A stretch of 63,416 nucleotides of DNA, counting the filler, from Craspedostauros australis (lineage: Eukaryota): assembly GCA_030167865.1 (NCBI GenBank). It is 12 parts of 12 records of this genome, joined end to end, with 100 filler letters (N's around TTAATTAATTAA, not from the genome) between each part and the next. Parts side by side here need not be neighbours in the genome. Positions count along the whole stretch, not along the records: positions 30,480 to 36,091 come from JALAGF010003389.1; 11 more parts are not named here. The stretch is one strand, 5' to 3'. Position numbers and translations under genes: made by a program. Shown here one piece after another: positions 1 through 63,416 of the stretch (positions are counted from its first letter, which is position 1; the number at the start of each line of letters is the position of its first letter). Below the pieces are notes generated by a model. That model was not told the origin of the DNA. It saw only the letters and a program-made list of their open reading frames with translations, and searched no databases.

Positions 1-486
1 GTACCATGCTGCGCACCATCACGTCTCCAAAGTCTCTCCCCTTCAACCTTCACGTGGAGCAGATGGCGCAGGAGATCCTGGATGTGCCGACCGCCGGCGT
101 CCAGCCCACGGCTCATCGCGTCAGCACTCGTTCCGGACGAGGGTGGCTCCGATCGCGAGCGTTCGCGTCGCCCCACCAACGCTTTCTACAAACCAGACCC
201 TGATGCGTTCTGCCCCGCTTGTTGCTCCATGGGACATGGCCCTGCCACATGCAAGGCTTTTGGACGTGCTTCTCACATGCAGCACTACATCCAAGAGCAC
301 CCCAAGGAGGTTGAGACCATCCAGAACAATTTCCGCACTCACTTCAGCCGCGACAAGCGCAAGGCCACCGCGCGTGCTCTCCAGCGTTTTGGCGACCGTG
401 GTGACGAGCACTGGGTCGACTTGCTCCTTTCGCCCGACGTGGAGGAGTCTTTGGACCAGGATTTTTGGTCTGCCGGTCAGGGATAG
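1..486 (+). CDS. gag: Copia gag, C-terminal part with CCHC zinc knuckle (5' end outside contig)
   Basis: ORF 82..486 contains Cx2Cx4Hx4C and stops at TAG 484-486, overlapping the start of the pol frame. Confidence 0.8.
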   Translation, partial: VPCCAPSRLQSLSPSTFTWSRWRRRSWMCRPPASSPRLIASALVPDEGGSDRERSRRPTNAFYKPDPDAFCPACCSMGHGPATCKAFGRASHMQHYIQEHPKEVETIQNNFRTHFSRDKRKATARALQRFGDRGDEHWVDLLLSPDVEESLDQDFWSAGQG

Positions 487-506
487 GTGCAACCCCTGAT
501 GAGCAG
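459..506 (+). promoter_or_regulatory. Putative -1 ribosomal frameshift signal (G GAT TTT plus downstream hairpin); same signal at 8832..8879
   Basis: GGATTTT at 459-465 is in gag phase and pol is in the -1 frame. CTGC(470-473)/GCAG(503-506) and TCAGGG(477-482)/CCCTGA(494-499) can pair. Confidence 0.65.
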
Positions 507-3500
507 CAGAATCCTCTCACGCGTGGTAGCGGGGTGCTTGCAGGTCGTCGTCACGATGAGGCATCCTTGCTTGCACTACCTGCACCGCCCGACACAATAC
601 CCTGCAAGATGGTGCGTGTCGAGCTACTGCCGGTGTGTCTGGTGCGTGCAGCTGCTGTTGTTGATAGCAACGTGCACCTGTGGGACCCCAGCAATGGAAT
701 CGAACAGTGCGATCCCGGTGCCAACGTCAGCGCTACTCCCGACCGCTCCATCATACAGGCATGCCAGTCCTACGATAATCCGGTGCCCCTGGCAGCCGCC
801 AATGCGAGCGCTGCGTGCATGATGTGCCCTGGCATTGGCATCTTGGCAATCCCCATTTCCGATGGCAGTCATATTCGGGCTGTCACACTGTATTGCCCAG
901 AGCTCACTGTGACATTGATTTCTCCGCAGGCCATTGTGCGGCAAGGGGACAATCCGTTCCATTGGTACGTCCTGGACGATAGCCCCAACGGCGCGATCCT
1001 CACCTTTCAGGGCCCGACAGGTTCCGTGAGCACATCCATGCGGCGGCACAACGGCCTCTACTACTTTGCAGCGGAGCATGGCGTGCAACCCGCGGCATTC
1101 GCTGTGCAGAGCGCTTCATCGGCACTGCAAGCGGAGCTTTGGCACATGAGGCTCGGGAATGCTGGCATGCATCAACTGCAACAGCTGCCAGCGCACTGCT
1201 CCGGTGTACCCAGTGGCCTTGCCAAGGGCACGCATCCGTTGCGACACTGTTCCGTGTGCGACCAAGCCCGGCGGATCAAGGCCACTCGAGGGCATACGGA
1301 TTCCGATCCGATACCCATTGCTGGTGCTCACTTCCATGCTGACTACGGATTCATGCGGTCGTTGGACCAGCACTATGGCAGAGACTCGTCCCGCAATTCC
1401 ACCAAGACACATCGGGTGGTGTAGTCCATTGAAGGCTTCACTTCATATCCCCTTGTCACTGATGCCTACACCAGGTACACCTGGGTATTTCCTACCAAGA
1501 CCAGGTCTCTGCCTGTGAACATCTTTACCAACCTCCTTCGGGAATTTGGATGCAAAGACGGTTGCGAGGCGGTGAGAGTGGACTCTGGAGGCGAGCTCGC
1601 GCGGTCTGGTGCTTTCCAAACCGCCATCCAATCGGCCGGCCACACTCTTGAGCTCACCAGGGCTGGGTGCTCATGGATGAATGGCAAAGTCAAGCGGCTC
1701 AATCGGACGTTCGGTGTGATGACGAGGTCGCTGCTGTATGCTTCAGGGTTGCATCCCAAGTTCTGGGCACGTGCCCTTACTCATGTGGTGTACATCAAGA
1801 ATCGGTTGTGGCATTCGAGCATCGACACCACTCCATACCAGCTCCAACATGGTGTCCAACCCAATCTTCGACACCTGCACGTGTTCGGCTCCAGAGTGAT
1901 TGTACGCAAACCGGGGTATCCAGCCGCGAAACTGGACGTCCACACGTACGATGGCATTTTTGTCGGCTACACTGCGACACCCACGATCCATGACTACTAC
2001 GACTTGGATTCAGGGCGCATCAAATCGGCAGGCAATCTCATCTTTGATGAGGCGCACTTCTCTGCTCATGAACGTCCGCTGGAGCCGCAACTCCTTTTTG
2101 ATCTCGGGCTCCAGCTGGATCATGGAGGCACCGATGAACAACTCCCAGATCCCATGAAAGCCAAGGCCAGTGACATGAGTCTTCCGGTCGAGTGCGCCCG
2201 CCCTGTCACGTATGATGACAATGCTCTACATGCAGTGGCGGCAGCGTGCTCTACTGATGGAGTCGAGAGTCCCAATATCGTTCACATGACAGGAGATCCG
2301 TACGAGCGAGCGTTTCAACAGCGCCTCGTCCTTTCCGGCGACGATCCCACCGCAGGTCTGGAGTTCCAACATGATGAGCTATGCGGCAGATTGCAGCTCA
2401 AGGTGTGCAAGCCCGGCTCGGTTTCGGCGCGCATCCCAAGGTGGAGGTCCAGACTCAAGGGGTTGTATCTACTCGCCATTGACGCGCGTGAGATTTACTC
2501 TGTGCAGGATGTCGTGCAGGCCATACGTGATGCCCCGTCAGCAGGGTCGGGACGCATGCGATGCTGTGTTCGCCTTTGATGATATTCGCAATTCTCTCAC
2601 GCAGCATGGCGTCCCGCAGCTGTATTTTGATCAACTTCGGCACGTGGGGTCCATTCTCAGCGATATTGCCAATGGCGCATCCTTTGGATGCACCGCCCAA
2701 GCTAACTCAGCGACATCTTCTTCAACGCGACGATTGGGACGAGTGGCAACAGGCGGAGTACAAGCAGCTGGATCAATACCAACATCAAGGCATGTTTGGC
2801 GATCCTATTGAGCCACCGCGGGATGTGGCAATCTTCGACTGGGTCTGGGTCTATGTCATCAAGGCACATGAGAACAACCGCAAGAAAGCTCGCGCCATGT
2901 GCGATGGATCAACCCATGGTGGCAGTGTACGCGTCTTTGGTCACACCTACGCGGCGACCCCAGACCTCACCGAGTTTCGCATCCTCGTTGCCATTGCTGC
3001 AGTGCAAGGACTGCTGGTGTATGGAGCTGACGTTGCCAATGCATTGCGGAGGCGCCTGCCAGTGCGCAGAGATACTACATGCGGGCGGATGATCAATTTT
3101 GCAACTGGTGGCAACACAAGTATGGCAAAGTTCTGGACCGACACGTGGTGGTACCCGTTCTCAATAATCTCCAGGGCCATCCTGAAGCGCCCAGACAGTG
3201 GAGTCTACATGTCAACCGCCTTCTCAAGGACATGGGCTTCACTGCCACTACGCAAGCGCCGTGTTTGTACACTGGTGAGCTGTGCCAGAACAAAGTCTAC
3301 GTACTTCGGCAGGTGGATGATTTTGCAGTGGCAGCACGCGATGAGGCTTCGTACACAAGATTCTGTGACATGCTCAATGCTCGTCTGAATCAGCCCATCA
3401 CTCGGCACGGTCTCTTCGCACATTACAATGGACTGGATCTCATCCAGGCGCGGCGGCACACGACGGTGCACTGCTCTACCTACATTGACAAGGTGCTGGA

Positions 3501-4413
3501 ACGGCACGATTGGCAAGGGCTGAAGTCTTCGCAACGCCTCCCCATGCGAGCGGATAATGGGCACGTGCGCCAGTTGGATCAGGCTGTTCTGCCTGACTCA
3601 GATACCGAGCGGCAACGTCTGCAGTCCGAGTTCTTCAACTACCGACAGGCCATTGGCGAGCTTACATGGGCCATGGTTTCGTGTCGGTCTGACATATCGT
3701 TCCCGGTGGTCAAGCTGAGTCAGTTCTCCATGAACCCTGCACGTGCACACTACGAAGCCGTCAAGTATCTTTTTTGGTACATTGCGGCCACCAGGGAGTT
3801 TGGTGTCACATATTGGCGACAGTCCCCTCTCATGCAGCTTGCGGATGTTCCCAACCCGCGACAGCTGTCCCCTGCTGACGACAAGCGTCACAACACGACG
3901 GATCAGGCTACTATCCAGGCAACTTCTCTGTATGCCTACATGGATGCTGATTGGGGTGCCGACACCAAGCATCGTCGGTCTACCAGCAGCATTGCTTTCC
4001 TTCTAGGTGGCGCAGCTGTCGCATGGAAGACTCGAGTGCAGCCTACTGTCTCTCTCAGCACATCCGAGGTCGAGTTCCTTGCCGCCAGCGATGCTGGAAA
4101 GATGGCACTCTGGCTTCGGTCTATTCTTGATGAGATTGGCGTTGCGCAGAAGCATGCAACGCTCATCTACAAGGACAATCGAGGTGCGAGAATGATGGTT
4201 AACGCCAACCAGCCGACACGGAACTCCAGGCACATTGACATACGCACATTTGCCGTCAGCGATTGGGTGGACAGAGATCTTATCCTGATAACCAACGTGC
4301 CTTCGGACCTCAATGCTTCAGACGTGTGCACCAAACAGACGCCAGTGGTTCTGTTCTATTGGCATACGGATCTGCTCATGGGACGCATACCGCCTTTCTA
4401 CGTTCACCAGTGA
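465..4413 (+). pseudogene. pol: Copia pol (PR-IN-PDZ-like-RT-RNase H), disrupted
   Basis: Split over ORFs 465..1424, 1515..2579, 2371..2811, 2561..3388 and 3079..4413. In-frame TAG at 1422-1424; frameshifts near 2545, 2680 and 3045; integrase catalytic Glu replaced by Lys (AAG 1692-1694). Confidence 0.92.
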
Positions 4414-4649
4414 GTGCTCCCCATGGAGTGTGGTGATGCCTGTCTTCTCTACAACAGAGTCGATTCTTTTCGCTAGCTTACGCTAGTGCGTGTGTGTGTG
4501 GGGGGGGGGGGAGGCATCTGTACACCCGTACGATGACAGACGTCATCATCAGCAGCAGCGAACACAACAAAAGTCATCACCATTCTGTGGCCATAAATCC
4601 ATCATTAGCACCAAAGCACACACATCACTCTCTCACGATACTGACACTA

Positions 4650-5975
4650 ACTACTGCAAGTATTGCCCCAACTAACCCTAACTGATACAAATTCATCACC
4701 CATTCATCCTTGATACAAATTCATCACACATTAACACCCTAGCCCTTGATACAAGTTCATCACTCACCAAACAACACACATTGGCTGATTTCTATTCCTA
4801 TACCCCACCCCCAACCATGCAACTAACTCCTAAAAGTATTGCCGACGCAACCCTTGATACAAATTCATCACAGATTAACCCTTGATACTTATTCATCACA
4901 CATTAACACCCTAACTCTTGCCATCACTCACCAAACAACACACATTGGCCAATATCTATTCCTATACCCCACCCCCAACCAACCAACTAACTGCTACAAG
5001 TATTGCCCTAACTAACCCTTGATACAAATTCATCACATACTAACCCTTGATACAAATTCATAACACCCTGACCCTTTCCGTCACTCATGGCACAACACAC
5101 ATTGGCCGATATCTATTCCTATACCCCACCCCCAACCACCCAACTAACTCCTGAAAGTATTGCCCAAACTAACCCTTGATACAAGTTCATCACACATTAA
5201 CCCTTGATACAATTCATCACACATTAACACCCTAACACCCTAACCCTTACCATCACTCACCAAACAACACACATTGGCTGATTTCTATTCCTATACCCCA
5301 CCCCCAACCACGCAACTAACTCCTAAAAGTATTGCCGACGCAACCCTTGATACAAATTCATCACAGATTAACCCTTGATACTTATTCATCACACATTAAC
5401 ACCCTAACTCTTGCCAGCACTCACCAAACAACACACATTGGCCAATATCTATTCCTATACCCCACCCCCAACCAACCAACTAACTGCTACAAGTATTGCC
5501 CAAACTAACCCTTGATACAAATTCATCACATACTAACCCTTGATACAAATTCAGAACACCCTGACCCTTACCATCACTCACCATACCACACATATAGGCC
5601 AAAATCTATTCCTATACCCCACCCCCAACCATGCAACTAACTCCTAAAAGTAGCGCGCAACCTAACCCTTGATACATATTCATCACCCATTAACCCTTGC
5701 CATCACTCACCATACAACACACATTGGCTGATTTCTATTCCTATACCCCACCCCCAACCGCGCAACTGACTCCTGCAAGTATCGCCTAACCTAACCCTTG
5801 ATACAAATTCATCACACATTAACCCTTGATACAAATTAATCACACATTAACACACATTGGCCGATATCTATTCCTATACCCCACCCCCAACCGCGCAACT
5901 GACTCCTGCAAGTATCGCCTAACCTAACCCTTGATAGAAATTCATTGCACCCTAGCACCCTAACACCCAAACATG
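4650..5975. repeat. Complex satellite (unit about 130-170 bp) with telomere-like CCCTAA/TAACCCT motifs
   Basis: CTATTCCTATACCCCACCCCCAACC recurs about 8 times. Sub-repeat TAACCCTTGATACAAATTCATCACACAT. Higher-order duplication with a period of about 490 bp. Confidence 0.9.
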
Positions 5976-6029
5976 CAGTGAACAGAAATTACCATCAGTC
6001 ACCACACAAAAACACTGTCCGATATCCAT

Positions 6030-6128
6030 CTCAGACACTCACACACACTCGCACACACTCGCACACACTCGCACACACTTGCACACACTCGCACACACTC
6101 GCACACACTCGCACACACTCACACACAT
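6030..6128. repeat. (CACACACTCG)n 10-bp tandem repeat
   Basis: About 9 copies read directly from the sequence. Confidence 0.9.
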
Positions 6129-6271
6129 AGTTGGAACACACTGTGAAACGGCTGACATACTCTCATTACAATTCCATTAGCCATACACAACTTGTACGCT
6201 CAAATGGAATGCACAGCAACGGCCATCAATCACCACACATCACACAAAAGCAAACACTGGCCAATATCCAT

Positions 6272-6326
6272 CCACAGCCCATGGACACAGCCCATGGACA
6301 CAGCCCATGGACACAGCCCATTGACA
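6272..6326. repeat. (CACAGCCCATGGA)n 13-bp tandem repeat
   Basis: About 4 copies read directly from the sequence. Confidence 0.85.
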
Positions 6327-6638
6327 CACCCCACATTCCTTGAACACTGTCAGCACGGTTCACATGTCGTTATGCAAGCCACACACACACACATCTCACA
6401 CACCCAAAAATGCAATGTACAGAAATTGCCATCACTTGCCACACAACACACACTTTCAGCCACTTCCGGCTTCTCTCTCTCTCTCTCTCTCTCTCAACAC
6501 CTCTGATCGCTGTAGTCACACATCCAACAACGGCAGGAGACGTCCCACACCACGCATGACATGGCAGGAGCGTGGCACATATGGCTGCCAACTCCATGAT
6601 GCTCATTGCTACTGCCACACTCAAAGACTGATCATGAT

Positions 6639-7980
6639 ATGCCTTCCTTCCTTCCTGCCCATCCTGCTGTGGTGAATCCATACTGCAGTGGTGCTGCCAA
6701 CAGTGGCATTGTCATCAACAATGATAGCTGCTGTGATGGTGCCAACAATGCCAACGACACAGGCAATTGTGGTGCCACCAACCAGACCACTGATGCTGAT
6801 ACTGCTGCTCCCCCCCAGCAGCTCACGCCCCCTCCTCCACCTGTCCCTGAGGCAGCCGCGGTGCCAACAGCCGCTCCTGTTCCCACTGACTCTATGTGGA
6901 GGTCCCTCCTGCACCTGAGGGATCCAATCCTGCTCGATCCAAGGCTGCCACCACTGCCAGAGCCTCTCCGTTGCTATGATGGGCCTGTGCTCGCTCCTGA
7001 CAACGTTGTGACTCCTGACAAGGGTGCAGATCTCCCTGGCTATTCCGTACCTCCTGCAGATGTCGAGCTGGATCAGGTGTACGGCGACCACGCCCACAAC
7101 AATGACAACAATGACGGCTCCCACCTCCATGGTGGTGTTGGCGGAGATGCTGTGTGGCAGCAGTGCTGGGCTTGCATCGTCGTTGCATTCTCCCCACAAC
7201 AATACTTGGTCCCACATTGTTGCATTGGTCACAGATTCCTTCACCTCCTCTCTCTCTCTCTGGAGCTCAGGGGGATTCGCGACTGGCTGTGGAACTCAGA
7301 GAAACTGCTGTTGCCTGCGGCAGTGGCTCTCCAGACCACCCCTGGTGTGTGTGGCCGCAGCAATGTCCGGAAGTGGCTGCCCTCTTGCATGGATTTGTGG
7401 GAGACCAGCAAGTTTGCCATGCTGGTCGAGGCCACCGAGCCAGAGCTGCGCCAGCATGCCATTCTATCTGGTGGCACCCGCAACGATGCGCCACATGCCC
7501 GTGCCTTCAAGTCAAAGGTTCTCTCTGGTTGTCTGCATATGCTGCGGTTCGCACCTTCACACACATCTTGTGAAGGTGGTGATCTCCTCTTGCCAGCAGA
7601 AATCGACACCAAGTCTGGTCTGCCCGTGGAGGAGACACTGAGACTCAGGCATCCTGTCATGTCATACGTGATCCTGACATCAGTGGCAACGGGACAAGAG
7701 CATTCGAGCCATATGACGGTCCTGCTCCCACCCCTGTCCCTGTCAAGATCACCAAATGAGGTGGTTGGATCAGTTGCTTGCAAACTCTCCGGGGAGGCTG
7801 GTCCGGTCCAGGCGGTCTTGATGCTGTCCATCTGGGAAACTGGTTCCTGCGGTTTTGGCAGCAAGTCCAAGCATCTCCGCAAGGAGGTTGCTGCTTGGAC
7901 CAACTGGCTCTCCAACTCCCATCCTCCATGGGCTGCCTACCGCGCCATGATGCCATGCCGCCTCATTGCTCTGGACAGGC
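6639..7980 (+). mobile_element. Decayed CRE-like non-LTR retrotransposon fragment (region just upstream of the RT core)
   Basis: VYGDHAHNND..GSHLHGGV..DAVWQ, WNSEK, DTKSGLPVEETLRLRHP, KLSGEAGP / GGLDAVHLGNWFLRF (other frame), WLSNSHPPWAAYRAMMPCRLIALD. These resemble the lead-in to the 'ALDKxPGVRPIGIGE' RT motif of CRE-clade elements. Frameshifted, and cut off right before the RT. Confidence 0.75.
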
Positions 7981-8273
7981 GAAAGAGACGCGTCGAAGAT
8001 GTTCAAGACTCCGAACCTGGACAGAGGGCATCTTTTGTGTTAATTTCTACTGGAGCATCGGCAGTTTTCCAGCATGCCGAAATATGTGGTGTGGCAGGTG
8101 CTATTGCTATACTTCGGACAACCACCTTGGCTTTCATCACTTCCATCTTCAAGACGGCAACACAAAACGCAAGCGATCTGGACAAGAGAATGTTGATCAG
8201 CTGGGGTGCCAGAAGCGTTGATCGTGCAGCATACAGCCAAGCACGCGATGGTGACCACCTACTGATTCCTTTC

Positions 8274-8373
8274 NNNNNNNNNNNNNNNNNNNNNNNNNNN
8301 NNNNNNNNNNNNNNNNNTTAATTAATTAANNNNNNNNNNNNNNNNNNNNNNNNNNNNNNNNNNNNNNNNNNNN
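8274..8373. other. Artificial contig spacer N44-TTAATTAATTAA-N44 (also 14175-14274, 20943-21042, 25602-25701, 30380-30479, 36092-36191, 38529-38628, 42779-42878, 47767-47866, 54562-54661, 60268-60367)
   Basis: The same 100-bp unit occurs 11 times; the 12-mer gives stop codons in all six frames. Confidence 0.99.
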
Positions 8374-11300
8374 GTACCATGCTGCGCACCATCACGTCTC
8401 CAAAGTCTCTCCCCTTCAACCTTCACGTGGAGCAGATGGCGCAGGAGATCCTGGATGTGCCGACCGCCGGCGTCCAGCCCACGGCTCATCGCGTCAGCAC
8501 TCGTTCCGGACGAGGGTGGCTCCGATCGCGAGCGTTCGCGTCGCCCCACCAACGCTTTCTACAAACCAGACCCTGATGCGTTCTGCCCCGCTTGTTGCTC
8601 CATGGGACATGGCCCTGCCACATGCAAGGCTTTTGGACGTGCTTCTCACATGCAGCACTACATCCAAGAGCACCCCAAGGAGGTTGAGACCATCCAGAAC
8701 AATTTCCGCACTCACTTCAGCCGCGACAAGCGCAAGGCCACCGCGCGTGCTCTCCAGCGTTTTGGCGACCGTGGTGACGAGCACTGGGTCGACTTGCTCC
8801 TTTCGCCCGACGTGGAGGAGTCTTTGGACCAGGATTTTTGGTCTGCCGGTCAGGGATAGGTGCAACCCCTGATGAGCAGCAGAATCCTCTCACGCGTGGT
8901 AGCGGGGTGCTTGCAGGTCGTCGTCACGATGAGGCATCCTTGCTTGCACTACCTGCACCGCCCGACACAATACCCTGCAAGATGGTGCGTGTCGAGCTAC
9001 TGCCGGTGTGTCTGGTGCGTGCAGCTGCTGTTGTTGATAGCAACGTGCACCTGTGGGACCCCAGCAATGGAATCGAACAGTGCGATCCCGGTGCCAACGT
9101 CAGCGCTACTCCCGACCGCTCCATCATACAGGCATGCCAGTCCTACGATAATCCGGTGCCCCTGGCAGCCGCCAATGCGAGCGCTGCGTGCATGATGTGC
9201 CCTGGCATTGGCATCTTGGCAATCCCCATTTCCGATGGCAGTCATATTCGGGCTGTCACACTGTATTGCCCAGAGCTCACTGTGACATTGATTTCTCCGC
9301 AGGCCATTGTGCGGCAAGGGGACAATCCGTTCCATTGGTACGTCCTGGACGATAGCCCCAACGGCGCGATCCTCACCTTTCAGGGCCCGACAGGTTCCGT
9401 GAGCACATCCATGCGGCGGCACAACGGCCTCTACTACTTTGCAGCGGAGCATGGCGTGCAACCCGCGGCATTCGCTGTGCAGAGCGCTTCATCGGCACTG
9501 CAAGCGGAGCTTTGGCACATGAGGCTCGGGAATGCTGGCATGCATCAACTGCAACAGCTGCCAGCGCACTGCTCCGGTGTACCCAGTGGCCTTGCCAAGG
9601 GCACGCATCCGTTGCGACACTGTTCCGTGTGCGACCAAGCCCGGCGGATCAAGGCCACTCGAGGGCATACGGATTCCGATCCGATACCCATTGCTGGTGC
9701 TCACTTCCATGCTGACTACGGATTCATGCGGTCGTTGGACCAGCACTATGGCAGAGACTCGTCCCGCAATTCCACCAAGACACATCGGGTGGTGTAGTCC
9801 ATTGAAGGCTTCACTTCATATCCCCTTGTCACTGATGCCTACACCAGGTACACCTGGGTATTTCCTACCAAGACCAGGTCTCTGCCTGTGAACATCTTTA
9901 CCAACCTCCTTCGGGAATTTGGATGCAAAGACGGTTGCGAGGCGGTGAGAGTGGACTCTGGAGGCGAGCTCGCGCGGTCTGGTGCTTTCCAAACCGCCAT
10001 CCAATCGGCCGGCCACACTCTTGAGCTCACCAGGGCTGGGTGCTCATGGATGAATGGCAAAGTCAAGCGGCTCAATCGGACGTTCGGTGTGATGACGAGG
10101 TCGCTGCTGTATGCTTCAGGGTTGCATCCCAAGTTCTGGGCACGTGCCCTTACTCATGTGGTGTACATCAAGAATCGGTTGTGGCATTCGAGCATCGACA
10201 CCACTCCATACCAGCTCCAACATGGTGTCCAACCCAATCTTCGACACCTGCACGTGTTCGGCTCCAGAGTGATTGTACGCAAACCGGGGTATCCAGCCGC
10301 GAAACTGGACGTCCACACGTACGATGGCATTTTTGTCGGCTACACTGCGACACCCACGATCCATGACTACTACGACTTGGATTCAGGGCGCATCAAATCG
10401 GCAGGCAATCTCATCTTTGATGAGGCGCACTTCTCTGCTCATGAACGTCCGCTGGAGCCGCAACTCCTTTTTGATCTCGGGCTCCAGCTGGATCATGGAG
10501 GCACCGATGAACAACTCCCAGATCCCATGAAAGCCAAGGCCAGTGACATGAGTCTTCCGGTCGAGTGCGCCCGCCCTGTCACGTATGATGACAATGCTCT
10601 ACATGCAGTGGCGGCAGCGTGCTCTACTGATGGAGTCGAGAGTCCCAATATCGTTCACATGACAGGAGATCCGTACGAGCGAGCGTTTCAACAGCGCCTC
10701 GTCCTTTCCGGCGACGATCCCACCGCAGGTCTGGAGTTCCAACATGATGAGCTATGCGGCAGATTGCAGCTCAAGGTGTGCAAGCCCGGCTCGGTTTCGG
10801 CGCGCATCCCAAGGTGGAGGTCCAGACTCAAGGGGTTGTATCTACTCGCCATTGACGCGCGTGAGATTTACTCTGTGCAGGATGTCGTGCAGGCCATACG
10901 TGATGCCCCGTCAGCAGGGTCGGGACGCATGCGATGCTGTGTTCGCCTTTGATGATATTCGCAATTCTCTCACGCAGCATGGCGTCCCGCAGCTGTATTT
11001 TGATCAACTTCGGCACGTGGGGTCCATTCTCAGCGATATTGCCAATGGCGCATCCTTTGGATGCACCGCCCAAGCTAACTCAGCGACATCTTCTTCAACG
11101 CGACGATTGGGACGAGTGGCAACAGGCGGAGTACAAGCAGCTGGATCAATACCAACATCAAGGCATGTTTGGCGATCCTATTGAGCCACCGCGGGATGTG
11201 GCAATCTTCGACTGGGTCTGGGTCTATGTCATCAAGGCACATGAGAACAACCGCAAGAAAGCTCGCGCCATGTGCGATGGATCAACCCATGGTGGCAGTG

Positions 11301-12884
11301 TACGCGTCTTTGGTCACACCTACGCGGCGACCCCAGACCTCACCGAGTTTCGCATCCTCGTTGCCATTGCTGCAGTGCAAGGACTGCTGGTGTATGGAGC
11401 TGACGTTGCCAATGCATTGCGGAGGCGCCTGCCAGTGCGCAGAGATACTACATGCGGGCGGATGATCAATTTTGCAACTGGTGGCAACACAAGTATGGCA
11501 AAGTTCTGGACCGACACGTGGTGGTACCCGTTCTCAATAATCTCCAGGGCCATCCTGAAGCGCCCAGACAGTGGAGTCTACATGTCAACCGCCTTCTCAA
11601 GGACATGGGCTTCACTGCCACTACGCAAGCGCCGTGTTTGTACACTGGTGAGCTGTGCCAGAACAAAGTCTACGTACTTCGGCAGGTGGATGATTTTGCA
11701 GTGGCAGCACGCGATGAGGCTTCGTACACAAGATTCTGTGACATGCTCAATGCTCGTCTGAATCAGCCCATCACTCGGCACGGTCTCTTCGCACATTACA
11801 ATGGACTGGATCTCATCCAGGCGCGGCGGCACACGACGGTGCACTGCTCTACCTACATTGACAAGGTGCTGGAACGGCACGATTGGCAAGGGCTGAAGTC
11901 TTCGCAACGCCTCCCCATGCGAGCGGATAATGGGCACGTGCGCCAGTTGGATCAGGCTGTTCTGCCTGACTCAGATACCGAGCGGCAACGTCTGCAGTCC
12001 GAGTTCTTCAACTACCGACAGGCCATTGGCGAGCTTACATGGGCCATGGTTTCGTGTCGGTCTGACATATCGTTCCCGGTGGTCAAGCTGAGTCAGTTCT
12101 CCATGAACCCTGCACGTGCACACTACGAAGCCGTCAAGTATCTTTTTTGGTACATTGCGGCCACCAGGGAGTTTGGTGTCACATATTGGCGACAGTCCCC
12201 TCTCATGCAGCTTGCGGATGTTCCCAACCCGCGACAGCTGTCCCCTGCTGACGACAAGCGTCACAACACGACGGATCAGGCTACTATCCAGGCAACTTCT
12301 CTGTATGCCTACATGGATGCTGATTGGGGTGCCGACACCAAGCATCGTCGGTCTACCAGCAGCATTGCTTTCCTTCTAGGTGGCGCAGCTGTCGCATGGA
12401 AGACTCGAGTGCAGCCTACTGTCTCTCTCAGCACATCCGAGGCCAAGTTCCTTGCCGCCAGCGATGCTGGCAAGATGGCACTCTGGCTTCGGTCTATTCT
12501 TGATGAGATTGGCGTTGCGCAAAAGCATGCAACGCTCATCTACAAGGACAATCGAGGTGCGAGAATGATGGCTAACGCCAACCAGCCGACACGGAACTCC
12601 AGGCACATTGACATACGCACATTTGCCATCAGCAATTGGGTGGACAGAGATCTTATCCTGATAACTGACGTGCCTTCGGACCTCAATGCTTCAGACGTGT
12701 GCACCAAACAGACGCCTGTGGTTCTGTTCTATCGGCATACGGATCTGCTCATGGGACGCATACTGCCTTTCTACGTTCACCAGTGAGTGCTCCCCATGGA
12801 GTGTGGCGATCCCTGTCTTCTCTACAACAGAGTCGATTCTTTCCGCTAGCTTACGCTAGTGTGTGTGTGAGGGGGGGGGGGGGA
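8374..12884 (+). mobile_element. Ty1/copia LTR retrotransposon, decayed; copy 2
   Basis: Identical to copy 1 (offset 8373) for about 4.07 kb, then differs by SNPs through RNase H. Polypurine tract about 12869-12884. Confidence 0.95.
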
Positions 12885-13040
12885 TGTTGGCATCCGTACA
12901 CCCGTACGATGACAGACGTCATCAGCAGCAGCAGCAGCAGCAGCAGCGAACACAACAAAAGTCATCACCACTCTGTGGCCATAAATCCATCATTAGCACC
13001 AAATCACACACATCACTCTCTCACGATACTGACACTAACT
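12885..13040 (+). repeat. Start of Copia 3' LTR (TGTTGG...), right end not identifiable
   Basis: TGTTGGCATCCG begins immediately after the polypurine tract. The equivalent in copy 1 (about 4513 onward) lacks the first TGTT. Confidence 0.6.
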
Positions 13041-14174
13041 ACTGCGAGTATTGCCCAAACTAACCCTTGATACAAATTCATCACACATTAACACCCTAAC
13101 CCTTGCTACAAGTTCATAAAGCCCCAATCCTTTTCATCACTCACCATACAACACATGTTGGCTGATTTCTATTCCTATACCCCACCCCCAACCACCCAAC
13201 TAAATGCTGCAAGTATTGCTCACCCAACCCTTGATACAAATTCATCACCCATTAACCCTTGATACAAATTCATCACACATTAACACCCTAACACCCTAAC
13301 CCTTGTCATCACTCACCAAACAAAACATGTTGGCTGATTTCTATTCCTATACCCCACACCCTAACCCCCAACCACACAACTAACTCCTAAAAGTATTGCC
13401 CAAACTAACCCTTGATACAAATTCATCACACATTAACACCCTAGCCCTTGATACATATTCATCACACCCTAACCCTAACCCACAAATTCATAATGCCCAA
13501 ACCCTTGCCATCACTCATGGCACAACACACATTGGCTGATTTCTATTCCTATACCCCACCCCCAACCACGCAACTAACTGCTGCAAGTATTGCCCCAACT
13601 AACCCTTGATACAAATTCATCACCCATTAACCCTTGCTACAAGTTCATAAAGCCCCAAACCCTTTTCATCACTCACCATACAACGCACATTGGCTGATTT
13701 CTATTCCTATACCCCACCCCCAACCACCCAACTAAATGCTGCAAGTATTGCTCACCCAACCCTTGATACAAATTCATCACCCATTAACCCTTGATACAAA
13801 TTCATCACATGTTAACGCCCTAACACCCTAACACCCTAACCCTTGCTACAAGTTCATAAAGCCCCAATCCTTTTCATCACTCACCATACAACACATGTTG
13901 GCTGATTTCTATTCCTATACCCCACCCCCAACCATGCAACTAAATGCTGCAAGTATTGCCCACCCAACCCTTGATACAAATTCATCACACATTAACACCC
14001 TAACACCCTAACTCTTGTCATCACTCACCAAACAAAACATGTTGGCTGATATCTATTCCTATACCCCACCCCCAACCACGCATACCCTAGCTAACTCCTA
14101 AAAGTATTGCCCAAACTAACCCTTGATACAAATTCATCACACATTAACACCCTAGCCCTTGATACATATTCATC
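13040..14174. repeat. Telomere-like complex satellite, second array (same family as 4650-5975)
   Basis: Same CTATTCCTATACCCCAC and TAACCCTTGATACAAATTCATCAC motifs plus CCCTAACCCTAA and CCCTAACACCCTAA runs. Unit order differs from the first array. Runs to the contig end. Confidence 0.9.
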
Positions 14175-14854
14175 NNNNNNNNNNNNNNNNNNNNNNNNNN
14201 NNNNNNNNNNNNNNNNNNTTAATTAATTAANNNNNNNNNNNNNNNNNNNNNNNNNNNNNNNNNNNNNNNNNNNNGAGAAAGGAGTTTGTGGTCTGTCCGT
14301 TTCGCTTCTCGTCGCCTTTCTTCCATCTTCGATGTTGTCTGGCACGTTCCTAAAGCGCCGTAACATAAGTAGTCGTGTCACATGAGACGAACATGGACAG
14401 TGATACGGACACAAACTAATCCTGAAAAGACTCACAAATAGCCTCTTTAGACAGAAATCTACTCTACCAAAATCACCCCGTGAGTGACCCGCCGCCGACA
14501 ATGACCAAAAGATACCTTTCTTGGTGGCTCCTTGTTGGCGATCTCTGCGTCCTTCACTTTCCTCCACCCGTTCGCTCTTGGTGCAACATGGTGGCGGAAC
14601 CTCGTCGTATCTGTATCTCGTATTTCAGGAGCCCAAGCGGAGGCGGTGGGCTTCAGGTGAAGGAAACGGATCGGCGTGCGACAACGAGTTGACCCATCGT
14701 GAACTCACCGATTGAAGTGATTGGGAGTCTCACAGCATGTTGCTCGTCTCGCGTATGTACCAGAGCGCGCACTTGGATTCTACTCCTGTACGGCTGCTGC
14801 GCTTCTTGGAAGTTGCGCATCTATGAATATTGTTACGGCTTCGGTGCTGTCGGA

Positions 14855-17800
14855 TCAAGCAGAAGCATCCGTCAACACGGACATGTCGTCATCGCTATTC
14901 ACGCCATCAGCGTCGTTGCCATCCTGATTTGCGGGGTGCCCTGGCTCGCCGGACACGTGCGACACTCCACTCTCTTTCTCGGCGGTGCCCCCATACACGG
15001 ATTCCTGTGCTAGCGTGGAGACATGATTGCCAACGCTGGAACTGTTTTGCCATCTGGGCGCTGACCCGTCCAACAGCAGAGTAACAGCTGCATACCCAGC
15101 GTTGTTGTTGCTGTTGCTGTTGCTGCTGTTGGGCATGTCGATATCCACGATCCTCCTGCCGTCCTTCGCGTTCTTCGATTGGATAGTTGCTGCATTCCTG
15201 TTTACCAGATACTGCAACCGCCGTTCTTGGATGTCTTCAGCCTTGATCGTGCAGCCCCATTCCGTGTAAAATTCCACGGCACGTGTCATGAACTTGCAAA
15301 TCGATTCGTGAAGTGCGGCCTTCAAAGTCTGAGTGCCAGTGTTGGACGTGTGGCGCGAAAGGCCATCGGCCGCTCGGATCAGGTACTCGGCCGCATTCTC
15401 GCAACCGATGGCGCAATAGTGGGTCAAGGAGGCCCGCTCGGCCACGACGATGGCCACACCGTAGGCCTCTTCCGTGCGACGGATTATGTCGCGATTCGAC
15501 TTGATATCCTTCAAAGACAGCCGCTCGGCCTTGAGCAACTGGAAGAGGCTTGTCGCGTTGCATCCCTTGGTGGCCACCAGGTTTCTGGCCGCTGCGACTT
15601 GCTTCTTCAGCTCTCTCTTGTACTTGGCCTTGCCCGTGATGCGGCACAAGGCGGACGATGCAAGGCCTCGTCCAAGGATGACCGTGGTCTCAAAATAGTA
15701 GCTCTTGCTGTGGCCCGACAATCCGCCGTACAGCTTCGTCATTCGCTGTGCAAGTTCGTATCGTCGGAACAGAACTGCTAGCAGTGGAAGGCCGGAGTAG
15801 GTGACCACGAGGCGGTGGACTTCCTTTGGGTCTGCCGCGCTTTCTTCCATGTCGCGCTGCAGGTTGCCGTCGATATCTTCCCACTCAATCGATTCAGCTC
15901 CAGTCAATAGCTTGGAGACCGTCAACAGTGCGATGAACATGTCATTGTTGAAAGTCACGTTGTACACTTTCGACTGTTCGATCGCGTTTTCGAGCGCCTT
16001 CACCAACGGCCCGAGCTTGTATCCGAAGTAGAACGCCTCGGCGTTGCGGATTTGCAGATTCAGCAACCCTATCTCAAAATCGCCAACCTCCATGGCAAGC
16101 GCGTGCCCTCTTTCCAACAGCTTGATGCATGTATCAAATGGTTCAGTGTAAGGATAAATCACGCCTCCTGTGATGGCACAAACGCCGCTGATTTGTTCCT
16201 GCCCACCGGCCCGAGACAACAGCCGGTGGCCGAGATTCGCACACCTCAGCACCAACGTGCGTTCTGCGTTGGTAAAGTCAAAGATGATGCCAAGCGTGGC
16301 AAAGGACGCGGCTGATTCTTCGCCGATGCCATGATTCATGGTCATGCGGACCTGCCGCAACATATAAACGAGCCATTGCAACAAATCGCCCGTGAAGTAT
16401 GACCGGACACCGATCTCCGCCACGAACTTCATCGCCATCGTTCTCTGATGACTCTGTTGCACTGGTAGATTTAGGATGTCCTCGTTGGTGTTGTTCTTCA
16501 TGAATGATTTGATTTGGAAGAGGTCATTCGCAATACGAAGAAGATAGAATCTCTTTGGACGTTCACCCAGTTTGCTTGCAATGGACAGGCTCAGCTTCAA
16601 TGATTCCGTGGTTTTGTTTTCTCTTCCCAATGCCTTGGCCATGGCGAGGTTCGTTGGCAGCTTATCATCCAGCGTCCGAGCTCTGCTGATGAGCTCCTTC
16701 GCTACCTTGTATCCAAGCTCGGAGTTCCCCAGCGACAGCTCGACCTCGGATCGGCATCGGAAGAGCTCCAGACAAAGCTTGTAGTGCTCCTCCCAAGGAT
16801 TGCGGACGCGCTGCAGTTCGCTGGTCGCTTTTTGCAGATATGTCGCAGCCGATGCCAATGCGCCCATCTGAAGCGCCTTCTTTCCAACCTCGATGTTGAA
16901 GGTAACCAGGAAGAGATGATCCTTGCTCTGTGTGCTGTTGAGGTGGTCGGCAGCAATGAAGAGCAAGCCATCGACGTCCCTGATCATATGGCCCGGATGA
17001 CGGCTGAGGTCAATCTCAATGTCAACGTCAATGGCGATGGCAAGGTCAGCGCCCTGATGCTCGTCGTGAGTAGAATCGTTGGCGACCATTGTCGGAGCTC
17101 CTTGGGGCGCATCTTGGTGCTCAATCGGTGTCAAGAGTGAGTTTGACTTCTGGTAGATGAGCAGAAGGCAGTGGCCTATTTGCGATCGGAGCTTGTCCCG
17201 CATCTCACCGAAAGGGATCAATCCATGAGCCGCTTGTTGGACGCGATCATGAGCAAAATGATAGCGATCCTCGCCGATAGAGTTGGTCACAAGGCCTTCT
17301 AGGAGAGCTCTCTCGAGGACCAAGCGCAGTCGATTGCCGGTCCACGGTGTTGGCTCTGTGGAGAGGTCTACCTCCGAAGTCTTCGTGGCTGTGCTATTAT
17401 TGCTGTCGCCAAACGGCACGTCCAACCCACCATGATCGTCAAGATACCGAAGCACGGCTTGAAGCACGTTCAAATCAAATGTTGATCGGATGTATGCCGC
17501 AACCGACAGAGCATGCTGTAGATCACGCGGCAGATGCTTCAGTTGCAGCTCGATGATGGCGACGATGTTGTCGCCGATTGGAAGCTCGCCGTTGCCATCA
17601 TGGAGAGATTCGCTTAGATCCCACTCCCATCGCTGCGAGATGCGATTGTGGATGATGATGCCCCTCCTCTTGAGTTCCTCGATGGCCTGGAGCGTGAAGT
17701 ACACGTTGCCGTGTGTTTTGTTGTGGATCTTGGATGCCAGCTGCTTGAGGCCATCATCATCGCGGGATCGACGAAGAAGATGGGACAACCAGTGGATGCA

Positions 17801-19348
17801 GTCCAGTAAAGACAGATCGACAATGGTGATCTGCTCAAGGTTTTTACTGCTTCCATTGCTGCGAATTGCTGTGTTTGTGTGAAGCAACCGATCCAGGAAT
17901 GATCTCTGCAAGGGTGCGTCCGGTGACATTTCCACTGCTTGGTGGTTATGAGGGTCGGTCTCCTGGCGGACGGCGCCCAGCAACATGAAATTGCGGAGAT
18001 CGCTGTCCATGAGCAGTGATGCCAGAAGCTCCAAGCCAGCGGCAGACGACCACTGCAAATCGTCAAGGAAGAGGTAGGCTGGCCGTTGCGGAGTGGAGAT
18101 GGCCTTCACGAACTGGATGAAGATGTAACAGAGCCGGTTCCATGCGCCCTGCGAGTTGCCGCCTGTGGATGCGGTGTTGTTCGGGCTGGTGTTGGTGCCC
18201 AACGCATCGGACGTGAAAAGGGCGTCGGCACTGTCGCTAGCCGTTGATCCATTCTCCGTGATGGCACCAACCGCGGTGCGAGCATCGCGATTGCTGGCTG
18301 CAGTACGTTGCACGATTGCTGCGGGTGCAGAGGAAGAGCCTGTTGCGACACTTGCTGATGATCTGATAGCGTTGGGGAGGAGGATGGATAGTGAAGGCAC
18401 AACGGCAACCAAAGTACGCAAGGCGGAATGACTATACTTTGCCATACCGTGATGCGCCTGGCCGATCGAGCAGTCATCAGTGAGGTCATTGTCGTTGGAG
18501 CCTGCGACGCCGTCGTCGGAACAGAACGTAGCTTGCACAGACTGTTGAATCCGTCGCAGCTCTTCGAAAGGTCCATTTCGGAGTTGCGTTGCGAACTCAT
18601 CCAATGCTTGGATGATAGCGGAGAAGGGATCCTTGCCAGCTGCGTATTCGTCGTATTTCCCGCGCAGCACATAGCAGCATGAGCATCGTTGAATCGCACG
18701 TTGTGATAGTTGTTGCTGGTGATGATCCTCTGGTCTTGACGTCGATGCGAGTGCTGCTGTAGGCATCGACTGTTTGGATTGATGCCTGCCTCCGCAGAAG
18801 CAGCAGCAATGATCCAGAAAATGGCTGATCAGCTGTGACTTGCCGGTCCCGCTTGTTCCCCAAACCAACGCGGCTGGGAAGGTGGGCTGACTGTCGGAGG
18901 CGTTGCCACTGATATTGCCGCTGGCGTTGTCGCTATTTCCATTGCCGTTGCCATTGCCATTGCCGTTGCCATTGCTGTTGCCATTGCTGTTGCCATTGCT
19001 GTTGCCATTGCTGTTGCCATTGCTGTTGCCATTGCCGTTGATGCAATACTGGATACTCTTGAGGCGCTCCAATTCCTGCTCTCTTCCGAAGAAGATGTCT
19101 TGGTTAAGTTGGGCTTGTGGATGGTGTGGCGAATGGGTACGGGAGGCAGGCAGAGGTGATGATCCACGTGTGGATGTGTGCGAAGATGTGGATGTGGATC
19201 CAGTCTCGACAGTCCCGTTGGATGTGAGCGTCTGTGGCACTGGTGCTCCACCCATTGATCCATCGTCTTTCTTTGGTTGGTCTGGTGTGAAGGACTGGAC
19301 GCACCCGGGTCCAAGGTCGCGACAACCACCGACAACGGTGCTGTTCAT
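14855..19348 (-). CDS. STAND-class/AAA_16-like P-loop ATPase with helical (TPR-like) C-terminal region, about 1,497 aa
   Basis: FFGREQELERL; Walker A GTSGTGKS; GKYDE..PFSAI; Walker B LFLDDLQW; KTHGNVYFTLQ; YHFAHDRVQQAA; ADHLN. This matches the ATPase module of bacterial kinase-ATPase-HisK proteins, but no kinase domain is visible. First ATG at 19348 (track ORF opens at TTG 19405). Confidence 0.88.
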   Translation of the reverse strand: MNSTVVGGCRDLGPGCVQSFTPDQPKKDDGSMGGAPVPQTLTSNGTVETGSTSTSSHTSTRGSSPLPASRTHSPHHPQAQLNQDIFFGREQELERLKSIQYCINGNGNSNGNSNGNSNGNSNGNSNGNGNGNGNGNGNSDNASGNISGNASDSQPTFPAALVWGTSGTGKSQLISHFLDHCCCFCGGRHQSKQSMPTAALASTSRPEDHHQQQLSQRAIQRCSCCYVLRGKYDEYAAGKDPFSAIIQALDEFATQLRNGPFEELRRIQQSVQATFCSDDGVAGSNDNDLTDDCSIGQAHHGMAKYSHSALRTLVAVVPSLSILLPNAIRSSASVATGSSSAPAAIVQRTAASNRDARTAVGAITENGSTASDSADALFTSDALGTNTSPNNTASTGGNSQGAWNRLCYIFIQFVKAISTPQRPAYLFLDDLQWSSAAGLELLASLLMDSDLRNFMLLGAVRQETDPHNHQAVEMSPDAPLQRSFLDRLLHTNTAIRSNGSSKNLEQITIVDLSLLDCIHWLSHLLRRSRDDDGLKQLASKIHNKTHGNVYFTLQAIEELKRRGIIIHNRISQRWEWDLSESLHDGNGELPIGDNIVAIIELQLKHLPRDLQHALSVAAYIRSTFDLNVLQAVLRYLDDHGGLDVPFGDSNNSTATKTSEVDLSTEPTPWTGNRLRLVLERALLEGLVTNSIGEDRYHFAHDRVQQAAHGLIPFGEMRDKLRSQIGHCLLLIYQKSNSLLTPIEHQDAPQGAPTMVANDSTHDEHQGADLAIAIDVDIEIDLSRHPGHMIRDVDGLLFIAADHLNSTQSKDHLFLVTFNIEVGKKALQMGALASAATYLQKATSELQRVRNPWEEHYKLCLELFRCRSEVELSLGNSELGYKVAKELISRARTLDDKLPTNLAMAKALGRENKTTESLKLSLSIASKLGERPKRFYLLRIANDLFQIKSFMKNNTNEDILNLPVQQSHQRTMAMKFVAEIGVRSYFTGDLLQWLVYMLRQVRMTMNHGIGEESAASFATLGIIFDFTNAERTLVLRCANLGHRLLSRAGGQEQISGVCAITGGVIYPYTEPFDTCIKLLERGHALAMEVGDFEIGLLNLQIRNAEAFYFGYKLGPLVKALENAIEQSKVYNVTFNNDMFIALLTVSKLLTGAESIEWEDIDGNLQRDMEESAADPKEVHRLVVTYSGLPLLAVLFRRYELAQRMTKLYGGLSGHSKSYYFETTVILGRGLASSALCRITGKAKYKRELKKQVAAARNLVATKGCNATSLFQLLKAERLSLKDIKSNRDIIRRTEEAYGVAIVVAERASLTHYCAIGCENAAEYLIRAADGLSRHTSNTGTQTLKAALHESICKFMTRAVEFYTEWGCTIKAEDIQERRLQYLVNRNAATIQSKNAKDGRRIVDIDMPNSSNSNSNNNAGYAAVTLLLDGSAPRWQNSSSVGNHVSTLAQESVYGGTAEKESGVSHVSGEPGHPANQDGNDADGVNSDDDMSVLTDASA
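18935..19040 (-). repeat. Coding (NGNS/NG)n repeat inside the ATPase
   Basis: 12-bp unit CCATTGCTGTTG and variants, just before Walker A. Confidence 0.9.
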
Positions 19349-21163
19349 GGTGGTGATGGTGGTGGTGGCGATGTTCCCTGGACCCTTCTTGTGGTGTTGC
19401 TGCAAGTATTCAAGTTGCTATTGCGGTTGCGATTGCTAAATGCCGAGGAGGGTGATTCTGTGTTTTCTGAGCTGTACGAGGATGATGTGGCTTCCAAGTC
19501 CGCCATGTGCGTTGTGATGTGCTAAGTGTCCACGACGAAACTGTGGAGTTCGATCATGATAGTGATGATAGTGATGATGATGATCTGGATGGTCGCGTGG
19601 AGGGCTTCAATCGGGACAGTTGGGGCGATGGCCGAGCTGGAGTGACGATAACACGGTGGAGTGGGGTGACAAGAGGGACGGCAACAGCGTGATTTCGCTG
19701 ATCCAAACTAGCCACCGCTCGAGCCAACCGCTCCTTGCTCTTCGACTTGTCTGCTTCGCTCCGGCTTCCGGCGTGCGAAACGCAAGTTCTCCGTCACTGT
19801 TTTGTTTGCGCAGATCAGAAGGGTTGATCATTGGCATGCCCAGGTTCTCCTCTCACTGGTATCCGTGGGTGCGCTGCGAAGGATTGGTGGCGTGCAATCG
19901 GGAGTGGCCATTTATCCTGCCACGGATGAGACCAAGGAAGAGTCGCCTGCTTCAATCTTGGTGATGGACCAAAAGTTGCGCATTGGTTCCTCGGAGTTCT
20001 GATGAGACACTGCGAACATCAACGTCATCAGAGTCCCTTCGCAGTTTGAGGCACAGGGTGCCATGCCTGATGCTTCGTTGACGCGCAATCAATGTCACTT
20101 GCCGGAAACGGTGCTCCGACGCATGTTGATTCCAGTGGAAGACGAGCGACCTCAGTCATTGTGGAAAACACACTGAAGGGGTCATCACTTCTGACGGGGG
20201 AGATTGCCATTGGTTCTTGTGCTTGTGCTCGTGCTCGTGCTTGTACTACATGCGATGAGTATCCGCATTCAAGAGATGCCATCAAGTACATGGTCGAGGG
20301 AACATCGTGACGAAAGCAGCGTCGCCTTCCTTGTTTTCTGCACATCGCGGACATGGTGAACATCATGGTCGTTGCGGAAATGTCTGTTGGCTCGTTTCCG
20401 AATTTCGTTTGCCCGACTGTTTGTCTGCCTGTCTGGCCGTTCAGACGGAACCGAAAAGCAACAAGACACCAAATTCGTCACCGTCCGTATGGTGACAGGA
20501 AGAAGGTCGTGAAGGAATACTGTTCGAGAACTATTCAAACGGACAATATATCGGACAATGGGGATCGCCGAATTTTCCCACTCTGTTTTGCCACCGATCC
20601 ACACGAAACACAAATTTTGGCCAACGGCAACGCACAAAAACATCGGCTGGTCACAAGATCGCAAATTTGAAAACGCGTTGGCTTCAACATCCACACTTCC
20701 GCACGCGCACACCATTGGCAACGAACAGCTGCCATGAGCAAAATGTGAATGTGGAGGATCCAAATCCTATGTAGGAGCTACGTATGGTATGGTACTGATG
20801 TTCTCTCATGACGGTCTTTCATGATGCCCCTCCGTGATGCTCCTCCATGACGCGCTCCCGTCGACTTGCTTTCGCAGGAGTGCCTAGTATTCTGTGCCAA
20901 GGCGATCCCTCACGAAGTATATTCCCATAAATCACCAAGCCANNNNNNNNNNNNNNNNNNNNNNNNNNNNNNNNNNNNNNNNNNNNTTAATTAATTAANN
21001 NNNNNNNNNNNNNNNNNNNNNNNNNNNNNNNNNNNNNNNNNNCTCATCTCACAGATCCAAGATCAACACATAGTGAAAAAGCAAGCACATCAACAAACCA
21101 ACCAACAGCCAACACTCCACACTCGAGCAACCGGAAAAAGTAGACAAATGACAGCTTGCCATC

Positions 21164-21618
21164 ATGAACTTTCGAAAGGCGACTTCCTTCATCGTCACTG
21201 CCATCGCCATGGCCGCCCACGGTGCCATGGCTGCAATTGGTGATGGCTACATCGCCACCATCCCTGCCACTGTCTACGAGGCCGTCACCAGCTGAAGGTC
21301 GACATCTCGCAGACATCCAACTTCATCCTTGGATCTCATTCGGACTTGCTCTTGCAGCAAGGATTGGACGTGACAATCGTGGCAGATGATTGAACGATGG
21401 TGGCTTCGACGAAGACCAACATCATGGGAGCATACGAGATTGAGGTCAAGTCGTCCGACATCCCGGATGGCACCACCAAGCTCAACGTCATGTATGGAGC
21501 CAAGGTCATCTGCACACTCAAGATTGAGGACACCTCCTCTGATGCATCCAGCATCACCATTGGCATGGGCATGGTCCCAGCCATGCTGGTTGGAACGCTC
21601 ACGAATATTCATGTCTAA
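21164..21618 (+). pseudogene. Small secreted or membrane-anchored protein, disrupted
   Basis: MNFRKATSFIVTAIAMAAHGAMA looks like a signal peptide. Frameshift near 21290, in-frame TGA near 21391, then MVASTKTN...TLTNIHV with a hydrophobic tail. Confidence 0.55.
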
Positions 21619-22279
21619 TTCGCAACATGGAGTCGAATTCCCAAGAGCGGACATCGACAGATGATGTAATGGAATCGTATATTGTGCACAAGCACGAGTA
21701 CCATGCTCTGCACAAGACCAATCCGAGCACACCATAACGATCACTCATTTGGGCCATCAATCGTGTTGTAACTCCAGTCCTGTTCAACCATGACGCAGGT
21801 GAGTTGTTGCCCTGTGCATCCGATCACTCGTCCTGGAACAGAGAACACGCAGATTGCACAGCCAAGATAGGTGGCGCAAGCACTCACAATAGTCAACAAT
21901 CTTGTTGGGCACACTCAATGTCTCTATCAGCAAAGGTTTTGTGCGCAGAGTATATTGAATAGGATGCATGGTCTCATCACAATCCTTATCGTCAAGTTTC
22001 GCGAAGAACTCCGTTTTCGGTTTCCTCTCAGTTCTGATGCGCAATCATAGCGCGGAATCAGTGGAACTGTTGAATTCGTGGGGGAAAGCATGCTCTGCGA
22101 TCTGCTCGGCTTTGAGTAGATTACGATCTACTTGTGCATACTTTGACTGCAGTCGTGTTGGGCTCTGATGTGTTGTGTAATTCCTAGGACCTTCCTCACT
22201 ATATAACATAACATATGTTCTTATTCTACTGCGGGTGCTACTCCCTCTGTGCGACGATTACACGATTTGGCACAGAGTT

Positions 22280-24890
22280 CCAAAGCATTCGCCCTTTTCT
22301 GGGTGCGAAATTAAGCCCTCGGTATCATCATGGGACGCATTGCTGGCTCAGTCTGTCTGGTGTGCATAACGTGTCGTGAACGCTTCGCTCATGATTTGCT
22401 TGTCTTCGTTGACGATGGCACCATCACTACCATTGCCGTCGGCACCATGGGCATCATGGGTTGGAGCTTTGGGTGCTGGCTGGATGATAACCTTGGCGTC
22501 CACGACGAACGCGGCCATTTCCGCAATGATTGAGCTTGCGCGTTCCTGCTATTCTCGGTTAGGAGTATCAGTGGCGGAAGCAGTTTCATTTGTGGCATCC
22601 CCGTCTTCGTCAGCCACTACCTCTCGATTGGTATCATGGCCCACGTCTGTATCGTCACGCATGATACTCTTGTCTTCCGATGTCAGAGTTGACGTCTTCA
22701 TTGGTTGCGCATGCACCTCCAACCTTGCTCCTCGTTCGAGGACTTATGAGAGCTCCATTTCCTTATTGTCTTTGTCGTCGTCGGAGCTGTTAGCCATTGC
22801 ATTTGCCTGTGACATGTCCTCCTCTTGATTGAAGGTCTGGAGCAACAGGAGCCCACGCTCAAGACCTGCTTCCTGACGATCCTCTTCTCCAGTACTGTCA
22901 GCGGCGGCCGACTCTGATGCTGGCACGTCCGCATCCGTAGCCTGAGTGAGCCTCTTCAGCAGCACAAGCGCATGCTCAAGCGCTGCCTCCTCGTCTTCTT
23001 CCACCCTGGCAACCTTCAGAGCAGACATCTTGACTTCTTCCACTTCCGGTTTGGATTCATCCTCTGGCTCGACATCTGTCCACTTCGTTTCTTTTGGTGC
23101 GAACTCGTTGGTCTTCTTGTCGGCCTCGTTGTTGGACCTTGCGTCTTCGGTCAGCACGGGCGCAGTCGGTGATTCTGCGTCATCTTCTGGCTCGGACTCT
23201 GCAGCGGAAAAAAGTCCTCCAAAGAATCAGCCTTGACGTCTTGGCATGGCCTGATCTCCTCCGGCAGGTCGAGCGCACGTGCTGTGGCATCGATAACTTG
23301 CGCAGTGTCGGTGCCATGCTCGGTCTCAAGCATTTGAGAAGACTGGAATGTCTCTGTAGACTTTGAGTCGACTTCGGCGTCACGGTCGTCGTGCCCTTTG
23401 GAGCTGACAGATGGCTCTGATTTCAAGGCATCCGCAATCGCTGTCAACTGTTCAGCTTCTGCGACGGAATCCTCGGTTACGTCGTCATCATCAGCGTCAG
23501 CATCCACATCCTCGTTGTTGTCCGGCAAAAGATTTGCGGAGTGTTCCATCGCCTTGTTAGGCATGTCCACGTACTCGTTGCCTGGCTGTGTGCCTCGCAT
23601 GAAGCTTGGAGCGGACGCAGGCGGGACCAAGTCGTCTTCATCTTCGTTGTCTGCAGGTGTTGCAGCGTCAAGGAGTGTGATTGAGTCGAGTGCATTCTGT
23701 TCGGGATGCTCCTCCACCTTTGGCTCCAGCTTGAACTCTTCCGCGTTTCCTTCTTCACTTTGGTCATCCGTGGTGTCAAGAACCCCAGCTCCTGTTGCCG
23801 CAACCACTGCAACTCCAATCAGCGCTGCTGTGTTAGCATGCTTCTCCAAACCTGCTACATCATCGTTTTGCTTGTCGTCGCTGTCGCGAATGGTGGCTTC
23901 GTCTTCATCTTTGTCAGACTTCACGGCCAGTGGGGCATCCTGCAGAGCCACGGGCTCAGCATCTTCCTCGTTCACGACTGGACGTCGCACATCCGCTCCA
24001 GATGTAACAGTGTCCGAATCGAGAACGGACTGAGATTCCAAGCCTTCATCGACTTGTGATGTGGCTGCTTCAATTTCAGCAGCACCATCATCGTCATTCG
24101 CATCGTCCTTGATATCTCGTTCGATATCCGATTCTGCATCTTGGTAGATCTCGATGGAAGATGATGGCTCCAGTTCGCCCTCCAACGCAGGCCCCAAGTC
24201 TTCACCATATTCGAACAGTTCCTGTTGCAGAACGTCGCCTTGTTGCGCATCAACACATTCTACTTCCTGGTCGACTTCAGGTGCTTGTGAAATGTAGGCG
24301 TCGATGGCGACCTCTGATTCGGTCACAGCAACTATCTCTGGCTGGGTCAACGATGCCGGTTGCTCGCTCAGTTCATCATCGCCTGCGACTTCGGTCTTGT
24401 CGTGGATCTTGGCTGCCGCCTCCGTGTCGTCCTCGAGTTTGTCGTCTGGGATATATTCTACCTCTGCCTCCGCCTCGGATTTGGACAATCGCACTGGTTG
24501 CGGCACCTCCTCACCTTCGACGGTCGATGGGGTTTCGAGTCTTGGCTTAGCTTCCTTGTCAGCATCGTTTCAGCTGCAAGGATCTCATCGTCCTGCGTTT
24601 GTGAGACTCACTTTGTCGCCAGGCATCATCGGCGCAGCATTGCCCGCAACTCGGCGTGGCGCTGCGCGGTCGGCCAGCATCAACATGAGCGTCACGGCAT
24701 CACCAATATCATCACAAACGCGATCGCACAGACCAACTGGACAACAAAGCAGCAGCATCGCTGACAGAGTGCGCGGTTCGGCCATGCAAAGCCCAATGGA
24801 GTATCGTATTTCCGGGCGGCCGTTCAATGGATCATGCCGCAACCATGGCAAGGGGGGATGCTGTCTTCCTTTCTCGGTTGCCCCTTGCAT
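22280..24890 (-). pseudogene. Large acidic (D/E-rich) low-complexity protein, disrupted
   Basis: ORFs 23151..24506 and 22744..23157 plus continuations share the same acidic composition and are broken by frameshifts and in-frame stops. Boundaries approximate. Confidence 0.6.
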
Positions 24891-25909
24891 TGGCTATTCC
24901 TTGTTGGTCTTCTCGATCGTGAAGTCGTTGCCACAATGCAAAATAGAGTAGGTTAGAGAAGAATTGAATACCCCACGCTTCTCAAGTCCGGAGTACTCTG
25001 CGGAGCAAGACGATTTGGCGCATCTCCGCGAATCCATACTCGCACATTCGGTGATAAATCCCGCACGCCGCAACCAACTCCATCCTTGTTTGTACCATAC
25101 GTAGATATGGACAGCAGCATTGGGTGCCCACTACCATTGTGTGGTACTGATGCGTTCATCTGCGTGGGGCATTCGGAGATGAGGCCGTCCGCGCAGCAAG
25201 CGCTTTCGATAGCTTTGGTGGATGAAGAGCTCATCGATTCCACGTGCGAGCGAGGGGTTTCGCTACTCGTGCATACGACTACTCCTGATGCACATCTTCG
25301 TCTTCACATTGCCGCTGTGACGGTAGTCATCTTGTGAAATCGAGTGGAGACTGGCTCCATGTCGGACTCTACCCCCACGCATCCGTCTCCGCCGTGGTGC
25401 ATCCAGGCGATTTCGTCATGAGCAGCAATACATCTTGCCTTGTGTGCGCTGACTTGAATGGGATAGAGAAAACGAAAGCAGAACAAAGTAGAGTAGAGGA
25501 GAGTATATCGCTCTATTGGTTGGGAGTAAGTTAGCAGAGTATGGCACGAGTAGGTGTGGTAACACGCTCGCCCAACGAACGGATCCGCAGTTGGATCGGT
25601 TNNNNNNNNNNNNNNNNNNNNNNNNNNNNNNNNNNNNNNNNNNNNTTAATTAATTAANNNNNNNNNNNNNNNNNNNNNNNNNNNNNNNNNNNNNNNNNNN
25701 NATGGTACAAACAAGGATGGAGTTGGTTGCGGCGTGCGGGATTTATCACCGAATGTGCGAGTATGGATTCGCGGAGATGCGCCAAATCGTCTTGCTCCGC
25801 AGAGTACTCCGGACTTGAGAAGCGTGGGGTATTCAATTCTTCTCTAACCTACTCTATTTTGCATTGTGGCAACGACTTCACGATCGAGAAGACCAACAAG
25901 GAATAGCCA

Positions 25910-28520
25910 ATGCAAGGGGCAACCGAGAAAGGAAGACAGCATCCCCCCTTGCCATGGTTGCGGCATGATCCATTGAACGGCCGCCCGGAAATACGATACT
26001 CCATTGGGCTTTGCATGGCCGAACCGCGCACTCTGTCAGCGATGCTGCTGCTTTGTTGTCCAGTTGGTCTGTGCGATCGCGTTTGTGATGATATTGGTGA
26101 TGCCGTGACGCTCATGTTGATGCTGGCCGACCGCGCAGCGCCACGCCGAGTTGCGGGCAATGCTGCGCCGATGATGCCTGGCGACAAAGTGAGTCTCACA
26201 AACGCAGGACGATGAGATCCTTGCAGCTGAAACGATGCTGACAAGGAAGCTAAGCCAAGACTCGAAACCCCATCGACCGTCGAAGGTGAGGAGGTGCCGC
26301 AACCAGTGCGATTGTCCAAATCCGAGGCGGAGGCAGAGGTAGAATATATCCCAGACGACAAACTCGAGGACGACACGGAGGCGGCAGCCAAGATCCACGA
26401 CAAGACCGAAGTCGCAGGCGATGATGAACTGAGCGAGCAACCGGCATCGTTGACCCAGCCAGAGATAGTTGCTGTGACCGAATCAGAGGTCGCCATCGAC
26501 GCCTACATTTCACAAGCACCTGAAGTCGACCAGGAAGTAGAATGTGTTGATGCGCAACAAGGCGACGTTCTGCAACAGGAACTGTTCGAATATGGTGAAG
26601 ACTTGGGGCCTGCGTTGGAGGGCGAACTGGAGCCATCATCTTCCATCGAGATCTACCAAGATGCAGAATCGGATATCGAACGAGATATCAAGGACGATGC
26701 GAATGACGATGATGGTGCTGCTGAAATTGAAGCAGCCACATCACAAGTCGATGAAGGCTTGGAATCTCAGTCCGTTCTCGATTCGGACACTGTTACATCT
26801 GGAGCGGATGTGCGACGTCCAGTCGTGAACGAGGAAGATGCTGAGCCCGTGGCTCTGCAGGATGCCCCACTGGCCGTGAAGTCTGACAAAGATGAAGACG
26901 AAGCCACCATTCGCGACAGCGACGACAAGCAAAACGATGATGTAGCAGGTTTGGAGAAGCATGCTAACACAGCAGCGCTGATTGGAGTTGCAGTGGTTGC
27001 GGCAACAGGAGCTGGGGTTCTTGACACCACGGATGACCAAAGTGAAGAAGGAAACGCGGAAGAGTTCAAGCTGGAGCCAAAGGTGGAGGAGCATCCCGAA
27101 CAGAATGCACTCGACTCAATCACACTCCTTGACGCTGCAACACCTGCAGACAACGAAGATGAAGACGACTTGGTCCCGCCTGCGTCCGCTCCAAGCTTCA
27201 TGCGAGGCACACAGCCAGGCAACGAGTACGTGGACATGCCTAACAAGGCGATGGAACACTCCGCAAATCTTTTGCCGGACAACAACGAGGATGTGGATGC
27301 TGACGCTGATGATGACGACGTAACCGAGGATTCCGTCGCAGAAGCTGAACAGTTGACAGCGATTGCGGATGCCTTGAAATCAGAGCCATCTGTCAGCTCC
27401 AAAGGGCACGACGACCGTGACGCCGAAGTCGACTCAAAGTCTACAGAGACATTCCAGTCTTCTCAAATGCTTGAGACCGAGCATGGCACCGACACTGCGC
27501 AAGTTATCGATGCCACAGCACGTGCGCTCGACCTGCCGGAGGAGATCAGGCCATGCCAAGACGTCAAGGCTGATTCTTTGGAGGACTTTTTTCCGCTGCA
27601 GAGTCCGAGCCAGAAGATGACGCAGAATCACCGACTGCGCCCGTGCTGACCGAAGACGCAAGGTCCAACAACGAGGCCGACAAGAAGACCAACGAGTTCG
27701 CACCAAAAGAAACGAAGTGGACAGATGTCGAGCCAGAGGATGAATCCAAACCGGAAGTGGAAGAAGTCAAGATGTCTGCTCTGAAGGTTGCCAGGGTGGA
27801 AGAAGACGAGGAGGCAGCGCTTGAGCATGCGCTTGTGCTGCTGAAGAGGCTCACTCAGGCTACGGATGCGGACGTGCCAGCATCAGAGTCGGCCGCCGCT
27901 GACAGTACTGGAGAAGAGGATCGTCAGGAAGCAGGTCTTGAGCGTGGGCTCCTGTTGCTCCAGACCTTCAATCAAGAGGAGGACATGTCACAGGCAAATG
28001 CAATGGCTAACAGCTCCGACGACGACAAAGACAATAAGGAAATGGAGCTCTCATAAGTCCTCGAACGAGGAGCAAGGTTGGAGGTGCATGCGCAACCAAT
28101 GAAGACGTCAACTCTGACATCGGAAGACAAGAGTATCATGCGTGACGATACAGACGTGGGCCATGATACCAATCGAGAGGTAGTGGCTGACGAAGACGGG
28201 GATGCCACAAATGAAACTGCTTCCGCCACTGATACTCCTAACCGAGAATAGCAGGAACGCGCAAGCTCAATCATTGCGGAAATGGCCGCGTTCGTCGTGG
28301 ACGCCAAGGTTATCATCCAGCCAGCACCCAAAGCTCCAACCCATGATGCCCATGGTGCCGACGGCAATGGTAGTGATGGTGCCATCGTCAACGAAGACAA
28401 GCAAATCATGAGCGAAGCGTTCACGACACGTTATGCACACCAGACAGACTGAGCCAGCAATGCGTCCCATGATGATACCGAGGGCTTAATTTCGCACCCA
28501 GAAAAGGGCGAATGCTTTGG
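25910..28520 (+). pseudogene. Acidic low-complexity protein pseudogene (second view of 22280..24890)
   Basis: ORFs 26294..27649 and 27643..28056; in-frame TAA at 28054-28056, then TAG and TGA further on. Confidence 0.6.
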
Positions 28521-29181
28521 AACTCTGTGCCAAATCGTGTAATCGTCGCACAGAGGGAGTAGCACCCGCAGTAGAATAAGAACATATGTTATGTTATATA
28601 GTGAGGAAGGTCCTAGGAATTACACAACACATCAGAGCCCAACACGACTGCAGTCAAAGTATGCACAAGTAGATCGTAATCTACTCAAAGCCGAGCAGAT
28701 CGCAGAGCATGCTTTCCCCCACGAATTCAACAGTTCCACTGATTCCGCGCTATGATTGCGCATCAGAACTGAGAGGAAACCGAAAACGGAGTTCTTCGCG
28801 AAACTTGACGATAAGGATTGTGATGAGACCATGCATCCTATTCAATATACTCTGCGCACAAAACCTTTGCTGATAGAGACATTGAGTGTGCCCAACAAGA
28901 TTGTTGACTATTGTGAGTGCTTGCGCCACCTATCTTGGCTGTGCAATCTGCGTGTTCTCTGTTCCAGGACGAGTGATCGGATGCACAGGGCAACAACTCA
29001 CCTGCGTCATGGTTGAACAGGACTGGAGTTACAACACGATTGATGGCCCAAATGAGTGATCGTTATGGTGTGCTCGGATTGGTCTTGTGCAGAGCATGGT
29101 ACTCGTGCTTGTGCACAATATACGATTCCATTACATCATCTGTCGATGTCCGCTCTTGGGAATTCGACTCCATGTTGCGAA

Positions 29182-29636
29182 TTAGACATGAATATTCGTG
29201 AGCGTTCCAACCAGCATGGCTGGGACCATGCCCATGCCAATGGTGATGCTGGATGCATCAGAGGAGGTGTCCTCAATCTTGAGTGTGCAGATGACCTTGG
29301 CTCCATACATGACGTTGAGCTTGGTGGTGCCATCCGGGATGTCGGACGACTTGACCTCAATCTCGTATGCTCCCATGATGTTGGTCTTCGTCGAAGCCAC
29401 CATCGTTCAATCATCTGCCACGATTGTCACGTCCAATCCTTGCTGCAAGAGCAAGTCCGAATGAGATCCAAGGATGAAGTTGGATGTCTGCGAGATGTCG
29501 ACCTTCAGCTGGTGACGGCCTCGTAGACAGTGGCAGGGATGGTGGCGATGTAGCCATCACCAATTGCAGCCATGGCACCGTGGGCGGCCATGGCGATGGC
29601 AGTGACGATGAAGGAAGTCGCCTTTCGAAAGTTCAT
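29182..29636 (-). pseudogene. Small secreted protein pseudogene (second view of 21164..21618)
   Basis: Exact reverse complement of the first view. Confidence 0.55.
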
Positions 29637-29813
29637 GATGGCAAGCTGTCATTTGTCTACTTTTTCCGGTTGCTCGAGTGTGGAGTGTTGGCTGTTGGTT
29701 GGTTTGTTGATGTGCTTGCTTTTTCACTATGTGTTGATCTTGGATCTGTGAGATGAGCTGAATGAGCAACATTGATGTTCCTGTCCTCCACAATGATAGT
29801 CCTGAGAGATACA

Positions 29814-30379
29814 TGTTGGAAATCCGGGGTTAGTGTTAGTAAGAACTAATTCGTTGTTAGATCGTACTATTCAGAACTGTGAGCTCATTCTCTTCAGCTN
29901 NNNNNNNNNNNNNNNNNNNNNNNNNNNNNNNNNNNNNNNNNNNNNNNNNNNNNNNNNNNNNNNNNNNNNNNNNNNNNNNNNNNNNNNNNNNNNNNNNNNN
30001 NNNNNNNNNNNNNNNNNNNNNNNNNNNNNNNNNNNNNNNNNNNNNNNNNNNNNNNNNNNNNNNNNNNNNNNNNNNNNNNNNNNNNNNNNNNNNNNNNNNN
30101 NNNNNNNNNNATTCCACAGTCTTGCGTTTCGCTCTTGATCTCCTGACACCAAACTTTACGATTGGTGTCATGATTGGTGTCATGTTTGATGCCCTTTCTG
30201 AGTTGTTCTAGTCCGTGGGTGACACGTGCCATGATCTCCAGATGGGGAGATCATCAATGTGTCTGTCATCATCTTCCTTCACATGGTCTAGATGTCGTGG
30301 CCTTTTCTGGATTCATAGAGGACAGGCTTGTTTGCTTGGTAAGACTGGGGTCATTCCCGTGTGATTCGTGTCGTGGGTG
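29814..30379 (-). mobile_element. LTR terminus (family shared with 59849), interrupted by a scaffold gap
   Basis: Starts TGTTGGAAATCCGGGGTTA on + (minus-strand end ...TTTCCAACA). The same 19-mer and similar next 70 bp occur at 59849 with unrelated flanks. Orientation is inferred. Confidence 0.65.
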
Positions 30380-30479
30380 NNNNNNNNNNNNNNNNNNNNN
30401 NNNNNNNNNNNNNNNNNNNNNNNTTAATTAATTAANNNNNNNNNNNNNNNNNNNNNNNNNNNNNNNNNNNNNNNNNNNN

Positions 30480-31250
30480 CACCGGAGTCCTACTGTACCT
30501 GAACTCATCACCCATCCTATGGCACAGCAAGAAACAAAACAGCATCGAGACGTCCACGTTCGGCAGCGAGTTCACCGCGCTCAAGGTAGTGACAGAGATC
30601 GTTGTCGGGATGCGTTACAAATTGTGTATGATGGGCGTCCCAATGGACGGCCCGACGGACATGCGCGTCGACAACCAGAGCGTCGTGTACAACGCCTCAC
30701 TCCCCGCATCACAGCTACGAAAGAAAGCCAACTCAATTGCATATCACTTCGTCCGAGAAAGCATCGCGGCGGGTGTGATGACCGTCTCACATGCGCCATC
30801 AGAGACCAACCTCGCTGACATGCTCACGAAGCCACAATGAGGACCAAGACGGACAGCCCAGGCACAATGCGTCTTATTCTAACACACAGACTGCGCGACA
30901 GTACCCATGGATGGCCGGCCACGGATTCAATCCGTGGTGGATGGGATGAGCGCCCTGTGGTGCCCACGCATGGGGCATGCAGCAGGTACATACCATATGA
31001 AGCAGAAATGTGACGATCCGACAGTCAGCAAAGCCACAGCGAATCGAGGGGACCAAACAGAGATACATGTGAAACGGTTAAAACGGGATTAACATGCGAA
31101 CACGGGCATCGCCCAACCACGGGAGGCTGGAGTACTCTCTGACGATCCTACACGACCCTATAACCCTTATAATCTGCATCCTTTGGGTTTGCAACCCTCA
31201 ATACCAATGCATGTGTGTGTTAACTTGGATCCAACGGCTGAAGATCACAC
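30480..31250 (+). mobile_element. 3' end of a second Copia lineage (RNase H plus 3' region/probable LTR); 30480..31467 is the reverse complement of 36192..37179
   Basis: PILWHSKKQNSIETSTFGSEF, RVDNQSVV, LRKKANSIAYHFVRE, NLADMLTK. LTR limits uncertain. Confidence 0.85.
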
Positions 31251-31749
31251 TGTTTGTTGTTGGGTGGGATATACGGTAAATAAAATATATATCTCACTTT
31301 CTGCGGACGTCTTTCTCATCGTCACAGCACATGTTGGAAGGAGTATCGACGCAACGCTCAAACGGAGCCTTTGGAGGCCGCTGGTGGATACGATTACAGT
31401 GTACAGTAGAGAGGTGTGTACTCGCATGGCATTGCCCTCCGACCGACCTCTTCTGCTACTCGTACTTTACCCATCGCCTTCCGAGGGTGCGATCTAGCAT
31501 GCGATCAAGCATGCGATCATAGGAGCGAATGTGTCTACCTTGCCTTCTGTTTCTCTGTTTGCATTGAAGACGCATTCCTCGATGTCTTGTTGGTAGTTTG
31601 CCTTCCGAGCATGCGATCATAGCATGCGATCATAGGGGCGGATGTGTCTGTCTTGCCATCTGTTTCTCTGTTTGCATTGAAGATTCATTCCTCGATGTCT
31701 TGTTGGGGGTTTGCACTCCACCCATCGCCTTCCAAGGGTGCGACCTAGA

Positions 31750-31995
31750 CTGCGATCATAGCATGCGATCATAGCATGCGATCATAACATGCGATCATCA
31801 CATGCGATCATAGCATGCGATCATAACATGCGATCATAACATGCGATCATAACATGCGATCATAACATGCGATCATAACATGCGATCATAACATGCGATC
31901 ATAACATGCGATCATAGAATGCGATCATAGAATGCAATCATAGAATGCGATCATAGAATGTGATCATAGAATGTGATCATAGAATGCGATCATAG
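31750..31995. repeat. 13-bp minisatellite (CATGCGATCATAA/G)n
   Basis: About 18 tandem copies, with extra copies inside a ~120-bp duplication at about 31495-31745. Confidence 0.95.
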
Positions 31996-32574
31996 GAGCG
32001 GATGAGGATTACCGCTTTGGCTATTCGCTCCGTGTCCCATGATAAAGAACATCTGCGAAAGTAGAAAGATGAGTGTCAGAGTGCATGGTACGAGTACAAA
32101 GTAATCGGAGATTTTGATTTCTACGAGTACAGCGTGTGCGATGGGGGACGACACAGCATCAATACGTGCGCTGTGGTACGAAAGGGTACCACTTCTGATG
32201 GTTGACACCTCAACTGCCCACTATCACCGTCACGGATGCAAATGACAAACGTGGTGCAAATGCCACCACGACCTCACTGATGAGTGCGATCAAGGGATTG
32301 TTGCTGCAGAGAAGCGAAGTTGCTCTCTCTGCCTCGCCCAACATTGATCTTGTTGACATGCCTGAAATCGTTTGGAACATCTGATTTCCTCGCCCTCACA
32401 ATACATCAACACCGTCATCCATTAACCACCACCACTCACAATCTCGAGAGAGACAGAGAGAGAGAGAGAGCTCAAGTTTCGCAGGTGCCATTCACATCTT
32501 CGTCACTGGCGTGACCGACACAAAACTCACTTGCACAGCCGCAGTTGCCGCCGCAGCCACATTCATACGCAACA

Positions 32575-35500
32575 ATGGATGACAAGACAAAACATGATGC
32601 GTCTGCTAAACTTGCACCACCAATCCCTGCTGCCCCCTCTGAGCCAGAAGCGTCTGAAGCAGACATGCAAGCCAACATGCAAGCAGACGTGCAAGCAGAC
32701 ATGCAAGAAGACATGCAAGCCAACATGCAAGCCAACATGCAAGCCAACATGCAAGCCAACATGCAAGCCAACATGCAAGCCAACATACAAGCCAACATGC
32801 AAGCAGACGTGCAAGCAGACATGATGGCTGAAACACAAATGGAATTGCAAAGGGTTTTGCAACTGTTGCAAACTCAAACACCAAGAGTTCAAGGCAACCC
32901 TGATGAAAGCACAAGGAATCAAGTATATGTTCCAGTTGCAGAGGTCGTCCCTGAAAATGATGATAATCCTGAACCATATTCTCGGAGGGCAGGATGGAGC
33001 TGGAAAGGTACTGTTACTGTGGTGTTACTCGTCGTCGGTGTAGCCGGTACCATTGCAGCAGGCGTAGTGTTCCTCCTAAGTGACGAGACCAGCAGCAGCA
33101 AAGGCAACAGCAACAGCAACATAGATGGCAGCAGTAGGAATCAGCCCACCACAAATGGCCCTAGTGATCGGCCATCACAAAATCCAACCCACACACCCAC
33201 GGATACACCGAGTGATCCACCCTCACAAAGTCCAACTCACACACCCACGGATACACCGAGTGATCTACCCTCGTCGAACCCAGCGTACAGCTTCGATCAA
33301 TCGAATGCTTTCTTCACCATTTGGGAGGTGCTCCTGCCCACACTCCAAGAAGAGCCTACCTTCATCGATACAACCATACTCGCAAGCCCAACCAGTACTG
33401 CACACCAGACGCTGAACTGGATGGCAAACAGCAACCACCCAGATCTCGCATCAATGATCGCAGAAGATGCACAGGCCAATGCCACGCGTCTATTGGAGTA
33501 CTATGCAGTAGTGAGCATATACTTTTCACTCGATGGAGCCAATTGGAACGACAAGATGTGCTTTCTATCAGTTACTGACGTGTGCGATTGGCACTCTTCC
33601 TCTGGCGGTGTGACATGCGATAATGGCCATGTGGTACAAGTAGCTTTGGGTGACGAAGGCATGCGGGGCACGCTCGATCCAGCCCTTTATCATCTCTCAC
33701 ACCTTGAGAAATGGTCAATGGAAATGACTTCCAGCACTCGCGGACAGATCGATGGTATCATCTTCAGTCATATTGGCATGTTGAGTATGCTATCAGAGCT
33801 AGCTCTAGTGTCCATGGGACTGCGAGGTGCGTTTCCGTCAGAAATGTATCAACTTACACAATTGACACATCTTGACCTGGGTTTCAATTGCATCACTGGA
33901 CCCCTTCCTTCTCAGACTGGTCAACTGACAGCTCTCGCCTCTCTTGATCTGAGAAACACCGACTTCACTGGACAGATTCCATCCGAGATTGGTCAACTGA
34001 CAGCGCTCGTCTATCTTGAGCTAGGATACACCAACTTCACTGGACAGCTTCCATCCGAGATTGGTCAACTGACAGCGCTCACCTATCTTGAGCTAGGATA
34101 CACCAACTTCACTGTACAGCTTCCATCCGAGATTGGTCAACTATCAGCTCTCACCACTCTTGATCTGGGATATGCCGACTTCACTGGACAGCTTCCATCC
34201 GAGATTGGTCAACTGACAGCGCTCGTCTATCTTGATCTAGAAAGGACCAATTTCATTGGACAGCTTCCATCCGAGATTGGTGAACTGACAGCTCTCGTCT
34301 ATCTTGAGCTGGGATACACCGACTTCACTGGACAGCTTCCATCCGAGATTGGTCAACTGACAGCGCTCACCTATCTTGATCTGAAAGATGTTGACTCCAC
34401 TGGACAGATTCCATCCGAGATTGGTCAACTATCAGCTCTCACCACTCTTGATCTGGGAAATGCCGACTTCACTGGACAGCTTCCATCCGAGATTGGTCAA
34501 CTGACAGCGCTCGTCTATCTTGATCTAGAAAGGACCAATTTCATTGGACAGCTTCCATCCGAGATTGGTGAACTGACAGCTCTCGTCTATCTTGAGCTGG
34601 GAGACACCGACTTCACTGGACAGCTTCCATCCGAGATTGGTCAACTGACAGCGCTCACCTATCTTGATCTGAGATCTGTTGACTCCACCGTACAGCTTCC
34701 ATCCGAGATTGGTCAACTATCAGCTCTCACCACTCTTGATCTGGGATATGCCGACTTCACTGGACAGCTTCCATCCGAGATCGGTCAACTGACAGCTTTG
34801 AGATTTCTTAACCTGGAATTCACCGATCTCACTGGGCGCTTTCCGTCCGAGATTGGTCAGCTGACAGCGCTCACCTATCTTGATCTGAGATCTTTTGACT
34901 CCACCGTACAGCTTCCATCCGAGATTGGTCAACTATCAGCTCTCACCACTCTTGATCTAGGATGGACCGACTTCACTGGACAGCTTCCATCCGAGATCGG
35001 TCAACTGACAGCTTTGAGATTTCTTAACCTGGAATTCACCGATCTCACTGGGCGCTTTCCGTCCGAGATTGGTCAGCTGACAGCGCTCACCTATCTTGAT
35101 CTGNNNNNNNNNNNNNNNACTGGGCGCTTTCCGTCCGAGATTGGTCAGCTGACAGCGCTCACCTATCTTGATCTGAGATCTTTTGACTCCACCGTACAGC
35201 TTCCATCCGAGATTGGTCAACTCACAGCGCTCACCTTCCTTGATCTGAGATACACCGACTTCACTGGACAGCTTCCATCCGAGATTGGTCAACTCACAGC
35301 TCTCGCCCATCTTGATCTGTATTCGACCGACTTCACTGGGCAGCTTCCATCCGAGATTGGTCAACTCACAGCGCTCACCTTCCTTGATCTGAGATACACC
35401 GACTTCACTGGACAGCTTCCATCCGAGATTGGTCAACTGACAGCCCTCACTTTTCTTGATTTGGGACCTACTGAATTCACTGGGCAGCTTCCATCCGAGG

Positions 35501-35763
35501 TTGGTCAGCTGACAAAACTCACCTTTCTTGATCTGGGACCTACTGACTTCACTGGACAGTTTCCATCCGAGGTTGGTCAACTGACAGCGCTCACCATTCT
35601 TGATCTGGGATATGCCGACTTCACTGGACAGTTTCCATCCGAGATTGGTCAACTCACAGCGCTCACCTATCTTGATCTACAAGGGACCAATTTCACTAGA
35701 CCGCTTCCAACTCAGCTTGGCCTCCTCACATCATTGGAAATAACCGGAATTTCCGGAATCTAA
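32575..35763 (+). CDS. Type-II single-pass membrane LRR receptor-like protein (about 1,060 aa; repeat number uncertain)
   Basis: N-terminal (MQAN/D)n; TM TVTVVLLVVGVAGTIAAGVVFLL; P/S/T stalk; LRRNT-like cap (LDGANW..CDW..GVTC); about 27 plant-type 24-aa LRRs GQLPSEIGQLTALxxLxLxxTDFT. 15-N gap at 35104-35118. Confidence 0.92.
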   Translation: MDDKTKHDASAKLAPPIPAAPSEPEASEADMQANMQADVQADMQEDMQANMQANMQANMQANMQANMQANIQANMQADVQADMMAETQMELQRVLQLLQTQTPRVQGNPDESTRNQVYVPVAEVVPENDDNPEPYSRRAGWSWKGTVTVVLLVVGVAGTIAAGVVFLLSDETSSSKGNSNSNIDGSSRNQPTTNGPSDRPSQNPTHTPTDTPSDPPSQSPTHTPTDTPSDLPSSNPAYSFDQSNAFFTIWEVLLPTLQEEPTFIDTTILASPTSTAHQTLNWMANSNHPDLASMIAEDAQANATRLLEYYAVVSIYFSLDGANWNDKMCFLSVTDVCDWHSSSGGVTCDNGHVVQVALGDEGMRGTLDPALYHLSHLEKWSMEMTSSTRGQIDGIIFSHIGMLSMLSELALVSMGLRGAFPSEMYQLTQLTHLDLGFNCITGPLPSQTGQLTALASLDLRNTDFTGQIPSEIGQLTALVYLELGYTNFTGQLPSEIGQLTALTYLELGYTNFTVQLPSEIGQLSALTTLDLGYADFTGQLPSEIGQLTALVYLDLERTNFIGQLPSEIGELTALVYLELGYTDFTGQLPSEIGQLTALTYLDLKDVDSTGQIPSEIGQLSALTTLDLGNADFTGQLPSEIGQLTALVYLDLERTNFIGQLPSEIGELTALVYLELGDTDFTGQLPSEIGQLTALTYLDLRSVDSTVQLPSEIGQLSALTTLDLGYADFTGQLPSEIGQLTALRFLNLEFTDLTGRFPSEIGQLTALTYLDLRSFDSTVQLPSEIGQLSALTTLDLGWTDFTGQLPSEIGQLTALRFLNLEFTDLTGRFPSEIGQLTALTYLDLXXXXXTGRFPSEIGQLTALTYLDLRSFDSTVQLPSEIGQLTALTFLDLRYTDFTGQLPSEIGQLTALAHLDLYSTDFTGQLPSEIGQLTALTFLDLRYTDFTGQLPSEIGQLTALTFLDLGPTEFTGQLPSEVGQLTKLTFLDLGPTDFTGQFPSEVGQLTALTILDLGYADFTGQFPSEIGQLTALTYLDLQGTNFTRPLPTQLGLLTSLEITGISGI
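32660..32823 (+). repeat. 12-bp coding repeat (GCCAACATGCAA)n encoding MQAN/MQAD
   Basis: About 13 copies read directly from the sequence. Confidence 0.9.
33898..35700 (+). repeat. 72-bp coding tandem repeat array (LRR modules)
   Basis: Nearly invariant TTCCATCCGAGATTGGTCAACTGACAGC every 72 bp. Confidence 0.95.
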
Positions 35764-36409
35764 TTCACTCCAATGGTCTCAACACAACTGGCCAAGCTTA
35801 TGAGCCCATTCAGTCACAAACCAACGAGTCACAGGGGGAGCAGTCTACTACTCCGCTCGGACGAGTTTGCAGCACCTTGCCGGCTCGCAGTTCGGTTGGA
35901 TGCCGTTCAGTGTTTTGGGAGCCGCGGCAATTTTGGAGAGAGCCCTTTGCAATGACGTTCCCGGCAAGCCTGACAGGTTGTCACGTTGCTGGACATGATG
36001 ACGTGGGTTGAAATGTCTGCGACCTTTGAACTTTCTTCGAGCTCCTTTGTGCATACCATATACTGAGTACCTTGGTGTGATACTACAAATTNNNNNNNNN
36101 NNNNNNNNNNNNNNNNNNNNNNNNNNNNNNNNNNNTTAATTAATTAANNNNNNNNNNNNNNNNNNNNNNNNNNNNNNNNNNNNNNNNNNNNAAGTACGAG
36201 TAGCAGAAGAGGTCGGTCGGAGGGCAATGCCATGCGAGTACACACCTCTCTACTGTACACTGTAATCGTATCCACCAGCGGCCTCCAAAGGCTCCGTTTG
36301 AGCGTTGCGTCGATACTCCTTCCAACATGTGCTGTGACGATGAGAAAGACGTCCGCAGAAAGTGAGATATATATTTTATTTACCGTATATCCCACCCAAC
36401 AACAAACAG

Positions 36410-38329
36410 TGTGATCTTCAGCCGTTGGATCCAAGTTAACACACACATGCATTGGTATTGAGGGTTGCAAACCCAAAGGATGCAGATTATAAGGGTTATA
36501 GGGTCGTGTAGGATCGTCAGAGAGTACTCCAGCCTCCCGTGGTTGGGCGATGCCCGTGTTCGCATGTTAATCCCGTTTTAACCGTTTCACATGTATCTCT
36601 GTTTGGTCCCCTCGATTCGCTGTGGCTTTGCTGACTGTCGGATCGTCACATTTCTGCTTCATATGGTATGTACCTGCTGCATGCCCCATGCGTGGGCACC
36701 ACAGGGCGCTCATCCCATCCACCACGGATTGAATCCGTGGCCGGCCATCCATGGGTACTGTCGCGCAGTCTGTGTGTTAGAATAAGACGCATTGTGCCTG
36801 GGCTGTCCGTCTTGGTCCTCATTGTGGCTTCGTGAGCATGTCAGCGAGGTTGGTCTCTGATGGCGCATGTGAGACGGTCATCACACCCGCCGCGATGCTT
36901 TCTCGGACGAAGTGATATGCAATTGAGTTGGCTTTCTTTCGTAGCTGTGATGCGGGGAGTGAGGCGTTGTACACGACGCTCTGGTTGTCGACGCGCATGT
37001 CCGTCGGGCCGTCCATTGGGACGCCCATCATACACAATTTGTAACGCATCCCGACAACGATCTCTGTCACTACCTTGAGCGCGGTGAACTCGCTGCCGAA
37101 CGTGGACGTCTCGATGCTGTTTTGTTTCTTGCTGTGCCATAGGATGGGTGATGAGTTCAGGTACAGTAGGACTCCGGTGTGCGATCGTCGCGTTACCTGG
37201 TCACTGGCATGGTCAGCATCAACGAAGCAAGTCATCTGGACCTCTTTTCCACGTGGTGTTGGCATGTCGTTCGGTATCTGTTCGTGGGCGTCGGAATAGA
37301 AGTCGCCCCACTCCGGTTGTATCACAGCGGGTTTATCAACGTATGCATCATCAAAGACAAGACGAGAACGATCGTGTGAGTTCAAATAGGCAAACATGTG
37401 GAAGAGCGTCTGTAGGTGACCCGTACGTAGCGCAGCACAATAGGAGGACATCATGGATGTTTCAAAGCATATGTCGATTCGACCCAGTTCAACGGTCCAG
37501 CGCAGGATCCCAATCAGTTGCTGGTAGAACGCCATCTCTTCTGCGTCACACAACGGTGTTGCATCCAATTCGGGTCGATATCCATTTGGTATCACGCTGG
37601 GTGCCCTTGTTTTGAGGCGCCCCTGTCAGTCTGTGAGCCATTTTGTGACGATCTTGATAGCGGCTCGTATGTATGCTCGTGATCCCATGCTCGATTTGGG
37701 ACGTGTTGCATCAGGGTCAATGTGGTATGGCGCGATAGTGGAGCCGAGCTAAGTAGTAGGAGGGCCAATGAACCTTGCCTTGAGGAAGAAGTGTGAGCCA
37801 ATTGCATCTAGGATGTGCTGGGGTTGTTTGGACACCGCAAGGATGTCGTCTGTATACACAAGTACATATTCATAATACTCTGACCCGTTGCTCGCTACAG
37901 CTGGTTTCATCCAGACGTCGCTGTCAGCACGGCAGGATGTGTATCCCATCGAATCGCGTAGTGTCTCAGCCAGATGCGCGTGCCAAGCGGCTCCGCTGGA
38001 CTTCAGACCATACAAGGCCCGACAGATGACGGCGATTTTGCCCTGATCAGATCCGAACTCGGGTCTGCATCATGTGTATATGCGTTCCCTGCACATTGCA
38101 TTCAATTATGCATTCTGGACATCGGCGGCCAGTATGCAGAGATCGTTCAGTGTGGCAAGCATGAACGCAATGCGTACACTTTCTCGTGATACCACACTCG
38201 CATAGGTAATGGCCGCTGGTGCTTCTGGCATGTGGCCACCAGCCACCAACCGTGCTTTGCGTGTGAGGTCCACTTTCACTGTGAAGATCATGTGACATTC
38301 CATGTATTGGTGTCCAATCGGGTTGGGGG
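36410..38329 (-). mobile_element. Second Copia lineage, decayed RT-RNase H
   Basis: CHMIFTVKVDLTRKARLVAGGH, TYASVVSRESVRIAF, ALYGLKSSGAAW, YVLVYTDDIL, VELGRIDI, FVDADHA, NLADMLTK. In-frame stops and frameshifts. Confidence 0.92.
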
Positions 38330-38523
38330 TGATAGAACGATAATGAAAACGAGGTGAACTTACTGAACGCCGAAGGGTGATCAATCCGTGGTAGTGCAGT
38401 AGGTTGGTGAGTTTGAGAGTGAGAGTGTGTCTTAGTCTTTAATACTGTACGAATCCAAATGAGACTTTCAATTGGATTGTGAGCATGTGATGTGCAGCAT
38501 CCATTATAGTTGGATCTGCAACA
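38330..38523 (-). mobile_element. 194-bp LTR of another retroelement nested in the Copia RT
   Basis: Minus strand reads TGTTGCAG...TTCTATCA, preceded by purines (AGAGA, cut by the contig end). RT coding sequence resumes right after the terminal CA. Confidence 0.7.
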
Positions 38524-38628
38524 TCTCTNNNNNNNNNNNNNNNNNNNNNNNNNNNNNNNNNNNNNNNNNNNNTTAATTAATTAANNNNNNNNNNNNNNNN
38601 NNNNNNNNNNNNNNNNNNNNNNNNNNNN

Positions 38629-40806
38629 CATGCCACTCAGCGCATTCTTGCCGACATCCAGGGTCGTGAGCCTTTGGCAATCACCGATCTCTGAGGGAAT
38701 AGGACCCACCAAGCCATGATCTCTCATTCTCAGACCTTTCAGATTTTGAAGCAGGCCGATCTCGCTTGGAATCACGCCTGTGAGCCGAGCCCCGGTCACC
38801 CGAATCTCTTGCAGCCTGGACATGTCGCTGATGTGCGAAGAGATGGTTCCCGTGATGTCACTCACATCGATCTCGAGCTGGCGCAGATTCAGGAAGTAGA
38901 ACGAATCTGGCAGACTGCCAGCCACGTTGTTGGTTGACAGCTTCACTGCAGTCACCGTTCCCAGGTCGCATTCAACACCGATCTCGTTGGCATCATCGAA
39001 CCAGTCGCAGTGGTCAACACCCGTCATGAATCCCGCCCGCAAGAACCAGTTGGGGCCATTCATTGACAGGTACATGTCGAGCAAGGCGTACCGTTCCAAA
39101 AGGAACCGCGAGATGCCTGGAAGGTTCGTGTCCAAGGACTCTTGCGTGCTTTGGTCGGAGAGCGTCATCCATTCCGCGATCTTGAAGGTGGTGCTGTTCT
39201 GGTCCGTCCAGACGGAGTCGTCGAGGAATGCGGGCGGTCCTCTCAGCGTTGGACCGATGATGTCCCGGATCTGAGTGAAGGCTTCGAACTGGAGGATGTA
39301 CATGGTGGGGAATGATGAGGGAGTGATTGTTGGTGCCGATGTTGGTTGTGATGTGATGGTGGGTTGCGAAGTTGGCTGGGCGCTGGGTTGTGAGGGATCG
39401 AGATCTGGTGAGTTGGAATCACCGCCACCAACGACCAGGAAGACAATGACGCCGACAGCAGCGACGACGATGACGAAGATGACCGCCATGATGGTCAACC
39501 GTCTCGTGCGTGCAACCTCCTGTTGGTGTTTGCGCAGCATTGCGTCTGACGGAGTTGCACCATCAGCACCGGATGCGCTTTCTGTATCGACCACAGCAGT
39601 GGCTGTCGCGAGGACAACTGCCGGATCGATAGCGGCACCCGTCTGCGTCCTCTCTCGAAGTTCTTGCGCCAAACGACTTTCATATTCTCGCTCGATTTCT
39701 GCACGGAAGTTCTGTCTGAGCTCATCGTCGGGGACGGCGGGTTCTGCGATTGGCGCCGCATCTTGCGTGCCACTGGCATCGATAGAAGGGGCCTGCTCCT
39801 GTTCTTGCTGTGACTGTTCTTGCTGTGACTGTTCTTGCTGCCCTTGCGACTGGCTCGAGGTCGCAAGGCTGACCGTGGGAGCCTCGCTGTAGGACTCCAC
39901 ATCAAAATCGCCGAAGTCGCGCCCAAGCCGAATGGCGCCAGTACCGCTTCGTTCGTGGACGTCGTTGGCGTTGTTGCTCACGATCGAATCCGCCGTAATT
40001 GTGGCCGTGTCCGTATCTTCGTAGGGGAAGAGGCTCGTTGGAATCTCGGTATTGTTTCTCACCCGCATCGCTCCCGGAAGCGTCGGATGGTCTCTTGCGC
40101 GCATGGCTGCACGGTCCCGGGGTGCCTGCGAGTCCTGATCCTGCGGCGACGGCACCCGGACTACTCCATCCTTGGTGATGATAACATCCGTCCCGTCCGG
40201 CTTCAGCTTGTCATCTCTGCCTTGTGGGAAGAGGCCCGTTGTTTTAAGGTCCTTCTCATCCTTATCGTCCTTGGTGTGCTTCATTTTTGCTTTGATGTCT
40301 TTGTCATTATAGTTGTCAACATAGTTGTAATCGTCGCCTTCGAGGTGGTATCGCTGGAGCGGAGCTTTGCCATGGTCCGAATGGCGGCGCATCTCGGCAG
40401 GTTGATGCTGAGACTTGCTTGGGCTTGGCGTGTTGACCGATCTGACATCATCCAGAGATCTGCTTCTACGCAGCATGGTTCTGCGCAGCATAGCCCTGCG
40501 ATCTTCAGCTGCACCGAAATCAGCGACGGCATCAGAGTCCATGAATCTCACGGATGACCGCCCAATTGGATTTGTTGCGAAGGTCGTTGCATCAACCTCA
40601 CCGCTGTCCACGGAGATCGACCGATCCTGCGGATTTCCCTCCGTCCGAACGTCACCATTGGCACCGTTGTCGTCATTGCCGTTGTCGCCGGTATCCCCAT
40701 TGTTGTGGTTGTGATGTCTCAGCGAACCTCCCGTGCCATCTCCGCTCTCCGTTCGGCCATCACGGTCGCCGTTCTGACGAAGGTCGTCCTGATCTCGGCC
40801 ATCCAT
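38629..40806 (-). CDS. Type-II membrane LRR receptor-like protein, N-terminal variant 1 (3'-truncated at contig end)
   Basis: Disordered N-terminus with PGAMRV; RRLTIMAVIFVIVVAAVGVIVFLVV TM; QPT/S stalk; ERYALLDMYLSMNGPNW..DHCDW cap; LTGVIPSEIGLLQNL LRRs. Confidence 0.9.
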
Positions 40807-41522
40807 GTTGTAGTTGCTGGTATTGGGATGGATGAGCAGAGCATGCGAGTATGGTGAGAGGTGCTGATAGCAAATAATAGAAGAGAATATAATAATTTAT
40901 GAGCGTACACGTGCGATCTACTCTTGCGTTTGTGGTGCAAGTTGCTGCCATTGTTTGCGCTTCGTCCAATGTTCCGTCTTTTCATTCTTCCATTCCCCGA
41001 AGCCGTTTGCGGCTGTCGAACAAAGATGTCAGTGTGACCGTGCGTGTTCAGCACGAAAGTTGGTCCCAAGAACGACAGTGATCAATTGTTGATGGACTAC
41101 CTGGACTAAATGAGGACAACAGAGTGTCCTGATTGTCCATTTCTGTTGTATCAAGCTTCTCGGTCCAAAACTGTCGCAAACAAGTTATTTGTCTGAACTG
41201 ACTTTCGGACGATTTCGACCTTCTTTTGTCAGAAAGCTCCTGTTTTCGAATCGTCCTGTCACGAATGGGACTGGAAGAGTCACACGAAGTTGTCCCGTTT
41301 TGCGACATCCGTCGCAACTCGTCCAGTGTTTGGTGTTGGCGCCACGCTTGCCCCCTGGCGGTGACTCTCTACGTAGGTCGTCCAGCACGATTACAAACTG
41401 TCTGGAGAAGTGCCTTGAGTCTAACTTACGAGCTGGAGTATAGAAATATGTGCATGCCGAAGCTTCGATTGAAGACGAAGGAAGACAAGGTGAAGCGATG
41501 AGGCAATCAATCGACCAACCGA

Positions 41523-42778
41523 TCAACCACCCCTCTCCAACCAATCGAAGTATAGCTCCGTCCTGGGCTCGCACGCGCCTGTTCCAACATCCCGGATGCA
41601 CGATCGTTCACACCGAGTGTTTCCATTGTCCAGGCACGCCTCGCAGCTCGTTTCGTAATGGCCGCCTCCGCATGCGATGCATTCACCGTTACATTGTATT
41701 GGCTGTCGATCCTGCTTGGGGCACTCGTTCGTGGTGCTGGTGCAGCAGACGTTGCAACATGAGCATATCACCTTGGGAGGGATGCCAAGCTCGTCAGGCT
41801 CACAATCGCTGGTGAATCGTTCGAAGTTCGCCTCCCACCTGAAGTTGTCAGTACAAAATATGGGATCCAGGTTGCCTGTGATGTTCGTGAAGATCAGATG
41901 GAAGGTTTGCAGCTGCCCTAGCTGATTCAAGTGAGTGGGAAGGGTGCCCTCGATGCCATTGCGATCAATCCGCAATGTCGCCAAGCTCTCCAGTCTACCA
42001 ATCTCAGATGGCACCATGCCACTCAGCGCATTCTTGCCGACATCCAGGGTCGTGAGCCTTTGGCAATCACCGATCTCTGAGGGAATAGGACCCACCAAGC
42101 CATGATCTCTCATTCTCAGACCTTTCAGATTTTGAAGCAGGCCGATCTCGCTTGGAATCACGCCTGTGAGCCGAGCCCCGGTCACCCGAATCTCTTGCAG
42201 CCTGGACATGTCGCTGATGTGCGAAGAGATGGTTCCCGTGATGTCACTCACATCGATCTCGAGCTGGCGCAGATTCAGGAAGTAGAACGAATCTGGCAGA
42301 CTGCCAGCCACGTTGTTGGTTGACAGCTTCACTGCAGTCACCGTTCCCAGGTCGCATTCAACACCGATCTCGTTGGCATCATCGAACCAGTCGCAGTGGT
42401 CAACACCCGTCATGAATCCCGCCCGCAAGAACCAGTTGGGGCCATTCATTGACAGGTACATGTCGAGCAAGGCGTACCGTTCCAAAAGGAACCGCGAGAT
42501 GCCTGGAAGGTTCGTGTCCAAGGACTCTTGCGTGCTTTGGTCGGAGAGCGTCATCCATTCCGCGATCTTGAAGGTGGTGCTGTTCTGGTCCGTCCAGACG
42601 GAGTCGTCGAGGAATGCGGGCGGTCCTCTCAGCGTTGGACCGATGATGTCCCGGATCTGAGTGAAGGCTTCGAACTGGAGGATGTACATGGTGGGGAATG
42701 ATGAGGGAGTGATTGTTGGTGCCGATGTTGGTTGTGATGTGATGGTGGGTTGCGAAGTTGGCTGGGCGCTGGGTTGTG
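41523..42778 (-). CDS. LRR receptor-like protein, core plus C-terminal variant 1 (5'-truncated at contig end)
   Basis: Same core, then SDCE...VICSCCNVCC cap and an extra Cys-rich tail (CNGECIACGGGHYETSCEAC). Confidence 0.9.
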
Positions 42779-42878
42779 NNNNNNNNNNNNNNNNNNNNNN
42801 NNNNNNNNNNNNNNNNNNNNNNTTAATTAATTAANNNNNNNNNNNNNNNNNNNNNNNNNNNNNNNNNNNNNNNNNNNN

Positions 42879-45800
42879 CATGCCACTCAGCGCATTCTTG
42901 CCGACATCCAGGGTCGTGAGCCTTTGGCAATCACCGATCTCTGAGGGAATAGGACCCACCAAGCCATGATCTCTCATTCTCAGACCTTTCAGATTTTGAA
43001 GCAGGCCGATCTCGCTTGGAATCACGCCTGTGAGCCGAGCCCCGGTCACCCGAATCTCTTGCAGCCTGGACATGTCGCTGATGTGCGAAGAGATGGTTCC
43101 CGTGATGTCACTCACATCGATCTCGAGCTGGCGCAGATTCAGGAAGTAGAACGAATCTGGCAGACTGCCAGCCACGTTGTTGGTTGACAGCTTCACTGCA
43201 GTCACCGTTCCCAGGTCGCATTCAACACCGATCTCGTTGGCATCATCGAACCAGTCGCAGTGGTCAACACCCGTCATGAATCCCGCCCGCAAGAACCAGT
43301 TGGGGCCATTCATTGACAGGTACATGTCGAGCAAGGCGTACCGTTCCAAAAGGAACCGCGAGATGCCTGGAAGGTTCGTGTCCAAGGACTCTTGCGTGCT
43401 TTGGTCGGAGAGCGTCATCCATTCCGCGATCTTGAAGGTGGTGCTGTTCTGGTCCGTCCAGACGGAGTCGTCGAGGAATGCGGGCGGTCCTCTCAGCGTT
43501 GGACCGATGATGTCCCGGATCTGAGTGAAGGCTTCGAACTGGAGGATGTACATGGTGGGGAATGATGAGGGAGTGATTGTTGGTGCCGATGTTGGTTGTG
43601 ATGTGATGGTGGGTTGCGAAGTTGGCTGGGCGCTGGGTTGTGCGCTCGGTTGAGCGGGCTCCAGACCCGCTGTATTCGAACCGTCTGCGCCACCTCCGGA
43701 TGAGTTGGAACCACCGCCACCAACGACCAGGAAGACAATGACGCCGACAGCAGCAACGACGATGACGAAGATGACCGCCATGATGGTCAATCGTCTCGTG
43801 CGTGCGACCTCCTGTTGATGTTTGCGCAGCATTGCGTCTGACGGAGTTGCACCATCAGCACCGGATGCGCCTTCTGCATCGACCACAGCAGTGGCTGTCG
43901 CGAGGACAACTGCGGGATCGATAGCGGCACCCGCCTGCGTCCTCTGTCTGAGTTCTTGCGCCAAACGACTTTCATATTCCTTCTTGACTTCCGCGCGGAA
44001 GTTCTGTCTGAGTTCATCGTGAGACACGGCGAGTTCGGCAGTCAGAGCAACATCTTGCGTGCCACTGGCATCCATAGAGAGGGTCTGCTCCTGCTCCTGT
44101 TCTTGCTGTCCTTGCGACTGGCGTGAGGCTGTAATACTGACAGTGGGAGCCTCGCTGTGGGACTCCACATCAAAATCGGCGAAGTCGCGCCCAAGCCGGA
44201 TGATGCCTGCGCCTCTTCGTTCGGGGAAATCGCGAGCGGTGTCATTCATGATTAAATCTTCGGTAACGCTGATCATGTCCGCATCTTCATAGGGGATGAG
44301 ACTCGTTGGAATCTCTGTGTCGTTGCTCACCCGCATCGCTCCCGGAAGTGCCGGGTGGTCTCTTGCGCGTCGGGCCGCACGATTCCGGGGTGCCTGCGAA
44401 TCCTGATCCTTCGACGACGGCACCCGGACGACTCCATCCTTGGTGACGATGACCTCGGTCCCGTCCTGCTTCAGCATATCATCTCTGTCTTGTGGGAAGA
44501 TGCTCCTTGCTTTCGAGTCCTTCTCGTCCTTGGCCTGGCTCTTTTTTGCCTTGGCGTCTTCGTCATCATAGTTGTCATCAAAGTTGTGGTTGTGGTTGTC
44601 ACCATCCCCCATGTCCAGGTCGATTGAGCGGAGCTGTCGCCCGGAGTCCTCTCTCGTGACGGCCTGCAATATCTCGTAGTATCGCTGGTGCGAAGCGTTG
44701 CCATGGTCCGAATGACGGCGCATCTCTGCAAGGCGACGACGAGACTGGTTTGAGCGTGCCGTGTTGACCGATCTGCCTCCATCGAGAGAGCCGCTTCTGC
44801 GCAGCATGGCCCTGCGGCTGGTGCTGCTGTTGCTGACAACGGTTGACGCGCCGGCCGTTGAGAAGGAATGGTTGCGAGTCCGAGGATGGAACGAGGATGA
44901 CGATGACGACAATTGACGGCTGCGTCGGCGATCGACCTCTCCGGAGGAGTGGGATCTGCGCAACGGCGTGAAGCTCCCGTTTTGATTTGCCAGTTCCACG
45001 ACACTCAACGCGGCGAGCACTTCGGCGTCCACGAATCCGACCGACGACCGCATCGTGAGTTCCGTCACCATCGTGGCCGTGTCGGCGGCGTCATCTATGA
45101 ATTGGATATTGTTGATGGCGTGCGGGGCAACCCCATCACCGCTGTTGAAGCTGTAACGTTGGTTGGGAGAGGTGGAGTTGCTCTGGCCCAGATCGACAGT
45201 GCGAAGCTGCCTCCCCGAATCTTCCCTCGTGATGGCCTGCAAGATCTCGTCGTATCGTTGATGCGACACATTGCTGAAGTCGGAAGGCCTTTGGAATGGC
45301 GCATCGAATTCGCCGGAGGCCGAGGTGGTCACCGGATCGAAGCCGCTGCCGGAGCCCCCGGTGCTTCGCAGCAGCCGCCTTCGTAGGCTGGCCGTGCTGT
45401 TTCGGGGCGCTGCCGAGGGTCGAGCACTGGAGTAGGGCGATGAAGGTGCTCGGTCTGTCTGCCTGGAAGAGTCTCGGGACGATTGCGATCTGCGCAGCCG
45501 TGAGGGTCGAATGCGTTCCTGCGCTGCCGCACTTGCGCTCGTGGCTGTGTCCCCTCCCATGGAAGGAGCTCTGCTCATCGACGCACCCCCGGCTGCGGTC
45601 GAATCAGCGATGGTGTCGAAGTCCATGAACCTCACGGAAGAACGCGCAGTTGGATTTGTCGCGAAGGTCGTTGCGTCAATCTCATCGCCGTCCACGAAGC
45701 TGGGCCGATCCCGTGTGTTCACCTCCATCCGAACGCGACTATTGTCATTGACGTTGTCATTGACATTGTCATTGATGCCCATGTTGGCGTTCTGCGGATT

Positions 45801-45980
45801 GGGGAATTCCCAAGTTTCGTCGCTGCGTCTTTGAGTCGCAGTGCCCCGGCTCCTGCTTCTGCTCCTGCTTCCGCTCCGATTGCGGCGGCGTCTTGACGCT
45901 CCGCCAGCACCATCTCCGCTCCCCCTCCGACGCTCATGGCCACCGTTCGAACGGAGGCCATCGTGAGCTCGGCCATCCAT
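42879..45980 (-). CDS. Type-II membrane LRR receptor-like protein, N-terminal variant 2 (3'-truncated at contig end)
   Basis: Paralogue of 38629..40806 with a longer S/R-rich N-terminus and an identical core. Confidence 0.9.
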
Positions 45981-47866
45981 GTTGCGCGTCCTGGTTTGGG
46001 GTTACTGATATGTTGAGTATGAGCTGGATGAATGGGCAGAGTTGTGCGAGGTGGGCAGCAACAACTGTCATTGTTGTTGGTGGTGGTGGTGGTGTTGGTC
46101 TCACCAGACGGGACTGGCAACGTGATGGCTTCTGCGACGGTTGTTGTGAAAGCGGGATTGGAATTGTTGTGGTGGCGCAATGTCCACGCAATCCGCATAC
46201 GCTATCAGGTGTCGCAAAATGCGCACGTCGCCCATCGCTTTCGTCTTTTTATTCCCTTTCGCAGGATACAGCGTGGTTCAAAGCAAAAAGAGGAAAATAG
46301 CTCCCGTGAGAATTCTGCCAGGAATGTGATCGGCAGCATTCAATTGAGCACTGGAAACGAGTGTCCTTCGTCCGATACGGAGAATCACTTCGTGGTGGAA
46401 CTTCCGATGGTCTTGTTGGTCCAGTTCGCATTCAATTATGAGTCCGGGAATGGGGGAAACGAAGAATCTCAGGCGAGTAAAGTCACAGGAGCCGAAAAAC
46501 ACGGTTGAGCGAAAACGTCTCCATGGGTGTGTGCATCAAGGCCATTGCACCCAAAAGGGATTGCTGCGTTGCCTGTTCGGTCACATGTTGTCATCTTCGG
46601 ATTGCGTGCGACCTGCGAGTATGTCGCTCATGAAGATGGTATCATGAGTAGCTCGTCGTTGCGCAGCGATTCGGGAGAGCTCTGTTTGGAAGCAATGGGG
46701 CGGCAACGCAGAGAGCAGCGTTTCCTGAAGTGCCAAGATCAGAAAGATGCGCGAGATGATTGCAGGATAGGTGTTGTAGCTCGTACGCATACTATACCAC
46801 ACTCGCACATGCAATGCCATACTCGTGCAGATCGAAGCCTCACTTGTAGTCTGACAGTATCCGCCCATCCATTGAGAGCTTGCTCTTGACTGTGGCATCC
46901 TTTCTGCTCCGCTTGCATGGCCGCTTTCAGAGCAGCGGGTGCCGTAGCGTAGAGTAGTGGTTTGTACAATGTAACAGAAAGTCTTAATAGAGTACTCTAC
47001 CGTACTCTATTCCGCAAACAATGGTGTTTCGGAGAACGGAATTGCTTGGATCACATCTAGCGTATTATTCATCCTCGTCTTCGTCCTCGCATTGCTTGCA
47101 CTTCTGCATGTACGACCTATGTGCATGTCCAACTGGTTCTGCTGTCACTGTAGTCGTACTTTGGAGAGGATGTTTGATTGTTTTATATTCTGCCAATAGC
47201 TTGTACGACTATGTTGCCACTGCTGTGAGTGCTCGTAGCGCGTACAGATTCGTTGAGTATCAAACTCGCACTCCGGAGCATCATGTTTGACTGTAGTATA
47301 ATACATACAAGTAGAGTACCTGCAGAGTGTTGAGTGCCGATGCTCGTTGTCTCTCTCTCTCTCTCCATGGTAGAGACAGACATAGTTGTGCGAGTGTTGT
47401 ATAGAAGAGTGCTATCCCTTCATGACCCAGGGCCTATAGTGAATCCAAATAGCAAAAAAATTTCACGGATTCTCCATTTTGACGTCGACGTTTACGTGTA
47501 ACATATCNNNNNNNNNNNNNNNNNNNNNNNNNNNNNNNNNNNNNNNNNNNNNNNNNNNNNNNNNNNNNNNNNNNNNNNNNNNNNNNTGTGTCGCAATCAG
47601 AGCCTGAACTACTCGTGAATCGTTTTTTGGCCAGCGGGACTGTCGCAAAAATTGATTCGGCGAGCCCGTCCCTCCCAATTTCGGTCTCTCCATCCCATTT
47701 TTGTCGTCACATCTCCCCTTCCCATCACATCATAAAATCAAAAGATCACAACATCACAACATCACANNNNNNNNNNNNNNNNNNNNNNNNNNNNNNNNNN
47801 NNNNNNNNNNTTAATTAATTAANNNNNNNNNNNNNNNNNNNNNNNNNNNNNNNNNNNNNNNNNNNN

Positions 47867-49164
47867 CACAACCCAGCGCCCAGCCAACTTCGCAACCCAC
47901 CATCACATCACAACCAACATCGGCACCAACAATCACTCCCTCATCATTCCCCACCATGTACATCCTCCAGTTCGAAGCCTTCACTCAGATCCGGGACATC
48001 ATCGGTCCAACGCTGAGAGGACCGCCCGCATTCCTCGACGACTCCGTCTGGACGGACCAGAACAGCACCACCTTCAAGATCGCGGAATGGATGACGCTCT
48101 CCGACCAAAGCACGCAAGAGTCCTTGGACACGAACCTTCCAGGCATCTCGCGGTTCCTTTTGGAACGGTACGCCTTGCTCGACATGTACCTGTCAATGAA
48201 TGGCCCCAACTGGTTCTTGCGGGCGGGATTCATGACGGGTGTTGACCACTGCGACTGGTTCGATGATGCCAACGAGATCGGTGTTGAATGCGACCTGGGA
48301 ACGGTGACTGCAGTGAAGCTGTCAACCAACAACGTGGCTGGCAGTCTGCCAGATTCGTTCTACTTCCTGAATCTGCGCCAGCTCGAGATCGATGTGAGTG
48401 ACATCACGGGAACCATCTCTTCGCACATCAGCGACATGTCCAGGCTGCAAGAGATTCGGGTGACCGGGGCTCGGCTCACAGGCGTGATTCCAAGCGAGAT
48501 CGGCCTGCTTCAAAATCTGAAAGGTCTGAGAATGAGAGATCATGGCTTGGTGGGTCCTATTCCCTCAGAGATCGGTGATTGCCAAAGGCTCACGACCCTG
48601 GATGTCGGCAAGAATGCGCTGAGTGGCATGATGCCATCTGAGATTGGTAGACTGGAGAGCTTGGCGACCTTGCAGATTGATCGCAATGGCATCGAGGGCA
48701 CCCTTCCCATCCACTTGACTCAGCTAGGGCAGTTGCAAACCTTCCATCTGATCTTCACAAACATCACAGGTAACTTGGATCCCATGTTCTGCACTGCGGA
48801 TTTCAACTGGGAGGCAAGCTACCAACAATTCACCAGCGATTGTGAGTCCGACGTGTTTCCAATCCCAGGCGCGGCGCTTGCCACCCCTCCCAAGGTGATA
48901 TGCTCATGCTGCAGTCTCTGCTGCACCAGCACCACGAATGTGTGCTTTGGCCAGGACCCGCAATTCATAGGTTGCAACGGCCAATGCATCGCATGCGGAG
49001 GCGGCTTCTACAGAACCAGCTGCGAGGAGTGCCCGGAAGATGGAAATAGTCGCTCGGAAATCTTCGTTCCAGCGTGTGAACGAGCGTGCAAAAAGAATAT
49101 GGAAACAGGCGTGTGCGAACCCAGGACGGAGCTATACTTCGATTGGTTGGAGAGGAATAGTTGA
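47867..49164 (+). CDS. LRR receptor-like protein, core plus C-terminal variant 2 (5'-truncated at contig start)
   Basis: Identical core 47867..48630, then a diverged Cys-rich C-terminus ending PRTELYFDWLERNS. Confidence 0.9.
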
Positions 49165-49820
49165 TCGCTTAATCGCTTGACCGATTCGCCCAGTCTCCTG
49201 TTACTACCGATCGAAGTTTGAGTACGAGCAGCATGCCATGTCCTGCGCGCATTTCCCGCCCATCGGTGGACCCTTAACCAACCAACAGATGTGCATCCGC
49301 AATATGTGCAAATGTGCACAAGCGCATCAAACAGCACGGAGGCAGATATATGCGCCGTCCGACTGTAGCAATGGTAGGCGCGGATGATCCAGATTAGTCT
49401 ACGTAGACTGATCCATGCAGGGTCCTACGCCACAAGTACGTATTATACTATACCCTATTTGACAGGATAACGGCATTGTAACAGTAGCCTTACACTTGCA
49501 TGCGAGGAGGCCAGCACGTACCGTAGCATTCATGCGTAGGTACTCTCTCTAGCGTCGACAGAGGAGTACTTATAGTAATCTGGAATGTTCTCTCTGTCGG
49601 AGTGTGCAGTCCGGTGGCACGCCCACCCGAGGAACCCAAACTCCGAGCTTCGGTTTTCCTCTCGCCCCTTGGGCTGCAACTGCCACTTACCGTATAGTAT
49701 GAAGAGCCACACTTCAACTCTCCACCTCCTCAAACTCGTACGCGTACGCGTATCTCTCCACAGATAATCGTGATCTACCAACAAGCTGCGGCGTTGCACC
49801 AAACAACTTCTTGCTCGTAT

Positions 49821-52084
49821 TCACCAGGTGAGCAAGGAGCGAATGCCAGTGCTTTCGTTCAAGTTCTTCCAGACATCTGGGAAGATATCGTCCGGAATTT
49901 GCATTGGGTATCGAAAGGACCCATGCCAGTGATGATCCCGTTGGTACGGCAGATCTTCAAAATAGAAAGCTTCGCGTGGCAGCTTCCAAAACACTTCTTT
50001 ACTCTGCCTTGTCTCCACATCCTTCTGCACCAACAAGACCACGCGGCGCGCAACATATTCGTATTTGTGCTCGAATTCGTACTCGTTTTCATGCTCGGGA
50101 TCGTTTACCATGTCGTGTATCTCTTCGTCGGCTTGCGCGGTGCTATTCGTGGTTCTGGTGCGCCTTGCTGTCACATCTGCGTGCATTGTGATGCTTTTTC
50201 TGGTGCTGCTGCCGATGCGCCGCCCTCCATGACGATCGCGCTCAATGCGTCGGATGATCCTACATCGGGCATCCTTCGTGGCGCCGTCCGATCGGAAGCG
50301 TTGGATGTAGTACCCTCGACACCAAAGCTCCACGCCACTGTCCTCGTAGGGTATGTACGACTCATCTAGTTCTGCCCGAAGTGGTTCAGCCAAATCCCGA
50401 TTCAATTCAAGGGCTGATAATGAGCCCGTTCTGGCGACGAAAGATTTCACATGCGCTGCCCATGCATCGTCCCAAGCGTCGCCATAATCGATCAACACTT
50501 CTTCACCTGCTTGAATGGTACGAGTTGCGATGGCATCGAATGCCAATCCGGCATGTTCGACATCGCCCCACTCCGAGATGGGCTCATGCAACCATTCATG
50601 ATGGCGCATGTGCCGTGCTTTGCTCCATTGGATGCGGGCATTGGTGTTCTTGCTGGAATGATTGATGAGGGACGATAGCAACCCGTAGGGGCAGAGCAGC
50701 AGCGTGCTTGCCTCGTGGGAGAAGCAGTAATTCAGCAACAGCTGCGCGTGCATGGAGCCACCGGCATCGGGCACCTGTCTACCATCCTCGTAACGCGTGT
50801 TGTACATCCGAAAGATTGACTTATCTGGCACATGGATGAGCGGGAGTGGAGCTACCAAGGCATTCATGGCAATGTCACGCACTGCGAATGCACCACGACC
50901 GGCATGAGGGATGGTGCTGACCCCATCGCGAAGAGCATCCGTGCATTGCCCATACTCCTGCAGCCACTCCAATGATTTGATGCTTCGGCCGAAGTGCTGT
51001 TTGGCTGTTCCACCCTGCTGCAGGATTACATCGATTCCTGACGGATCCGACGGTAGGGCATTCAAAACCCGAGCATCCTGCCATATGGACCGTATTTGCA
51101 CCTGAATCATGGAATACAAGGACGTCTCCAATCGCGCCAATCGTTTCGACGCCTTTGTCCTTTTGCGATGCGACGGCGAGAGATACTGCTGTCTGATGAA
51201 TTGGAGCTCACGAAGGAGATCGTCAGCCGCTGCATAATCGCCTGGGAATGGGATGTAACCGTATGACTTGTGTCTTGAACGGAAGTACTTCTCGCCGTAG
51301 CTTCAAGGTGTTGATGTTGATGTTCGCAACGATGGAGGATTTGTATTGGTGAATGCAGATGTGTTGGTACAACATCGTCAGAAACCACAAAGGTAAAAAG
51401 TTGGAGAGATAATCAACCATGGTGGTCAGTGTGGTCATGATCAACGAGCTTGTCAGCGTGGCGTAGTCGGAGTTGACGACGGTATCAAAAGCAGCAGCAG
51501 TAGCAGCAACGTGATTGACCCAAGGACTCTGGATTCTGCACCAGCACTCACCTCACGAATAGTTCCGTCCCAGGCTCCAAGTCCATCGTTGTAACATGTT
51601 GGCGGCCTTGATAAAGAGACATAGCACCGATGCCAGGACTCGACCGCGGAACTTGCAATTCCGGTTCGAATGGCACGTCGCGCAAGTTGACAAGCGAGAG
51701 GTACGAGTTGGCCACGGATCCAATCCCAGGACTGGCGACGGCCATGAGCCTGGGATTGTCAACCTCCACCTCCATGCCCGCAAACGCCGATATCGCCCAA
51801 GTGTACTGTTCCCAAAGAAACGTAAAGTTGTTCTGCATCCCGTTGTTCCATTTTAGCTCAATGATAGGAATCACCGCCTCCTTGTGACTCACTGGTTCGC
51901 CCTTCGCAAAGGTGCGGTTGCCAACGTAGAGGCCAAATCCTGAGCCTGGGATGGAGCTCGGTGCCATGAAGAGGGTGCAGTCTGTAACAGTCGCTTCCTG
52001 GTTGATATCTTCTGGAATAAGAGCATTTGCTGTTACGCTGGGAGCGCACAACAAATTGAGAAGGAGCAGCATGGTTGGAACCAT
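49821..52084 (-). CDS. Double SET-domain protein with predicted signal peptide; two exons (52084..51552 and 51300..49821)
   Basis: SET1: APSSIPGSGFGLYVG...ANS...ELFVSYG after splicing. SET2: STIPHAGRGAFA...LINHS...GEEVLIDYG. GT-AG intron 51551..51301. Hydrophobic MLLLLNLLCAPSVTANA. Alternative ATG at 52162. Confidence 0.85.
51301..51551 (-). other. Spliceosomal intron (251 bp, GTGAGT...TTGAAG)
   Basis: Removing it joins AG and C into a Ser codon, restoring the SET motif ELFVSYG and an open frame into ORF 49821..51140. Confidence 0.88.
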
Positions 52085-54223
52085 CACGAACGGTTGCCGT
52101 GGTGGATCACCATGCCGCACATCTTTCGATGTTGATGTCGATGTCGATGTTGAGAAGAGCATGATGTCCTTGTAATGCACCGGGATGTACACTCGTTGGC
52201 ACGCTCACATGCGACTACGCGAGAGTATTGATAGCGACAGAAGCCGGTTGGTTAGGGCGCGTGTTCTGCTCGTGCTGGTTATCATACGATACGGATGGTA
52301 CGCTACTCGTGCTGAGATGGATCATGCAATCGGAGGGCTGCCATCCTTCCTTGCACTCCCAAACCCATCAAGAGCGATCAGATGCGTTGGCTGATCTGCA
52401 ATGGCGTACTCGAATACTCCCCAATCTCGAACAGCTCTTCCACGGCACACACTCTTGATGATATCCATTTGTGATCCAATGGCCACCCCCCGAGTGTCGC
52501 GATGGCGATGATGGCGATGATGGCGACGATGGTGATGGCCACGTCTCTCGTGGTCTGTGTTGGATGGTGTCAACAGACCGTGGATTTGTGACAACGTGGA
52601 TTGATCTTGCTTACGGGACTGAACAACAAGATATCATTCGTGATTGACGAAACGTTTGTGTTTGTGGTCAGTCTGCGGACGACCTGCAGACCGCGTTCAA
52701 TCCAATTGCGATAGGTAAGACCCAGGTGAGCGAGTCGACCAATCGTTTGAAATGGACATTCCAACTGTTGATCTGAGANACTGTATCCAAAGCAAGCACA
52801 TATTTGTGATCCTTAGAACCTCTCTATAGCTCATTATCCGTTACAGTTGTAAGATAGGTCCAATATTAAGTATTATGGATCGATCTATGCAAACATAGCA
52901 GTCACGTGGATCCAACATCACACAACCGTCCACAAATTCCCAGCAGCGAAGTGCCACAGAACTCCCACCACGAACAAAAATGCAACTAAACCTGAGAGAG
53001 AAGTGTGTGTTCTCGTTTTGTTGATAGGATCGAACACACGCTGCACGGAAGTGCTTCGTCGTCCACAACCGCACCCTTGTCCATCACACAACCTCACCAA
53101 GGAGGAACGAGAGAGGAGCGAGACGCTGCCAATGCCGCCATCGTTTGAAGCCGCAACGTACGAGTACGACTATTCGCAGAAGCACCAGAGGGAGCAGCAA
53201 CTGGCAGACACTGCCAAAGCAACACCAACGAACACTTTCATGCGCAACAGCAACAGCAACAGCAGCAACAACAACAACAGGCGAAGCACAACGAGGGAAG
53301 TGGCTGTAACAACATGAGGCATTCTTGTGGAAATATTCCAATGACACGCATACTTTGTGACCTTGAGAGTGATCAAATTGTGTCGTGAATGAATTTTGTT
53401 CCTCCATCAAGTCAGTCACGACTCCAGGAACAATGCGCGCCATTTTTTCAACAATGTTTCTTGTGTGTTATGTTTGAATCAAAACACGGCGAAGATTCTG
53501 GATCGATCGTGGATCTGGATAACTATCGAACAACCGAGCACGACCTCGGAGTGCCATCGCAACCCAAGACCAAATGAAGTACAACACGGTGTATTGCGAG
53601 GACCCAAATCGAATGAAGATGATGATCACGACGAATTCCACGGGAGATGCTGCTGACCCTGCAACTTGCATTCTGGCAGAACAACATCTCGTCATCATCT
53701 CATAATCGGAGAGTTCAATCAACTCAACAACGCAAACCAACTAAATCGACAACTAACGATTACCAATTTACCTCCAAACCAGAGCCCACGATCTCACCAC
53801 TGCACACGTCTTGCTAACAGTGCTGACATCTGGAACCAATATCACAATTCTGCGCCTTGGTGATCTCTCATCATATCGCCAGCAGGAGCAGACGGGTGAA
53901 ACTGCTCTTCCTTTTCCGGCTCATAGTATAGATCGTCCAAGTACTTCGCAGCCACCTTCACTCCCCCGCGAAGCGCGCATGCATCCACCGCTGCCTACCG
54001 TTCACGCACCAGGGCTATCTTCCACATCCGACCCAAGTAAGTGATGCTTGCCGCTTGCTCCCGCAGTTGATTCACTTGTTGGCTGGCTGCGCCTTGGGAT
54101 GGTTCCGACAGACAGACATACAGAGCAAGGAATGATCCATCATCGTCAAGGCTAACACCGATGTCTCGCTTCACGCATTCGCTCACTCCATGCAAACACA
54201 ACGCCATTAGGTACTGCGCAAGA

Positions 54224-54561
54224 ATGTCAGATCCCCCCCAAGCTCCGCACGATGCAGGTCAGAAAGGAGATCTTGAGACGACCCACCCCATCTTCAAAGC
54301 AGACCAACCGAAGCATCCTGTCGATGTCGCTATACGGGATATGTGTGGAAGAACATCGCTAGCGAGAGCCTGCTACAGCGGAGACATTGATGCGGTCAAA
54401 CGTCACATCGAAGTGAGCCCATTGCCAGTCAACGGTAACCTGACAGACAACGACGGGAACACGCTGCTGCATGCTGCTTGCTGTCGCGGCGATGTCAGCA
54501 TCGTGGCATACTTGGCCGAATCGCCTCAAGTTCATGTCGATGCCAACACAAGAAACAACGG
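54224..54561 (+). CDS. Ankyrin-repeat protein, N-terminal fragment
   Basis: DMCGRTSLARACYSGDIDAVK and DNDGNTLLHAACCRGDVSIVAYL. Truncated by the contig end; start could be 54161. Confidence 0.8.
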
Positions 54562-54661
54562 NNNNNNNNNNNNNNNNNNNNNNNNNNNNNNNNNNNNNNN
54601 NNNNNTTAATTAATTAANNNNNNNNNNNNNNNNNNNNNNNNNNNNNNNNNNNNNNNNNNNN

Positions 54662-54744
54662 CACAAGTCCCATGAAATGGCTGACTTGTGGGGGAGGAGG
54701 GGGAAGTCAACACCATCAACTGTGATACTCACACATCCACGTGC

Positions 54745-54779
<35 letters not shown>

Positions 54780-56958
54780 CACACAGTACAACCAGCCACA
54801 ACACACAACTACACGTGAGTCCGTGATGCAACAGTCAACACACAATGAACTATCTGTCAACATCAAATGAACTATTGTTAACACATTCCAACTACAGGAG
54901 GATGGCACAAGTCCCATGAAATGGCTGACTTGTGGGGGAGGAGGGGGAANNNNNNNNNNNNNNNNNNNNNNNNNNNNNNNNNNNNNNNNNNNNNNNNNCT
55001 GACTTGTGGGGGAGGAGGGGGAAGTCAACACCATCAACTGTGATACTCACACATCCACGTGCTCACACACACACACACACTGCCACATGGTACAACCAGC
55101 CACAACACACAACAACACGTGAGACTGTGATGCAACAGTCAACATCAAATGAACTATCTGTCAACACCATTCCAACTACTGGAGGATGGCACAAGTCCCA
55201 TGAAATGGCTGACTTGTGGGGGAGGGGGGAAAGACTTGCATTGCATTGCAGCGATACTGATTGATCTTTCACTCTCACAGTTGCAGTCACTTCTGGCCCA
55301 TCTCTCAACACCACAACAAGTTATACTCACACATCCCGCAACGCATGCACAGGTTCCATGTCACGCATGACATGCCGCATCCATCACGCATGCGTCCAGC
55401 CACTGCATGATGCTCATTGCCACACTTGAAGATGGAGCACCATGGATCCCAGCGTGACAAAGTTGCAGTCACTTCTGTTGCCTCTCTCATCACCGCCAAC
55501 AAGCAACATTCGCACATCTCACAACGCATACACACACTTCAGAACCCCCTCACATGATACAAATGTGACACATGCAGCTGGCTACTCCATGATGCTCATT
55601 GTCACACTACATGATAGACCATGGTGGATCACGAAGTCTCACACATGCAATCACTTATGGTTCACCTCTCAACACCACAACAAGTAATATTCATACATCC
55701 CACAATGCATACACACGTCCCATAGCACGCATGACATCGCATAAGCATTGCACATGCTCCTGGCTTCACTGTGACAATCACCGTCACACTCAAACAAAAA
55801 CCATTATCAATATCCAAGTTTCACAGATGCAGTCACTGCCAGTCCCCCTCTCTCAACACCATCAACTGCGATATTCACCCATCTCACAGTGCATGCACAC
55901 ATCGCACAACCCACATCACATGGATTAAGTGTGGTGCATGTTGTCAGCTACTCCATGATCATAGTGATCACAATCAACAGCTGACCATGATGGACAACCA
56001 AATCTCACAGCCGCAGTCAGTGATGGCCCCCTCTGAACACCATCAATAGCATCTATCACGCATCCCACAACGCATGATCATACCTCACAGACCCCTGGGT
56101 ATGGTTCAAGCATGGCATGTGCGGCCAGATACTTCATGATGCTTCTTAACACACTCAAAGATCGGTCCTGGTGGATCATGATATCTCTCAGTTGCGGTCG
56201 CTGCTGGTCCCCATTTCAGAATCATCAATAGCATGTATCACACATCCCACAACGCATGCACGCATCGCACAGCCAGCATGACATGGATCAAGCATGGTGC
56301 GTGCGGTCGGCCACTCCATGATGCTTGTTGTTGCAATCAAAGGGTTAGCATAGCGCACTGCTGAGTTGCACTGCTGCAGTCATCTTCAGTCTCGCTCTCA
56401 ACACCATTGACAACATTCATCACACATACTACACTGCATACGCATACCTATCAGCCCTCTGGGTATGGTACATCCCTGGCACATGCAGTTGGCTACTCCA
56501 TGATGCTAGTTGCCACACTCAATGGAGGACCATGATTGATTGTTCAGTCTCACAGTTGCAGCCAATACCGGGTCCACTCTCAACACCAACAACTGTTGCA
56601 GTCACACATTCCATGATGCATATACATACCTTGTACAGGCTGCATGGCATGGTAGGGCATATCCGCAACACATGTGGGAGGATACTCTCTGATGTTTGTT
56701 GTCACACTCAAGGATGGACCGTGATGAATCACAATTCTCACAGCTGCAATCACTTCCAGTCCCGCTCTCACCATCATCAACCATGATAGTGAGACATTCG
56801 ATAACGCATACACATACCCAGCATAGCCCAAATGACATGACGCAAGCATGACGCATATGGCCAGCTACTCCATGATGCTTGTACACACACTCAAAAGGCT
56901 GAGCATAGCGCGTTGCTGAGTCTCACAGTTGCAGCTACTGTCTGTGCCCCCCTCAACA
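54662..56958. repeat. Diverged satellite, unit about 182 bp from about 55260; a related longer-unit repeat lies before that
   Basis: CTCCATGATGCT..TG.CACACTCAA variants near 55404, 55585, 55765, 55951, 56132, 56314, 56496, 56686 and 56868. Confidence 0.85.
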
Positions 56959-59327
56959 ATAAGCGTAACTCAAGGATTACATTAGAAATGTGCCAGTAGG
57001 CATTACCCTCGCCACCACCAGGCCTCATGGGGCCCAGCTTTGAGCAAGCTTTCAGAGAGTCCTTACTCACTCACCCAGCCTGAGCCAAGATGCAATTGAT
57101 CGCCTTTCGACATGCATTGACCTGGATTGGCGCCGCACCCTGACTTCCGCGTGAACGGCAGTCATGGAGTGGACCCACTGCGTCATCTGTGCTTCCGTGC
57201 TGAACTCAACCGTCCTACCCTCGCAGAGCAGATGGGGCTTCTTCTTCGTCATATCCTGGCTGGTCCCCCAACACCAAATGCCTCACCCGTCACCGGAACT
57301 CTGCCACGGATGGGCGTTGCTCCTCATCGTGAACTTTATCGTTGCAGGCCTTCCAGACTTCCCAGGGGACGTTCTATATCCACCTGATCACCTCTTTCGC
57401 CCACGCGCCTTCGTCCGGGTAAAAACACTCATGGCTGGTCATCCAAGTTGTCTATTGACGTTGCCAATCTTTATGCAAGAACCCCAGGATGAATGGATGC
57501 CAGCCAATCATGCCCTGAGTGTCCCTCTGGGCTGCGCGCCGGCGCATTTCCACCCACCTGTGCCAAATCCCTTGTATCACTCGTGGGTTTGTGATGATTC
57601 TCACCATGCGGTCATGGAACTCCTCTCTCGCCCATGTCCACACTTCGACGTGTTCTGGGCATTCCAGAATGTGGTGGGTGGCTTCCTCCCAGGAGCAGAA
57701 CTGGCATGCAGCCATCTCTTTCTGCCCAGTTTGGTGGAGCTTTCTGTTGAACCCAAAGAACCTCGACAACCACTTCATGATGAACTGGGCGAGGTCCTGG
57801 TTCTTTGGTGCCGATTGAGCGGCTGGGTACGACTTCCAGTCGACGAGAGCCACCTGCACCTCGCTCTCTTGGAACTTCGACGCCCAATATTCAGGGGCTG
57901 AAGAGGACTGGAGCAGGGCATTCATAGCGGCTGAATCCATGTGCGAGTGATGCCGTCGGTACAGTGAGATTGTCCATCGATTGGTGCATGTGTTCCATTG
58001 ACGGATGTGCCTATGCTGTCTGGCGCGCTCTCAATGCTCCTTTGCTTTGTGATCAGCAACAACATTCAGCTCCTCCAGGACCAAGAGCTCCTTGCCAGTA
58101 TTGTCCTGGTGACCCCGTACCCACTCCCATTTGAGGGTACCCAGAGTACTGTGTCGCAGCCATTGTGTCGCCATAGGCAGGTCCCAGTCTTGTTGGGTGG
58201 GCCGCAGCCGGTCTTCTTGAGCTTGCTGCAGGGCCTGACTCCTGTTGAGTGCCAGAGTAATGGTGCACGAGCTGTCAAGACCATCAAGCGCCTCAACCAT
58301 GGAAAGGGAGGCCCATATCCCTGCCAGCTCGCTGCGGTATGCCCTGTGTATGTCGCTCGGCCCCAGGACGAAGGTGTGACAACATAGCTGGTGCTCCGAA
58401 GCTGTGTCATACATGATGGATGCAGACGTGACTTGGGCTCCTTGAAAGACCTGTCGCTCACCACCAAGAGGTTCCCTCTCTGGCCAGACGCCGCTTCTCA
58501 ATCATATGTGAGGTCGCCTTGCACTTCCTCGATGGGGTCATAGGGGAGGGGAGCAGAGGGAGCTTCCGTGGTAAGACCTGCATGGCCGTTCCACGTTGTC
58601 CCTCGCTTTGTAGTCGTCTCTGACACCTCTGCACTAGTCTGGGCAAGGCCTTGGCCGTCTCCGTTGAGCGATATGCGCTGGCCCTCGTCCGTGAGCTCCT
58701 AACCAGATTGTACTTCCGTATCGGGATCCTCGCTGTATCGTAGATGTGGTTCGTCAGTGTGGACTTCCACCATCTCCAGCTAGCATCGTCGGAGTGCCAA
58801 AGCCCGAGGGTTCAGTGAAGCTTCAGGCCTTGGTAGCACATGCGCTTGCACCACTTCTTTCATTCTCTCCACCAACCGCCCAGAATCGTCAGGGGAGTGT
58901 GGGCCCATTCCCTGGGGATTTTGGGGGCAGACAGCCCGTTGTGAACTTCGGATGTTACGCGGATCCCGCTCGCCGAGGAGATGTCCGATATTCGGCTCAC
59001 CCCTAGCTGCAACCAGCACATGCTCAGGTGATACAGCTGGGATCCCTTGAACCCCTGCTGCAGGCAGATATCCATCAGGTGTTCATCTCCTTTGCGCTGT
59101 AACAGTGACCCTCCAGTTGTCTCATGTATCATCACACCTGTGTCCTGCAGCTGTTTCCACAGTCCAGCCACCCAGCAGTGAGTGACGCAACAACTCATCT
59201 TGTTGTATGGATATTCGAACAGAGACCGATGGACCCCCAATTCTTCTTTCAGCACCTTTATCGAGCATTCCACCATCTGTCCCATGGTGGTTCCTGTCTG
59301 GATCTCCTCAAATGCTATCTGGGCTTG
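56959..59327 (-). mobile_element. 5'-truncated, decayed non-LTR retrotransposon with RNase H and C-terminal zinc knuckle (Ambal-like)
   Basis: Post-RT region (QRKGDEHLMD..LSMCWLQLGVSRISDI); RNase H (VSDRSFK, AYRSELAGI, WVRGHQD, LNVVADHKAK); CQFC..EEATHHILEC; QGMIGW..GFLHKDW. Flanked by a 16-bp direct repeat. Confidence 0.85.
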
Positions 59328-59848
59328 TGTGCCCCCCTCAACATTATCAACAGTGAAAATCGCACATTCCACAACAAAATGCATACCCCCTCATCCCTCT
59401 AGATGTGGTACAATCATGGCACATGAGGCCAGCTCCATCATGATGCTCGTTGTGATACTCAAAGATAGGCCATCTCGACACATGGATACCCACAGCTGCA
59501 GCAACTGATGGTCTCTCTCTCTCTCTCTCTCTGTCAACACAACAATCAAGTGCGATATTCTCACATCCCACAACGCATACACACATCTCACAGCCCACAT
59601 GACATGGCTCAAGCATGGCACATGCAGCCTGCCACTCATGATACTCGTTGTCATGATCAAAGGCTGAGCATAGCGTATTGCTGAGTCTCACAGCTGCAGT
59701 CACTGCCATGCTCGCTCTCGACACCATCAACTACAACACTCACACTTCCCACAAATCGCATTCACATGTTGCATAGCCCCCTGGACACGACACAAGAGTG
59801 ACACATGCGAATAGCTACTCAGTGATGCTCGTTACCACACACAACGGA
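59328..59848. repeat. Continuation of the ~182-bp satellite
   Basis: Same unit motifs near 59437, 59634 and 59818. Confidence 0.85.
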
Positions 59849-60267
59849 TGTTGGAAATCCGGGGTTATAGTTAGTACTAAGATCTAATCTGCTGTTAGAA
59901 ACTGTACCGTTTTAGAACTGTGAGCACAATCTCACTTTCTCTTCCGATTTCGTTTTCTTGACAGGCATCTGTCGCGGTAACGACACGGGGCATCCTGTTG
60001 TCTCTTAGGTGCTTTCCCTCTTCGTTCATCATGCTCTGTTCTTGCTTCCTTGTCTCTGCATCGTCGTAGCTGTCTACGCTTGCATGGTAGGATCTGCAGT
60101 CTTGAGCATTTGCCTATCTCATGTTTCCGTCGTTGATTCTCATGACACCGTCGTCTCATGATCGATGTCATCTTTGGTGATGCTCCAAACCTGCGGATAT
60201 TCTGATCCTTTCTGATGTTCCAAACCTGCAGATGTTCTTGTCCGCAGGGGAGGCATGTGCTGTCCTC
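59849..60267 (-). mobile_element. LTR terminus inserted in the satellite (family shared with 29814)
   Basis: TGTTGGAAATCCGGGGTTA starts abruptly within a satellite unit. Confidence 0.65.
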
Positions 60268-60367
60268 NNNNNNNNNNNNNNNNNNNNNNNNNNNNNNNNN
60301 NNNNNNNNNNNTTAATTAATTAANNNNNNNNNNNNNNNNNNNNNNNNNNNNNNNNNNNNNNNNNNNN

Positions 60368-61785
60368 TCGTTGTCTTTCTCGTTATCCGTCCACCACCTC
60401 ACCACCTGCATTCCATCTTCATTCAACGGCTTCACAATATGCTCGGCGGCTGGATAGCTTACCGAGTCCGGAATGTGGTACTTACGACCGGCCCGGGAGT
60501 ACTTCACCCGCGCTCGATCTCGCACCGTCTTGGGATGATCCCATGCGGTGTGTGGCGTATCCGGTGGCAGATCGTGTCGCAGGAAAGATTCTTCGGGCTG
60601 GAAGAGGAGGAAGGCGTGGGATGATCCAAACCCGTACCGTGAAGATGTTTCGGGGTAGCATGGGGCAAACACTGTGAGGAAGAACCGGGCCTTGCAAAAC
60701 TGGAAGGTCCATCCCGCTCGTCCAATGAACCTTGAATTCTTCATGCAGGTGTTTTCCTTGTCGGAAGGATCATTTTTGGCCAAGGCCGTGAGGAAGATGC
60801 GCACGCACTTTCCCAACTGATCCGGACCACCTTCTCGCGCCGAAGGATCGTCTAGCTCCACGCAGAATCCGTCCAAATCCTCGCCAGCATTGGAGCGCTT
60901 CACGAATTCCGCCAACGCAGGCGCTGATGATTGTGCGCTTTCTACGAGTGAGGCAGGCGCACTGTTGGGACTGTGTGGTGTCGGTTTGGCGCCCCAGAGC
61001 TTGGCAACTCGTGCGAATGGGCACTCTGTCTGCTTCTTGATGATGTTGAACCGTTGCAGGACGAGATTGTTGATGGCAGGATGATATCCCAACAGATCAG
61101 GAACGGAAGCATCCACCAATGCTGTGCGTTGCTGCGCCATAGCCTTGGCTAACGCATGACGTTGCGTTTGCTGCGTCTGATCTACCATATTCGTCAGCTT
61201 GGCCAAAGCTTCAGTCACACCGGATCCCGTCTGTGCGGAGCCCCCCATGACCATGATAGGGTGGCCCATATACATGCCGGATTCATCGATTCCGATCTTC
61301 GCTGCGATCTCGGCTACGGAGAGAGCATTTGGCAGATCCTGCTTGTTGCAAAACACCAGCATCGGTAGTCCTGCCAGGTCCTCTTCGGCGAGGATGGAGT
61401 TCAGTTCATGGATGGCTTCACGGAAGAAGAAACCGCCGACGGAATCGATGGCGGAATTGATGACGAAGATCATCGCATCCGTGCTGTGGAAGAAGTGTCG
61501 GTGCAATGCGCGCATCTTGCATCTCCCGCCCACGTCCCATGCATTCAGAGCGTACCCGTTGTAGTTGAGCTGTTTGAGGTTGAACATCGCGGTGGGATAC
61601 ATGAAGTTGATCTTCTCCGATGGTTCCTTGAGCTTGATCAGCAGAGTGGTCTTGCCTGAGCAACTGAGGCCGTGGATGAGTATCTTGCCCTTGATTTTCT
61701 CGTGCCTTGCGAAGTATCGATGCCACGACGACAATGGAGATGCCAAGGATGATGCCGACGATGGCGATGACGCTGAGTTACCCAT
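60368..61785 (-). CDS. Arf/Arl-like small GTPase fused to a YqcI/YcgG-like domain (3'-truncated at contig end)
   Basis: MGNSAS N-terminus; G1 GLSCSGKTT; G2 YPT; G3 WDVGGR; G4 NKQD; GSAQTGSGV. Then ECPFA...GWTFQFCKARFFLTVFAPCYPETSSRY...LLFQPEESF...VRDRARVKY. One uninterrupted frame. Confidence 0.85.
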
Positions 61786-62579
61786 GATGATGATGATGAT
61801 GATGATAATGATGATGGGCGCAACTGTGGTGGGACTTTGCGATGAGTTTGACGTTGGATTATGAGTGCGATTTGAGTGCGATGAGAGTAATTCGATTGGA
61901 AGCGACAGCCACTGGGCGAATGGACCACCTCTCTTGCCTTTCTCTTTTTGAGTTGCCCTCGATCCGCCAGAGAGATTGTGGATGTGCGAGGGTATCGATG
62001 CTGGTGTCAAGATCGGCGAACTTGGCGATGAGGCGTGGCTTTGACCATGATTGTGCAAGGTTCTTCATGAGAAACAACAGAGGTGTGTTTGTGGTTTGTT
62101 GCTTTTCTGAGACGTGGTTTTATTCGTGTTTCATGCGCCGATTTTCTGTTCTCAGACTGGATCCTTGGAAAACGACACTCGGACACACTACATAGGAATC
62201 GTTTATCGAACATTGTATGTCCGTTATTTATTGAAAGCCGTTCATTCTTTCATACACACGATCCGACAGTATGGATCCAATGATTGCGAACGGTCATTCT
62301 CTTGGAAACAATAGCGGTCGTCGATCACATCGACACGTGGAAGTATCTCCCACAGGCAATGTTGAACTACGAGGAGAGTATAGTAGAGAAGCATGTGACC
62401 ACTCCTGCTTCGTGTATTGTTCTCCAATTCATCCAAACGAAATCATCGTCTCTAACTCAAGGCTTCGTCGAAACGACGCCAACCAAGTCCAAAGGCACCA
62501 AATTTATATCACATGATATTCTATCGTATTAGTCCAAACAAACTACCACCTGCTTCCTACCGCAGTGATGCTGGAGCAG

Positions 62580-63416
62580 TCAATCACTGACATCGTCGCC
62601 AACACCATCGCTGAATGATCCGTCATCGATAATGGTCGATCGATCAGATGGAGAGGTTCCTGACGAAGCGACGGTTGCGCCATCCTCGCTTTCAGCATAA
62701 GTGTCCGCATCTCCCCTCTCGTTGTCTTTCTCGTTATCCGTCCACCACCTCACCACCTGCATTCCATCTTCATTCAACGGCTTCACAATATGCTCGGCGG
62801 CTGGATAGCTTACCGAGTCCGGAATGTGGTACTTACGACCGGCCCGGGAGTACTTCACCCGCGCTCGATCTCGCACCGTCTTGGGATGATCCCATGCGGT
62901 GTGTGGCGTATCCGGTGGCAGATCGTGTCGCAGGAAAGATTCTTCGGGCTGGAAGAGGAGGAAGGCGTGGGATGATCCAAACCCGTACCGTGAAGATGTT
63001 TCGGGGTAGCATGGGGCAAACACTGTGAGGAAGAACCGGGCCTTGCAAAACTGGAAGGTCCATCCCGCTCGTCCAATGAACCTTGAATTCTTCATGCAGG
63101 TGTTTTCCTTGTCGGAAGGATCATTTTTGGCCAAGGCCGTGAGGAAGATGCGCACGCACTTTCCCAACTGATCCGGACCACCTTCTCGCGCCGAAGGATC
63201 GTCTAGCTCCACGCAGAATCCGTCCAAATCCTCGCCAGCATTGGAGCGCTTCACGAATTCCGCCAACGCAGGCGCTGATGATTGTGCGCTTTCTACGAGT
63301 GAGGCAGGCGCACTGTTGGGACTGTGTGGTGTCGGTTTGGCGCCCCAGAGCTTGGCAACTCGTGCGAATGGGCACTCTGTCTGCTTCTTGATGATGTTGA
63401 ACCGTTGCAGGACGAG
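62580..63416 (-). CDS. Upstream tandem copy: YqcI/YcgG-like domain plus acidic tail (5' part outside window)
   Basis: 62719..63416 is identical to 60368..61065 (offset 2351) with no spacer between them. Ends ...GVGDDVSD*. Confidence 0.85.
   Translation of the reverse strand, partial: LVLQRFNIIKKQTECPFARVAKLWGAKPTPHSPNSAPASLVESAQSSAPALAEFVKRSNAGEDLDGFCVELDDPSAREGGPDQLGKCVRIFLTALAKNDPSDKENTCMKNSRFIGRAGWTFQFCKARFFLTVFAPCYPETSSRYGFGSSHAFLLFQPEESFLRHDLPPDTPHTAWDHPKTVRDRARVKYSRAGRKYHIPDSVSYPAAEHIVKPLNEDGMQVVRWWTDNEKDNERGDADTYAESEDGATVASSGTSPSDRSTIIDDGSFSDGVGDDVSD

What the first reader, a model, noticed from the sequence alone, without database searches (positions are those of the whole stretch)
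33898..35700. LRR receptor built from shuffled 72-bp cassettes with hypervariable exposed residues
Seen: about 25 modules with an almost invariant DNA backbone, while the xxLxLxx positions vary widely (VY-E-GY, TT-D-GY, VY-D-ER, TY-D-KD, RF-N-EF, TY-D-RS, AH-D-YS, TF-D-GP). Modules recur in 4-unit (288-bp) then 3-unit (216-bp) blocks with chimeric units. The canonical LRR Asn is replaced by T/A/V/F and there is no C-terminal Cys cap. Known: those positions form the concave ligand-binding face, and lamprey VLRs and brown-algal LRR-ROCO genes diversify by module shuffling. Inference: a recombination-diversified recognition receptor (immunity or cell recognition) in a unicellular alga.
Basis: partly seen in the sequence, partly recalled or inferred. 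Interest (0 to 1): 0.72.

Follow-up and report, generated by a model that had tools for sequence, protein, structure and literature searches.

The report
Diatom surface LRR protein, expanded repeats
This is a diatom gene for a membrane-anchored leucine-rich-repeat surface protein whose repeat array grew by ordinary tandem duplication, with most amino-acid change on the predicted binding face; this pattern is already known from plant and other diatom LRR genes.

Summary
An uninterrupted ORF (32575-35763, +, 1062 aa) carries a 72-bp tandem array: TRF gives 24.8 copies at 80% match. It encodes about 25 plant-type 24-residue LRRs, with 4-, 3- and 2-unit blocks duplicated at 97-100% identity.

Amino-acid variation is concentrated at positions 5, 6, 8, 10 and 11. 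There dN is 0.60, against 0.10 elsewhere. Two points were overstated:
- The backbone is 89% identical, not almost invariant (backbone dS 0.27).
- Omega at the exposed sites is 1.45, and its bootstrap range (0.71-2.98) includes 1.

The protein has a cytoplasmic N-tail, one TM helix, a Ser/Thr/Pro stalk, an LRR N-cap and the LRR array, so it is probably type II. It has no kinase.

Relatives are diatom TM-LRR proteins, 25-40% identical. A paralogue in the window has six LRRs and a Cys-rich C-cap. This gene lacks the cap and ends at an in-register TAA.

No donor cassettes, introns or Roc-COR were found, so it is neither VLR-like nor Ectocarpus ROCO-like. The closest mechanism is intragenic recombination, as in tomato Cf-2/Cf-5. 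A 15-N gap inside the array and a fragmented assembly leave the unit count and order uncertain.

Verdict: a new member of a known kind, of modest interest.

The parts
32575..35763 (+). Coding sequence of the LRR protein (1062 aa, ATG to TAA); continuous frame, no intron needed
   Evidence: ORF list and translation; Pfam LRR_14 E 1.6e-95, LRR_1, LRR_4, LRR_8 on residues 1-842
32575..33006 (+). Predicted cytoplasmic N-terminal tail (about 144 aa), with a 12-bp repeat at 32663-32816 coding (MQAN/D)n; no Pfam domain
   Evidence: TRF period 12, 12.8 copies; translation; no non-LRR Pfam family at E<=0.01
33007..33078 (+). Single transmembrane helix (GTVTVVLLVVGVAGTIAAGVVFLL). RR..K lies on the N-terminal side, so the N terminus is inferred to be inside the cell (type II)
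   Evidence: Kyte-Doolittle 19-residue maximum 2.72 at residue 149; this is the only hydrophobic stretch, 13 windows above 1.6, listed from residue 143. Orientation is inferred from the positive-inside rule
33079..33279 (+). Ser/Thr/Pro-rich stalk with a 48-bp repeat (33163-33272)
   Evidence: TRF period 48, 2.3 copies. Contigs of run X1 show 48-bp repeat-number variants and a 189-bp length variant here (table 5)
33280..33852 (+). N-terminal cap domain of the LRR solenoid (LRRNT-like, CDW..GVTCD motif) plus irregular first repeats
   Evidence: 32% identical to the paralogue's cap. Nearest Atlas clusters are from Bacillariophyta. 2493 cluster representatives at E<=0.001
33853..35724 (+). LRR array: units 0-25 of 72 bp / 24 aa, consensus LTALxxLxLxxTxFTGQLPSEIGQ
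   Evidence: Register table; TRF; per-codon table; solenoid model with a strand at unit positions 6-8 and a helix at 20-24
34141..34716 (+). Two copies of a 4-unit (288-bp) higher-order block: units 4-7 and 8-11
   Evidence: 1, 0, 1 and 6 nt differences between matching units; lag-288 identity 0.92-1.00
34717..35103 (+). 3-unit (216-bp) higher-order block: units 12-14, then 15-17a, running into the gap
   Evidence: 12 vs 15 differ by 4 nt and 13=16; lag-216 identity 0.94-1.00
35104..35118 (.). 15-N assembly gap inside unit 17. The head matches the unit 14/18 type and the tail matches the unit 13/16 type, so the number of units is uncertain
   Evidence: Sequence; head/core/tail typing
35221..35436 (+). 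2-unit periodicity: unit 19 is identical to unit 21, with unit 20 between them
   Evidence: 0 nt differences; lag-144 identity 1.00
35725..35763 (+). Degenerate last unit. It is cut by TAA (35761-35763) at unit position 13, and the next codons (FT..V...L) stay in LRR register. No Cys-rich cap follows
   Evidence: Translation through the stop; three-frame translation and tblastn with relatives' caps
30480..31467 (+). 3' end of a Copia-type retroelement, about 1.1 kb upstream of the start codon. Context only, not part of the gene
   Evidence: 100% identical over 988 bp to the reverse complement of 36192-37179. The ORF is letter-identical to the end of the 36819-37595 (-) ORF

Best explanation
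This is a germline-encoded cell-surface LRR protein of a diatom. It has a short cytoplasmic N-tail, one membrane helix, a probably glycosylated Ser/Thr/Pro stalk, an N-cap, and a long acidic solenoid of about 25 plant-type 24-residue LRRs facing outward. It has no kinase or other signalling domain.

The array was built recently in evolutionary terms, by unequal crossing-over or gene conversion between 72-bp modules. That left 4-, 3- and 2-unit duplicated blocks. After duplication, amino-acid change accumulated mainly in the strand and the loop after it, which line the concave face (positions 5, 6, 8, 10, 11, and also 12). Scaffold positions stayed under purifying selection.

It most likely binds an extracellular ligand on that face, acting as a receptor-like or adhesion protein, and it would need a partner protein to signal.

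Shown: gene structure, repeat anatomy, block duplications, where the variation lies, fold class, and family relatives.
Inferred: membrane orientation, the recombination mechanism, and ligand binding.
Unknown: the ligand and the biological role.
For: - Continuous ORF of 1062 codons.
- Pfam LRR families only, on residues 1-842.
- The best sequence matches among solved structures are plant LRR receptor ectodomains: GSO1 E 6.7e-125 and FLS2 E 3.2e-107.
- An AF2 single-sequence model gives a regular solenoid over the LRRs with block pLDDT about 70-95. Foldseek top hits are RGFR1, FLS2 and MIK2 ectodomains, E about 1e-20.
- One hydrophobic helix, and an LRR part with pI 4.05.
- Block duplications at 97-100% identity.
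- Nei-Gojobori: exposed codons dN 0.60, dS 0.41; the other 19 codons dN 0.10, dS 0.27, omega 0.37.
- Among recently duplicated units there are 12 codon changes in 720 nt compared, 9 nonsynonymous and 3 synonymous. 5 of the 9 nonsynonymous changes fall in the five a-priori exposed codons (binomial P 0.023). 4 of 9 fall in codon 11 (post hoc).
- All four allele combinations occur at 105 of 703 informative site pairs, which fits exchange between units.
- Diatom relatives have the same tail-TM-cap-LRR layout: P0065 from Cyclotella cryptica, P0131, and the paralogue in the window.
- Seminavis robusta P0089 also has near-identical units, in a 5-unit block.
- Tomato Hcr2 genes are reported to evolve by intragenic recombination that varies the number of 24-aa LRRs, with nearly identical nucleotide repeats in Cf-2 (PMC7468133, passages read).
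Against: - Omega at the exposed sites is not significantly above 1 (bootstrap 0.71-2.98). The N/S contrast between exposed and other codons is borderline (21/6 against 16/15, Fisher P 0.056).
- The gene lacks the Cys-rich C-terminal cap that all four relatives read have: P0065, P0089, P0131 and P0137. It ends at an in-register stop, so it may be truncated.
- Unit order and number rest on a fragmented assembly with a gap inside the array. They could not be checked against long reads.
- Expression was not shown.
- The four-gamete signal can also come from recurrent mutation.
Confidence: 0.68

Rival explanations
1. The gene is a truncated, decaying or mis-assembled copy. It lost its C-terminal cap, through a nonsense change in the last repeat or a nearby rearrangement, in a transposon-rich and poorly assembled region. 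Part of the block pattern would then come from alleles or close paralogues being assembled in tandem.
For: - TAA sits in LRR register at position 13 of unit 26, and the LRR-like frame continues past it.
- No cap is found in any of the three forward frames up to the contig end, while 4 of 4 relatives read have one.
- There is a 15-N gap inside the array.
- The window is a chain of short contigs joined by 44N-TTAATTAATTAA-44N spacers.
- Neighbouring contigs overlap redundantly: 988 bp at 100%, and the paralogue is split over four overlapping pieces.
- Run X1 holds at least three variants of the unique cap region, 90-98% alike (table 8).
Against: - A 1062-codon frame stays open through 25 repeats.
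- Scaffold codons show purifying selection, omega 0.37.
- Duplicated blocks differ at a few sites rather than being identical throughout.
- An X1 contig (record 8), about 97% alike, spans the stop region. The rows shown in the truncated difference table include no change at the stop codon.
Confidence: 0.2
2. Programmed or somatic diversification, the strong form of the first reader's reading. Modules would be rearranged within a clone, as in lamprey VLR assembly, to give a repertoire of receptors.
For: - Near-identical modules are a good substrate for recombination.
- Mitotic interhomolog recombination is reported to generate diversity in clonal diatom cultures (bioRxiv 10.1101/2020.11.08.373134; only the search listing and the start of the abstract were seen).
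Against: - There are no donor cassettes: 0 module matches outside the array in 63 kb of window. However, only about 5.6 kb of that is truly contiguous with the gene.
- The gene is already complete.
- No LRRCT or other VLR parts are present.
- No read evidence of rearranged forms was seen; no joints were listed inside the array, though the contigs were too short to show them.
Confidence: 0.03
3. The protein is structural or adhesive rather than a signalling receptor. A long, very acidic solenoid held on a stalk would act in cell-cell or cell-substrate adhesion or in binding cations or the matrix. Repeat number would then matter mainly for length.
For: - The LRR part has pI 4.05, with 76 D+E against 16 K+R. 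Position 8 is acidic in 22 of 24 units, and positions 13 and 21 are also mostly acidic.
- There is no signalling domain.
- The authors of the Pseudo-nitzschia study suggest the TM-LRR proteins MRP2 and MRM2 are pheromone receptors or adhesion molecules (PMC6261938, passages read).
Against: - Variation concentrated on concave-face residues suggests selection on what is bound, not on length alone.
- There is no direct evidence either way.
Confidence: 0.09

Closest known systems
Diatom transmembrane LRR proteins without a kinase (for example MRP2 and MRM2 of Pseudo-nitzschia multistriata; expanded LRR families in Seminavis robusta and Nitzschia putrida)
   Same: - Plant-type 24-residue LRRs with the ..FTGxLPSExGQLT.. 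backbone, one TM helix and no kinase.
- Relatives found in Cyclotella, Seminavis, Cylindrotheca and Pseudo-nitzschia.
- Seminavis P0089 also has near-identical units in a 5-unit block.
- Papers, passages read: PMC6261938, PMC7335047, PMC9054022.
   Different: - At most about 40% identical to anything found.
- About 25 units, against 6 in the paralogue in the window.
- Asn at position 12 in none of the 23 readable units.
- No Cys-rich C-terminal cap.
- One-to-one relation to MRP2 or MRM2 was not tested, because their sequences were not at hand.
Tomato Hcr2 receptor-like proteins (Cf-2 / Cf-5)
   Same: - Cell-surface LRR proteins without a kinase.
- Their 24-aa LRR arrays contain nearly identical nucleotide repeats and change unit number by intragenic recombination (PMC7468133, passages read).
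- This is the closest match in how the array evolves.
   Different: - No family membership is claimed. Those proteins have a signal peptide and a C-terminal TM (type I; domain legend in PMC7468133), whereas this one has an N-terminal TM.
- The lineage and the flanking domains are different.
- Here neither allelic copy-number variation nor a ligand is shown.
Ectocarpus LRR-ROCO and LRR-kinase genes (Zambounis et al. 2012, PMC3341825)
   Same: A stramenopile with repetitive LRR modules, where positive selection is reported on concave-face residues (passages read).
   Different: - Those arrays are encoded by repetitive exons that are shuffled, and they are joined to Roc-COR.
- Here the array is one uninterrupted ORF with no Roc, COR or kinase.
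Lamprey variable lymphocyte receptors
   Same: An LRR solenoid with variable concave-face residues, built from module-sized units.
   Different: - VLRs are assembled somatically from flanking donor cassettes into an incomplete germline gene, and they have Cys-rich caps (description in PMC6868369, passage read; the rest is recalled).
- Here there are no donor cassettes in the window, the germline gene is complete, and there is no C-cap.
Plant LRR receptor kinase ectodomains (GSO1, FLS2, RGFR1, PEPR1)
   Same: Best sequence and fold matches, in the same 24-residue LRR class.
   Different: No kinase, opposite membrane orientation, no LRRNT_2 Pfam hit, and Thr instead of Asn at the ladder position.

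Membership tests
Plant-specific (24-residue) LRR class | Repeat period of 24 residues | tested here: met
   TRF period 72 bp with 0% indels; register table
Plant-specific (24-residue) LRR class | Conserved Leu skeleton LxxLxLxx(N)xL followed by xGxIPxxLG | tested here: met
   L1, L4, L7 and L9 are invariant, F/L/S at 14, G16 in 20 of 24 units, P19 and G23 invariant
Plant-specific (24-residue) LRR class | Asn at the ladder position (position 12 here) | tested here: not met
   T15 A4 V2 F2, so N occurs in 0 of 23 readable units. The paralogue also has S, A, H, N, N, T there (my reading of the translation). That Thr, Ser or Cys are tolerated at this position is recalled, not tested
Plant-specific (24-residue) LRR class | Curved solenoid fold like solved plant ectodomains | tested here: met
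   AF2 model; Foldseek RGFR1/FLS2/MIK2 E about 1e-20, TM-score on query length 0.45-0.62
Diatom TM-LRR proteins without a kinase | One TM helix plus an LRR domain, and no kinase | tested here: met
   Hydropathy; Pfam gives only LRR families on residues 1-842; the rest reads as LRR units
Diatom TM-LRR proteins without a kinase | Cys-rich C-terminal cap after the last LRR, as in 4 of 4 relatives read | tested here: not met
   No cap in any of the three forward frames of 35700-36091. tblastn with the four C-terminal pieces found no cap there; its only hits in this gene were the LRR portions of two queries matching the array
Diatom TM-LRR proteins without a kinase | Orthology to a named member (MRP2 or MRM2) | not tested
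Only the description in the paper was read
VLR-type somatically assembled receptor | Incomplete germline gene flanked by donor LRR cassettes | tested here: not met
   The ORF is complete. All 20 module-core matches lie inside the array and none elsewhere in the window. Only 5.6 kb is truly contiguous with the gene
VLR-type somatically assembled receptor | Rearranged forms within one clone | not testable with these tools
   The only run found gave contigs of 118-577 nt in this region
Ectocarpus-type LRR-ROCO | LRR array encoded by repetitive exons, which are shuffled | tested here: not met
   The frame is uninterrupted through all units
Ectocarpus-type LRR-ROCO | Roc-COR GTPase module | tested here: not met
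   No Roc or COR hit at E<=0.01
Tomato Hcr2 (Cf-2/Cf-5) receptor-like proteins | Type I layout: signal peptide, LRRs, C-terminal TM, short tail | tested here: not met
   The TM helix is at residues 145-168, N-terminal to the LRRs
Tomato Hcr2 (Cf-2/Cf-5) receptor-like proteins | Nearly identical 24-aa LRR units at the nucleotide level, produced by intragenic recombination | tested here: met
   Blocks at 97-100% identity. This is a likeness in mechanism only

The most novel reading that the evidence does not exclude
The near-identical 72-bp modules may recombine often enough during the long mitotic phase of the diatom life cycle that clonal populations carry a mix of array lengths and orders. 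That would give a population-level repertoire of surface-receptor variants, halfway between the plant Cf-2/Cf-5 allelic series and true somatic diversification, with selection acting on the Tyr/Phe-rich variable face.
Probability: 0.1. Interest if true: 0.7.

Novelty: new member of a known kind. Interest (0 to 1): 0.3.

Why it matters
Diatoms carry large families of surface LRR proteins that nobody has characterised. These proteins are candidates for sensing bacteria, viruses or mating partners.

This gene is a clear example of one such receptor-like protein expanding from a few repeats to about 25 by intragenic duplication, with change focused on the likely binding face. That makes it a reasonable target for strain-level long-read surveys.

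It does not reveal a new mechanism. The same evolutionary behaviour is documented in tomato Cf-2/Cf-5, and it is visible in a Seminavis LRR protein.

Tried and rejected
- Whole genome: none is held for this window, so family size and locus context beyond the 5.6-kb contig could not be examined.
- Public runs: one holder only (X1), sharing 0.20 of the sampled words. No RNA holder is listed.
- X1 laid on 32400-36091 gave short contigs 90-100% alike. Of the 8 records listed, 7 are 118-183 nt and one is 577 nt. They cannot bridge more than two units, so they say nothing about array order, copy number or expression. Parts without cover are not evidence.
- Metagenome scan with a 22-nt invariant module core: one hit (L001, 1473 bp). 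It is an unrelated LRR-coding fragment with a broken frame, not a copy of this array. No cross-strain comparison was therefore possible.
- Protein searches seeded with LRR-containing regions were swamped by generic LRR hits from plants and bacteria. Only the cap-only searches were informative about kinship.
- Earlier-findings look-ups by place and by sequence returned nothing.
- The antisense ORF 34957-35652 (231 aa) lies wholly within the 72-bp repeat array, and I read it as a by-product of the repeat.
- An intron that would skip the stop codon was considered. No GT occurs in the 104 nt before the TAA (35657-35760); the nearest is in TTGGTCAAC at 35650-35651. This is my reading of the sequence, so such an intron is unlikely but not excluded.
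- No literature search was run on whether higher-order 72-bp blocks in diatom LRR genes have been described, so no claim is made about what is in print on that point.
Full report
**1. What is there**

Bases 32575-35763 on the + strand form one uninterrupted reading frame of 1062 codons. Tandem Repeats Finder reports an array at 33893-35678 with period 72, 24.8 copies, 80% matches, no indels and score 2031. A 32-nt core of the unit matches 20 times with at most 3 mismatches. All matches lie inside 33973-35660 on the + strand, none occurred in 100 shuffles, and there is no copy elsewhere in the 63-kb window. Read in register from 33853, the array gives units 0-25 of 24 residues, consensus LTALxxLxLxxTxFTGQLPSEIGQ, followed by a truncated unit 26. 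The array is real and far beyond chance.

**2. Where the variation lies**

- Among units 1-24, L1, L4, L7, L9, P19, S20, E21 and G23 never change.
- The most variable positions are 11 (8 residues), 6 (6 residues), 10 (5), 5 (4) and 12 (4).
- The usual LRR asparagine at position 12 is absent. It reads T15, A4, V2, F2, so N occurs in 0 of 23 readable units.
Mean pairwise identity is 0.891 in codons 1-4 and 15-24, against 0.710 in codons 5-14. 30 of 72 columns are invariant and the longest invariant run is 6 nt.
- Nei-Gojobori estimates over all unit pairs, for the a-priori exposed codons (5, 6, 8, 10, 11): dN 0.60, dS 0.41, omega 1.45, bootstrap range 0.71-2.98.
- For the other 19 codons: dN 0.10, dS 0.27, omega 0.37.
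- Minimum change counts are 21 nonsynonymous to 6 synonymous at exposed codons, and 16 to 15 elsewhere (Fisher P 0.056).

Replacement change is therefore about six times denser on the predicted binding face, and the scaffold is under purifying selection. Positive selection is not demonstrated. Relaxed constraint fits equally well.

**3. Higher-order blocks**

- Units 4-7 and 8-11 differ by 1, 0, 1 and 6 nt, a 288-bp block.
- Units 12-14 repeat as 15-17, with 12 and 15 differing by 4 nt and 13 identical to 16. This is a 216-bp block.
- Unit 14 equals 18, and unit 19 equals 21.
- Ten comparisons of recently duplicated units (720 nt) show 14 nt differences in 12 codons, 9 nonsynonymous and 3 synonymous.
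- 5 of the 9 nonsynonymous changes fall in the five exposed codons (P 0.023). Post hoc, 7 of 9 fall in codons 10-12 and 4 of 9 in codon 11.
- All four allele combinations occur at 105 of 703 pairs of informative sites. This fits exchange between units, although recurrent mutation could contribute.

**4. Reliability of the assembly**

The window is not one piece of chromosome. Eleven spacers of 44 N, TTAATTAATTAA and 44 N divide it into contigs, and this gene lies on a 5.6-kb contig (30480-36091).

A 15-N gap (35104-35118) sits inside unit 17. Its head is of the unit 14/18 type and its tail of the unit 13/16 type. That 'chimeric unit' is therefore an assembly join, and the true number of units is unknown.

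Neighbouring contigs overlap redundantly. 30480-31467 is 100% identical over 988 bp to the reverse complement of 36192-37179.

The one public run that shares sequence (X1) gave only short contigs in this region, 118-183 nt apart from one of 577 nt. These cannot test unit order. X1 does show at least three variants of the unique cap region, 90-98% alike, and length variants of the stalk repeat. Close alleles or paralogues therefore exist and could have confused the assembly.

**5. The protein**

- Pfam finds only LRR families on residues 1-842: LRR_14 at E 1.6e-95, plus LRR_1, LRR_4 and LRR_8. No kinase, Roc, COR, TIR or NB-ARC was found.
- Hydropathy gives a single membrane helix at residues 145-168, with RR..K on its N-terminal side.
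- The layout is: acidic tail of about 144 residues with an (MQAN/D)n repeat, the helix, a Ser/Thr/Pro stalk with a 48-bp repeat, an LRR N-cap with a CDW..GVTCD motif, then the LRRs. I infer a type II orientation with the LRRs outside the cell.
- The LRR part is very acidic: pI 4.05, with 76 D+E against 16 K+R.
- By sequence, the nearest solved structures are plant receptor ectodomains: GSO1 at E 6.7e-125 and FLS2 at E 3.2e-107.
- A single-sequence AlphaFold model has mean pLDDT 70.1. The cap is poorly modelled, and the LRR blocks score about 70-95.
- The model shows a regular solenoid with a short strand at unit positions 6-8 and a helix at 20-24. Its best Foldseek matches are RGFR1, FLS2 and MIK2 ectodomains.
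- Placing positions 5, 6, 8, 10 and 11 on the concave face follows from this register and from general LRR geometry.

**6. Relatives**

- Searches that include LRRs are swamped by generic hits, but the named eukaryotic microbial hits are diatoms: Cyclotella cryptica, Seminavis robusta, Cylindrotheca and Pseudo-nitzschia.
- The nearest Atlas clusters of the cap are Bacillariophyta.
- Nothing found is more than about 40% identical.
- P0065 (Cyclotella) and P0131 show the same tail-TM-cap-LRR order.
- The window holds a paralogue spread over four overlapping contig pieces: 38629-40896 (-), 41523-42778 (-), 42879-46001 (-) and 47867-49164 (+).
- The paralogue has a long cytoplasmic region, a TM helix, the same kind of stalk and a cap 32% identical to this one. 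It has only six non-repetitive LRRs and a Cys-rich C-terminal domain.

**7. The missing cap**

All four relatives read (P0065, P0089, P0131, P0137) end in a Cys-rich motif. This gene has none. tblastn with the four C-terminal pieces found no cap downstream of the array, and none of the three forward frames of 35700-36091 codes one.

The TAA at 35761 sits at position 13 of a degenerate unit, and the next codons (F-T, then V and L at the expected spacing) stay in LRR register. This looks like a premature end relative to the family. It could be a natural cap-less form or the start of decay.

**8. How unusual it is**

Near-identical internal LRR units are common. These include the diatom proteins P0065, P0089 and P0148 as well as plant and cyanobacterial proteins. 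Seminavis P0089 has a 5-unit block built on the related backbone ..FTGSLPSELGQLT...

In tomato, Hcr2 genes (Cf-2, Cf-5) are described as evolving by intragenic recombination that varies the number of 24-aa LRRs, with nearly identical nucleotide repeats in Cf-2 (PMC7468133, passages read).

Diatom papers report expanded LRR families (PMC7335047; PMC9054022). They also report transmembrane LRR proteins without a kinase, MRP2 and MRM2, proposed to be pheromone receptors or adhesion molecules (PMC6261938), and LRR receptor-like genes with Ka:Ks above 1 (PMC5485032). Only passages of these papers were read.

The Ectocarpus case differs in design: its LRRs are encoded by repetitive exons and joined to Roc-COR (PMC3341825, passages). 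The VLR case needs donor cassettes (PMC6868369, passage). Neither design fits here.

**9. Verdict**

This is a diatom surface LRR protein whose array was shaped by module-level recombination and whose variable residues line the likely binding face. It reflects ordinary germline evolution of a known kind, not a dedicated diversification system. Function and ligand are unknown. I rate it a new member of a known kind, with interest about 0.3.

Noticed in passing
window 8274-8373, 14175-14274, 20943-21042, 25602-25701, 30380-30479, 36092-36191, 38529-38628, 42779-42878, 47767-47866, 54562-54661, 60268-60367: Eleven spacers of 44 N + TTAATTAATTAA + 44 N. The 12-mer was read at only one of them, 36136-36147. 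The window is therefore a chain of separate short contigs, and adjacency across spacers means nothing.
   Followed up: partly
window 38629-40896 (-), 41523-42778 (-), 42879-46001 (-), 47867-49164 (+): One paralogous TM-LRR gene appears in four overlapping contig pieces. They share a letter-identical core (stalk, cap, first LRRs). There are two different cytoplasmic N-terminal regions and two C-terminal Cys-rich domains 66% identical. This looks like two alleles or paralogues whose shared core broke the assembly.
   Followed up: partly
window 30480-31467 and 36192-37179: 988 bp at 100% identity in opposite orientation, covering the 3' end of a Copia-type retroelement. The element ends about 1.1 kb upstream of the LRR gene's start codon.
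   Followed up: partly
window 405-4413 and 8778-12786: Two stretches with the same series of ORF lengths (339, 384, 285, 460 aa). The first carries gag-pre-integrase, retroviral SH3-like and RVT_2 hits. These are probably two copies of one Copia-type element. They were not aligned.
   Followed up: no
window 14855-19417 (-): A 1520-aa open frame whose only Pfam hit is AAA_16 (E 1.7e-15). It may be a STAND-type NTPase.
   Followed up: no
window 60316-62064 (-): A 582-aa open frame with an Arf-family GTPase domain (E 2.3e-39) at residues 123-293, so it has long extensions on both sides.
   Followed up: no
window 23151-24569 (-) and 26231-27649 (+): Two 472-aa open frames on opposite strands of neighbouring contigs. 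The one scanned against Pfam (23154-24569) had no hit; the other was not scanned. They are probably the same repeated element. They were not aligned.
   Followed up: no
window 31751-31995: A 13-bp tandem repeat with 18.8 copies, plus a 113-bp repeat at 31496-31714. Both lie between the retroelement end and the LRR gene.
   Followed up: no
window 33096-33286 and 33184-33279 (run X1): Contigs of the one public run show a 189-bp in-frame length variant and 48-bp repeat-number variants in the Ser/Thr/Pro stalk. Stalk length appears to differ between close copies.
   Followed up: no
window 33853-35724, unit positions 8, 13 and 21: Almost every repeat carries acidic residues at positions 8 (D/E in 22 of 24 units), 13 and 21. 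The solenoid would therefore carry continuous acidic stripes (pI 4.05). The meaning of this is unknown.
   Followed up: partly
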